Source: Stegostoma tigrinum (lineage: Eukaryota). Taken from it: DNA of 64,000 nucleotides. Positions 1 through 64,000 of the stretch are shown here, piece after piece (positions within the stretch are counted from its first letter, which is position 1; every line of letters starts with the position of its first letter). Made by a program: the position numbers and the translations under genes. Location of the stretch: the NCBI RefSeq assembly GCF_030684315.1, contig NC_081399.1, positions 9,224,113 through 9,288,112 of the forward strand. Reading direction: 5' to 3'. The notes below the pieces were generated by a model that made no database searches, was not told the DNA's origin, and saw only the letters and a program-made list of their open reading frames with translations.

Positions 1-2963
1 CCCCCTGTTAATGAAAGCCAAAACACCATATGCTTTCTTAACAACCCCGTCCACTTGGGTGGCCATTTTAAGGGATCTATGTATCTGCACACCAAGATCG
101 CTCTGTTCCTCCACACTGCCAAGAATCCTATCCTTAATCCTGTACTCAGCTTTCAAATTCGACCTTCCAAAATGCATCACCTCGCATTTATCCAGGTTGA
201 ACTCCATCTGCCACCTCTCAGCCCATCTCTGCATCCTGTCAATGTCCCGCTGCAGCCTACAACAGCCCTCTACACTGTCAACGACACCTCCAACCTTTGT
301 GTCGTCTGCAAACTTGCTGACCCATCCTTCAATCCCCTCATCCAAGTCATTAATAAAAATTACATACAGTCGAGGCCCAAGGACAGAGCCCTGTGGAACC
401 CCACTCACCACTGACTTCCAGGCAGAATATTTTCCTTCTACTACCACTCGCTGTCTTCTGTTGGCCAGCCAATTCTGTATCCAAGCAGCTAAGTTCCCCT
501 GTATCCCATTCCTCCTGACCTTCTGAATGAGCCTACCATGGGGAACCTTATCAAATGCCTTACTGAAGTCCATGTACACCACATCCACAGCTCAACCCTC
601 ATCAACTTTTCTAGTCACATCCTCAAAGAACTCGATAAGGTTTGTAAGGCATGACCTACCTCTCACAAAGCCGTGTTGACTGCATTTGATCAAGCCATGC
701 TCTTCCAGATGGTCATAAATCCTATCCCTCACAATCCTTTCTAACACCTTGCAGACGACAGACGTGAGACTTACTGGTCTGTAATTGCCGGGGATTTCCC
801 TATTTCCTTTCTTGAAGAGAGGAGTTACATTTGCCTCTCTCCAGTCCTCAGGTACGAGTCCAGTAGAGAGCCAGGATGCAAAGATCTTCGCGAGTGGTGA
901 AGCAATTGCAATTCTCGCTTCCCAAAGCAACCGAGGACAAATCTGGTCCGGGCCTGGCGACTTGTCAATCTTAATGTTTGACAAAATTTTCAGCACATCA
1001 GCTTCCTCTATCTCTATCCATTCCAGCATGCACACCTGCTCTTCAAAGGTTTCATTCACTACAAAGTTCGTTTCTTTCGTAAAGACAGAAGCAAAAAACT
1101 CATTTAGGGCTTCCACTACCTCCTCAGACTCCACACACAAGTTCCCTATGCTATCCCTGATCGGCCCTACTCTTTCCTTGACCATTCTCTTATTCCTCAC
1201 ATAAGTGTAAAATACCTTTGTGTTTTCCCGGATTCCTTCTGCCGAGCCTTTCTCGTGCCCCCTCCTGGCTCTCCTCAGACCATTTTTGAGCTTCTCCCTC
1301 GCCTGCGTGTAATCCTCTAGAGCTGAACTTGACCCTAGCTTCCTCCACCTTATGTAAGCTACCTTCTTCCTTTTCACTAGAAGCTCCACCGCTCTCATCA
1401 TCCAAGGTTCCTTTATCTTACCCGATCTTGCCTGTCTCAGAGGGACATATTTACTCATCACTCGCAACAACTGTTCCTTAAACAGTCTCCACATGTCTAT
1501 AGTGCCTTTACCATGGAACAATTGCTCCCAGTCCATGCTTCCTAACTCATGTCTAATCGCATCATAGTTTCCTCTTCCCCAATTAAATATCCTCCCATTC
1601 TGCCTAATCCTCTCCTTCTCCATAGCTATGTAGAATGTGAGGCAGTTAAGGTCACTATCACCAAAATGCTCTCCCACCACAAGATCGGATACCTGCCCCG
1701 GCTCGTTTCCGAGCACCAAGTCTAGAATGGCCTCTCCCCTCGTCGGCCTGTCAACGTACTGCGTTAGGAAACCCTCCTGAACACACCTTACAAAAACAGC
1801 TCCATTCAAATCTTCTGCTCGAAGGAGGTTCCAATCAATATTAGGAAAGTTAAAGTCACCCATTACAACAACCCTACTGCGTGCACACTTTTCCAAAATC
1901 TGTCGACCTATGCTTTCTTCAATCTCCCTGCTGCTATTGGGGGGCCTGTAGTAAACCCCTAACGAGGTGACTACTCCCTTGCTGTTCCTAATTTCCACCC
2001 ATACTGACTCAGGCAGATCTTCCTCGACAATGGAAGCTTCTGTAGCTGTGATACCCTCTCTGATTAGTAGTGCTACACCCCCTCCTCTTTTCCCCCCTCC
2101 CTATTCTTTTTAAATGTTCTAAACCCTGGAACATCCAGCAACCATTCCTGCCCATGAGAAACCCATGTCTCTGTTATGGCCACAACATCATAGCACCAGG
2201 TACTGATCCATGCTCTAAGTTCATCACTTTTATTCCTGATACTCCTTGCATTAAAGCAAACACACTTTAACCGATCCCTTGGTTCCTTCCCAGGAAAATC
2301 CTTCCCACTAGCTGGTCTACCTCTTGCTATTGCCTCACCTACATCAACTCTCACCTCTGGTATACAGCTCAGGTTCCCACCCCCCTGCCATACTAGTTTA
2401 AACCTTCTCGAACTACTCGAGCAAACCTTCCACCCAGGACATTGGTCCCCTTCCAGTTCAGATGCAACCCGTCCTTCTTGTACAGGTCCCACCTTCCCCA
2501 GAAGGCATCCCAATTATCTACATATCTGAAGCCCTCCCTCCTACACCAGCTGCGTAGCCACGTGTTCAGCTGCGCCCGCTCCCTGTTCCTCACCTCACTA
2601 TCTCGTGGCACCGATAGTAAACCAGAGAACACTACTCTGTTCGTTCTGCACTGCAGCTTCCATCCTAACTCCCTGAAATCACTTTTTATATCCTCAAACC
2701 TATTTCTGGCTATATCATTAGTGCCAATATGTAACACCATTTCTGGCTGTTCGCCCTCCCCTTTTAGAACCTTATACACCCGATCGGAGACGTCCCGGAC
2801 CCTGGCACCAGGGAGGCAACATACCTTCCAGGAATCCCGATCCTGACCACAAAATCTCCTGTCGATTCCGCTAAATATCGAGTCCCCTACCACGAGTACT
2901 TTTCTATTCTGCCCCCTTCCCTTCTTTGCCACAGTGTCAGGCTCAGTGCCAGAGAACTGACTG
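1..2963 (-). mobile_element. CR1-clade LINE, 5-prime truncated: ORF1 esterase end, APE endonuclease, RT; continues off the window
   Basis: ORF1 GDS/HIGTND/DGLHL (2393-2932); EN motifs NARS, ITETW, GVYYRPP, MGDFN, LDLV; RT motifs KSPGPD, NYRPVSL, QHGF, SKFADDT (~300-320). Nonsense codon at 592 and a frameshift near 2080. Confidence 0.95.
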
Positions 2964-2964
2964 A

Positions 2965-4892
2965 GTGTTACTGACTGACAGTGTGAGGGAGAGGGATTAA
3001 CATCAGTTGGGATACAGTCAGTAACACAGGGCGCTGGGGGGGAGAGGGGTTACTGAGTGACAGTATGAGGGAGAGGGATTAACATCAGTAGGGATACAGT
3101 CAGTAACACAGGGCGCTGGGGGGGAGAGGGGTTACTGAGTGACAGTATGAGGGAGAGGGATTAACATCAGTTGGGATACAGTCAGTAACACAGGGCGCTG
3201 GGGGGGGAGAGGGGTTACTGAGTGACAGTGTGAGGGAGAGGGATTAACATCAGTCAGGATACAGTCAGTAACACAGGGCCCTGGGGGAGAGAGGGGTTAC
3301 TGAGTGACAGTGTGAGGGAGAGGGATTAACATCAGTCGGGATACAGTCAGTAACACAGGGCGCTGGGGGGGAGAGGGGTTACTGAGTGACAGTATGAGGG
3401 AGAGGGATTAACATCAGTAGGGATACAGTCAGTAACACAGGGCGCTGGGGGGGAGAGGGGTTACTGAGTGACAGTATGAGGGAGAGGGATTAACATCAGT
3501 TGGGATACAGTCAGTAACACAGGGCGCTGGGGGGGGAGAGGGGTTACTGAGTGACAGTGTGAGGGAGAGGGATTAACATCAGTCGGGATACAGTCAGTAA
3601 CACAGGGCCCTGGGGGAGAGAGGGGTTACTGAGTGACAGTGTGAGGGAGAGGGATTAACATCAGTCGGGATACAGTCAGTAACACAGGGCGCTGGGGGGG
3701 AGAGGGGTTACTGAATGACAGTGTGAGGGAGAGGGATTAACATCAGGAGGGATACAGTCAGTAACACAGGGCGCTGAGGGGGAGAGGGGTTACTGAGTGA
3801 CAGTGTGAGGGAGAGGGATTAACATCAGTAGGGATACAGTCAGTAACACAGGGCGCTGGGGGGGGAGAGGGGTTACTGAGTGACAGTGTGAGGGAGAGGG
3901 ATTAACATCAGTAGGGATACAGTCAGTAACACAGGGCGCTGGGGGAGAGAGGGGTTACTGAGTGACAGTGTGAGGGAGAGGGATTAACATCAGTCGGGAT
4001 ACAGTCAGTAACACAGGGCGCTGGGGGGGAGAGGGGTTACTGAATGACAGTGTGAGGGAGAGGGATTAACATCAGGAGGGATACAGTCAGTAACACAGGG
4101 CGCTGGGGGGGAGAGGGGTTACTGAATGACAGTGTGAGGGAGAGGGATTAACATCAGGAGGGATACAGTCAGTAGCACAGGGCGCTGGGGGAGAGAGGGG
4201 TTACTGAGTGACAGTGTGAGGGAGAGGGATTAACATCAGTCGGGATACAGTCAGTAACACAGGGCGCTGGGGGGGAGAGGGGTTACTGAATGACAGTGTG
4301 AGGGAGAGGGATTAACATCAGTAGGGATACAGTCAGTAACACAGGGCGCTGGGGGAGAGAGGGGTTACTGAGTGACAGTGTGAGGGAGAGGGATTAACAT
4401 CAGTCGGGATACAGTCAGTAACACAGGGCGCTGGGGGGGAGAGGGGTTACTGAATGACAGTGTGAGGGAGAGGGATTAACATCAGGAGGGATACAGTCAG
4501 TAGCACAGGGCGCTGGGGGGGAGAGGGGTTACTGAATGACAGTGTGAGGGAGAGGGATTAACATCAGGAGGGATACAGTCAGTAACACAGGGCGCTGGGG
4601 GGGAGAGGGGTTACTGAGTGACAGTGTGAGGGAGAGGGATTAACATCAGGAGGGATACAGTCAGTAACACAGGGCCCTGGCGGGGAGAGGGGTTATTGAG
4701 TGACAGTGTGAGGGAGAGGGATTAACATCAGGAGGGATACAGTCAGTAACACAGGGTGCTGAGGGGGAGAGGGGTTACTGAGTGACTGTGTGCAGGAGAG
4801 GGATTAACATCAGTAGGGATACAGTCAGTAACACAGGGCGCTGGGGGGGGGAGAGGGGTTACTGAGTGACAGTGTGAGGGAGAGGGATTAAC
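2965..4892 (+). repeat. 82-bp minisatellite, about 23 copies
   Basis: Unit gagtgacagtgtgagggagagggattaacatcagtagggatacagtcagtaacacagggcgctg(G)n agaggggttact; period 82 (3055 to 3137). Confidence 0.97.
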
Positions 4893-5030
4893 AGTACTTA
4901 ATTACTTGGACTGAAGATGCAGAATGGTTGCCAAGTGAGTGTGTGAGAGAGGACTATTTGAGTAGATGCATATAGCAGCTTATTTGCAATTTGCATTGAT
5001 CTAACTGAAATACTTTCTTTCCACCTACAG

Positions 5031-7494
5031 ACTTTTCAACGTACTTACCTTATGTTGCACCTATTGTGGTTATACTATTTCTCTGTCCTGTGTGCTATGT
5101 TCTGAAGAGACAAGTTACTTTGTGGAAAACATCTTTGCATGATGAAGGCAAGTTTTGAAACCAAGTTTCCATGGCATGAGGGCTTCTGATGTTGGTTTGA
5201 GTGAGAATTCGGCAGTATCAATTCTGGGAAAGCAGGAATGAGGAGAAGGGGTCATTGAGGTTTGGGCAGGAATGATGGCAATTTGAACCAAAGGGTTCAC
5301 TCTGCAGGGGAACTGAGATCCATTCACAGGCACACACGCAGACAGACAGGCCCTGAAAGACCCCATGCTCCAGTAGCGTCTGTCCCTCCCACCAGGCTGG
5401 AACCGAAGTAGGTACGATACCAGACAAGGGTAGCGGCCTGTACTGGCCACAGGAACTTTACACAGATTAGATAAGGAGTGGGTGGAGGTGAATAGAGTTG
5501 AAGTTCACCCAGGTTCATAATTCTCATCACTCTCCTGGCGAATCAAGTTATATTCTGAATAGAGAGGTAAGAAAGTGAAGACACCTGTAGTGGAATGGCA
5601 AACCTACAGATGGCAGTGAGTAAACTGAGTGCAAAGCAGAGTAAACTGACTCGACTGGAACTGAGTGCAGGTGGAGAGTTGGCGGGGGTGATCGGAGGAA
5701 CGACAGGCTGTGAGCAAGTGCCCCGAATGGTGCGGCTCCATCAGTAAATGCCATGTCATTCACTGGTGTCTATTTTTCCATTTCAAAGCTTCAAAAAACC
5801 AGCAAAAAATGCAGCATGTTACGGATAACCCATCAACTGTTTACTCTCAAGTGCAACCGATATCTAGAAAACATGAAGAAAAATGACCTCCTCCAGAAGG
5901 AAATGAAATGGTAATGGATAAACAGGTGGAGTGGTGGGTGCGTTGGTGAGTTGGGGAACACATTTCACCCCCAGAAGCTGAGTGTTTACTGGTTCACTGA
6001 GACCCCTCCCGTCACAAAGACATTCTGTCTATCTGTATCCCAGCCCTAGAATTACACGTATCGCATAATCCTCCGTTTTCTAGTGGGGAAATGGCTGCCT
6101 TCCTTGACTAGATAAATTTCAGTGGTAGGAACACAATCATCTTCAAGCCCCATTCCTAAATCTTTGAGACACACGCCCGCACACACGTGCACGCACACAT
6201 ATTCCCTACTCCAATGAGGACAGAACATTACTTCACTTTCACTGGGTCAGACTCCCTGCAAATAGCACTGAGGGATGTTCAATAGCATTGACATTGGAAT
6301 GAGGATGGAGGAGTGTATTTGTACTCAAAATAACAAACGATCACTTACACAGGTTTCCATATACTCAGTTTCCTGAATTTCTAATATAGACATCCATACA
6401 TACCCACAATGCATCATCTTGTTGAGATGGATATCATCTGTTCTGTTGCAATGTTTCATTCAGTGTGACTCCCAATAGCAACTGAGAATCATTTCTATTA
6501 CAAACTCGCCCAACACCATTGCCCCAGTGTAGGGTGAGTGAGTAGATTCACCAATTACACACCCTCAGATTTCACTGTACACACGCACACACGTACCATC
6601 CTCTACTGCCACTGTATCCAACTATCCCCGAGCCGGTCTGCTGGGCTTTCAACGGTATTACCAAAGCTGAATGCCCAGTATCAACACTCTAGGGATATGA
6701 TTGACCAGAGCCTGAATTGGCTAACCATAGGACTAGAAGATGGGGATACTGCAGTGAGTAACTCACCTCCTGACTCCCCACAAAAGCCTGCCCCACCATC
6801 TACAAGGCACAAGTCAGGAGTATGATGGAATACTCCCCATTTGCCCTGGATGGGGCCAGCTCCAATAACACTCAAGAGGTTAGACACCAGCCAGGACAAA
6901 GCAGCCCCCACTCGATCGGCACCACATCCACAAACATCCCACTGCGCACCCCCCCCCTCCCCCCCCCCCGGCCCCACCACCACCACTGACGTTCAGTCGC
7001 AGCAGTGTGTACCATCTACAAGACGCTCTGCAGAAATTCACCAAAGATCCTCAGGCAGCACCTTCCAAACCCCACGACCCACTTCCATCCAAAAGGACAA
7101 GGGGCAGCAGATACATGGGAAGCCCACCCCCTGCAAGCTCCTCTCCGAGCCGCTCACCATTCCGGCTTGGAAATATACCGCTGTTCCTTCACTGTTGCTG
7201 GGTCAAAATCCTGGAATTCCCTTCCTAAGGGCATTGTGGGTCTAAGTATAGCACATGGACTGCAGCAGATCAAGAAGGCAGCCAATCATCACCTTCTCAA
7301 GGGGGGCAATTACGGACGGGGCAATAAATGCTCACCCTGTAAGCCGCGCCCTTGTCCCACAAAGGAATGAAAATGAATGTCTGTGCTTTTGTCGCAAACC
7401 CGACTTTTTGTTTTTTCTGCAGAGTGTAATACACAATGACACTTGTGAGTTACCGACCACAGTGTATGATACCATCAAGCCGCCTGGAAACTAG
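5031..7494 (+). pseudogene. Inverted duplicate of SLAM-like exons 4-6 (5031-5147, 5789-5910, 7423-7494); truncated paralogue or pseudogene
   Basis: Near-identical to the minus-strand exons with splice sites kept. CTT>CCT (L>P in TM), CCT>ACT, GGT>GCT, GCA>GAA, and TGC>TGA stop at 5884-5886. No upstream Ig exons in the window. Confidence 0.8.
6760..7360 (+). mobile_element. Old non-LTR retrotransposon 3-prime fragment (mirror copy ~14265-14865, minus)
   Basis: Remnant YKAQVRSMMEYSP...SWNSLP typical of LINE ORF2 C-termini; boundaries approximate. Confidence 0.55.
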
Positions 7495-7604
7495 AGCCTA
7501 CATCACAGGATTCAATTCAGGATAATCTCAGATCCCTGCCTGTTCTGTACTGTGAGGCCAACCCAGCCTGGGTGAACAAGGACGGAGGACAAGATTAGTC
7601 CTTA

Positions 7605-8140
7605 AGAGAGTCTGTGTNNNNNNNNNNNNNNNNNNNNNNNNNNNNNNNNNNNNNNNNNNNNNNNNNNNNNNNNNNNNNNNNNNNNNNNNNNNNNNNNNNN
7701 NNNNNNNNNNNNNNNNNNNNNNNNNNNNNNNNNNNNNNNNNNNNNNNNNNNNNNNNNNGAGAGAGTGTGTGGGAGGGATAGAGAGTGCGTGTGTGTGGGA
7801 GAGAGANNNNNNNNNNNNNNNNNNNNNNNNNNNNNNNNNNNNNNNNNNNNNNNNNNNNNNNNNNNNNNNNNNNNNNNNNNNNNNNNNNNNNNNNNNNNNN
7901 NNNNNNNNNNNNNNNNNNNNNNNNNNNNNNNNNNNNNNNNNNNNNNNNNNNNNNNNNNNNNNNNNNNNNNNNNNNNNNNNNNNNNNNNNNNNNNNNNNNN
8001 NNNNNNNNNNNNNNNNNNNNNNNNNNNNNNNNNNNNNNNNNNNNNNNNNNNNNNNNNNNNNNNNNNNNNNNNNNNNNNNNNNNNNNNNNNNNNNNNNGCA
8101 CATGAATGTGAGACAGTGTGTGTGTTTCTCAATGTGTGTG
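7605..8140 (-). repeat. Compound (GA/GT) microsatellite with N gaps
   Basis: Visible islands are reverse complements of the CA/CT array at 9796-10790. Confidence 0.75.
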
Positions 8141-8724
8141 TGTTATCTCAAACCATCCTTTGGCAGATTTCTAAGGGTCTGGTTTGGCTACTTTCTGGTC
8201 ATGAAGAACAAAAGCTGTTCATTTCGCTGCCTGATGTGCACAATTATACATTACCGAGGACACCGAGCCCATTGAATCTACCAGCAAAAGTACTTCACAA
8301 GCTACTCCAGGCCCATAGCCTTGAATCTTATGACACTTTTTAAAGGTTGCCAGGTTTCCTCCCTTAACTATCCTTCAAGGTGATGAATTCCAGACCCTTA
8401 ACACTGTCTGCGGGAGAAACAATTTCCTCAAATCCTTTCACTTTGAAAAGATGCTCTCTTGTTACTGACCCTTTGACTGACTGGAACAGCTGCTTTCTAT
8501 CCACCCATTCGATCCCCCTCAGAGATCCTATGCCCCTCATTTGATAATCTTTGATCAGCAAGCAAGATGTCGGGGAAGTAGAGCGCACCAGCCGGAGCTT
8601 GTCTACTCTACCCGTTCTTTTCCTTCCTTATTTCTCCCCGATTCCGTCTAGCCGGACACTCAACCTTGAACACCCAGTCAGGACAGGCTGCCAGCAACCA
8701 GGGGCACGGAGTGAGGTCGACAGT

Positions 8725-9247
8725 GACGAGAGACTGCCTGGAACAAGGAGACCAGTGACCAGGGAGTGCCTGGAATGGGGATATCAGTGACCAGAGAGTG
8801 CCTGGAACGGGGATGGCACTGACCAGAGAGTGCCCGGAACGGGGATGGCACTGACCAGAGAGTGCCTGGAACAAGGAGACCAGTGACCAGAGAGTGCCTG
8901 GAACGGGGATGGCACTGACCAGACAGTGCCTGGAACAGGGATGGCACTGACCAGAGAGTGCCCGGAACGGGGATGGCACTGACCAGAGAGTGCCCGGAAC
9001 GGGGATATCAGTGACCAGAGAGTGCCCGGAAGGGGGTTGGCACTGACCAGAGAGTGTCCGGAACGGGGATGGCACTAACAAGAGAGTGCCTGGAACGGGG
9101 AAGGCACTGACCAGAGAGTGCCCGGAACGGGGATGGCACTGACCAGAGAGTGCCCGGAACAGGGATGGCACTGACCAGAAAGTGCCCGGAACGGGGATAT
9201 CAGTGTCTAGGGAGTGTCCGGAACGGGGATGGCACTGACCAGAGAGT
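8725..9247 (+). repeat. 32-bp minisatellite, about 16 copies
   Basis: Unit gaccagagagtgcccggaacggggatggcact; period 32 (8821 to 8853). Confidence 0.95.
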
Positions 9248-9307
9248 GGATTGGAGCAGGACAATGGCTCAGTGCACACCATCATGGCAGTAGTCTCAGT
9301 ATTACCC

Positions 9308-9795
9308 CTAACCCAGCACCTCCTCAGGCCCCTCACCCAGCACCTCCTCAGGCCCCTCACCCAGCACCTCCTCAGGCCCCTCACCCAGCACCTCCTCAGG
9401 CCCCCTCATGCAGCACCTCCTCAGGCCTCCTCACCCAGCACCTCCTCAGGCCCCCTCACCCAGCACCTCCTCAGGCCCCCTCACCCAGCACTACCTCAGG
9501 CCTCCTCACCCAGCACCTCCTCAGGCCCCCTCACCCAGCACCTCCTCAGGCCCCCTCACGCAGCACCTCCTCAGGCCCCCTCACCCGGCACCTCCTCAGG
9601 CCCCCTCACCCAGCACCTCCTCAGGCCCCTCACCCACCACCTCCTCAGGCCCCCTCACCCACCACCTCCTCAGGCCCCCTCACCCGGCACCTCCTCAGGC
9701 CCCCTCACCCGGCACCTCCTCAGGCCCCCTCACCCAGCACCTCCTCAGGCCCCTCACCCACCACCTCCTCAGGCCCCCTCACCCAGCACCTCCTC
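9308..9795 (+). repeat. 24/25-bp minisatellite, about 19 copies
   Basis: Unit cctcacccagcacctcctcaggccc, same as 41166-42624. Confidence 0.95.
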
Positions 9796-10790
9796 ACACA
9801 AACACANNNNNNNNNNNNNNNNNNNNNNNNNNNNNNNNNNNNNNNNNNNNNNNNNNNNNNNNNNNNNNNNNNNNNNNNNNNNNNNNNNNNNNNNNNNNNN
9901 NNNNNNNNNNNNNNNNNNNNNNNNNNNNNNNNNNNNNNCACTCTCTCACACACCCTCTCTCTCTCACACACACACTCTCTCTCACACACACACTCTCTCT
10001 CACACACACACTCTCATACACACTCTCTCNNNNNNNNNNNNNNNNNNNNNNNNNNNNNNNNNNNNNNNNNNNNNNNNNNNNNNNNNNNNNNNNNNNNNNN
10101 NNNNNNNNNNNNNNNNNNNNNNNNNNNNNNNNNNNNNNNNNNNNNNNNNNNNNNNNNNNNNNNNNNNNNNNNNNNNNNNNNNNNNNNNNNNNNNNNNNNN
10201 NNNNNNNNNNNNNNNNNNNNNNNNNNNNNNNNNNNNNNNNNNNNNNNNNNNNNNNNNNNNNNNNNNNNNNNNNNNNNNNNNNNNNNNNNNNNNNNNNNNN
10301 NTCCCACACATTCTCTCACACACAGACTCTCCCACACACACACTCTCATACACACTCTCTCTCACACACACACTCTCTCCCACACACACACTCTCTCCCT
10401 CCCACAGATACTCTCTCTCCCAAACACACGCACTCTCTATCCCTCCCACACACTCTCTCACATAGACTCTCCTACACACACACTCACTCTCTCCCACACA
10501 CACACAAACACAGACTCTCTCTCACACACACACACGCTCTCCCTCCCACAGATACTCTCTCCCACACACACGCACTCTCTATCCCTCCCAAACACTCTCT
10601 CACACAGACTCTCCCACACACACACTCACTCTCTCCCACACACACACAGACTCTCTCTCACACACACACACTCTCTCCCCCAACACACTCTCTCCCTCCC
10701 ACAGATACTCTCTCTCCCACACACACACTCTCTCCCTCACACATACACACTCTCTCAAACACACCCACAAACACACACTCACATACATTG
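9796..10790 (+). repeat. Compound (CA/CT) microsatellite with N gaps
   Basis: Recurrent ctctctcccacacacac and cccacagatactctct motifs. Confidence 0.9.
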
Positions 10791-10863
10791 GCAGATCGCA
10801 TGTTCATGTTTAGTATGGTGATGAAGGTTGATGGAAAAAGGAGTGTGATACTGTGCTATGGAA

Positions 10864-11297
10864 GAAACAGCTTTCCACAGCACAATGTGTTATAGGTATC
10901 ACTAACAGCTCTCACATGGCATTGCTCCCAGTTTGTGCGATGATCAGTGTCAATGGGAGAAACAGCTTTCCACAGCACAATGTGTTATAGGTATCACTAA
11001 CAGCTCTCACATGGCATTGCTCCCAGTTTGTGCGATGATCAGTGTCAATGGGAGAAACAGCTTTCCACAGCACAATGTGTTATAGGTATCACTAACAGCT
11101 CTCACATGGCATTGCTCCCAGTTTGTGCGATGATCAGTGTCAATGGGAGAATGTGCTTTATGCCATGGAATGTGTTATAGGTATCACTAACAGCTCTCAC
11201 ATGGCATTGCTCCCAGTTTGTGCACTGATCAGTGTCAATGGGAGAATGTGCTTTATGCCATGGAATGTGTTATAGGTATCACTAACAGCTCTCACAT
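10864..11297 (+). repeat. 95-bp tandem repeat, about 4.5 copies, two unit variants
   Basis: aaacagctttccacagcacaatgtgttataggtatc... recurs at 10865, 10960 and 11055. Confidence 0.95.
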
Positions 11298-11542
11298 TGC
11301 AGACATCAATAATATACAATACGTCACTAAATGAAAACATTTAGCTGTTTGAATTATGTTCACCTTTAAATAGCAGATTGTTGACAGTGATATGTATGGA
11401 TTTAAACATATTTATTAAAAACTTCCATAAAAGTAACAAAATACTGATGATTTTACAAAAAACACATTCATAGCTGGTCATGCTACGCAAGGCAGAAGCA
11501 TCAAACATAGCGGACTCAGCAGTAATCAGAAGTGATTATCTG

Positions 11543-13240
11543 AGATAATGGGGACTGCAGATGCTGGAGAATCCAAGATAACAAAGTGTGGAGCTGGATG
11601 AACACAGCAGGCCAAGCAGCATCTCAGGAGCACAAAAGCTGACGTTTCGGGCCTAGACCCTTCATCAGAGAGGGGGATGGGGTGAGGGTTCTGGAATAAA
11701 TAGGGAGAGAGGGGGAGGCGGACCGAAGATGGAGAGAAAAGAAGATAGGTGGAGAGAGTACAGGTGGGGAGGTAGGGATTTCAAGGCCGAAGAGATTACA
11801 AGAGAGTTGCAATGGGAGAGAGATTCCCTGAGGTTGGTCCGGAGGGAGGAGGGTAAATTTTTCAGGTTGGGCATCCCTGGAAGAGGCTTCACAGTGAGGT
11901 TAAAATAGTATCAGAGATAATGGGAACACAGCTACCTAGAATACGCCTCCTCCCACCCACCCTCCTGCAAAAATTCCATCCCCTATTGCCAATTCCTCCG
12001 CCTCTGCCGCGTCTGCTCCCACGATAAGACATTCCACTGCCGCACATCCCAGATGTCCAAGTTCTTCAAGGACCGCAACTTTCCCCCCACAGTGATCGAG
12101 AACGCCCTCGACCGCGTCTCCCGTATTTCCCGCAACACGTCCCTCACACCCCGCCCCCGCCACAACCGCCCAAAGAGGATCCCCCTCGTTCTCACACACC
12201 TCCCCACCAACCTCCGGATACAACGCATCATCCTCCGACACTTCCGCCATCTACAATCCGACCCCACCACCCAAGACATTTTTCCATCCCCACCCCTGTC
12301 TGCTTTCCGGAGAGACCACTCTCTCCGTGACTCCCTTGTTCGCTCCACACTGCCCTCCAACCCAACCACACCCGGCACCTTCCTCTGCAACCGCAGGAAA
12401 TGCTACACTTGCCCCCACACCTCCCCCCTCACCCCTATCCCAGGCCCCAAGATGACATCCCACATTAAGCAGAGGTTCACCTGCACATCTGCCAATGTGG
12501 TATACTGCATCCACTGTACCCGGTGTGGCTTCCTCTACATTGGGGAAACCAAGCGGAGGCTTGGAGACCGCTTTGCAGAACACCTCCGCTCAGTTCGCAA
12601 CAAACTACTGCACCTCCCAGTCGCAAACCATTTCCACTCCCCCTCCCATTCTTTACATGACATGTCCATCATGGGCCTCCTGCAGTGCCACAATGATGCC
12701 ACCCGAAGGTTGCAGGAACAGCAACTCATATTCCGCCTGGGAACCCTGCAGCCTAATGGTATCAATGTGGACTTCACCAGTTTCAAAATTTCCCCTTCCC
12801 CAACTGCATCCCTAAACCAGCCCAGTTCGTCCCCTCCCCCCACTGCACCACACAACCAGCCCAGCTCTTCCCCCCCACCCACTGCATCCCAAAACCAGTC
12901 CAACCTGTCTCTGCCTCCCTAACCGGTTCTTCCTCTCACCCATCCCTTCCTCCCACCCCAAGCCGCACCTCCATCTACCTACTAACCTCATCCCACCTCC
13001 TTGACCTGTCCGTCTTCCCTGGACTGACCTATCCCCTCCCTACCTCCCCACCTATACTCTCCTCTCCACCTATCTTCTTTTCTCTCCATCTTTGGTCCGC
13101 CTCCCCCTCTCTCCCTATTTATTCCAGTTCCCTCTCCCCATCCCCCTCTCTGATGAAGGGTCTAGGCCCGAAACGTCAGCTTTTGTGCTCCTGAAATGCT
13201 GCTTGGCCTGCTGTGTTCATCCAGCCTCACATTTTGTTGT
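11543..13240 (+). mobile_element. Penelope-like element, 5-prime truncated (GIY-YIG end), with inverted terminal-repeat segment and 15-bp TSD
   Basis: ORF 12053-12922 with CNRRKCYTC linker and VVYCIHC..C..LYIGETKR..R..EH GIY-YIG motif; inverted segment 11543-11928; TSD agaagtgattatctg at 11528-11542 and 13241-13255. Confidence 0.93.
13150..13177 (+). ncRNA. Minimal hammerhead ribozyme core in the PLE terminal repeat
   Basis: CTGATGA-aGGGTctagGCCC-GAAAC-GTC. Related cores at 11641-11668(-), ~39054-39081(-), ~56128-56155(+), ~61597-61624(-) and 62987-63014(+). Minimal hammerheads are an established PLE feature; stem I is short in this copy. Confidence 0.7.
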
Positions 13241-13568
13241 AGAAGTGATTATCTGCCCTGATTGGTCATGAAAAGCAGCTAATATTCTGTGTGGCACCGT
13301 GTTAAAGCAAATTCACATTGTTCAATCCTTGCAGGATTGTGTGCTTTGTCATATCAGATTGGTAAACACACACAGCTATCAGGATCATGTTGGGGAATTT
13401 TCCATTCGTCATCAAATATCATGAATGATATCTTCAGACAAACGTTCCTTCCTTGAATAACTGTAAGCATCAGACTGAGAGGTCTTTTGTTCCCTGAGAG
13501 ATATAAAAACTATGGCGGGGTGGGGGGTGGACTTTGGATTTTTGGTAAAAGATCAGCCTTGATCCTTA

Positions 13569-13724
13569 AAAACCAAAAGAACTGCAGATGTTGTAAATGA
13601 GGAACAAAAGCAAAGTTGCTGGAAAAGCTCAGCAGGTCTAGCAGCATCTGTGGAGGAGAAAACAGAGTTAATGGTTCTGAGGAAGGGTCACCGGACTGAG
13701 CTTTTCTAACAACTTCTGTTTTTG
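13569..13724. mobile_element. Short PLE-derived fold-back insertion (second family) with 16-bp TSD
   Basis: TSD tcagccttgatcctta at 13553-13568 and 13725-13740; internal inverted segments; partial core ctgaggaagggtcacc. Confidence 0.75.
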
Positions 13725-14129
13725 TCAGCCTTGATCCTTATTGTTTGCAGTTCAAGCTCCAGGAGCTGAATAGCCTCCTCCTGCATCTTTGCTCTTTGTT
13801 AAAAAGTAAACATAAAAATAAAGCAATAAATTTCTCTCTTTCTGTCTGATCTAAGTATATTCAATGGCCGCATTTTCAGATTCATTTGACTTTTCTGAAC
13901 ACAGATCGAGATAATTACAGAAAGAAAGTTAGAAAGAAATGTAAAATACTCAGCAAAGGTACCTAATAAAACCTAGCACAGGCGAGATGGGTAGAGTGAT
14001 ATTTTCTTTGTTCTGTGGCTAAGGACTAATCTTGTCCTCCGTCCTTGTTCACCCAGGCTGGGTTGGCCTCACAGTACAGAACAGGCAGGGATCTGAGATT
14101 ATCCTGAATTGAATCCTGTGATGTAGGCT

Positions 14130-14201
14130 CTAGTTTCCAGGCGGCTTGATGGTATCATACACTGTGGTCGGTAACTCACAAGTGTCATTGTGTATTACAC
14201 T
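14130..14201 (-). CDS. SLAM-like gene exon 6, terminal, ITSM TVYDTI
   Basis: Strong acceptor ttttgtttttttctgcag, phase 0; SVIHNDTCELPTTVYDTIKPPGN then TAG. Confidence 0.87.
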   Translation of the reverse strand, partial: SVIHNDTCELPTTVYDTIKPPGN

Positions 14202-17200
14202 CTGCAGAAAAAAACAAAAAGTCGGGTTTGCGACAAAAGCACAGACATTCATTTTCATTCCTTTGTGGGACAAGGGCGCGGCTTACAGGGTGAGCATTTA
14301 TTGCCCCGTCCGTAATTGCCCCCCTTGAGAAGGTGATGATTGGCTGCCTTCTTGATCTGCTGCAGTCCATGTGCTATACTTAGACCCACAATGCCCTTAG
14401 GAAGGGAATTCCAGGATTTTGACCCAGCAACAGTGAAGGAACAGCGGTATATTTCCAAGCCGGAATGGTGAGCGGCTCGGAGAGGAGCTTGCAGGGGGTG
14501 GGGGTCCCATGTATCTGCTGCCCCTTGTCCTTCCGGATGGAAGTGGGTCGTGGGGTTTGGAAGGTGCTGCCTGAAGATCTTTGGTGAATTTCTGCAGAGC
14601 GTCTTGTAGATGGTACACACTGCTGCGACTGAACGTCAGTGGTGGTGGTGGGGCCGGGGGGGGGGGAGGGGGGGGGGTGCGCAGTGGGATGTTTGTGGAT
14701 GTGGTGCCCATCAAGTGGGGGCTGCTTTGTCCTGGCTGGTGTCTAACCTCTTGAGTGTTGTTGGAGCTGGCCCCATCCAGGGCAAATGGGGAGTATTCCA
14801 TCATACTCCTGACTTGAGCCTTGTAGATGGTGGGGCAGGCTTTTGTGGGGAGTCAGGAGGTGAGTTACTCACTGCAGTATCCCCATCTTCTAGTCCTATG
14901 GTTAGCCAATTCAGGCTCTGGTCAATCATATCCCTAGAGTGTTGATACTGGGCATTCAGCTTTGGTAATACCGTTGACAGACCAGTAGACCGGCTCGGGG
15001 ATAGTTGGATACAGTGGCAGTAGAGGATGGTACGTGTGTGTGTGTGTACAGTGAAATCTGAGGGTGTGTAATTGGTGAATCTACTCACTCACCCTACACT
15101 GGGGCAATGGTGTTGGGCGAGTTTGTAATAGAAATGATTCTCAGTTGCTATTGGGAGTCACACTGAATGAAACATTGCAACAGAACAGATGATATCCATC
15201 TCAACAAGATGATGCATTGTGGGTATGTATGGATGTCTATATTAGAAATTCAGGAAACTGAGTATATGGAAACCTGTGTAAGTGATCGTTTGTTATTTTG
15301 AGTACAAATACACTCCTCCATCCTCATTCCAATGTCAATGCTATTGAACATCCCTCAGTGCTATTTGCAGGGAGTCTGACCCAGTGAAAGTGAAGTAATG
15401 TTCTGTCCTCATTGGAGTAGGGAATATGTGTGCGTGCACGTGTGTGCGGGCGTGTGTCTCAAAGATTTAGGAATGGGGCTTGAAGATGATTGTATTCCTA
15501 CCACTGAAATTTATCTAGTCAAGGAAGGCAGCCATTTCCCCACTAGAAAACGGAGGATTATGCGATACGTGTAATTCTAGGGCTGGGATACAGATAGACA
15601 GAATGTCTTTGTGACGGGAGGGGTCTCAGTGAACCAGTAAACACTCAGCTTCTGGGGGTGAAATGTGTTCCCCAACTCACCAACGCACCCACCACTCCAC
15701 CTGTTTATCCATTACCATTTCATTTCCTTCTGGAGGAGGGCATTTTGCTTCATGTTTTCTAGATATCGGTTGCACTTGAGAGTAAACAGTTGATGGGTTA
15801 TCCGTAACATGCTGCATTTTTTGCTGGTTTTTTGAACCTTTGAAATGGAAAAATAGACACCAGTGAATGACATGGCATTTACTGATGGAGCCGCACCATT
15901 CGGGGCACTTGCTCACAGCCTGTCGCTCCTCCGATCACCCCCGCCAACTCTCCACCTGCACTCAGTTCCAGTCGAGTCAGTTTGCTCTGCTTTGCACTCA
16001 ATTTACTCACTGCCATCTGTAGGTTTGCCATTCCACTACAGGTGTCTTCACTTTCTTACCTCTCTATTCAGAATATAACTTGATTCGCCAGGAGAGTGAT
16101 GAGAATTATGAACCTGGGTGAACTTCAACTCTATTCACCTCCACCCACTCCTTATCTAATCTGTGTAAAGTTCCTGTGGCCAGTACAGGCCGCTACCCTT
16201 GTCTGGTATCGTACCTACTTCGGTTCCAGCCTGGTGGGAGGGACAGACGCTACTGGAGCATGGGGTCTTTCAGGGCCTGTCTGTCTGCGTGTGTGCCTGT
16301 GAATGGATCTCAGTTCCCCTGCAGAGTGAACCCTTTGGTTCAAATTGCCATCATTCCTGCCCAAACCTCAATGACCCCTTCTCCTCATTCCTGCTTTCCC
16401 AGAATTGATACTGCCGAATTCTCACTCAACCCAACATCAGAAGCCCTCATGCCATGGAAACTTGGTTTCAAAACTTGCCTTCGTCATGCAAAGATGTTTT
16501 CCACAAAGGAACTTGTCTCTTCAGAACATAGCATACAAGACAGAGAAATAGTATAACCACAATAGGTGCAACATAAGGTAAGTACGTTGAAAAGTCTGTA
16601 GGTGGAAAGAAAGTATTTCAGTTAGATCAATGCAAATTGCAAATAGGCTGCTATATGCATCTACTCAAATAGTCCTCTCTCACACGCTCACTCGGGAACC
16701 ATTGTGCAACTTCAGCCCAAGTAATTAAGTGCTGTTACTCCCTCTCCCTCACACTGTCACTCAGTAACTCCTCTCCCACCCAGTGCCCTGTGTTACTGAC
16801 TGTATCCCTACTGATGTTAATCCCTCTCCCTCACACTGTCACTCAGTAACTCCTCTCCCACCCAGTGCCCTGTGTTACTGACTGTATCCCTACTGATGTT
16901 AATCCCTCTCCCTCACACTGTCACTCAGTAACCCCTCTCCCCCCCAGCGCCCTGTTTTACTGACTGTATCCCTACTGATGTTAATCCCTCTTCCTCACAC
17001 TGTCACTCAGTAACCCCTCTCCCCCCCAGTGTCCTGTGTTACTGACTGTATCCCTGCTGATGTTAATCCCTCTCCCTCACACTGTCACTCAGTAACCCCT
17101 CTCCCCCCAAGTGCCCTGTGTTACTGACTGTATCCCTCCTGATGTTAATCCCTCTCCCTCACACTATCACTCAGTAACCCCTCTCCCCCCCAGCGCCCTG

Positions 17201-20200
17201 TGTTACTGACTGTATCCCTCCTGATGTTACTCTAGCTCTCTTACACTGTCCCTCATTGTCTCCTCTCTCTCTCCACCTCCTTTCCCCCCGTGTTAATGAT
17301 TGTATCTTGACGGATTTTCTTAATTTTATGGCCATTCTTTCTTGTGTTTGTGCTGTGTCCAAACTTAGACAATCAGACCTTAAGAAATAGGGACAGGAAT
17401 AGGCCATCTGCCTCCTCATGCCTGCTCCACTATTCAAAATGATCGCACCTAATCTGAACTGCATCACACCACATTCCTGCCTTTTCTACTTAACCCTTGA
17501 CACTCCCTTATTTTATCTGTTGCCTGTTTTTGCACAATTATACCCTTTTGCTATCAGTTGGAGACTGACTGTAATGTTGCGGTTTGAGCATTAATGTAAT
17601 AGCCTTGGATAATTTACTTACTCACTGCAATGGATCTATTTTGCACATTCAGAAATATTCCCTGCAACGCCTGCCACCTCACGTGTCTTGACCTATCATA
17701 TAACCGAATTTGTCAACTCCCTTCAGCCAGCTCTGCCTTCAGAATTTCATCCTGCTCTTAGGCCATCCTGTTCTATTGTTTAATATCATCATTTGCCAAC
17801 ACTGATACCCCTCCACCTTCTTCTAGTTTTGAGCCATTCCTAAATTTCCTGTAGGTTCCATTCCATGTTATCCTGCAGCCCAGGCTCTGTAAGGCTCATT
17901 CATTTCTGTTTATCCTCCCAGTTCATCTGTTTCTTTCAAATGGTACATGCGTTCAGGCACAGAGCCGTTACTCTGATCCTTTTAGTCTCTTTCTAAATTC
18001 TATCTGATCTGTTGGTTGACTCTTAGCTTCGCACATCATGTGTTGGCACTTCCCTAAGTGGGTGTTGAGACCCAAGCCAGGTCAGAAGATGTTTTGGGGC
18101 CGTCACCCCCTAGTAAGCAATGACAGTCATGCAGTTCTAGGCTATAATAAGTGTGCTGCATACTAACAGAGAAGCCCACACCAACACAGCATACCTCCAC
18201 CTCTCTCTCACGGTCTCTCTCCCTTCCTTTATAGTTCCCAATTGGGATTAGGGGTTTGCAACAATTTTCAATCCTCAAAATGAGGTTATGAATGGAAAAA
18301 CCTTGGGAAGCACCCCTCTATCCCTTCCTGCCACAGTCTTTTTAATATGTCCTAGAATAAATTTCCGGGCTGTTGTTATTTCAACGTACTATCTCACTCA
18401 CATGCTATCAAAGATGAAAGCAGGCTGGAGGAATAGCTCCTCACTTTACCATCAGGCCCGTTACAGCATTCACGATTCAAGATTGACTTCAACAACTTTA
18501 GCGGTGAACACTGCATTCCATTTTCTTTACTACCGTCCCCGCCATTCCCAAACATACCCCACCGTTTGGTAAAAACCATTCAAATCAAGCCCTCCCAGGA
18601 CAGGTAAAGCACAGGGAATCTCTCTCCTCTTTTAAACTGAACGTAAAGTAACAGCGAAGGGCTCTCAACATTGACCCCATCACATACTCCCACAGCAGGT
18701 ACAACACAAGGTTAGATCCAGAGTAAAGGATGCAGAGATGGGCTGAGAGGTGGCAGATGGAGTTCAACCTGGATAAATGCGAGGTGATGCATTTTGGAAG
18801 GTCGAATTTGAAAGCTGAGTACAGGATTAAGGATAGGATTCTTGGCAGCGTGGAGGAACAGAGGGATCTTGGTGTGCAGATACATAGATCCCTTAAAATG
18901 GCCACCCAAGTGGACAGGGTTGTTAAGAAAGCATATGGTGTTTTGGCTTTCATTAACAGGGGGATTGAGTTTAAGAGTCGTGAGATCTTGTTGCAGCTCT
19001 ATAAAACTTTGGTTGGACCGCACTTGGAATACTGCGTCCAGTTCTGGGCGCCCTATTACAGGAAAGATGTGGATGCTTTGGAGAGGGTTCAGAGGAGGTT
19101 TACCAGGATGCTGCCTGGACTGGAGGGCTTATCTTATGAAGAGAGGTTGACTGAGCTCGGTCTCTTTTCATTGGAGAAAAGGAGGAGGAGAGGGAACCTA
19201 ATTGAGGTATACAAGATAATGAGAGGCATAGATAGAGTTGATAGCCAGAGACTATTTCCCAGGGCAGAAATGGCTAGCACGAGGGGTCATAGTTTTAAGC
19301 TGGTTGGTGGAAAGTATAGAGGGGATGTCAGAGGTAGGTTCTTTATGCAGAGAGTTGTGAGAGCATGGAATGCGTTGCCAGCAGCAGTTGTGGAAGCAAG
19401 GTCATTGGGGTCATTTAAGAGACTGCTGGACATGTATATGGTCACAGAAATTTGAGGGTGCATACATGAGGATCAATGGTCGGCACAACATTGTGGGCTG
19501 AAGGGCCTGTTCTATGCTGTACTGTTCTATGTTCTATGTTCTATGTTCTAAAGCTACTTCCAGTTTCTTTAAAGGAACGTAAAGCTCGCTCTACACTGCC
19601 CCCATGAAACACTTCTAAGACATGGACAGCACAGGGAACGATACAGAGTAAGACTGGCTTCACTCTCTTAAAATGGAAGTGAACAGAAAGTGAAGCTCTC
19701 TCCACGCCATCCCCAGCAAACACTCGCAGTGTAGATGCAGCAGAGGGGCAGATAGAGAGTGAAGTTCTGTCTACCATTTTAAGCTGAAACTAAACTGATA
19801 GTGAAGCTCTCTCGACTCTGTCGACACTCGATGAGCAGAGGGATCTCGGTGTCTATGTGCATAGATCCCTGAAAGTTGCCAACCAGGTTGATAGTGTTGT
19901 TAAGAAGGCATAAAGTGTGTTAGGTTTTATTGGGAGAGGGATTGAGTTTCAGAGCCATGAGGTCATGTTGCAGCTGTACAAAACTCTGGTGCGGCCACAC
20001 TTAGAGTATTGCATTCTGTTCTGGTCGCTGCATTATAAGAAGACTGTGGAAGCTTTGGAAAGGGTGCAGAGGAGATTTACTAGGATGTTGCCTGGTATGG
20101 AGGGAAGGTCTTGCTAGGAAAGGCTGAGGGCCTTGAGGCTGTTTTCGTTAGAGAGAGGAAGGTTAAGAGGTGACTTAATACAGACATACAAGATGATCAG

Positions 20201-23200
20201 AGGATTAGATAGGGTGGACAGTGAGAGCCTTTTTCCTCGGATGGTGATGGCTAGCATGAGGGGATATAGCTTTAAATTGAGGCGTGAAAGATATAGGACA
20301 GATGTCAGAGGCAGATTCTTTACTCAGAGAGTAGTAAGGGCGTGGAATGCCCTGCCTGCAATGGTCGTAGATTCGACAACTTTAAGGGCATTTAAATAGT
20401 TATTGGATAAACATATGGATGATAATGGAATAGTGTAGGTTAAATGGGCTTCAGATTGGTTTCACAGGTCGGTGCAACATCGAGGGCCGAAAGGCCTGTA
20501 CTGCGCTGTAATGTTCTATGCTCCATGTTCTAAAGCACTCTCTACACTATCCCCCATCACATACTCCCAGGACAGGGACAGCAAGGGGTGAGATACAGAA
20601 TAAAGCTCCCTCTACACTGCCCCAATCAAACGCTTCCAGAGCAGGAACAGCACAAGGTTAGATACTGAGTGAAGCCCTCTCTACTCTTTTGACCTGGAAG
20701 TAAGGGCGGCACGGTGGCTCTGTGGTTAGCACTGCAGCCTCACAGCACCAGGGACTCAGGTTCGATTCCAGCCTTGGGTAACTATGTGTTTGGAGTTTGC
20801 ACATTCTCCCCGTGTCTGCGTGGGTTTCCTCCGGGTGCTCCGGTTTCCTCCCACAGTCCAAAGATGTGCAGGCTTGGTGGATCGGCCATGCTAAATTGCC
20901 CCTAGTGTTCAGGGGTGTGTGGGTTATAGGGGGATGGGTCTGGGTGGGATGCTGCAAGGGGCGGTGTGGACGTGTGGGCCGAAGGGCCTGTTTCCACACT
21001 GTAGGGAATCTAATCTAACACTCCCTCTACAATGTCCCCACGAAACACTTCCAGCACAGGGACAGCATGGGATTACATACAGAGTAAAGCTCTCTCTAAA
21101 CTGTCCCCCATCAAACACTCCCAGCACAGGGACAGGATGGAGTAGGATCCAGAGTAAAGCTCCCTCTACAATGTCCCCTATCAAACACTCCCAGGACAGG
21201 GACAGCATGGGGGTCAGATACAGAGTAAAGCTTTCTCTACACTGTCCCAATTAAGCACTGCTAGGACAGGGACAGATGGGTTAGATACAGAGTGAAGTTC
21301 TCTCTACACTGGCCCCACCAAACACTCCCAGGACAGGGACAGCACGAGATTAGATACAGAGTAAAGCTCCCTCTACACTGTCCCCCAGTAAACACTCCCA
21401 GGACAAACTTTATGCCTGAATGCAGTAGCTTATTGCTTTCTGTGACACTCACCAGATACACTTCCCTTACAGACATCTTCCAGTTTGATCTCTGCCGTTT
21501 TGTGACTGACTGGATTGCTGGCCTCACATCTCACAGCTCTCTCATTGGGCTCTGCTGTGAACAAAAGCTGCGAACTCTCTCCATTTTCAAAGACACGATG
21601 GGTGAGCTCATTTCCCAATGCTTCCTGTCCCCTCCACCAGGTGAAGCTGACGTTACTGCCTGCGTTCACGGAGCACCTCAGCGTCACATTGCAGTTAGTA
21701 ATGTTTCCAATGTTGACGTTTGTTCCTGTCACAGCCTCTGAAATTCAGTTTGAAAAGCAAAAACACATGAGGAAGCGCTGGAAACCCTTGTTTGTAACTC
21801 AATTCCTAGCACAATCCCCCCACTTCAAACCGACACCAGGGAAAGTTTCATTCCTGCTCATTTCTCCATCAGACACATTGACACTTTCCCTCATACATTA
21901 AGTTCAAACAAGTCACAGGTATCATTATGAGTAAATTCATGCGCAAAGGGTGAATGAGTGTGTGACTATGAGCAACATAAATTATGGCACCATCACTTAC
22001 ACAGAAATTACTTCACCAGCAATATCAGCATTTCTTAAAGAAATTAATTTCAATCTGGTGAGTTGTGAGGTGCTGATAGCTGAGCAAAGGGATCTCAAGG
22101 TGCACATGAACCACCTCTAACTGTACTCATGCAGGTTGGTAAAGCTGTGATTTTGTCAATAGTTACACCTCACTGAGCTATCACGTTGGAAATCACACCC
22201 CACTACTCCCAGGGGCATCATAAGATGTTAAAGATTTTTCTTTAAAAGTTCACAAAATCCTCAATTTACCTGTTTTTTGGACCACATGGATAAAAATCAC
22301 AGATCATGTTGCTTTACTTAACAGCAGTTATAATATTTATCCGTAAATTGTTTCCAACTGCAGATATACAATTAGGAACTACATACATATAACTCTACAA
22401 CATCAAATTCTAACTCCCACTCACAAACTCCACCTCTGTTTACATGCACAGACAGGCGTAAAATAGCGTGGTGGTTATGGGTGATGGTGAAGACTGGAAC
22501 AGCAGTTCAATAGTTTTTGTTTTGTCGGATTTGATTCTTTCGTTGTCTCCTTGGTTCTCCTCCTCTAGTAACTTTCTCTTCTGTGCAGGAGGTACAATGT
22601 GACAGGTTCACACTTATGAAGTCTCTGACATATTGGTTAAAAAATTCACAAGTTACAGCACGTGGCTTTCTTCAGGCTTGGGGTAGTTATTACGACAGAG
22701 AAAAGGGACAGCTCCTTCTCTCTTAGAGATCACAAGACCTCTCCTGAAACTTTCATATCCATAACCTGTTCAGCTAAATGAGAGCCAATCACATCGTTGT
22801 CAGCAGGCAGGAGGCCTTTACCATCAATAACTTGCCACCATGCCACTTCACCGACCATGCGTCTACTTGTTGCTGATTAAATCTTCATCTGCACACAGCC
22901 TGTGTGTAACTAGACATCCCCCCACTGCCTGAACAAGCAGCAGTATAAGCAGTACTAACAATGGGTGCCAGGTAAATTGTCTTAGAAAATGCAGCAATCC
23001 TTCAACAATCCTTGGTTCTTAAAATAGGCCTTTTTTCACATTTCAGTCTAGAATTAAAAACAGAGAAATAAAAAGATATGGTCTCTTCACAACTTACCGC
23101 ACTGAAATCCACTTCAGCAATAGAGAGAATTGAAAAGCAGAGAAGCTCTGGTCTCCATTTCCCTCAGTAAGGCCACACTTGGAGCATGAAGCAACTCTAA

Positions 23201-26200
23201 GGAGCTCCACATCTTTCAATTAGGCTACAGTGGAGCATTGTACACAGTTTTGGCCTCTATGTTCTTCAGTCAGACTACACTTGAAGCATTGTACACAGTT
23301 TTGGCCTCTATGTTCTTCAGTCAGACTACACTTGAAGCATTGTACACAGTTTTGGCGTCTATGTTCTTCAGTCAGACTACACTTGAAGCATTGTACACAG
23401 TTTTGGCCTCTATGTTCTTCAGTCAGACTACACTTGAAGCATTGTACACAGTTTTGGCGTCTATGTTCTTCAGTCAGACTACACTTGAAGCATTGTACAC
23501 AGTTTTGGCCTCTATGTTCTTCAGTCAGACTACACTTGAAGCATTGTACACAGTTTTGGCGTCTATGTTCTTCAGTCAGACTACACTTGAAGCATTGTAC
23601 ACAGTTTTGGTCTCCACATCTCTCAGTTAGACCACACTTGGAGAACTGTGCATTGTTTTGGCCTCCAGTTTTGGAGAGTTCAGCTGTATGGGAAATTAGA
23701 AAGCCAAAGGTAAAGGAGAAGGTAGCATTGCAGGTTAGTGATGGGGCTGATTATGGTCAGAAAAAAGGGACAGAATGTGTGAATGTCACATTGCAATGAG
23801 GACTCGTAGAAGTGTGGTGAAATATGCTGATAGACAACGTTAAAACCTTATTGCACAAAACATTCAGAATAAGTGGATGAATTGATGCCAGTTGAGATAA
23901 ATGGATATGAACTCTTAGCCGTTATGGAAACATGGCTACAAGGAGATCAAAACTGAGGAGTTAACATTCAGGGATATTCAACCTCTCAGACAGACAGGAG
24001 GGATGAAAAGGTGGTGGGGGAGCATTACTCATAAGAGATTAAATGAGGACAATTGTTTGAGATAATTTCAGCTCGAACTACGTACAGTCCATTTAGGTGG
24101 AGAGAGAAAACAGCAAGAGAAAGAAGATGTTGCTAGGAGGAGTGTACAGACCTCCAAACAGTAGCCACTCTGCAGGATAGGCTATAAATCAACAAATAAA
24201 GGAGCCTATGAAAAGAATAAAACAATAACTATGAGAGACTTTAATCTTTATGTTGATTGGGTTAATCAAGTTGGAAAGAAATAGTAACCTACAACAAATT
24301 CATAGACAGCATTATGCACTGTTTCCTGGGGCAATATGTCATTGAGCCAATGAGGGAGCTGACTATCTTGGAGTTGGTTAATGGCTAATCAGACAGACTG
24401 AATCAATGATACCATTGCTCAATCTACATGCAGAATAAAATCTCCCATGTCCTTTCTGACACGTTTCCACTGTTTCTTCTCTCATTCTCGATCCTACTGT
24501 TTAGTAGCTATTAGTGGCCTGCACACCGCTGCCACTGATCATAGAACACAGAATTCCCACAGCATGGGAACAGACCATTGTGCCCAACATGCCCACACTG
24601 GCCCTCCAAAAGCTTTCCACCCAGAGCCATCCCCCTACCCTATCCCTGCAGCTAACACACATAACTTACACATCCTGAGCACCACAAACAATTTAACATG
24701 GCCAGTCCACCTAACTTGCTCATCATTGGCCTGTCGGAGGAAACCAGCCTGTGGGAGGAACACCCAATGGAAATGCACGCACACACAGGGAGAATGTACA
24801 AACTCCACCCTGTCAGTCACCCAAGGTTGGGATCAAACCCAGGTCCCTGACACTGTCCGGCAGCAGCGCTAACCACTGAGCCACCATGCCATTGCAGTGA
24901 TTTCTGGCATTTATCCTTTCTCCTCTTGACCCAGACCACTTCTATGTCCTTCCTTTTAAAATTAAACTCATCCCTCTTTCTTGTGCTCATTCCATCATCA
25001 ATTAGCAGGGCCACCTCTCCATCACTTCTGAGTTTTCTGTCCTTCCTAAATGCCCTTTATTCTTCATCATTCAGTTCCCCATTCATGTCCTTCACCAGCT
25101 ATTTCTGTACAAATTTGACCAGATTGTATTTATGTGTTTCTATATATGCGCTCATTTCATCGGTTTTGTTTTGAATGCTACATACATTCAAGTACAAAGC
25201 ATCTGGTTTTGGCCATTTTATTATTTTTGTCACCTCTAGTTGTTGATTTACTCTTAAATAATCATTTTGTAAGGTTTCTCACTTGCCATGTCGATGCCTC
25301 TCTCTCTTCCCTTCTTCTATTTATATGTTCCCAAATTTGATTTTTCCCTGCCACGATGCGAATTTAAATATTCTCTACTTCCATAGTTCTGGTGGTCACT
25401 AGAACAGCCATATACTTAGGTGGAGAACTGACACAACAGCACAGTTCTCACATTTCCCAGTGTTTGTACCCATGACCCAAAGAGGGAAACCACTTCTCCC
25501 AAACCAGGCTTCGAGCATTAAATTCATCTCACATGCTGAGTTTCACTCTGCCAACATACAAAGGTTCAGGAATTAATTCACAGATTATTGCCTTTGAGGT
25601 TCAGGTTCTTAATTTGGCGCATACTTCCTCACTATGACAATGCAGAATGCCCTTCTTTGTTCGCCTACATTCTTGGCATGGGCTAAGACCACGATGACCG
25701 TATCCTCCCCATCCCAATGGAAGCTGCTCTCCAGCCCTGAGCAGGTGTCTCAAACCCTGGCACTAAGCAGGCGGCACAACAATGAGGTCTCATGTTCCTG
25801 AGTCTGCCGTAGATTTACGCAGACCCTCTCTGTCTGGCTCTGTGGGACTGAGAAGCTGCTTCCTCTCTTTCTTTCTCTGTGGGTGGGGGGAGCGAGCCCC
25901 TGCCTTTGGCTGAGCCTGCCTCCTCGGAAGGTCCAGGGGAGCTTGGTCTGCAGGTGAACCCTGTCATCGTTCCCTTTCTAGCTGTTTTTTTCTGGAACTT
26001 GGAACAGTTCCGTCCGACCAGGGAGACTCAACAGTTTGAAACGTTGCCAGTCTTTTGGGTGGCTTGCTACTAGTTGTTTCTTGGTGTGAGCAGGAACTGA
26101 TGCCTTTCTGTCTGGTGTTTGGTGGACAAATTGATGGGGCTATGCCTCTCCGCCGCCTTTACGTTCATGCTCCTGGCTGCCGTGTTTGCACTGGGTCTGT

Positions 26201-29200
26201 GTCTGGGGGTTTTGTGGTTTCGCTCGGCCCAGCATCACTTGCTTTTGGCCGAGCTGGCGATGGGCGAGTCACTCGGAGGACACGACGCCCGCGACGCTGT
26301 GGCCGGGGCTCAGCAGCGAGCTGTGTTTCCCGTTTTATTTGTGACTCCCGTTTTCGCAGCGTTGTCAGCGAGCGGCCGGCCGGTCAGCCTCTGGTGTCCG
26401 TGCTGTGGCCCCTCTCCTCGGCATCCTTCCTTCAAGCCGGGCATTCACGTTGACCATCGCCTCTGCAAATCGTGGGAGTGGAAAGGCATCGGAGATCTGC
26501 ACAGCAGCAGGAAAATCCCAAGGGAAGGCAGCCCCTGAAATCCCACCACCGCCCCCCACCCCCCCAACTGTAGCCTGGCGCGGACTCCCTTCTACAACAG
26601 CCTCGTGCTTTCCCTGTATTTTGTTTAAAGCTTCCTCCATAGTCTCGGGCAAGCATATTCCTGACCCAAACTCCTCACTGCTGGGAACAACTCTGGGAAA
26701 TGTCTCGGGCAGGTCAATGTTACCGAAATGTAATAGTGCGAACATGTTTCCTGGCGTCGGTTCCTACTGCTAGGGGCTAGTTTGCAACCGCTTTTGCAAA
26801 CATCTGAAAGCTGTTCACCTTTCCTCCCCATGTTTGCTGTTGAAGGATAACGTTGCGCTGGTTCGTAACACGTTTCATCTCAATAGAGTCTCAAAAAGGT
26901 GCAGAAACACACCCAGAGACAGCAGGAGCTGCAGATGCTGGGCAATCCGAGATAACACAGTGTGGAGCTGGAGGAACACAGCAGGCCAAGCAGCATCAGA
27001 GGAACAGGAAAGCTGACGTTTCGGGTCTAGACTCTTCTCCAGAAAGACCCCATTTCTGAGAGAAGAGTCTCGGCCCGAAACGTCAGTCTTCCTGCTCCTC
27101 TGATGCTGCTTGGCCTGCTGTGTTAATCCAGCTCCACACCTTGTTATCTCAGATTCTCCAGCATCTGCAGTTCCCACTGTCTGTCCCTTAACCTTTTCTG
27201 TTCCTGGGGGTTGGGACCCCAGTCTCCTTTATGTCCAGCCCCAGGACCAAGGAGCTGGTCGTCTGAGACCAGATGATCCTAGTAAAACATGGAAAACCCA
27301 GAATCTGAAGTCCCACCGCATCATGTTATAATCCAACAGGTTTGCTTAACATCACAAGCATTTGTCAGGTGAAGTGGAGGGAGGCACACAGGCACAGAAT
27401 ATACAGGCAGAGAGATAATGGCAGGATCATTCCAGGTAATTAAAAGTGGCACATTGCCCTGGCCTGCTGTGTTCGTCCAGCTCCACACCTTGTTATCACA
27501 GAAAGACATTAGCGAATATGGGTTTTTCAGACAATTCGCTATGGTTTCCCGATCATCATTAGACTTAATTCCAGAAGTTTGTGGAATTCGAACCCGGGTC
27601 TGAATTATCGCTCTTGTGATAATACCACTAGGAAATCACCTCCCCCCATCATGAAACAGGGTCCATAAGAGGTGAAAGCAAGGCAGGTTCGATAGTTTTA
27701 CTCACCGTAAACATCCAGTTGAACTGTCTCAATTTTTTGTTTTCCTGAAGTTACAGTTACAGTTACCTCATATTGCCCAGTATCCTCTCTCCGTAAGTCA
27801 CTGATTTGGAGACTGAAGTTCCCAGGATGAAAATATATCCGTTTCTTGTACTCTTCACTGCCAAAATATTCAATGCTGCCTCTTGCCAATCCAACAATTT
27901 TGGTTTTGGTTGAAGATTGTGTCCAGCTAACCTCAGAAACCGTCGTATTGTTTGGCACCTCTACAGATAGGGAGACCGACTGGCCCAGGGATCCATTCAC
28001 AGGCGGATAGAAGGACTGACTCTGACCTGAGGGAACAAGAGGACACGGTCAGTCAGTGTGGAACAAGACAAGAATTGCTTTGGATCTAATTATCGATACA
28101 ATGTACAGAAATCAGGCAAGTTAATCATTGCAGAGTCAAGCTCCCTCTACACTGTTCCCATCAAACACTTCCAGAACAGGGGCAGCACGGGGTTCGGTAC
28201 GGAGTAAAGCTCCCTCTACACTGTCGCCATCAAACACTCCTAGAACAGGGGCAGTACGGGGGTTAGGTACGGAGTAAAGTTCCCTCTACACTGTCCCCAT
28301 CAAACACTTCCAGAACAGGGGCAGCATGGGGTTAGGTACGGAGTAAAGTTCCCTCTACACTGTACCCCCATCAGACACTCCTAGAACAGGGACAGCACGG
28401 GGTTAGATACAGAGTAAAGCTCCCTCTGCACTGTCCCCCCATCAGACACTGCCAGAACAGGACAGCATGGGGTTAGATACAAAGTAAAGCTCACTCTACA
28501 CTGTCCCCCTATCAGACACTCCTAGAACAGGGACAGCATGGGGTTAGATACAGAGTAAAGCTCCCTCTACACTGTCCCCCCATCAGACACTCCCAGGGAC
28601 AGGGGCAGCACGGTGTTCGATACGGAGTAAAGCTCCCTCTACACTGTCCCCCCCATCAGACACTCCCAGGACAGGGACAGCACGGGGTTAGATGCAAAGT
28701 GAAGACTCTCCTCATAGAGAGAGAGAGAGAGAGAGGATGATAACTGGTGGTATTTTAACCTGGGGGACAAGGTTAACAATGAGGAAGTTTAATGGAAACC
28801 TGAGCCAGTTCAGAAATTGAATGCACATTGTGAGTGCTCCTCTGCATCAGAGACCAGGCGCCCTGCCGACTGAGAGATGGTAAGAGCTGCCAATGCTGGA
28901 TTCTGAGATAACACAGTCTGGAGATGGAGGAGCACAGCGGGCCAGGCAGCATCAGAGGAGCAGGAAAGCTGACATTTCGGGTCCGGACCCTTCTTCAGAA
29001 ATGGGGGAGGGGAAGGGGGCTCAGAGGGGTGGTTGGGCTGGGGAAGGTAGGTGGATGGTGATAGGTGAGTGCAGATAGGCAGTGGTGGGGATTGGTCAGT
29101 GAGGTTGGAAGAGTGGATAGGTGGGAGAGACGATGGGTACATCAAGGAGGCAGGGATAAGGGGGAGGGTTGGTCATGGGATGAGGCCAGGATTGGGGAGA

Positions 29201-31842
29201 TTTTGAAGGTAGTAAAGTCCACATTGAGACCATTGGATTGTAGGCTCTCAAGGCAGGATATGAGGTGCTGCTCTTTCAGTTTCCGGGTGGCATCGTTGTG
29301 ATACTGGAGGAGGCCCAGGATGGACATGTTGTCCAGGGAGTGGGAGGGTGAGTCGAAGTGGTTGGCAACTAGAAGGTGTTGTCATTTATTGTGAACCCAA
29401 CACAGGTCTCTGCAAAGCAGTCTCCAAGCCTCTGTTTGGTCTCACAGATGTAGAGGAGGCCACATTGGGAACAGCGCATCCCCCTCCTCGCAATGAAAAC
29501 AAAGACAGAACTCTCTCTCTCTGTAAAGACAGAATCCTCCGTGTCCTCACATATCACCCCATTAACCTCCGGATTCAATACATCATTATCTGTCACTTCT
29601 GCCACCTGCAATCTGACTCCACTATGAAGGATATATTTCTCTCCCCACCGTTATCTGCCTTCCGGAGAGACCACTCTCTATGACTCCCTTGTCCACTCCA
29701 CACTCCCCACTAGCTCCATCATCCCCGGCACCTTTCCCTGCAACCACAGGAAGTGCTACACCTGCCCCTACACCTTCCACCTCACCTCCATCCCAGGCCC
29801 CAAAAAAAGCTTTCCACATCAGACAGCTGTTCACCTGCACGTTCACTAATGTGGTCTATTTAGATTCCCTACAGTGTGGAAACAGGCCCTTTGGCCCAAC
29901 AAGTCCACACCGAACCTCAGAGCATCCCACCCAGACCCATTCCCCCTATAACCCACCTAATCTACACATCCCTGAACACTAAGGGCAATTTAGCATGGCC
30001 AATCCACCCTAACCTGCACATCGTTGGACTGTGGGAGGAAACTGGAGCACCCGGAGGAAACCCACGCAGACACAGGGAGAATGTGCAAACTCTGCACATG
30101 CAGTTGCCTGAGGGTGGAATCGAACCCTGGTCCCTGGCGCTGTGAGGCTGCAGTGCTAACCGCTGAGCCACTGTGCTCCCCCTATTGTAGCCACTGTTCT
30201 GGATGTGGCCTCCTCTACATCAATGAGACCAAGCTTGGAGACCACTTTGTAGAGGACCTACGCTTGGTTCGCGACAAACGATAACGCCTTCCAGATAACT
30301 ACTACAATTCTCCCTCCCACTCCCTGGACGATATTTCCTTCCTCCAGTGTCACAACAATGCCACCTTAAAGCTGGAGGAGCAGCACCTCATATTCCGCCT
30401 CAGGAGCCCACAATCCAATGGTCTCAATGTGGACTTTACTAGCTTCAAAGTCTACCCACCTCATCCCACATCCAACCCCTCCCTCTTATCCCTGCCTCCT
30501 TGATCTGTCCATCTTCTCTCCCACCTATCCGCTCCTCCCAGCTCACTGACCAATCCCCACCACTGCCTACCTGCACTCACCTATCACCATCCACCTACCT
30601 TCCCAAGTCCCCTTCCCCTCCCCCATTTCTGAAGCAGGGTCCTGACCCAAAATGTCAGCTTTCCTGCTCTCTGAAGATGCCTGGCCTGCTGTGTTCCTCC
30701 AGCTCCTCACTGTTTTAGCCCAGCCAGCTGAGCTAACCAACACCAGCACGTGGTTAGATACTGAGTGAAGCCCTCTCTACTCTTTTGAACTGAACGTAGC
30801 ACTCTTCTACACTGTCCCCATGAAATTGTTCCAGAACGGGCACAACACGGGGTTAGATACAGAGTAACGGTCTCTGCACTGTCCCCATCAAACACGCCCA
30901 GGACAGATACAGCACGGTGTTAAATACAGAATAAAGCTCCTTCTCCTCTTTTAAACTGAAAGGACACTGACCACTGACTCAGGACACGTTAGTTGGAGTT
31001 AGACACAGAATTCATACTTGAAATTTGTCTATGTAAGTCTCCACGACCTTCAATAACCTCGCGTATCTAAAAAAAATAACGGTAACTGTTCAGTTTAGAT
31101 TAGATTCTTTTAGATTAGATTCCCTACAGTGTGGAAACAGGCCCTTTGGCCCAACGTGTCCACACACTGCCCCTTGCAGCATCCCACCCAGACCCATCCC
31201 CTTATAACCCACACACTCCTGAACACTATGGACAATTTAGCATGGCTGATCCACCTAACCTGCACGTCTTTGGACTGTGGGAGAAACCCGGAGGAAACCC
31301 ACGCAGACACAGGGAAATGTGCAAACTCCACACAGACAGTTACCCGAGGCTGGAATCAAACCTGGGTCCCTGGCACTTTGAGGCTGCAGTGCTAACGACT
31401 GAGCCACTGTGCTGCCCCAGTGATGGAAGAGTTAGTCCAGCATGAACAGGTCAAAGCAGAGCAAGAAACCACAGGCCTGAGATGACACAGAGCCTATTTG
31501 CTGAGCCTACGTAGGGAGGATGTGATCAAGGATGAGGAATTTGAATGTGATGGAGCTGAAGATGGAACTTATAGTGTTCCATGGGTGGAGCCAGAGAGAC
31601 AGGGAATAAAGGAGAAGCTGAGATGGAATGGATTTTAGACAATTTGCCAGGTTAAATTCTCCAGTTCGATAAGCACAGTGGGCGGAATAGTCTTTACATG
31701 TATGTGCAGTGGAAAGGTTCAGGACATGTGTGAGCTGATCTTTAAATTAAAATGGATATAAAAATTGTTACCCACCAACACAGAAGGCAGAGATAATAAG
31801 TAGCTCACAAGCCCGTCTCAGATTCAAATGACACATCGCCAT
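14130..31842 (-). CDS. SLAM/CD2-family immunoreceptor (CD84/SLAMF-like), 6 coding exons: join(complement 31776-31842, 27706-28026, 21453-21737, 16479-16595, 15716-15837, 14130-14201), 984 nt, 327 aa
   Basis: Exon phases join cleanly (1,1,1,1,0) into an open frame: leader, IgV without Cys, IgC2 with four Cys, TM, and tail with two TxYxxV/I motifs. This is the established SLAM-family architecture. The exact orthologue cannot be assigned without a phylogeny. Confidence 0.88.
15716..15837 (-). CDS. SLAM-like gene exon 5, cytoplasmic, ITSM TVYSQV
   Basis: Acceptor tttttccatttcaaag, donor ATG|gtaatg, 122 nt phase 1-0; encodes SKNQQKMQHVTDNPSTVYSQVQPISRKHEAKCPPPEGNEM. Confidence 0.85.
16479..16595 (-). 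CDS. SLAM-like gene exon 4, transmembrane (DFSTYLPYVAPIVVILFLCLVCYVLKRQVPLWKTSLHDE)
   Basis: Acceptor ctttctttccacctacag; hydrophobic stretch followed by KR; ends at AAG|gcaagt (GC donor), 117 nt phase 1-1. Confidence 0.82.
16734..17250 (-). repeat. Same 82-bp minisatellite in reverse orientation, about 6 copies
   Basis: Reverse complement of the 2965-4892 unit. Confidence 0.95.
18728..19547 (+). mobile_element. CR1 LINE 3-prime fragment, same subfamily as 1-2963
   Basis: ORF 18730-19455 (WQMEFN, LYKTLV.PHLEYC, WNALP); (TTCTATG)n tail; near identical to the reverse complement of 1-236. Confidence 0.95.
19830..20530 (+). mobile_element. CR1 LINE 3-prime fragment
   Basis: LYKTLVRPHLEYC, LERVQRRFTR, WNALP with stops; tail gttctatgctccatgttc. 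Confidence 0.92.
20704..21018 (+). mobile_element. tRNA-derived SINE (HE1-like) with CR1-related tail
   Basis: A box tggctctgtggttag, B box ggttcgattcc, tail ccgaagggcctg...aatctaatctaa. Confidence 0.88.
21019..21405 (+). repeat. ~69-71-bp dispersed satellite array (also ~18580-18727, 19550-19820, 20531-20700, 30750-30950)
   Basis: Unit cagagtaaagctccctctacactgtccccatcaaacactcccaggacagggacagcacggggttagata. Confidence 0.9.
21453..21737 (-). CDS. SLAM-like gene exon 3, IgC2 domain
   Basis: Acceptor gaatttcag, donor G|gtgagt, 285 nt phase 1-1. CNVTLRC...VSFTW...CEASNPVS...EDVC gives the four-cysteine SLAM C2 pattern. Confidence 0.93.
23230..23660 (+). repeat. 51-bp minisatellite derived from a CR1 ORF2 segment
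   Basis: 17-aa periodicity LKHCTQFWPLCSSVRLH, compared with CR1 LVRPHLEYCVQFWSP; about 7 near-perfect copies plus degenerate flanks. Confidence 0.9.
23850..25800. mobile_element. Degenerate CR1 endonuclease/ORF1 fragments (plus ~23850-24400, minus ~24410-25800)
   Basis: Remnants METWL, LGGVYRPPNS, DFN, ILELV on plus; reverse-strand EN remnants interrupted by a SINE. Confidence 0.65.
24540..24892 (-). mobile_element. Older tRNA-derived SINE
   Basis: Reverse strand ggcatggtggctcagtggttagcgctgctgcc...gggtttgatcc. Confidence 0.75.
26917..27182. mobile_element. PLE-derived palindromic element, ~130-bp arms each with a degenerate hammerhead core
   Basis: 26917-27045 is the imperfect reverse complement of 27053-27182; cores end in cccgaaacgtcag. 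Confidence 0.82.
27706..28026 (-). CDS. SLAM-like gene exon 2, CD2-type IgV domain
   Basis: Acceptor tcttgttccctcag, donor G|gtgagt, 321 nt phase 1-1. QSQSFYPPVNGSLGQSVSL...VSW...FSLQISDLRREDTGQYEVTV...VQLDVY has V-set motifs and lacks the B-F disulfide, as in CD2/SLAM proteins. Confidence 0.93.
28135..28710 (+). repeat. ~70-bp satellite array, about 8 copies
   Basis: Same unit as 21019-21405. Confidence 0.92.
28875..30716. mobile_element. Older Penelope-like element with inverted 3-prime segments, interrupted by a SINE
   Basis: GIY-YIG remnants on minus (29142-29480) and plus (29480-30460); terminal repeats in opposite orientation at both ends. Confidence 0.82.
29860..30182 (-). mobile_element. 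tRNA-derived SINE (HE1-like)
   Basis: Reverse complement of the 20704-21018 family. Confidence 0.88.
31095..31417 (-). mobile_element. tRNA-derived SINE (HE1-like)
   Basis: Reverse complement of the 20704-21018 family, with (aatct)n tail. Confidence 0.88.
31776..31842 (-). CDS. SLAM-like gene exon 1, signal peptide MAMCHLNLRRACELLIISAFCV(G)
   Basis: ATG at 31842, basic then hydrophobic leader; donor G|gtgggt in phase 1 matches the phase-1 acceptor of the IgV exon; ETS-like sites immediately upstream. Confidence 0.7.
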
Positions 31843-31849
31843 CGAGAGA

Positions 31850-31888
31850 GAGGAGGAAGTAACCAGACTGCAAAATGAGGAAGCGGTT
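31850..31888. promoter_or_regulatory. Tandem ETS/PU.1-like sites just upstream of the SLAM-like ATG
   Basis: GAGGAAGT (31853-31860) and AAAATGAGGAAGC (31872-31884) lie within ~45 bp of the start codon. Motif match only. Confidence 0.4.
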
Positions 31889-33004
31889 AGACGGAAAGAC
31901 GTATGCATCTGAAAGAAAATGTATCCTACTTAGACAAGTATACCATCCCCATACCGCAGGCTGTGTAGAGCCTCTCGGTGCATTCCCCGTATCCGGCCAA
32001 TTATGTGATTCCTTCTGTGCCAGACTATCTCGGTTTCTCGGTACCCCTTTAATGGAGTGACACCTCATTTCGCTTACTGTTCTGAGTGACCCCCTCATTC
32101 GCTCTGTACTGTTTGAGAGACCCACTCCTCCTCCCTCATACTCTTCTCTGTGAGTGACGCCTATTGTAGACATATCTCTCATAATTTTACTTTACACACT
32201 TTGCTCCAACCACACATGACGCATTCTGTTCCTTTATTCAGTTTCCTACCACTGCTTATAGCTCTGCCTGTATTTATGAAGTCAAACTCACATATAAGAA
32301 GAGTTTTCCATTTACTCTATGTGACTTTCCATGCTCCCTTTATTGATAACAAAAAAAACTTTCAACAACCCATTCCATTTCCAAAGGCACGGAATTGGTT
32401 GAGATGCCAATCAGGTTTTCACATACTCACTTGTAGCTTTACTAGCCTACACCCTGAAATAATGAGCAATGACCCATTTTGCTATCCTCTCTCTGTCCCT
32501 ATAACCACTTTGTGTTCATCTCTCTATCTATTGCTTTCGCTATTTCTCTCTCGCTCCTCCTTAAGATCACTTGCATTCTGCATTTTTTTCTTTAGGGTCA
32601 ACTACTTCCTGCCTTCATTTACTGCTAAAAGTTCACGTAGCAACCTCCATTTTGGTCAGATTTAACCACGACATTTTTCAGGTTGTCAGTGTAGAATCAG
32701 CTATTCAGACTTTTGTTTTTTCATTGTGAGCTAGCATCAGGGAGAAACGACATCAACAATTGAGGTTAATTCCTGTGGAGCCTGAGATTATCATGAAGGA
32801 GTCTCCTTCTCAACCTCTCCCCTTGCCTGACGTGGGGTGACCCTCTGGTTAGACCACCACCAGTCTTCTCTCTCCATTAAGATAGCAGGGCTAAGGTGTC
32901 TTTACCTTTACGTAGCAAAAGAAAAACCATCTCCAAGACATTTTGAAGCCCTTAGATTCTTTAAGCTTTGGCTAGGCCAGAAACAACAATAGTAAAAAAA
33001 ACAC

Positions 33005-33300
33005 TGTATCTAACACTGTGCTGTTCCTGCCCTTGGAATGTTTGATGAGGACAGCTCAGTTTCAAATAGTGGGGGGAGCTTTACTCTGTATCTAACCCCA
33101 TGCTGTCCCTGTCCTGTGAGTGTTTGATGGGGACAGTGTAGAAGCAGCTTTACTCTGTATCTAACCCCATGCTGTCCCTGTCCTGCGAGTGTTTGATGGG
33201 GACAGTGTAGAGGCAGCTTTACTCTGTATCTAACCCCAAGCTGTCCCTGTCTTGGGAGTGTTCGATGAGGACAGTGTCAAGGGAGCTTTACTCTATATTA
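33005..33300 (-). repeat. ~69-bp satellite, reverse orientation (also ~35740-35880)
   Basis: gctttactctgtatctaaccccatgctgtccctgtcctg...gtgtttgatggggacagtgtaga repeated. Confidence 0.88.
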
Positions 33301-33549
33301 AACTGGAAAAGCAGCATTTGAAGGCAGGAAGGTCAAACATCAGAATTGACACAAACATTTATCAACAATGAGCACCTGTTTAACTGGTTGAAACCTAATC
33401 TGTTCGCTAGTTTTAAATGGCGTATGCATTAGTGGTTGAGTTAACATAAGACATAAAATGCAAGATCAATAATTGAATAACGAAGTAAATAATTGATTAA
33501 AAATTCTGAAAAATGTCAGTACAGCTGGTGTGTCAAAGCTGCAACATGC

Positions 33550-35615
33550 GGGAGCTCAAGAGTATCATTATTATCCAGGGCAAACATATCTGCTGTGCAT
33601 GTTTGACGTTTGAGCAGTTCAGTTCAGAGTTATGATCTGCAGACTGAGCTACAGAAACTGTTATGCATCAGGGAGTGGGAAGATTTCCTGGATTCTTTGT
33701 ACTAAGAGTCAGTCACACCTCTTAGGGTAGGATATTCTAATATGGTCAGCGGTCAGGCACAGCAGATTACAAGTAAGGCAGGTAAGTAGACTCAGAGGAC
33801 AGAAGTGCAGGAGTGTGAGCCTCTTCAATTCTCCAAAGGACAATGAAGTTCCATGAAGTCATTTAGGTGAGGGCGAGGGGGAGCGGGGTGGGGGGCGGGG
33901 GTGCGGTCAGTGATGTGGGATGGATGAGCGAAATGACCTTGTTACTATGGAAGCCATCCAGCAGGCAGGAGCAAAAAGGAATGGAGAGGTCAACAGGACC
34001 GCATAGCTAGGGAAAGACTGTTTGCTGCGGCAAAGAGCATGAGTCTAGTTAGCTGGGTTGTTTGCCCAGTGCCATGATTCAGGAGAAGAACTTGCAGTGG
34101 TAGAGGAGGGTTCCAACTGTCGTAGGTACCAATCACATAGATAGAACTCAGAAAGGCATTCTGCATAGTCAGTATGAGGATCTAAGCACTAAATTAAGAA
34201 GCAGAACTTCAAAAGTAATGACCTCTGGATTATTATTGGACTCACATACAAATTGGTACAGGGTATACAAGGTTAGAGAGATGAATGTGTGGCTGAAAGA
34301 CTGGTGTGGGAGAGACAGACTCCAGGTTGTGGGACTCTAACACCAACAGTGGAGAAAGTAGGATCTGTGATGGTGAAACTGTCTATACCTGAATTGCATA
34401 ACTTAAACAGTAGAATGGGTTTTAAAATAACTAGCGAGTGTGAAGGCCCAAATTTGGGATGTTGTGGTGAGTCGAGGAGTGGGGAAAATGCAACACAGGA
34501 AAAAAGTTACTGCGGGAAATGTTAAACATTCAATAACAGGAAGGAACAGAAAATATAGATGTAACAGCAAATCAGCAGATATGCTAGAGATGACAGAAAT
34601 AATAAAAGGACACAGCTTAAGGCACTGTATTTGAATACAGGTAGCATTTGAAATAAAATGGATGAACTAAGAGCACAAATTGAGATAAAGAAGTGTGAGC
34701 TAGTAGCTATTACTGAGACAATGGCTGCAGAATGACCTTGACTGAGACCTAAATATTGAAGGGTAGAGCATTTAGAAAGAACGGGAAGCTAGGAGAAGGC
34801 GAAGTCACGGCTCTGTTAGTTAAAGATTTTATTAGTGCAATAGATGGGGATGACCCAAATTCAGAAAACCAGCATACAGAAGCAGTTCGGGTAGAAATGA
34901 CCAATGGTAAGCGGTCACTTGGCAGTTGTATACAGCCCTTCTGGTAGTAGGACAGGCATCAAGAAAGAAATAAGGTGAGCTTGTCAAAAGGGTAAGCAAT
35001 TATCATGGGGCATTTTGACCAATATATAGACTGGAAACATAAGATGGGCAAAAAGTAGTTTAGATAAGGAATTCATTGAATGTTTTCAGGACAATTTCTT
35101 AGAGCATCATGATATGGCAGCACCCTGACAGCAGACTATAGCGGACCTAGTTTTGACCGGTGAGATAGGATTAATTACAGACCTTGTAGTGAAATTGCCA
35201 CTGAGCAATAGTGACCATAATATGACTGAACATTACTTGCAGTTTAAGGGAGAGGTGTGGATCCAAGGATACTATGTTGAATTTAAACTAGGCCAGTTAT
35301 GAAGGCATGAAAACGAAGCTAGCACAAGTGAACTGGCAATTTAGGTTAAGGGATAGGTCAATAGAGAGCAGTGGAAAACATTTAAGGAGATATTCCAAAA
35401 TGCACAGACTAAATACATTCCAATGAATAAGAAAAATTCCAAGGGATGGACCTCCATTTGCAGTTAACTACAAAAGACAAAGACAGTATCAAACTCAAAG
35501 AGAAGACATATAATTCTATAAAGATGGGCAGCAAGTCAGAAGATTGGAAAGAATACATAAAACAGTGACGAATCACTAAAATATTAATAAGGATGGAAGT
35601 ACTAGAATATGAGTA
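33550..35615 (+). mobile_element. Degenerate CR1 LINE (ORF1 and endonuclease region)
   Basis: Remnants CLPSA, VGTNH, MNVWLKDWC, AITET, IMGHF, DLVL, SDHN, with many disruptions. Confidence 0.72.
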
Positions 35616-36062
35616 CGAGTAGAATATTCTGTTTTGAAGGGTCACTGAACCTGACACATTAACTCTGCTTTCTATTCACTGATGCTGCCAGACCTGCTGA
35701 ATTTCTCCAACAATTTCTGTTTTTGTTACAGTACACATGGAGATTTACTCTGTATTTAACCCTGTGCTGTACTTTTCCAGGGAATGTTTGATACGGACAA
35801 TGTAGTATTGAATTCTGTGCTGTCCCTGTCCTGGGACTATTTGATGGGACAATGCAGAATGATTCTCCTCTTTACTTAACCACTGCATTAGTTACTTGCC
35901 ACAATTTCTCTCATTGTTATCAGGGGCTTCAGTTCAGAAGTAATTCTTTGTGAACCTTTCTTGAGGTATTCAACAGGGAGTTTTCTATTTATGTAATATT
36001 GCCTTCCATGACTGAGCTTGCCTTGTTCCACACTGACTAACTGTATCCTTGTGTTCCCTCAG

Positions 36063-36370
36063 TTCACAGTCATCTGTCCCTCTGTGCATACATCCCTGGG
36101 TCAACCAGTCTCCCTACCACTTGTCGTTCCAAACAGATTGATGGATGATGAGACTGTCTGGAAACAATATTCATACAGCATCAAAATAGCTCCATACACA
36201 TGTGGGCAAGTGAAATATGGCACTGAGGAGGAGAAGAAACAGACAAATCTTCATCCCAGAAACGTCAGTCTCAAAATCATTGACAGATGGAAGGAGATGT
36301 GGGGATTACAAGGCAATTGTAGAACTGGACTCAGGAAAGGAAGCATCAGAGTCAGTGAGACTCTATCACA
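36063..36370 (+). pseudogene. Decayed CD2/SLAM-type IgV exon
   Basis: Acceptor tgtgttccctcag like exon 2. SLGQPVSL...TVW...HPRNVSLKIID aligns to exon 2, then frameshifts into GDYKAIVELDSGKEASESVRL; no intact donor seen. Confidence 0.78.
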
Positions 36371-38067
36371 TGAGTGTAACCTTCACTAGCTGATGAATGT
36401 TTTCTTGTTGATGGATGAAGATATTTTTCCTCATCATAGTGATCAGCGATGACCCCTTACCTAATACTGCAACCACTGCCTTTTCATCCTCCCTGTTACC
36501 CAGTTCCAGGCTCTCTTGTTGGGAATAAAACAGACACTCAACATCCCCACCAACTCCATCAAACCCTATAAGAATTTCATGTTTCTGTGACATCACCTCA
36601 AATTCCTCTAAACTCCAGAGACATCCAAAACCATATGATATTTACATGTATGAAACCATCGAACCTCAACAATCAATCTCTCCCCAGAATACAACATGAC
36701 TACAAGCAAGAACTTGTTGGCCCGAATGGTCTGTTTCCGTAGGTCACAGATGGACGACAATATGTCTGTTTTAAGTCTCATTGTGGAAAGATCCTAATTA
36801 CACTCAGCAGTAGCAGTCCTATGGGTGAGAAAAATTGTTCCCTCTCTGTCCCAGTCTGTGGGGGGCTGACGTAGAGTTCCCAGCACAGAAACAGATCATT
36901 CAGCCTATCTGCTATCTCCTGTGTGTCAGACAGGATATCTCCACACCCAACTTCTTCATTAAAATGGAGAGTCACAAAGTTATTACAGCAGTGAGAGGAC
37001 ATTCAGCCCATCTGCTCTGTTCTGTGCATTCTGTACAATGAGTTCACCTCATATTTTTCGAAACTCCTGAGACTGTACACCTCTTCTAATTGAATTATGT
37101 CATGAGACAATCTACGCCCTTGTGAGAATATTGTTACATCCTTTCCTCTTTAAAGAGACAAAATAGTCACAGTACTCCAGGTCTGGTCTCACCAAAGCTG
37201 TATACAATTGCAGCAAGACCCTCATTCTCATACTTCAAGGCTGACATAAACAGAATTTTAATCCTTAGGGAATGTAGGGGTGTGAGGAAATTGGAGTTGT
37301 GAATATCAGACCAGCACAATCTCACTGAATGGTAGAGCAGACTCGGTGGTTAAATGGCCTACTTTTGGTCCAAAGTCTTTTGGTTACGTCTGGCCTTATA
37401 TTCAACGTAATGAGGGTGATAGTACCACTTACTTTCACCATGTCATCCTGAACTCTTCACATTAATTCTTTGCATTTGACGGCGCAAGAGCACACAAATC
37501 TCCACATTTAATAAATTCCCAATATTTAACAAATGTTTCGTTTTTAAAAATTTTCCTACCAAACTAGATCACCTCACACTTCTCCACACTATATTCTATT
37601 TGTTGCTCACTCACTTAACCCGTCTGTATCTTTTTGTTACCTTTTGTGTTTGCCTCCTAGCTTCTCTTTCCTGAGTTTTCTATTGTCAGCAAACTTATGT
37701 ACATTACTTGCTGTGTCTTGTCAAAATCATTTACAGCACATTGTAAATTTATGAGACCCAAGCACTGGTCCTTGAGGAATTCCATGGTTTACAGCTTGCC
37801 ACCCTTAGAACGTCCTATTTAACCTGACTTCCTGTCCATTAACCAATTCCCTTTCCATGCCGAGATGTTCACTGCATTCCCGTAAACCCTGATTTCTCTA
37901 GAGTACGGGAGTCTTGTGAATTTTGACTAGGTGATGTTAAACTCACTTGTTTGAACACACGAGGGAGAAAAGAATGAAAGGTTATGGCAATGGCGTATTT
38001 CCCTGCGAAAGGGTTAAACCTTTGCTGTGAAGTTCTCAAGACAATACAGGTAGGTTGAGCTTACTGA

Positions 38068-38218
38068 GATAATGGGAACTACAGATGCTGAAGAATTCCA
38101 AGATAATAAAATGTGAGGCTGGATGAACACAGCAGGCCAAGCAGCATCTCAGGAGCACAAAAGCTCCTGAGATGCTGCTTGGCCTGCTGTGTTCATCCAG
38201 CCTCACATTTTATTATAT
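38068..38218. mobile_element. PLE-derived fold-back mini-insertion with 17-bp TSD
   Basis: TSD taggttgagcttactga at 38051-38067 and 38219-38235; hairpin around AGCacaaaaGCT. Confidence 0.9.
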
Positions 38219-38991
38219 TAGGTTGAGCTTACTGATTGTCATCTTTGGAGCTTCTTTTGCATTCATTAGCATGTCATGAGTACTCATTCACACCTCAGCC
38301 AGCTGGGATTATGTTCATAGACTCAATCTATTGAGGCAAAAATGGGAAGCAGATCCATTCACAAACATAATATATGTAACATCTGGTGGGTTGGACTTCT
38401 CCAAGCTAAAGTTAATTCAAACATCATTCGTTACCTAGTTCTTTCATAACTAAGCCATCATTTAGCATTAACACTTAGAGTGTTAAGATGAAGCCTCTCA
38501 ATGCTGTTCAGCTTAAGAGAAGCATCAATCATGTGCATCGTGGCTTCTTTCTGCTGAAAACCTTTTGATGTTAACAGTCACATTGGTTGAGGCCAGGAAA
38601 TCTGACCAGAGCATTTGAGCAGGGCTGCACTCAAAAATGAGTTACATTCAAGAAGTCACCATTTGCACTTGAGTCCCTGTCTCTGTGCACATTCTCCTTG
38701 TTGCGATGAAATGTCAGTGAGCTGCTGAGAGTTGTAGCTCCTTTTATATTTTGAGTGTGAGTCCTGCAAGATGTATGATGACGACAGTGCCATTGTGTTA
38801 TATTCGTAACTGCAGTGGCATGACAGAAATTGATTGAACATTTGGCATCTGATAGTGATTCCTGGCATCCACCTCTGCAGTGGCAATCTTACAATACTGC
38901 CTCACACTCTACAAATTCATTTACCGTGTTTTTTATATTCACACATTTAAGTACAGCACCCTCCTGCTTTGACCAACTCCTTCTCATAGTT

Positions 38992-40632
38992 AATAAAAAT
39001 GTGAGGCTGGATGAACACAGCAGGCCAAGCAGCATCTCAGGAGCACAAAAGCTGACGTTTCAGGCCTAGACCCTTCATCAGAGAGAGGGATGGGGTGAGG
39101 GTTCTGGAATAAATAGGGAGAGAGGGGGAGGGGGACCGAAGATGGAGAGAAAAGAAGATAGGTGGAGAGAGTATAGGTGGGGAGGTAGGGAGGGGATAGG
39201 TCAGACCAGGGAAGACGGACAGGTCAAGGAGGTGGGATGAGGTTAGAAGGTAGGAGATGGGGGTGCGGCTTGGGGTGGGAGGAAGGGATGGGTGAGAGGA
39301 AGAACAGGTTAGGGAGGCAGAGACAGGTTGGACTGGTTTTGGGATGCAGTGGGTGGGGGGGAAGAGCTGGGCTGGTTGTGTAGTGCAGTGGGGGGAGGGG
39401 ACGAACTGGGCTGGTTTAGGGATGCAGCAGGGGAAGGGGAGAGTTTGAAGCTGATGAAGTCCACATTGATACCATTAGGCTGCAGGGTTCCCAAGAGGAA
39501 TATGAGTTGCTGTTCCTGCAACCTTCGGGTGGCATCATTGTGGCACTGCAGGAGGCCCATGATGGACATGTCATCTAAAGAATGGGAGGGGGAGTGGAAA
39601 TGGTTTGCGACTGGGAGGTGCAGTAGTTTGTTGCGAACCAAGCGGAGGTGTTCTGCAAAGCGGTCCCCAAGCCTCCGCTTGGTTCCCCAATGTAGAGGAA
39701 GCCACACCGGGTACAGTGGATGCAGTATACCACATTGGCAGATGTGCAGGTGAACCTCTGCTTAATGTGGAATGTCATCTTGGGGCCTGGGATAGGGGTG
39801 AGGGAGGAGGTGAGGGGGCAAGTGTAGCATTTCCTGCGGTTGCAGGGGAAGGTGCCGGGTGTGGTGGGGTTGGAGGGCAGTGTGGAGCGAACAAGGGAGT
39901 CACGGAGAGAGTGGTATCTCCGGAAAGCAGACAGGGGTGGGGATGGAAAAATGTCTTGGGTGGTGGGGTCGGATTGTAGATGGCGGAAGTGTCGGAGGAT
40001 GATGCGTTGTATCCGGAGGTTGGTGGGGTGGTGTGTGAGAATGAGGGGGATCCTCTTTGGGCGGTTGTTGCGGGGGCGGGGTGTGAGGGATGTGTTGCGG
40101 GAAATGCGGGAGACGCGGTCAAGGGCGTTCTCGATCACTGTGCGGGGGATGTTGCGGTCCTTGAAGAACATGGACATCTGGGATGTGCGGGAGTGGAATG
40201 TCTTATCGTGGGAGCAGATGCGGCAAAGGCGGAGGAATTGGGAATAGGGGATGGAATTTTTGCAGGAGGGTGGGTGGGAGGAGGTGTATTCTAGGTAGCT
40301 GTGGGAGTCGGTGGGCTTGAAATGGACATCAGTTACAAGCTGGTTGCTTGAGATGGAGACTGAGAGGTCCAGGAAGGTGAGGGATGTGCTGGAGATGGCT
40401 CAGGTGAACTGAAGGTTGGGGTGGAAGGTGTTGGTGAAGTGGATGAACTGTTCGAGCTCCTCTTGGGAGCAAGAGGCGGCGCCGATACAGTCATCAATGT
40501 ATCGGAGGAAGAGGTGGGGTTTGGGGCCTGTGTAGGTGCGGAAGAGGGACTGTTCCACGTAACCTACAAAGAGGCAGGCATAGCTGGGGCCCATGCGGGT
40601 GCCCATGGCCACCCCTTTAGTCTGCAGGAAGT
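38992..40632 (-). mobile_element. Penelope-like element, 5-prime truncated (RT C-terminus plus GIY-YIG)
   Basis: KGVAMGTRMGPSYA...LRYIDD (40400-40636), CNRRKCYTC linker, LYIGE; terminal repeat with hammerhead core. Confidence 0.93.
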
Positions 40633-41165
40633 GCACAACTTCAACAGGAGCAGAAATAAAACTGTTTCTAATGAATGCACCTTAATTACTGTAACTTTAA
40701 AACCCAAAATACACGCACACAGATCCCAACTCAGACAGACAGAAGTTGAATGGTTTCACACATATGCAATAGGTGGATAAAAATATAGAGGCAGGGCGAA
40801 CAAAATTCTAAAAGTTAAAAGTCCAGACCACAAGGTGGAAAGTTTTTTTTCTCACTTTGCTTGATGTTAGTGAAGATGACGCATTGTTGTTTGAAGGGTG
40901 TCTGTCATCTTTCAAGTTGATCAGGTGAACGTAAATGTTTTCTTAGATGTGATAGCGTGAGGAAACACCAAATGAGTATCAGTGGAGATACAGTTGGACA
41001 CTGGATGAGTGTATTTACTAAGTGATATCTGGACGCAGCTGGACTCTACAAGAAAACAGTTGCTGAGTTATAGTCCAGGCATGCAGGGTAAACACCATTA
41101 GAAATACAGTCAGTAACACAGGGCGTTGGGGCGTTGCTTCACCTTGTAGCTTGCGATGTCACTGC

Positions 41166-42624
41166 CACCTCCTCAGGCCCCCTCACCCAGCACCTCCTCA
41201 GGCCCCCTCACCCAGCACCTCCTCAGGCCCCCTCACCCAGCACCTCCTCAGGCCTCCTCACCCAGCACCTCCTCAGGCTTCCTCAACCAGCACCTCCTCA
41301 GGCCCCCTCACCCAGCACCTCCTCAGGCCCCCTCACCCAGCACCTCCTCAGGCCCCCTCACCCAGCACCTCCTCAGGCCCCCTCAACCAGCACCTCCTCA
41401 GGCCCCCTCACCCAGCACCTCCTCAGGCCCCCTCAACCAGCACCTCCTCAGGCCCCCTCACCCAGCACCTCCTCAGGCCCCCTCACCCAGCACCTCCTCA
41501 GGCCTCCTCACCCAGCACCTCCTCAGGCTTCCTCAACCAGCACCTCCTCAGGCCCCCTCACCCAGCACCTCCTCAGGCCCCCTCACCCAGCACCTCCTCA
41601 GGCCCCCTCACCCAGCACCTCCTCAGGCCCCCTCAACCAGCACCTCCTCAGGCCCCCTCACCCAGCACCTCCTCAGGCCCCCTCACCCAGCACCTCCTCA
41701 GGCCTCCTCACCCAGCACCTCCTCAGGCTTCCTCAACCAGCACCTCCTCAGGCCCCCTCACCCAGCACCTCCTCAGGCCCCCTCAACCAGCACCTCCTCA
41801 GGCCCCCTCACCCAGCACCTCCTCAGGCCCCCTCACCCAGCACCTCCTCAGGCCTCCTCACCCAGCACCTCCTCAGGCTTCCTCAACCAGCACCTCCTCA
41901 GGCCCCCTCACCCAGCACCTCCTCAGGCCCCCTCACCCAGCACCTCCTCAGGCCCCCACACCCAGCACCTCCTCAGGCCCCCTCAACCAGCACCTCCTCA
42001 GGCCCCCTCACCCAGCACCTCCTCAGGCTTCCTCAACCAGCACCTCCTCAGGCCCCCTCACCCAGCACCTCCTCAGGCCCCCTCAACCAGCACCTCCTCA
42101 GGCCTCCTCACCCAGCACCTCCTCAGGCCTCCTCAACCAGCATCTCCTCAGGCCCCCTCACCCAGCACCTCCTCAGGCCCCCTCAACCAGCACCTCCTCA
42201 GGCCCCCTCACCCAGCACCTCCTCAGGCCCCCTCAACCAGCACCTCCTCAGGCCTCCTCACCCAGCACCTCCTCTTGCCCCCTCACCCAGCACCTCCTCA
42301 GGTCCCCTCACCCAGCACCTCCTCGGGCTTCCTCACCCAGCACCTCCTCAGGCCTCCTCACCCAGCACCTCCTCTTGCCCCCTCACCCAGCACCTCCTCA
42401 GGTCCCCTCACCCAGCACCTCCTCGGGCTTCCTCACCCAGCACCTCCTCAGGACCCCTCACACGGCACCTCCTCAGGTCTCCTCACCCAGCACTTCCTCA
42501 GGCCTCCTCACCCAGCACCTCCTCAGGCCCCCTCACCCAGCACCTCCTCAGGCCCCCTCACCCAGCACTTCCTCAGGCCCCCTCACCCAGCACCTCCTCA
42601 GGCCTCCTCACCCAGCACCTCAGG
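41166..42624 (+). repeat. 25-bp minisatellite, about 58 copies
   Basis: Unit cctcacccagcacctcctcaggccc with recurring variant blocks. Confidence 0.97.
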
Positions 42625-43219
42625 CTACAGGTAAGCCTCTGGATCCACATCTCTGGAACACCCAGAATGTCCATATTTGAATACAGCCTATGATGAGGTC
42701 AGAAATCACATGGCACCAGATTATAGTCAATAGGTTTATTTGAAAACACAAGCCTTCAGAGCCTCAGTCCTTCTTCAGGTGTAAGTGAAAGAGACAGTAT
42801 CAGATACAGAATTTGTAGGTAAAAAAGGTTTACATCATTGATGAGGATGTACGAACAAACCTAAGAAGCTGTTAAATCTTTAATCAGTTAGAAGATTTTA
42901 ATTGATTAATATGTATACGCAAAAAACTGATGAGCTGAAAGCCATTTTGAAAGTCCAGTAGTCCTGTTTTTCTGTCTCTGAACCAGAAACAGATGGCAAA
43001 GTAATTAGGATTGGAAGAAGAATGTTCCACGAAACCTACAAAGAGAAAGGCACTACTGGGAGCGATGCAGGTATCGAGGACCACACCTTTGATTCTTTCA
43101 AGTCATGGTCCTGAGAGAACGAAAGGTTTTTATCAGCGTAAAGAAGAGGTGACATTTTAGGTCAGACAATGCATGTTGGGTGTGAGGCCTTGTTCAGAAT
43201 CAACACCAAACTTCACACC

Positions 43220-46200
43220 TTGAAGTAAGCTGCCTCTCTCGCTTAGATGCACCTTGTGTCCGGCATTGGGATACCTGATGCCGTTTCACCTTTCCCCCAT
43301 TCCGCTCCAGGTCCAGGAAGATCAGGTTTAACCTGGTGTGGTAACTTGCCCCCATTAGCAACTTTATTGGAGCTGTCCCTTTATTTGCATGAGGTGTGGT
43401 CCAATAATCAAACAGGAACTAGGACAGTTTGTAGTTGATTGAAACAATAGATTGTTCCTTTAAGCCGGCCTTCAAAGTTTGAATGCTCTTTCCGCCAGAC
43501 CACTGGACAATGGAAGGTATGGAGCTATCCTTACATGCTGAGTGCCATTCAACTTTGGGAGATAGTTGAATTGTCTGTGGGTAAATGACGGCCCATTGTC
43601 TGTGACCAACACCTCCAGGAGTCTGCACATTGCAAAAGATACTTACAACTTTTAAATCATCATCCCTGTGTTTGATGAATGAACTCTACACGTGTTCTAC
43701 CACATTGAGTGGACATCCACAATGACTAAGAACATGGAAGCCATGAAAGGACCTGTATCATCGATGCATAATCAAGTCCAGGGTATACCCAACCATTCCC
43801 ATAGATATAGGGGAACTGCTGGTGGTGATGTTTGTCCTTATTGGCACTCTGGGTACTGGCCCACCAATGTTGCTACGTCGGCATCCAATCCTGGCCACCA
43901 GACATAACTTCTCAACAACATCTTCATTTTGGACACTCTTGGATGACTCTGATGGAACTAAGCCACTATCTGGCAGTGACCTTTGCTCAGGACAATCAAT
44001 CTTGCTACCCATAATAATATTGCATTCTTTACGGTGATCTCCTCTCACCAGGTCCAGAAAGGTTTCAATTCTGGCTGTGATGGCCCTTTCATTTCCCCAT
44101 CACCACCAGCTGGTTTGGTTTTGCCAGGGTAGGATCATTTTGTGTCTGCAGTCTGAAATTGTCAATGGTGATCATAAGGGTGTACAGAAAGTTTAAAATC
44201 AAAACAGATTTTTCTGGTGGAGCATTCACCAGCTGGGGTAGCTCAAGTAATCCACATTTGCGACTTGGTCTTCCGAATAGGTTTCCAACTTTTAATTGTA
44301 TGCATCAGAATAAGAGTCACTGCTGAATTTGACCTGAAGCTATGGGTAACTTGGATCTGCCCTTTTTAAGGAGCCCTAGCAGAGGTTTGTGGTCAGTTAC
44401 TATTACAAATTTACATTTGTAAAGAAATTGATGGAATTTTCTCACACCATAGATGACCACCAAACTTTCCTTCTCCAGCTGGGCATATCTTCACTCAGAA
44501 TCAGCCGAAGTCCAGGAAACACATGCTATCAGGCATTCCTCTCCATTTGGCCACCGGTGAGCCAAGACAACCCCAATACTATATGGGGAGACATCACATG
44601 CCAGCACCACATCTCGCTTGGGATCGTAGTACGCCAACATCTGAGATGATGAGAGCTCCTTTTTCATTTCCCTAAAGGCTACATCGTGTAAGCGAGACAG
44701 GATGGAGGCCAGGTTACATAGGAGTTTTCCATAATAATTCACCAACCCAAGGAAAAACCTAAGGTCTGGTGTGGATCTGGGAGCCAGGGCACGTTTGATT
44801 GCCCTCACTTTATTTTGCAACTGGTGTAACCCAGTCTTGTCAACTCTGTAGCCCAAGAAGATCACTTGGTATGCCTGGAACACACACTTTTCTCTCCTCA
44901 GGCATACACTCACCTTGGAGAAACATTTAGCACTATGTCCAAGTTCTCTAAATTCTCTTTATTCATCTTTCCGGTATTAGCACATCATCTAGATAAATGG
45001 CGACCCGGGTAGACCTTGTGAAATGTATTCCATCATCCACTGGAAAATGGCACAGGCTGATGATACCAAAAGACAGTCTCGTATGTTGTATAAACCTTTA
45101 TGTATTTGTAGCATCCTTCTGGGAATCATCATCTAATTGCAATCGCAGGTATTTATGGCTGACATCCAACTTTGTGAAGGACAGGCACCCCACCCCCAAA
45201 CCTCCCAGCCAGTTTTGCAACTTAAGTCCTCTATGCTAGGGACTGGGTATTTATCCAGCTGCAAAAAGTGGATTACCGTTTGTTTGAAATCCCTACAAAA
45301 GTGAACTGATCTGTTGGGCTTCACAAACAGTATGACAGATGCTGCTCGCACCACAAACTGGACTGGTTTCACGATTCCTTCTTTTTCCAGCCTGCTGATT
45401 TCTGTCTCTATCTTTGCCCATAAGGCAAATGGCACTAAGCGGGCCTTGCAGAATCATGGATTTCTTCTTGGTCAACATTTAAGGTGGCCTTGGCCCCACT
45501 GATAATCCCTAGATCTTCCTGATAAACTTCTGGGTATTTCATCAGGTCATCACTCGGGCAGCCATTTTGTAATTGAAAAATATTGAGTCAATCAAGTTGA
45601 ATCTTTCTCAACCAATTTTGCCCCATCGAGTTTGGGCCTGAGCCTTTTACTACAATCAGTGGTAACCGAGCCAGCTGCTTGTCCTAAGGGACTGGAATTG
45701 AAGTAGTACCCTTGATCTGTAAAGTTTCCCTGGTTTAGATTCTCAGCTTGCGTGAGGTCTCACAGAAACTTAAGAGTTGGAATTCAGAACAAACCTTAGT
45801 AAAGACTGGTTCCGCAATCACTGATACGGCCACGCTGGTATTGACCTCCTTTGAAGGTGACCATTTAGCTAGACGTTTATTTTGCTTGGTTCTGATTTGG
45901 ATGTTGTTGAGCAATTTAACTGTTCCAAACCAACTGTAGAAGGTTTTTCCAGAGCATGCACTCTCCTGGATACTGGTCTATGAGTTCTCTTACTGAATTC
46001 AGGCCTAGTGGGACTCTTTGCTGTATCACGTCCACATATCAGCAGCAACTACAATGGCCTGTTGGCCCAGACCCGGAAGAAAATTTTAATCATTTGGCCG
46101 AGGCTTGGCTCTGTTTTGGTGTCTTGCTGTGGCCTGACCTAGAGTCCCTCTGTCCTGAGGAGGCTGTTTAATTGCTTTCACTCAAGTGGTGTTCCCCCAG

Positions 46201-47001
46201 TTCAGCTGGCCTTGCAAGGATATCCACTTCTGTTGGAATACCTGGTAACTGTTAAGCTCCACTTCTGTATTTTCTAATGACAAAGCCAGTCGTAGTGTCC
46301 ATTTGAAGTCCAGATGGGCTGCAGTTGGCAGGTGCTTTTGCATATCCCACATACTTAACAGTGTCTCAGCATCTGTTAGGGTTAAACCAAAATCATATGC
46401 CTCTGCCACTTGTCCTAATCTTGTCAAAAATCCCGATACAAATTCCCCTGGTTTTTGAATTGCCAAATGAAACCAATAGCGTCGCAGAATTAGAGGAGGC
46501 TTGGAGTCAGAGTATTCCTGAGCTAAATCCATCAACTCTTGAAAGATTTAATAATCTGGTGCCACAACCTAGTTAAGCTTTTAACAAATGAAAACAATGT
46601 GGGTCCCACAAGCTGTCAGGAGAATTATTCACTGCTTTTCACCTCCCCCAATGTCATTTGCCCAAAACAATGCATTTTTTCCACATACTGGGCCCAGTCT
46701 TCGACAGGAGGATCAAACAACTAACTCTTCCCAAATAGTGGCATGATGCCTGAAATGTCTTTCTCTCATCACCACTGAAATAACTCTACAAATGCTGGTA
46801 GACTGTCACCAAGTCACCCTTTGTTTATGTATGCATAACATGCACCACTGGCCTAAGTAGCTCAAAGCAGGCTCCTAGAGTGTTCAGAACGCCTGACACT
46901 CCTGTTTATATTTGTAAGCCAGGGCTCCCTGATTGGACAAGAATAAAGCCCCAATCTGCAAACTCATATTCTATGAGGTCCACCTGGCTGCCCTCGTTAC
47001 A
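43220..47001 (-). mobile_element. Degenerate Ty3/Gypsy LTR retrotransposon (5-prime LTR ~46776-47001, PBS, gag-PR-RT-RH-IN)
   Basis: LTR TGTAAC...TTTCA followed by gtggtgatgag PBS-like sequence; gag MPLFGK..EDWAQY; RT VPFAL..IETEISRL and IYLDDV (~44990); RNase H LACDVSPYSIG; integrase RSYVWWP, GPF..SMFLVIVD. No 3-prime LTR seen. Confidence 0.88.
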
Positions 47002-47539
47002 ATCGCTATAGATAGAGAATGCGGTGAGTGCAGAAGAAATACAAAGGGTAAGTGAGAGATTTGAAGGATTTTTGTCAGAAACGAATACATCTCCTTTCTC
47101 TTTAAAGGTACTACACAAAGGGGCACATTGGCTACTCAACTCTCTTTGTTGAAGAAGGATTTCATTTTCACTCCAGAGTTCAATGAAAGCATAAGTGTTG
47201 GTAAATGAGAGAGTTAGAGTACATCCTTGTTCCATCTTACAAGGTCCAATTGGAGTGCAACTTGTTGTCTGCACTAGTGATAATTGAAATAGTTAAGAAA
47301 TAACCTGTGGATGCAGCTTATTTACTCCTGGGACTGATTTGGCAGAAATGAAAACCCATGGAAACTCCAGTTGAAACTAAAGACAGAACAGTTGCAGGAA
47401 CATGTTCTGAGCATTTTTCCGTGTTACGTTCAGAACAATGGCAAGACAAAGTCCATCACCAGAGGTATCTGTAATGCCACATGAAGGTGTTAGGGGAGCT
47501 GAAACTCTACATAAGAATAAGGATATTTCAAAATAAGTG

Positions 47540-49945
47540 TTTGGTACATCTTCATGGATTGAGACTCAGGAAGTAGATCCAGAGTTAAAACAGATAGCAC
47601 AGAAACCTCACACTGAAGCTGAGGCTGAATGAGTCCCAGAATGTTATTATGTTAAAAACAGAGGTCTGATGAGGAAGTGGAGACATTTTCACAGACCTGA
47701 AGGTGAAGAACGGACCACTGTTCAACAAATAATGCTCCTGTGCAGATATCATAATGAAGCATTGTGAGTAGAATTACTATGACAGGACACATGGGAATAC
47801 AGAAGATGCAGGCATGAAGGCCAAGACTTCATAAAGACGAAAAATAGGAGCAGGAGTAGGCCGTTTAGCCCTCTAGCCTGCTCCGCCACTCAATGCAATA
47901 GCTCATCAACTGACTCAGTACCTTGTTCCCACTTTCTCCCCACACCTTTTGATTCCTTTATCCCTAAGAACTATATCTAATTCCTTTTTGAAAACATTCA
48001 ATATTTTGGCCTCAACCGCTTTTCATGGCTGATCGTTTCAAAGGCTTATCAGTCTCGGGTAAAGAAATTTTTCTCATCTAAGTTCTAAACGGCATAACCT
48101 ATATCCTTAAACTGGTCACCCTAATCTTTGGGAATTTCCTTCCTGTCTTAACCCTGTCAGTACTGTTAGAATCTCATAGAGTTTTATGAGACCCTGCGTA
48201 CCCCACCAACCACTTCTCTTCCAAACTCCAGTGATTATAAAAACCAATAGAACTGCAGATGCCCAGAAATGGCTGTTCTGAGGAAGGGTCACCAGACTTG
48301 AAATATTAACTCTGATATCTTCTTCACAGACCTGCTGAGCTTTTCCAACAACATTGTTTTTGTTCCAGTGATTATAATCCTAACTAATCCAGTCTCTCTT
48401 CACATAGCAGCTTTGTCATTCCAGGCATCAGTCTGATAAAATCCTGCTCCAATTTTTGATTTTTCTGCACACAAGTTTTTTTAAAACTCATTATGGACTA
48501 CCAACTGAGACACAGCCTAACAGTTGTAATTTTAATTTTGTTTACAATTGAATGATTAAATTGAATTAAAAACATTGTTTAATATTTTCCAGGAAATCAA
48601 TAGTTTAGATATAAACAATGAAAGTCAAAAGTCTATCATCCACAATCGGGCAGAACATCAGACTTTCAAGAGCATGACTAACAGCTGACTTTCTTATTAT
48701 CTGCTACCAGAGGTTCAAAGGAATCTACCGGATTTTATCCGATTGAATTGATTGTGGTCATGTGATTTGAGGTCCATTTGAAACTGATTAGGGAGAAGCC
48801 CTTGACTTGATAAGGTGAACCTTTAATGTTAGATTGAGTCCATGTTTCTCAAAGGAGTCATAAGACTGTAATAAGTAGGGTAGCAGAACGAGAACATTTA
48901 GAAGTTCCATAAATGAAAGTAAGAGAATGGGCAGATAAACATTCATCACCCAGAATGCTCAAAATGGGAGATGAATTGTTGGTATTGTTGCCTTCGCAAG
49001 GTGAACAGCTGAAAGTAAAATTCAAAGGTAGTTTGAAGGGACAGTAAAGTAACTGATCTCATAAATACTCCTGATTGCAAGAAGATGCATTGATTATGTC
49101 ACATAAACATAAAGAAAAGGTAACATTTTAGACAAGAGGATGAGGAGAAGAAAGTGTGTTTAAAGGTAAGAAGGGCAGATATAATGAAAGTGAGATAAAA
49201 GGAGGAGAAAGTTCTCAAAAAAAAACCTTTTGCAATTTTATACACTAACACAGAAATACTGGGACCATTAGGCACCATGATCTCATAATTGGAGAAGGGA
49301 CAATGAATGTGAGGGTCCTGTTAGAGTGCTGAGGACGCGAAATAACTGCACAGAGGCCGGTATCCTGTCACTAAGCCGTCCTTCATTTAAAAACCAAAAA
49401 AAACTGCAGATTCTGTAAATCAGGAACAAAAACAGAATTTGCTGGAAAAGCTCAGTAATTCCGGCAGCATTTCAGGAAAAATCAGAGTTAAAGTTTTAGG
49501 TCTGGTGTCTTCACTAACAGCTATTCACCCTCCTATCCAAATCGTTATCAACTCTTTTGTTTGTCTAACTGTTCTTCTCTCTCTTTCTTCTCACCTATTA
49601 TTTACTTCTTACCCCCTCCCACCACTCTATGTTCTGCATCTAAACTGACATTTTCCTAGCTACCATCAGTTCTGAGGAAGGGTCACCAGATCAGAAACAT
49701 TAACTCTGATTCTTCTTCACAGATGCTACTAGACCAGCTGAGCTTTTACAGCAACTTCTGTTTCTCTTCAGGAATGACTAGTTAATCTGTAGCGATACTC
49801 CTAGTTGTAGTTCATTAGCTGAGCATGATGGCGGTGGAGGAGTCAGGACTGATTAAACAGCATGCTATTAGTTGAGGTCAGAAAAAGAACAAGCTCAGGT
49901 GGGAACAGAGATTCAATACGTGTTGGAAAACCACTTAATTGAGCC
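47540..49945 (+). mobile_element. Highly degenerate Gypsy fragment with integrase upstream of RT (Gmr1-like), interrupted by CR1 and PLE pieces
   Basis: QEVDPEL..VPECYYVK..GLMRKWR..GHMG (47560-47820), GDELLVLLP..LKVKFKG (~48965-49030), then IKQH...EIQYVLENHLIEP (~49850-49945). Confidence 0.6.
48241..48363. mobile_element. Short PLE-derived insertion with 14-bp TSD
   Basis: TSD tccagtgattataa at 48227-48240 and 48364-48377; contains ctgaggaagggtcaccagacttgaaa core remnant. Confidence 0.75.
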
Positions 49946-51084
49946 TATAAACTCCCACTTACATACTCACACACAGGTACACACAAGACATTAATTAAAA
50001 TGTGCTATGGGTACAGGATCGCAGTTCAGTGGTTCCTCTTCAGGGTTACTGAGGTGATTCTTGTCATTCTGGTGCTGGTCAGAACACTGTATCTCGTCCA
50101 TCCATCTCCAGATGCTTCCACTGCTTTGCAAGATGCACAGAAAGACTGGTTCACTTATGGAAGGTCTTTTACATATGAGTTAAAAGTCACAATTTGCTGA
50201 AGGAAAGATAAGCTGGTTTTCTTCAGGCAAAATGGGCTTTTATGTCAAAGAACATATAGACCTTCTGAGCTGGTAGAAACCTGATAACTCTGCTGTATCT
50301 TGTTTACAGCCCCAAACACATGGGTGTTGGAAAATGTGTCATTGATATCTGGCCAGTAGTCCACTGATAAATCAGCTACTTACACCAATCAAGAGTCCAT
50401 CAGTACGCTTCCCCTCAGCTCTCGTTCATTTGCAAACTTTAACCACTCCTCGAACAAGTCAAGTGACTTGCCTTCAAAACCTACAGCTATCCTTGGCTTT
50501 GTTAAAACAGTTCTTTTCTCATTTTAGCCCATGATGATAAATAAATCTGGTAAAAATAAAATTATACCGTCTTTACAGTCCATCACCCCTAAATATATAA
50601 AATACTATTTCAGAAATGTATTTCTTTACAAAATATGTGATAGACCAACAACAAAACATGAATTACAATACATTCACTCTTCCTTACCCCTTATACCACC
50701 TTATGCAATCTTAACATTTCTCAAGTCTTAATTTTACTCCAACATTTTACATGATTGTTGATTTTTTTGTCACATGTACTGAAATACAGTTTACGAGTGG
50801 TACAGGCAAATCATAGTAAGATCTTATCGTACGGATCAAAAAGACTCAGACAGAGGCATACTGGTTATATTGCACAGGGTATGTGCAAGGCGAGATCAAT
50901 GTTAGCAAGATGAGTGCTATTTGAGGCTAGAGAGTCCATTCATCAGTCTGATAATGGCCAGGAAGAAGCTGTTCCTGAATCTGCTCAGGCATGTTCAGGC
51001 TTCTGTGTCTTCTGCCTAGGAGATCATTACCGGGTTGCAATGGGTCTTTGACGATGTTGGCTGCCTTTTCGGTGCAACGAACCG

Positions 51085-54000
51085 GATTTGATCAGGGAAT
51101 TCGAAGTAAAGGAGCCATTAGGAGGTAGTGACCATAATATGATAAGTTTTAATCTGCAGTTTGAGAGGGCGAAGGGAGAATCGGAAGTGTCAGTATTGCA
51201 GTTGAATAAAGGGAACTATGGAGCTATGAGGGAGGAGCTGGCCAAAGTTCAGTGGTACAATACCCTCACAGGGATGGCAGTGGAACAACAGTGGCAGTTA
51301 TTTCTGGATATAATGCAGAAGGTGCAGGATCAGTTCATTCCAAAGAGGAAAAAAGATCCTAAGGGGAGGCAGGGGCGGCCGTGGCTGACAAGGGAAGTTA
51401 AGGACTGTATAAAGATAAAAGAGAAGTATAACATAGCAAAGATGAGTGGGAAGCCGGAGGACTGGGAAGCTTTTAAAGAGCAACAGCGGATAACTGAAAA
51501 GGCAATACACAGAGAAAAAATGAGGTACGAAGGAAAACTGACCAAAAATATAAAGGAGGATAGTAAAAGCTTTTTTAGGTATGTGAAAAGAAAAAAAATG
51601 GTTACGACTAAAATTGGGCCCTTGAAGTCAGAAACGGGTGAATTTATTATGGGCAACAGGGAAATGGCAGATGAGTTGAATAGGTATTTTGGATCTGTCT
51701 TCACGAGGGAAGACACAAGCAATCTCCCAGATGCAGTAGTGGCTGGAGGACCAAGGGTAATGGACGAACTGAAGGGTATTTATATTAGGCAGGAAATGGT
51801 GTTGGATAGACTGTTAGGTCTGAAGGCTGATAAGTCCCCGGGACCTGATGGTCTGCATCCCAGGGTACTTAAGGAGGTGGCTCTAGAAATTGTGGACGCG
51901 TTCATAATTATTTTCCAAGGTTCTATAGATTCAGGATCAGTTCCTATGGATTGGAGGGTGGCTAATGTTGTCCCATTTTTCAAGAAAGGAGGGAGAGAGA
52001 AAACAGGGAATTATAGACTGGTTAACCTGATGTCAGTGGTGGGAAAGATGCTGGAGTCAATTATAAAAAATGAAATTACAACTCATTTGGATAGCAGTAA
52101 CAGGATAGGTCAGAGTCAGCATGGATTTACGAAGGGGAAATCGTGCTTGACTCATCTTCTGGAATTTTTTGAGGATATATCTATGAAGATGGACAAGGGA
52201 GAACCAGTGAATGTAGTATACCTGGACTTTCAGAAAGCCTTTGATAAAGTCCCACATACGAGATAGTGAGCAAAATTAGGGCAATGGTACCGGGGGCAAA
52301 ATACTGGCTTGGATTGAAAATTGGCTGGCTGACAGGAAGCAAAGGGTAGTGATAAATGGCAGGCAGTGACCAGTGGGGTACCACAAGGTTCGGTGCTGGG
52401 ACCGCAGCTGTTTACGATATACGTTAATGATATAGACGAAGGCATTAAAAGTAATATTAGCAAATTTGCTGATGACACAAAGCTGGGTGGCAGTGTGAAA
52501 TGTGAGGAGGATGTTATGAGAATACAGGGTGACTTGGACAGGCTCGGTGAATGGACGGATGCATGGCAGATGCAGGTTAATGTGGATAAATGTGTGCTTA
52601 TCCACTTTGGTGGCAAGAACAGGAAGGCAGATTACTATCTAAATGGAGTCAAGTTAGGTAAAGGGGAAGTACAACAAGATCGAGGTGTTCTTGTACGTCA
52701 GTCAATGAAAGCAAGCATGCAGGTACAGCAGGTAGTGAAGAAAGCTAATGGCATGCTGGCCTTCATCACAAAAGGAATTGAGTATAGGAGCAAAGAGGTC
52801 ATTCTGCAGCTGTACAGGGCCCTGGTGAGACTGCACCTGGAATATTGTGTGCAGTTTTGGTCTTCCAATTTGAGGAAGGACAATCTGGCTATTGAGGGAG
52901 TGCAGCGTAGGTTCATGAGGTGATTTCCCAGAATGGCGGGACTATCATATGTTGAAAGATTGGAGCGACTGGGCTTATATACACTTGAGTTTAGAAGGAT
53001 GAGAGGGAATGAGATATTACTGGCAAACATGGTTAAGGAAAATCCCAAAGCCTTTTATTCATATATAAAGAGCAAGAGGGTAACTAGAGAAAGGATTGGC
53101 CCACTTAAGGACAAAGAAGGAAAGTTATGCGCTGAGTCAGAGAAAATGGGTGACATTCTTAACGAGTACTTTGCATCAGTATTCACCAAGGAGAGGGACA
53201 TGATGGATGTTGAGGTTAGGGATAGATGTTTGCTTACTCTAGTTCAAGTTGACATAAGGAAGGAGGAAGTGTTGGGTATCCTAAAAGACATTAAGGTGGA
53301 CAAGTCCCCAGGTCCGAATGGGATCTATCCCAGGTTACTGAGGGAAGCAAGAGAGGAAATAGCGAGGGCCTTAACAGATATCTTTGCAGCATCCTTAGAC
53401 ACGGGTGAGGTCCCAGAGGACTGGAGACTTGCTAATGTTGTCCCCTTGTTTAAGAAGGGCAGCAAGGATAATCCAGGTAATTATCGACCAGTGAGCCTGA
53501 TGTCAGGGGTAGGGAAGCTACTGGAGAAGATACTGAGGGATAGGATCTATTCCCATTTGGAAGAAAATGGGCTTATCAGTGATAGGCAACATGGTTGTGT
53601 ACAGGGAAGGTCATGTCTTAATAGAATTCTTTGAGGACGTGACAAAGTTGATTGATGAGGGAAAGGCTGTAGATGTCATATACATGGGCTTCAGTAAGGT
53701 GTTTGATAAGGTTCCCCATGGCAGGCTGATGGAGAAAGTGAAGTCACATGGGGTCGAGAGTGTGCTAGCTAGATGGATAAAAAACTGGCTGGGCAACAGG
53801 AAACAGAGAGTTCTAGTAGAAGAGAGTTTCTCAAATTGGAGACCTGTGACCAGTGGTGTTCCACAGGGATCTGTGCTGGGACCACTGTTGTTTGTGATAT
53901 ATGTAAATGATCTGGAGGAAGGTGTAGGTGGCCTGGCCAGCAAGTTTGCTGATGACACTAAGATTGGTGGAGTAGCAGATAGTGAAGGGGACTGTCAGAG

Positions 54001-55256
54001 ATTACAGCAGAATATAGATAGACTGGAGAGTTGGGCAGATAAATGGCAGATGGAGTTCAATCCAGGCAAATGCGAGGTCATGCATTTTGGAAGATCAAAT
54101 TCAAGGGCGAACTATACAGTAAATGGAAAAATCCTGGGGAAAATTGATGAACAGAGAGATCTGGGTGTTCAGGTCCATTGTTCCCTGAAGGTGACAACGC
54201 AGGTCAATAGGGTGATCAAGAAGGCATATGGCATGCTTTCCTTCATTGGGCGGGGTATTGAGTACAAGAGTTGGCAGGTCATGTTGCAGTTGTATAGGAC
54301 TTTGGTTCGGCCACATTTGGAGTACTGTGTACAGTTCTGGTCACCACATTACCAAAAGGATGTGGATGCTTTGGAGAGTGTGCAGAGGAGGTTCACCAGG
54401 ATGTTGCCTGGTATGGAGGGTGCTAGCTATGAAGAGAGGTTGAATAGACTAGGATTATTTTCATTAGAAAGACGGAGATTGAGGGGGGACCAGATTGAGG
54501 TTGACAAAATCATGAGGGGTATAGACAGGGTGGATAGCAAAAAGCTTTTTCCCAGAGTGGGGGACTCAGTTACTAGGGGTCATGAGTTCAAAGTGAGAGG
54601 AGGAAAGTTTAAGGGAGCTATGCATGGAAAGTTCTTTACATAGAGGGTGGTGGGCGTCTGTAACGGGTTGCCAGTGGAGGTGGTAGACACAGACATGTTA
54701 GCGACTTTTAAGATATATTTGGACAAGTACATGGATGGGCAGGGAACAAATGGACACAGACCGTTAGAAAATAGATGTCGGGTTAGACAGAGGATCTTGA
54801 TCAGCGCAGGCTTGGAGGGCCAAAGGGCCTGTTCCTGTGCTGTAGGTTTCTTGGTTTCTTTGTTTCTGAATCTGATTGAGACATATAAGATTATTAAGGG
54901 ATTGGACACTCTGGAGGCAGGAAGCATGTTTCCGCTGATGGGTGAGTCTAGAACCAGAGGACACTGTTTAAAAATAAGGGGTAGGCCATTTAGAACAGAG
55001 TTGAGGAAAAACTTCTTCACCCAGAGAGTGGTGGATATATGGAATGCTCTGCCCCAGAAGGCAGTGGAGGCCACCTCTCTAGATACTTTCAAGAAAGAGG
55101 TGGATAGAGCTGTTAAACATAGTGGAATTAAGGGTAATGGGGATAAGGCAGGAACAGGATACTGATTGTGGATGATCAGCCATGATCATAATGAATGGTG
55201 GTGCTGGCTCAAAGGGCCGAATGGCCTACTCCTGCACCTATTGTCTATTGTCTATT
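51085..55256 (+). mobile_element. CR1 LINE A (ORF2 and 3-prime tail), split by CR1 B
   Basis: ORFs 51088-52266 and 52366-52923 (VPQGSVLGP, KFADD); resumes at 54868 (NLIETYKII..WNALP); (ctattgt)n tail. Confidence 0.94.
53011..54867 (+). mobile_element. CR1 LINE B nested in CR1 A
   Basis: Second RT (KSPGP, NYRPVSL, KFADD) with own tail gtttcttggtttctttgtttct; gaat duplicated at 53007-53010 and 54868-54871. Confidence 0.93.
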
Positions 55257-55287
55257 CGCAGCAGCGAGCTATGTAAGTAGAGTCCAT

Positions 55288-55958
55288 AGAGCATAGAACA
55301 TAGAACATTACAGCACAGAACAGGCCCTTCGGCCCTCGATGTTGTGTTGACCTGTCATACCGATCTGAAGCCCACCTAACCTACACTATTCCATGTACGT
55401 CCATATGCTTGTTCAATGACGACTTAAATGTACCTAAAGTTGGCGAATCTACTACCGTTGCAGGCAAAGTGTTCCATTCCCTTACTACTCTCTGAGTAAA
55501 GAAACTACCTCTGACATCTGTCCTATATCTTTCAGCCGTCAATTTAAAGCTATGCCCCTTCGTGCTCGCCATCACCATCTTAGGAAAAAGGCTCTCCCTA
55601 GCCACCCTATCTAACCCTCTAATTATTTTATATGTTTCAATTAAGTCACCTCTGAACCTTCTTCTCTCGAATGAAAACAGCCTCAAGTCCCTCAGCCTTT
55701 CCTCGTAAGACCTTCCCTCCATACCAAATCTCCTCTGCACCCTTTCCAAAGCTTCCACATCCTTCTTATAATGCGGTGACTAGAACTGTACACAATACTC
55801 CAAGTGCGGCCGCACCAGAGCTTTGTACAGCTTCACCATAACCTCTTGGTTCCGGAACTCGATCCCTCTATTAATAAAAGCTAAAACACTGTATTCCTTC
55901 TTAACAGCCCTGTCAACCTGGGTGGCAACTTTCAAGGATCTGTGTACATGGACACCAT
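55288..55958 (-). mobile_element. CR1 LINE 3-prime fragment
   Basis: ORFs 55381-55758 and 55780-55998; (catagaa)n tail; similar to 19830-20530. Confidence 0.92.
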
Positions 55959-58404
55959 GGATGGAAGGTTGGTTTCTCTGATAGTCTGGGCTGTGCACAT
56001 CACTTTCTGTAGTTTCTCATGGTCCTGGACAGAGAAGCCTCCGTACCAGGCCACTATGCACTTGGACAGTATGATTTCAATGGCACATCTGTAAAATCTA
56101 TAAATTAGTGTTTAGCTGATGAGAGAGCTGATGAAGGGTCTCGGCCCGAAACGTCAGCTTTTGCGCTCCTGGGATGCCGCTTGGCCTGCTGTGTTCATCC
56201 AGCTTCACACTTTGTTATCTCGGATTCTCCAGCATCTGCAGCTCCCATTATCTCTGATCACAATTCTAACCTTTTTTAAAGCTGTTGTGTCTTTGGGTAG
56301 CACGCTGAAGATTTTACCTGTGTTATAGCCTGAGTACTCATAGCTTCTTGAAAAATCTAAAACATTAAATAGGAATCTTGAACAAAGTGGATCTCCATCA
56401 GTAACTTGTATCAGTGAAGGACTGGGTTAAATTCTCCACAATCTTAGCAATGATTGTTCTCAGGGGTGTGACTTCTAGTAATCAAGTAGACATATCCATA
56501 ATCATAATAATATGTTGATGTCCTGATTTCAATTCAGCAAAGGTCACATACAAACTACTAACACATTACTAAATGGTTCTTCAAAAACTGGCATGGAAAT
56601 ATAAGGTGCCAATCTGGTTGCACTTCTTTGATTTTCCCATCATCTGTCACATATTGCACATTTTACAAAACTGTACCACATTCTTGAGAAGAACTGGCCT
56701 GTAAAAATATCAAATTACATGTGCTTGAGTCTTCCAGATTCCTACGTGTCCTACAAAGTAAATTAATGGGCTTTCATTATTTCTTGACAATGGTTTCTGA
56801 CATTCAGTGACTCTCTACCAGAAACACAAACTGGTTTCTCACCAAACTCACTGCAAAGGTGCTTTGGAGCAGAAGACACTGTATGGGAACGTTGTTCTCA
56901 GAAGACTTTCCCAACAAATTCCAAAATTAGCAAACCCAACTCTGCAAACACTGTTCAAACAGGATAGCAATTAAACTGTCAGGTGTGTTTCCTTAAGTGA
57001 GTTCAAGCAACCTAGAGCAGCAATTAGCACAAATCACATGATTTCCCAAAAGCCTTGGACATAAATTCCAATATCTTTTAAACCTGCTGTGAAGTAAAAA
57101 AATCCAGCCATCTGCAAAATCCTTCAAAACCTAGTCCTCAAAGAAATACCAAATATGAAGCAAATTCACTGCAACATAAAGGACAGTTAAATGCAGAAGC
57201 AGTGTCACAATCAGATCAGAAGAAACAGAAGAGATAGAGTGGAGAGGCAATGAGTAAGCTGAATTAGACATCTGGATTCACAGACATTGAATGCTCCCAA
57301 CTGTTGACGTTTTTTTTGTTTCTGAGCAACTGGATGTCCAGAATCAGCCATGGCATGCCATGTAAAAGCATTTCCGCACATCCACACCACCTCAACAGAC
57401 AGAACTTTAACGAGTAGGTTTTGGAAGGTTGCATGGGTGAAACCCTACTTCTATGGAAGCTAGTTTCTATGCAGAATCTGCTACATCCTTGAGGCAAAAG
57501 GGCTAGAATTTAGCCCGAGGAAGATCCAAGCTCAGCAGTACTGTGCGGCTGAATTTGGGCCATATGGGCAAGCGGTCTCCCCTGAAGCTCTGACAGTTAA
57601 GGCTATCTTTGTTATATTTGGTATTCCATGTACGATTTATTATTCGTAGTGCTACAAGTTAACTGCCTATTCACAGTTTATTTAGGTTGATAGTGGCAGA
57701 TTCCAAATCTTAGCAAAATAAAAGTTGCTGTGGGTGAAATCATCAGCAGCAACTTCCTCATTAGGAAGGGAACAGATAAATGAGGAAATGTGATCGTTTT
57801 AATTTAAAGGTCCCTGTGCGGAGAGTCAAGAATTGTGAAGAAGAAACCATGACTTCACACTTCAACTACTTGATATCACAAGATGTCAAGGTTGTTTCAT
57901 CTATTTTGATTAACATGACCAGATCCTCCAACTCTATACTAGACTTGGAGTGACAACTTACAGAATCATATGGCTGCTGCACAGAAAGAAGTCATTCCAC
58001 TCAACCATTCATCGATATGGAATTAGTGAGTGATTAGTATAATGATTAGCTTAAAATTCTTAGTGTCCAACAAAATCAATGCTAAGAGGCTGCTTCCTGT
58101 GGTTGGAGAGTGGGGAGCGTGGGAATCACAGACTAAGGATATGAGATTGACCATTTCAGACTGTGATAAGGAGAAAGTTCTTCATTCACTAGGAGTAAAT
58201 CTCTACTCAAAAGAGCTGTGAATTCTCAGTTGATGAGTACATTCAAATTGACAGCAATAGTATTTTTGGGCACAAATGGAATCAAGAAATATGGGGATGT
58301 CTGCCGTGATCCTATTGAAGGGTGGAACACATATGACGGGGCAGAATGGTCTCCTTCTATTTCTATCTTGCAGTTCATGGCTTGTCGGATAAAAGCTCAC
58401 TCAC

Positions 58405-58708
58405 TGCACACGGCCAGTTGAACTGATTCTTAATTTTAAATTCCTAAATCTTTTGTTAAATCATCTCATAAACCCCACCGTCCTCTCTCTGAAAGTCATT
58501 GATTTAGAGATTGAGGTCTCCGGATGAAAATGTATCCTTTTCTTTAACTCCTTTAGTGCCAAAATATTTCACATTCCCACTTGCCATTTTGATGTCATGT
58601 GATGATCTTATCTAGACAACCTCATAATCCGTTGACATGTCTGGGAGCTCCAGAGCTTAGGAGTCTGATCGACCCAGGGACCCAGTGGACAGGCGGCCTG
58701 ACTCTGAG
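58405..58708 (-). pseudogene. Decayed CD2/SLAM-type IgV exon
   Basis: Acceptor cttgttccttcag then CTCAGAGTCAG (exon 2 has GTCAGAGTCAG). Remnants GSLGRS, VKYFGT, KKRIHFHP, INDFQREDGGVYE, ESVQLAVC; donor gtgagt; several stops and frameshifts. Confidence 0.82.
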
Positions 58709-59833
58709 CTGAAGGAACAAGTGAACTCAGTCAGTGGGCATGAAAGAAACAAGCTCAGATGTGGAAGGTATTATTTAAATTTATAGAACTATCCAGAACA
58801 GGTAGAGGCCATTGAGCCCATCATGCCTATGCTGGCTGTTGTAGAGTATTCTAATTAACCCAACATTTCTCTGCTCTTATCCCATTGATTTGCAAATTTC
58901 TCCCATTCGAATGTTTCCACGCATCCCCTCTTTTTGAAAGTTCCCACTGAATCTGTTTCCACCATCCTTTTAGGTGCCACATTCTCGATCACAACCACTC
59001 ACTGGATCGAAACATTTCCTCTCATCCCTTCGGGATCATTTACTGATTCTCTCCAATGTGTTCCTCTGGTTCCTAACCCTCCTGTCATTGGAAATGGTGT
59101 TGCCCTATTAACATAATCAAGAAAGACCCTTCCTTATGTTAGGTGCCTCAATGCAATCATCCTTAGCTTTCCCCGTTCTAAGGAAAACAATCCCAATGGC
59201 TGCGGTCCCTTTGCATGAAAGAAAATCCCACATTTCTGGGACCAATCCAGTAAATCACAACCACACATCAGCCCAAGTGGGAAGCAAAACTGAAATGAGA
59301 GAGAGAGAGAATCACAAACACTTCCTCTGAATAAAATTCTAGACTGAGTAAACAAATACCAGCAAAATACAGACTAACAATTTTCCCAGTCCATTTCCTT
59401 TCAGTAAGAAGCTCATGGAGAGACTTTCAGTTGTGAAGAAGAGGACTTGAGTGAGATTGGTTGGAATGTTGGGCTAGGGAAGGCTTCACTACGATTTTGA
59501 GAGCATTCTCACTTCTTCCCCTCAGGTCAGCATTGGTAGGCAGTCTGACTGAAGGCCAGGTGAAGCAAGACGGTGCAGGACATTACTGGAAACCAGGATG
59601 GGAGTAGGAGCCACCAAAGTTAGACGTACAAACAGATGATGTCAAGATCAGTGTTATTCAGCAACAGGATGATGGGGCCTGGACCTTTCTGTTACTCTGC
59701 ATTGGCAATGGTGGGGTGGGGGGGAATGAATACTCCTTCCGTAAAGTTTTAGTTGGTATGATTGGGGAAGTAGTTTGATTCAACCAACAGCTTCAGCTGA
59801 CTCAGTGTGAGTGCTTGCAATGACCAGGAAGGG

Positions 59834-59932
59834 ATCTCTCGGGTCAAGAGTTCAGTGTGTAGGGCAACAACCTGACTGTGATCGCCACAGTCAGGTTGAT
59901 GCCCTACACACTGAATTCTTGTCCTGAGAGAT
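59834..59932 (+). other. Near-perfect hairpin, 47-bp stem and 5-nt loop; candidate pre-miRNA or local palindrome
   Basis: 59834-59880 pairs with 59886-59932: 43 Watson-Crick pairs, 2 G-U, 2 mismatches. The structure is clear; function is unknown. Confidence 0.6.
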
Positions 59933-60559
59933 AATTTGAGCTGTTCCTCACATTCCACTTGTGGAGAAATTAAGTGGTCACATCTTCAACAAGGCTATCC
60001 TCAAGTGGTTGAGGATCACAGATTTTCCATGGCAGGTAGAGACCTGAGGCATTGCTGCTTGGCTCAGATACCATATTGGTGTGGTTGACAATGTTCCCTG
60101 AGCACTGGAGGTTCACAATTCAGAAGTGGAGCTGTCATCAGTTCATAGGTTGTGAATGTGTTTCATTGGGTGCTACAGGATTAAAGGAGTCCTGCATGAA
60201 TTGATGTTATTTGTTCACTCATAGACAATGATGCTTTTTGCTGAGGATTCGCGTGTCTTGCAATAGGAGGTCAACCCAGCTATGTTGGCGTCTATGCTCC
60301 AGAAACAATCCTTATGATGTCATGGGATGGATTGTTCGCATGCATCTTCGTCAGGTATCTTCCACCTCTCTGACCCTGGCAAACACTGCACTGAAAGATA
60401 TCATCCAGACAGGGAGAGATGGTGGAACCAGCACATTCATAGCCACAGAAAAATTTGTAGCAGCTGAGATGGGAGGAACCAGCAGTGAGGGTCTGAAATG
60501 GAGAGGTCTGGATGGAGGATGAACCTGAGATGAAAGAGGGCTACGTGGAGTGTGAGGGT

Positions 60560-61190
60560 CTGAAATGTGATTGCTGTTATGGTGAGGAACTGGGTTATGA
60601 TCAAAATCAGAGATTGAGTTTATGGTGAAGGATTGAAGTTAGAGTGAGGGATTGGGGACTGGTGATGTCGGGGTATGGCCAAGGTCAGAGATTGCGGTTT
60701 CATTGAAAGATTGGGATCTGGTGAAGGGTTGGAGTATGGTCAATGATTAGGGTTTTGGTCAGGGTCTGGAGTTATTGTCAGGGGATCTGTTCAGGGATTG
60801 GGGTCATGGCAAAGGATTAAGGTTATAGTGGAGGTTTGGGGTTACATTCAAGGATTGTTATTTTTATCAGTGTCAGGGATTTGGTTATGGTGAGGTATTA
60901 AGGTTATGATGAGGGATTGGGGTTATATTCAAGGATTGGTGTTCTGGTAATGATCAGGGATTTGTTGGATAAGGGATTAAAGTTACAGTGAGTATTTGGA
61001 GGTATAATGAAGGATTGATGTTCTGGTCATATTCAGGGATTTGGGTTATGGTGATGTATTAAGGTTCCTGGTGAACATTTGGGGTTATAGTCAAGCATTG
61101 GTGTACTGTGCGGGATTTAGAGTTTCTGGTGAGGAATATGGGTTAAAGTCATAGTTTGGGTTTTTGGTCTGAGATTGAGATTATAGAGTA
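60560..61190 (+). repeat. Degenerate ~20-bp GT-rich tandem repeat
   Basis: Recurrent ggttatggtgagggattgg-like units. Confidence 0.7.
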
Positions 61191-61534
61191 GGTCTGCTAT
61201 TCTGTAAGGATGCTGGAAGAACACAGCAAGCCAGGCGGCATTTGGCAGAAAGGAGAAGTCAACGTTTAGGGTGCTACACTTCTTCAGACTAGATGTGGGG
61301 GTAGGGGGAGCTGTAGGTAAAGGGGTGGGAGGGGGGTAGTGAAATGGTAATCTGGTTGGTCGATGAGAGGGATGAATCTGGTTGGTGGCTGGAAGGGCGG
61401 GTCAGAAGGCGGAATGGAAGGGAGGAGATGGCTCTGGAATGGGATCTGGAGGATGACTGGATAGGTTATTTGAAATTTGGGGACCTCAATGTTGAGTCCT
61501 CCAGGCTATAGGAAGCCCAGGCAGAAGATAAGGT

Positions 61535-63913
61535 AATGAAATGTGAGGCTGGATGAACACGGCAGGCCAAGCAGCATCTCAGGAGCACAAAAGCTGACGT
61601 TTCGGTCCTAGACCCTTCATCAGAGAGGGGGATGGGGAGAGGGAACTGGAATAAATAGGGAGAGAGGGGGAGGCGGACCGAAGATGGAGAGTAAAGAAGA
61701 TAGGTGGAGGGAGTATAGGTGGGGAGATAGGGAGGGGATAGGTCAGTCCAGGGAAGACGGACAGGTCAAGGAGGTGGGATAAGGTTAGTAGGTAGATGGG
61801 GGTGCGGCTTGGGATGGGAGGAAGGGATGGGTGAGAGGAAGAACAGGTTAGGGAGGCAGAGACAGGTTGGACTGGTTTTGGGGTGCAGTGGGTGGGGGGG
61901 AAGAGCTGGGCTGGTTGTGTGGTGCAGTGGGGGGAGGGGACGAACTGGGCTGATTTAGGGATGCAGTAGGGGAAGGGGAGACTTTGAAACTGGTGAAGTC
62001 CACATTGATACCATATGGCTGCAGGGTTCCCAGGCGGAATATGAGTTGCTGTTCCTGCAACCTTCGGGTGGCATCATTGTGGCACTGCAGGAGGCCCATG
62101 ATGGACATGTCATCCAGAGAATGGGAGGGGGAGTGGAAATGGTTTGCGACTGGGAGGTGCAGTTGTTTGTTGCGAACTGAGCGGAGGTGTTCTGCAAAGC
62201 GGTCCCCAAGCCTCCGCTTGGTTTCCCCAATGTAGAGGAAGCCGCACCGGGTACAGTGGATGCAGTATACCACATTGGCAGATGTGCAGGTGAACCTCTG
62301 CTTAATGTGGAATGTCATCTTGGGGCCTGGGATAGGGGTGAGGGAGGAGGTGTTGGGGCAAGTGTAGCATTTCCTGCGGTTGCAGGGGAAGGTGCCGGGT
62401 GTGGTGGGGTTGGAGGGCAGTGTGGAGCGAACAAGGGAGTCACGGAGAGAGTGGTCTCTCCGGAAAGCTGACAGGGGTGGGGATGGAAAAATGTCTTGGG
62501 TGGTGGGGTCGGATTGTAGATGGCGAAAGTGTCGGAGGATGATGCGTTGTATCCGGAGGTTGGTAGGGTGGTGTGTGAGAACGAGGGGGATCCTCTTTGG
62601 GCGGTTGTGGTGGGGGCGGGGTGTGAGGGATGTGTTGCGGGAAATACGGGAGACGCGGTCAAGGGCGTTCTCGATCACTGTGGGGGGAAAGTTGCAGTCC
62701 TTCAAGAACTTGGACATCTGGGATGTGCGGGAGTGGAATGTCTTATCGTGGGAGCAGATGCGGCGGAGGCAGGGGAATTGGGAATAGGGGATGGAATTTT
62801 TGCAGGAGGGCGGGTGGGAGGAGGTGTATTCTAGGTAGCTGTGGGAGTCGGTGGGCTTGAAATGGACATCAGTTACAAGCTGTATCAGAGATAATGGGAA
62901 CTGCAGATGCTGGAGATTCCAAGATAATAAAATGTGAGGCTGGATGAACACAGCAGGCCAAGCAGCATCTCAGGAGCACAAAAGCTCTGATGAAGGGTCT
63001 AGGCCCGAAACGTCAGCTTTTGTGCTCCTGAGATGCTGCTTGGCCTGCTGTGTTCATCCAGCCTCACATTTTATTATCAGTTACAAGCTGGTTGCCTGAG
63101 ATGGTGACTGAGAGGTCCAGGAAGGTGAGGGATGTGCTGGAGATGGCCCAGGTGAACTGAAGGTTGGGGTGGAAGGTGTTGGTGAAGTGGATGAACTGTT
63201 CGAGCTCCTCTGGGGAGCAAGAGGTGGCGCCGATACAGTCATCAATGTATCGGAGGAAGAGGTGGGGTTTGGGACCTGTGTAGGTGCGGAAGAGGGACTG
63301 TTCCGCGTAACCTACAAAGAGGCAGGCATAGCCCATGGCCACCCCTTTAGTCTGTAGGAAGTGGGAGGAGTCAAAAGAGAAGTTGTTGAGGGTGTGGACG
63401 AGTTCAGCTGGGCGGATGAGAGTGTGGTGAAGGGGGACTGGTCGGGCCTGCGGGACAGGAAGTGGAGGGCCTTGAGGCCATCTGCATGCGGAATGCAGGT
63501 GAATAGAGACTGGACATCCATGGTGAATATGAGGTGTTGGGGGCCAGGGAATTGGAAGTCCTAGAGGAGGTGGAGGGCGTGGGTGGTGTCACGGATGTAG
63601 GCGGGGAGTTCCTGGACCAAAGGGGAGAAAATGGAGTCCAGATAGGTGAAGATGAGTTCGGTGGGGCAGGAGCAGGCTGAGACGATGGGTCGACCAGGGC
63701 AGGCAGGTTTGTGGATTTTGGGAAGGAGATAGAAACGGCCGTGCGGGGTTGGGGAACAATGAGCTTGGAGGCTGTGGGTGGGAGGTCCCCTGAGGTGATG
63801 AGGTCGTGAATGGTGTTGGAGATGATGGTTTGGTGCTCGGGTGTGGGTTCATGATCGAGGGGGCGGTAGGAGGTGGTGTCGGAGAGTTGGCGTCTGGCCT
63901 CGGCGATGCAGAG
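61535..63913 (-). mobile_element. Penelope-like element (RT plus GIY-YIG) inserted in an older PLE
   Basis: MDVQSLFTCIPH, LRYIDD, CNRRKCYTC, LYIGETKR; gaagataaggt duplicated at 61524-61534 and 63914-63924, with older PLE sequence on both sides. Confidence 0.92.
62883..63075. mobile_element. PLE fold-back mini-insertion: hammerhead core between perfect 64-bp arms, 15-bp TSD
   Basis: Arms 62923-62986 and 63015-63078; core 62987-63014; TSD atcagttacaagctg at 62868-62882 and 63076-63090. Confidence 0.92.
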
Positions 63914-64000
63914 GAAGATAAGGTGTTGTTCTTCAAATTTGTTTTCCGAGTCACTGTGACACTGGAGGACGCTGAGGATGAACATGTTGGAGGGGGAGTG

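Follow-up and report, generated by a model that had tools for sequence, protein, structure and literature searches.

A SLAM/CD2-family receptor gene of the zebra shark lies in a large inverted duplication, with a one-ITSM stop in its likely newer copy

The sequence of this locus points, on balance, to a block of approximately 50 kb which holds a whole SLAM/CD2-family receptor gene together with two IgV relics and is present twice, inverted and 6.4 kb apart; the left copy, likely the newer one, retains a single ITSM ahead of a premature stop and is probably on its way to becoming a pseudogene. The history of the locus is one of ordinary gene birth-and-death by inverted duplication of the whole receptor gene. 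Unless a contig is named, positions refer to the window, the whole stretch of 64,000 nucleotides of zebra shark (Stegostoma tigrinum) DNA that was analysed, negative positions lying to its left.

By its predicted architecture, the gene encodes a SLAM/CD2-family receptor of the zebra shark, consisting of a leader, a cysteine-free IgV domain, an IgC2 domain with four cysteines, a transmembrane (TM) segment and TxYxxV/I motifs. An N-terminal IgV domain lacking the canonical disulfide is a feature of this family, as is a membrane-proximal IgC2 domain with four conserved cysteines. The IgV exon has no cysteine in either copy and matched the V-set model with an E value of 1.6e-12, and the four IgC2 cysteines are present in both copies and across the alignment. 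Among the 17 PDB sequences matched by the IgV domain, the best were SLAMF6 (E 9e-8), SLAMF5/CD84 and CD48; PF11465 was above its cut-off and the Pfam family SLAM (PF06214) just below (23.6 vs 25). Other SLAM-like genes were identified nearby, and a GIRK-type channel exon is located 72 kb left of the window; in human, KCNJ9 is linked to the SLAM cluster at 1q23. The domain layout, the TxYxxV/I motifs (the definition of the ITSM; PMC7409338) and the clustering with other SLAM-like genes are shared with SLAMF6, CD84, CD48 and CD2, but, unlike these mammalian SLAM/CD2 receptors, the zebra shark gene belongs to a shark-specific subfamily.

The first three exons of the right copy were located on the minus strand at 31776..31842 (leader), 27706..28026 (IgV) and 21453..21737 (IgC2). 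Their left twins lie on the plus strand, 7-16 kb left of the window, at NC_081399.1:9,208,042-9,208,108, 9,210,751-9,211,071 and 9,216,934-9,217,218, respectively, and a 125-bp SINE is inserted just upstream of the left leader ATG. An earlier note, made from the window, had considered a convergent paralogue with Ig exons farther left and proposed a search there for plus-strand IgV and IgC2 exons; anatomically this was correct, and a leader was found with them. The TM exon (left 5031..5147, plus strand; right 16479..16595, minus strand) is followed by a GC donor in both copies, in which all splice dinucleotides are kept, as had been noted for the left one. In the left copy it carries L244P at 5088, the L>P change reported before. 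Cytoplasmic exon 1 (left 5789..5910, plus; right, putatively parental, copy 15716..15837, minus) encodes the ITSM TVYSQV; the right frame is open, and on the left a TGC>TGA change creates a premature stop at 5884-5886. The last exon (left 7423..7494, plus; right, putatively parental, copy 14130..14201, minus) is identical in the two copies and encodes the second ITSM, TVYDTI, followed on the right by the stop codon; on the left it is now untranslated. Both the position of the premature stop between the two motifs and its placement 24 nt upstream of the last junction were verified. The two SLAM-like IgV relics are present in both arms, one frameshifted (36042..36305, plus strand) and one with several stops (58459..58719, minus strand).

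Collinear minus-strand blocks span positions -47,929 (NC_081399.1:9,176,183) to 64,456, forming a gap-free palindrome with arms of approximately 55.5 and 50.4 kb. The right arm (14020..64000, minus strand) runs a little beyond the window, to 64,456, and the left arm stops at 7604 against a microsatellite. The inverted 2.7-kb arms described previously (4893-7604 and 14020-16733) are real, with 33 substitutions among the 2,691 sites that are aligned and unmasked, plus two 1-bp indels, and constitute the inner tips only; they do end 110 nt past the ancestral stop, but the arms are not confined to the TM and cytoplasmic exons. The spacer (7605..14019) is a 6.4-kb single-copy region with microsatellites, minisatellites, SINEs and a retroelement. 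Non-coding divergence between the arms is 0.83% (347 differences in 41,908 sites), and six indels that measure between 125 bp and 3.5 kb are specific to one copy. Searches of genome DNA with the arm sequence gave full-length matches at two places, in both searches. Patchy gene conversion between the arms is likely, and divergence along them is overdispersed (chi2 230, 41 df).

An assembly artefact, in which one contig merges two haplotypes, or a heterozygous inversion in both its orientations, appears quite improbable. The arms are about 99% alike and come from one assembly, and N gaps in the spacer had been given as the basis for suspecting an artefact; however, the genome stretches covering the spacer contain no N, the N runs shown there being masks and not assembly gaps, and no gap was found in or near the palindrome. 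In 464 kb there are only two assembly gaps, each a run of 200 N; they lie to the left of the window, at distances of 76 and 127 kb. A collapsed heterozygous inversion was rejected because it would require the spacer to match the left outer flank, which it does not. Fold-back chimeras would be near 100% identical, an identity above that of these arms. Finally, the 0.83% divergence and the six large indels exceed the genome-wide heterozygosity of 0.18-0.55% given for two other sharks (bioRxiv 10.1101/2025.02.19.638963), on which the comparison rests, a zebra shark value having been looked for in the literature and not found.

The left arm had appeared to stop at 4893 because a CR1-type LINE fragment sits inside an expanded minisatellite of the IgC2-TM intron. 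The LINE (1..2966, continuing to -572, minus strand), recognized by endonuclease and RVT_1 matches, is found in the left copy only. The minisatellite of 82-bp units has 23 units at 2967..4893 and a further 35 left of the LINE, compared with about 7 in the right copy. Beyond this insert the homology between the arms picks up again. The title of the earlier note, by which only the TM and cytoplasmic exons, the signalling half, were duplicated, is almost certainly wrong: within the window the left arm does end at the minisatellite near 4893, but the plus-strand leader, IgV (95% amino acid identity) and IgC2 (96%) exons upstream belong to the same collinear arm. With a complete left exon set in that arm, a partial duplication was rejected.

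The left copy is likely the newer, derived one because of the anatomy of its junctions: the outer junction cuts the 3' end of a CR1 element that continues on the right, and at the inner one the 3' UTR breaks off against a microsatellite. Based on these two junctions, the block would have been copied from right to left. In the tree the two zebra shark copies are sisters with 100/100 support. Between them, 14 nonsynonymous and 4 synonymous changes and 1 stop were counted, giving a dN/dS of 1.01 that is poorly bounded by just 18 coding changes. Amino acid changes are symmetric in number (left 6 and the stop, right 6, unpolarised 2). Of 15 further proteins from sharks and rays, 15, 14, 13, 12, 10 and 3 keep the residues replaced by the left-derived changes, and 6, 5, 5, 4 and 3 keep those replaced by the right-derived ones, residue 294 being excluded since its column is misaligned; this difference has a post hoc p of 0.04 or 0.013, the 15 outgroup rows being mutually related and not an independent sampling. 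Coding divergence (19/986 sites) is higher than non-coding (Fisher p = 0.001-0.008), an excess that is weaker under block permutation (p = 0.04-0.10). Positive selection on the pair was rejected, since the Fisher excess mostly fades under permutation and dN/dS is 1.0. Most likely, the left copy is a young duplicate which, to judge from these comparisons, is under relaxed selection and perhaps still transcribed. The earlier suggestion of a young pseudogene fits the selection data best, but the left copy has an open frame of 295 codons and retains all its splice sites and the four cysteines of IgC2.

Gene models for both copies already exist in RefSeq. When the left exons are joined, their translation is identical to RefSeq P0030, a protein of 295 aa with one ITSM, which makes the one-ITSM product proposed previously real as a gene model. 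As a coding gene the left copy has five accessions, four of them beginning in the left-specific SINE, which hints that it is transcribed. If expressed, it would escape junction-based NMD by virtue of the position of its stop, and would yield a receptor that lacks two glycosylation sequons, has a TM helix with a proline and is left with one predicted docking motif for SAP/EAT-2. On the right the genomic frame has two ITSMs and on the left one, and all right-copy RefSeq models read through the GC donor, ending in DEGKF and giving no ITSM. It is conceivable, if improbable, that the ancestral receptor with two ITSMs is now made by neither copy, the stop having turned the left into a one-ITSM signalling copy and an unspliced GC donor the right into a zero-ITSM decoy, with the two facing each other in a palindrome that undergoes gene conversion. 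A white shark isoform was considered as a read-through of the same GC donor and rejected; its 'GKNG...' sequence also occurs inside two-ITSM isoforms and is a small extra exon.

Possible, though unlikely, is that the left copy has been kept as a one-ITSM modulator of its two-ITSM parent, with gene duplication here in the role that splicing plays for mouse Ly108-H1 and 2B4-S. The stop is placed exactly between the two ITSMs and within the NMD-escape zone, the left ectodomain is open, RefSeq holds coding models and coding divergence is mildly raised. Activity has been reported for the Ly108-H1 isoform, which has one ITSM (PMC3135348), and expression of an sh2d1a-like gene is reported for bamboo shark T cells (PMC11372145). 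Against this, dN/dS gives no purifying signal, the left-derived changes fall at conserved columns, with two sequons lost and a proline in the TM, the left 3' UTR is cut, with no canonical poly(A) hexamer until 3.8 kb beyond the junction, and both neighbouring IgV duplicates of the same block are dead. Mouse Ly108-H1 (one ITSM), 2B4-S and human CS1-S (no ITSM) (PMC3135348, PMC7409338) share with the left copy the type of ectodomain and fewer ITSMs; they are, however, functionally assayed splice isoforms of one gene, whereas in the zebra shark the predicted ITSM loss comes from a nonsense mutation in one of two gene duplicates. KIR/LILR/CEACAM-type paired receptors likewise have near-identical ectodomains with different tails, but the zebra shark tails differ just by one lost ITSM; neither copy has a charged TM residue, and the tails carry ITSMs only, with no ITAM or ITIM partner.

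The locus is of modest significance, as a clean, base-resolved case of SLAM-type cluster turnover in a cartilaginous fish, in which a segment was duplicated in inverted orientation, mobile elements inserted and a tail was truncated; it answers no long-standing question. Were the one-ITSM copy expressed and selected, tuning of ITSM number would be fixed at the gene level in sharks, where mammals use splicing. CD2/SLAM expansions with variable ITSM number have been reported in cyprinids and Xenopus. Literature searches on SLAM and ITSM in shark, cartilaginous fish, teleost and cyprinid, with most subscription journals outside their scope, gave passing mentions only and no relevant paper. Several near-identical paralogues with differing tails likewise occur among the protein models of other sharks and rays. 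Five SLAM-like protein clusters were found on one 433-kb contig of the basking shark (with two-ITSM, ITSM-less and TM-less models), six on one contig of the sawfish, and two leader/IgV variants of a SLAM-like protein in the whale shark.

An inverted pair at 4893-7604 and 14020-16733 was recovered by self-comparison of the window, which spans contig C59 from 9,224,113 to 9,288,112, with 33 substitutions in 2,691 unmasked sites and two 1-bp indels. This pair had been described in the earlier note, which took only the TM and cytoplasmic part of the receptor to be duplicated and proposed a search upstream of the window for plus-strand Ig exons. Plus-strand twins of the right-copy IgV and IgC2 exons were indeed found in the genome, 13 and 7 kb beyond the left edge of the window, with amino-acid identities to the right copy of 95% and 96%, respectively. 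When the 464 kb around the window were compared with themselves, the inverted blocks were collinear from -47,929 (negative coordinates lie left of the window start) to 7,604 and from 14,020 to 64,456, giving a palindrome with 55.5-kb and 50.4-kb arms flanking a 6.4-kb spacer. The twins of leader, IgV and IgC2 thus lie in the collinear left arm, and the duplication takes in the complete gene with its leader, along with two dead IgV relics. The apparent end of the left arm at 4893 is due to a 3.5-kb antisense CR1-type LINE fragment that occupies the left IgC2-TM intron within an expanded 82-bp minisatellite (~59 units on the left versus ~7 on the right). Non-coding divergence between the arms is 0.83% (347/41,908 sites); its uneven distribution (0.1-2.7% per 2 kb; chi2 230, 41 df) suggests patchy gene conversion.

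No N occurs in the genome stretches that cover the spacer, so the N runs of the window, previously read as gaps in the spacer, are masks. Across the 464 kb, gaps are limited to two 200-N runs, both far to the left of the window. That the palindrome was created by the assembly is unlikely on such sequence grounds: the spacer is gap-free, the arms are set apart by six insertions/deletions of 125 bp to 3.5 kb, and their 0.83% divergence compares with a heterozygosity of 0.18-0.55% reported for two other sharks (bioRxiv 10.1101/2025.02.19.638963). A collapsed heterozygous inversion would need the spacer to match the left outer flank; no match between the two was found, which also speaks against an artefact. 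A separate direct tandem triplication of a 28-kb block at ~99% identity lies at -190,000 to -103,000 (genome stretches L031-L039); it has a 200-N gap at one boundary and may be a real or a false duplication.

A CR1 element is cut at the outer junction, the left arm retaining only the last ~30 bases of its 3' end, which extends further on the right; the inner junction sets the left 3' UTR directly against a microsatellite, while the right one continues into unique sequence. Based on this anatomy, the right copy is probably the parent and the left copy was inserted inverted, apparently 1.2 kb upstream of a leader exon that belongs to the minus-strand region next to it. The leader exon situated 1.2 kb outside the left arm (-49,204 to -49,110, minus strand; L025:796-890) is 89% identical to the receptor-gene leader, matches that of whale shark isoform X1 and points towards an IgV of a distant subfamily 10 kb away; an earlier rearrangement may have left this leader exon behind as an orphan.

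The closest solved relatives of the IgV are SLAMF6, SLAMF5/CD84, CD48 and CD2. All 28 proteins that a protein search retrieved, from 227 candidates, came from sharks and rays. The 100% match is a Stegostoma tigrinum protein named "SLAM family member 5-like"; the cluster containing it comprises six proteins from two genes, both on the contig of the window. Within the left arm of the inverted pair lie the TM exon (5031-5147, +), the first cytoplasmic exon (5789-5910, +) and the last exon (7423-7494, +). All splice dinucleotides are kept, and in both copies the TM exon is followed by a GC donor; L>P is found at 5088, and TGC>TGA at 5884-5886, between TVYSQV and TVYDTI and 24 nt short of the last junction; the end of the arm lies 110 nt beyond the old stop. 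On these details the earlier note was accurate. The RefSeq protein P0030 (295 aa, one ITSM) is the exact translation of the spliced left copy. Left-copy models splice at the GC donor, unlike the four right-copy proteins (P0008, P0029, P0032 and P0033; five accessions), which all end in DEGKF and lack an ITSM because they read through the GC donor of the TM exon (16479-16595, -). The right-copy genomic exons hold an open 327-aa frame with two ITSMs; either real intron retention or the assignment of reads between near-identical copies could underlie these models. Both ITSM motifs are present in the whale shark protein, and the zebra shark copies group as sisters (100/100), adjoining the whale shark pair, in a tree built from 15 shark and ray proteins. 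The whale shark "isoforms" P0015 and P0034 do not share the same leader and IgV residues, which points to an independent duplication of the 5' exons in that species.

Nonsynonymous differences between the copies number 14 and synonymous ones 4, with 1 stop in addition (dN/dS 1.01). Coding divergence (19/986) exceeded non-coding divergence (Fisher p = 0.001-0.008), an excess only marginal after block permutation (p = 0.04-0.10). Polarised against whale shark, 6 changes and the stop were left-derived, 6 were right-derived and 2 were not polarised. The left-derived changes hit columns conserved among 15 other proteins: S94N (S in 15/15), V206A, N144K, T143A and L244P (ancestral residue in 14/15, 13/15, 12/15 and 10/15, respectively) and P30L (3/15). 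The right-derived changes fall in variable columns, the replaced residue occurring in 3 to 6 of 15. With residue 294 left out, this post hoc comparison of rows related to one another gave p = 0.04 (rank) and 0.013 (permutation). Two N-glycosylation sequons were lost in the left copy, and its TM remains hydrophobic (mean 2.29 versus 2.58 on the right). The most likely reading is birth-and-death turnover, in which a real inverted duplication left the new, left copy under relaxed selection. Against decay of that copy, the frame is open up to the stop and splice sites and cysteines are kept. Its transcription is hinted at by four RefSeq accessions which start in a left-specific SINE upstream of its ATG.

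Under the 50-nt rule, stops near the last junction escape junction-based NMD, and a left transcript, if made, would be expected to do so. If transcribed, the left copy would yield a receptor that keeps one docking site for SAP/EAT-2. Its retention as a one-ITSM modulator is a less likely alternative to relaxed selection; mouse Ly108-H1 (PMC3135348), 2B4-S and CS1-S (PMC7409338) offer precedents, and T cells of bamboo shark express a SAP-like gene (PMC11372145). A classical activating/inhibitory pair was rejected, the zebra shark copies differing from such pairs in having no charged TM residue, ITAM or ITIM. Beyond the cut left 3' UTR, a canonical poly(A) hexamer comes only after 3.8 kb. The nearest hexamers (within 11414-13965) lie from 11414 onward for the left copy and at 13123 and 11416 for the right, and would let the 3' UTRs of the convergent copies overlap in antisense.

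The zebra shark pair is already annotated in RefSeq; no description of it was found in the literature covered, mostly outside subscription journals. One slamf gene in white shark is mentioned in a shark MHC paper (PMC10751288). Other sharks and rays likewise have several close paralogues, in which the number of ITSMs is two, one or zero. A second SLAM-like subfamily is represented by three near-identical copies on the same contig (C59:9,164,515, -; 9,426,212, +; 8,975,984, +), and more IgC2-like exons lie ~113 and ~244 kb to the right, counted from the start of the window. In human 1q23 KCNJ9 is linked to the SLAM genes, which fits the GIRK-type (Kir3) inward-rectifier channel exon found 72 kb left of the window (L028:8116-8940, +). 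More distant SLAM/CD2-like Ig exons were located on another contig, C44, at 16.07, 16.87 and 29.02 Mb.
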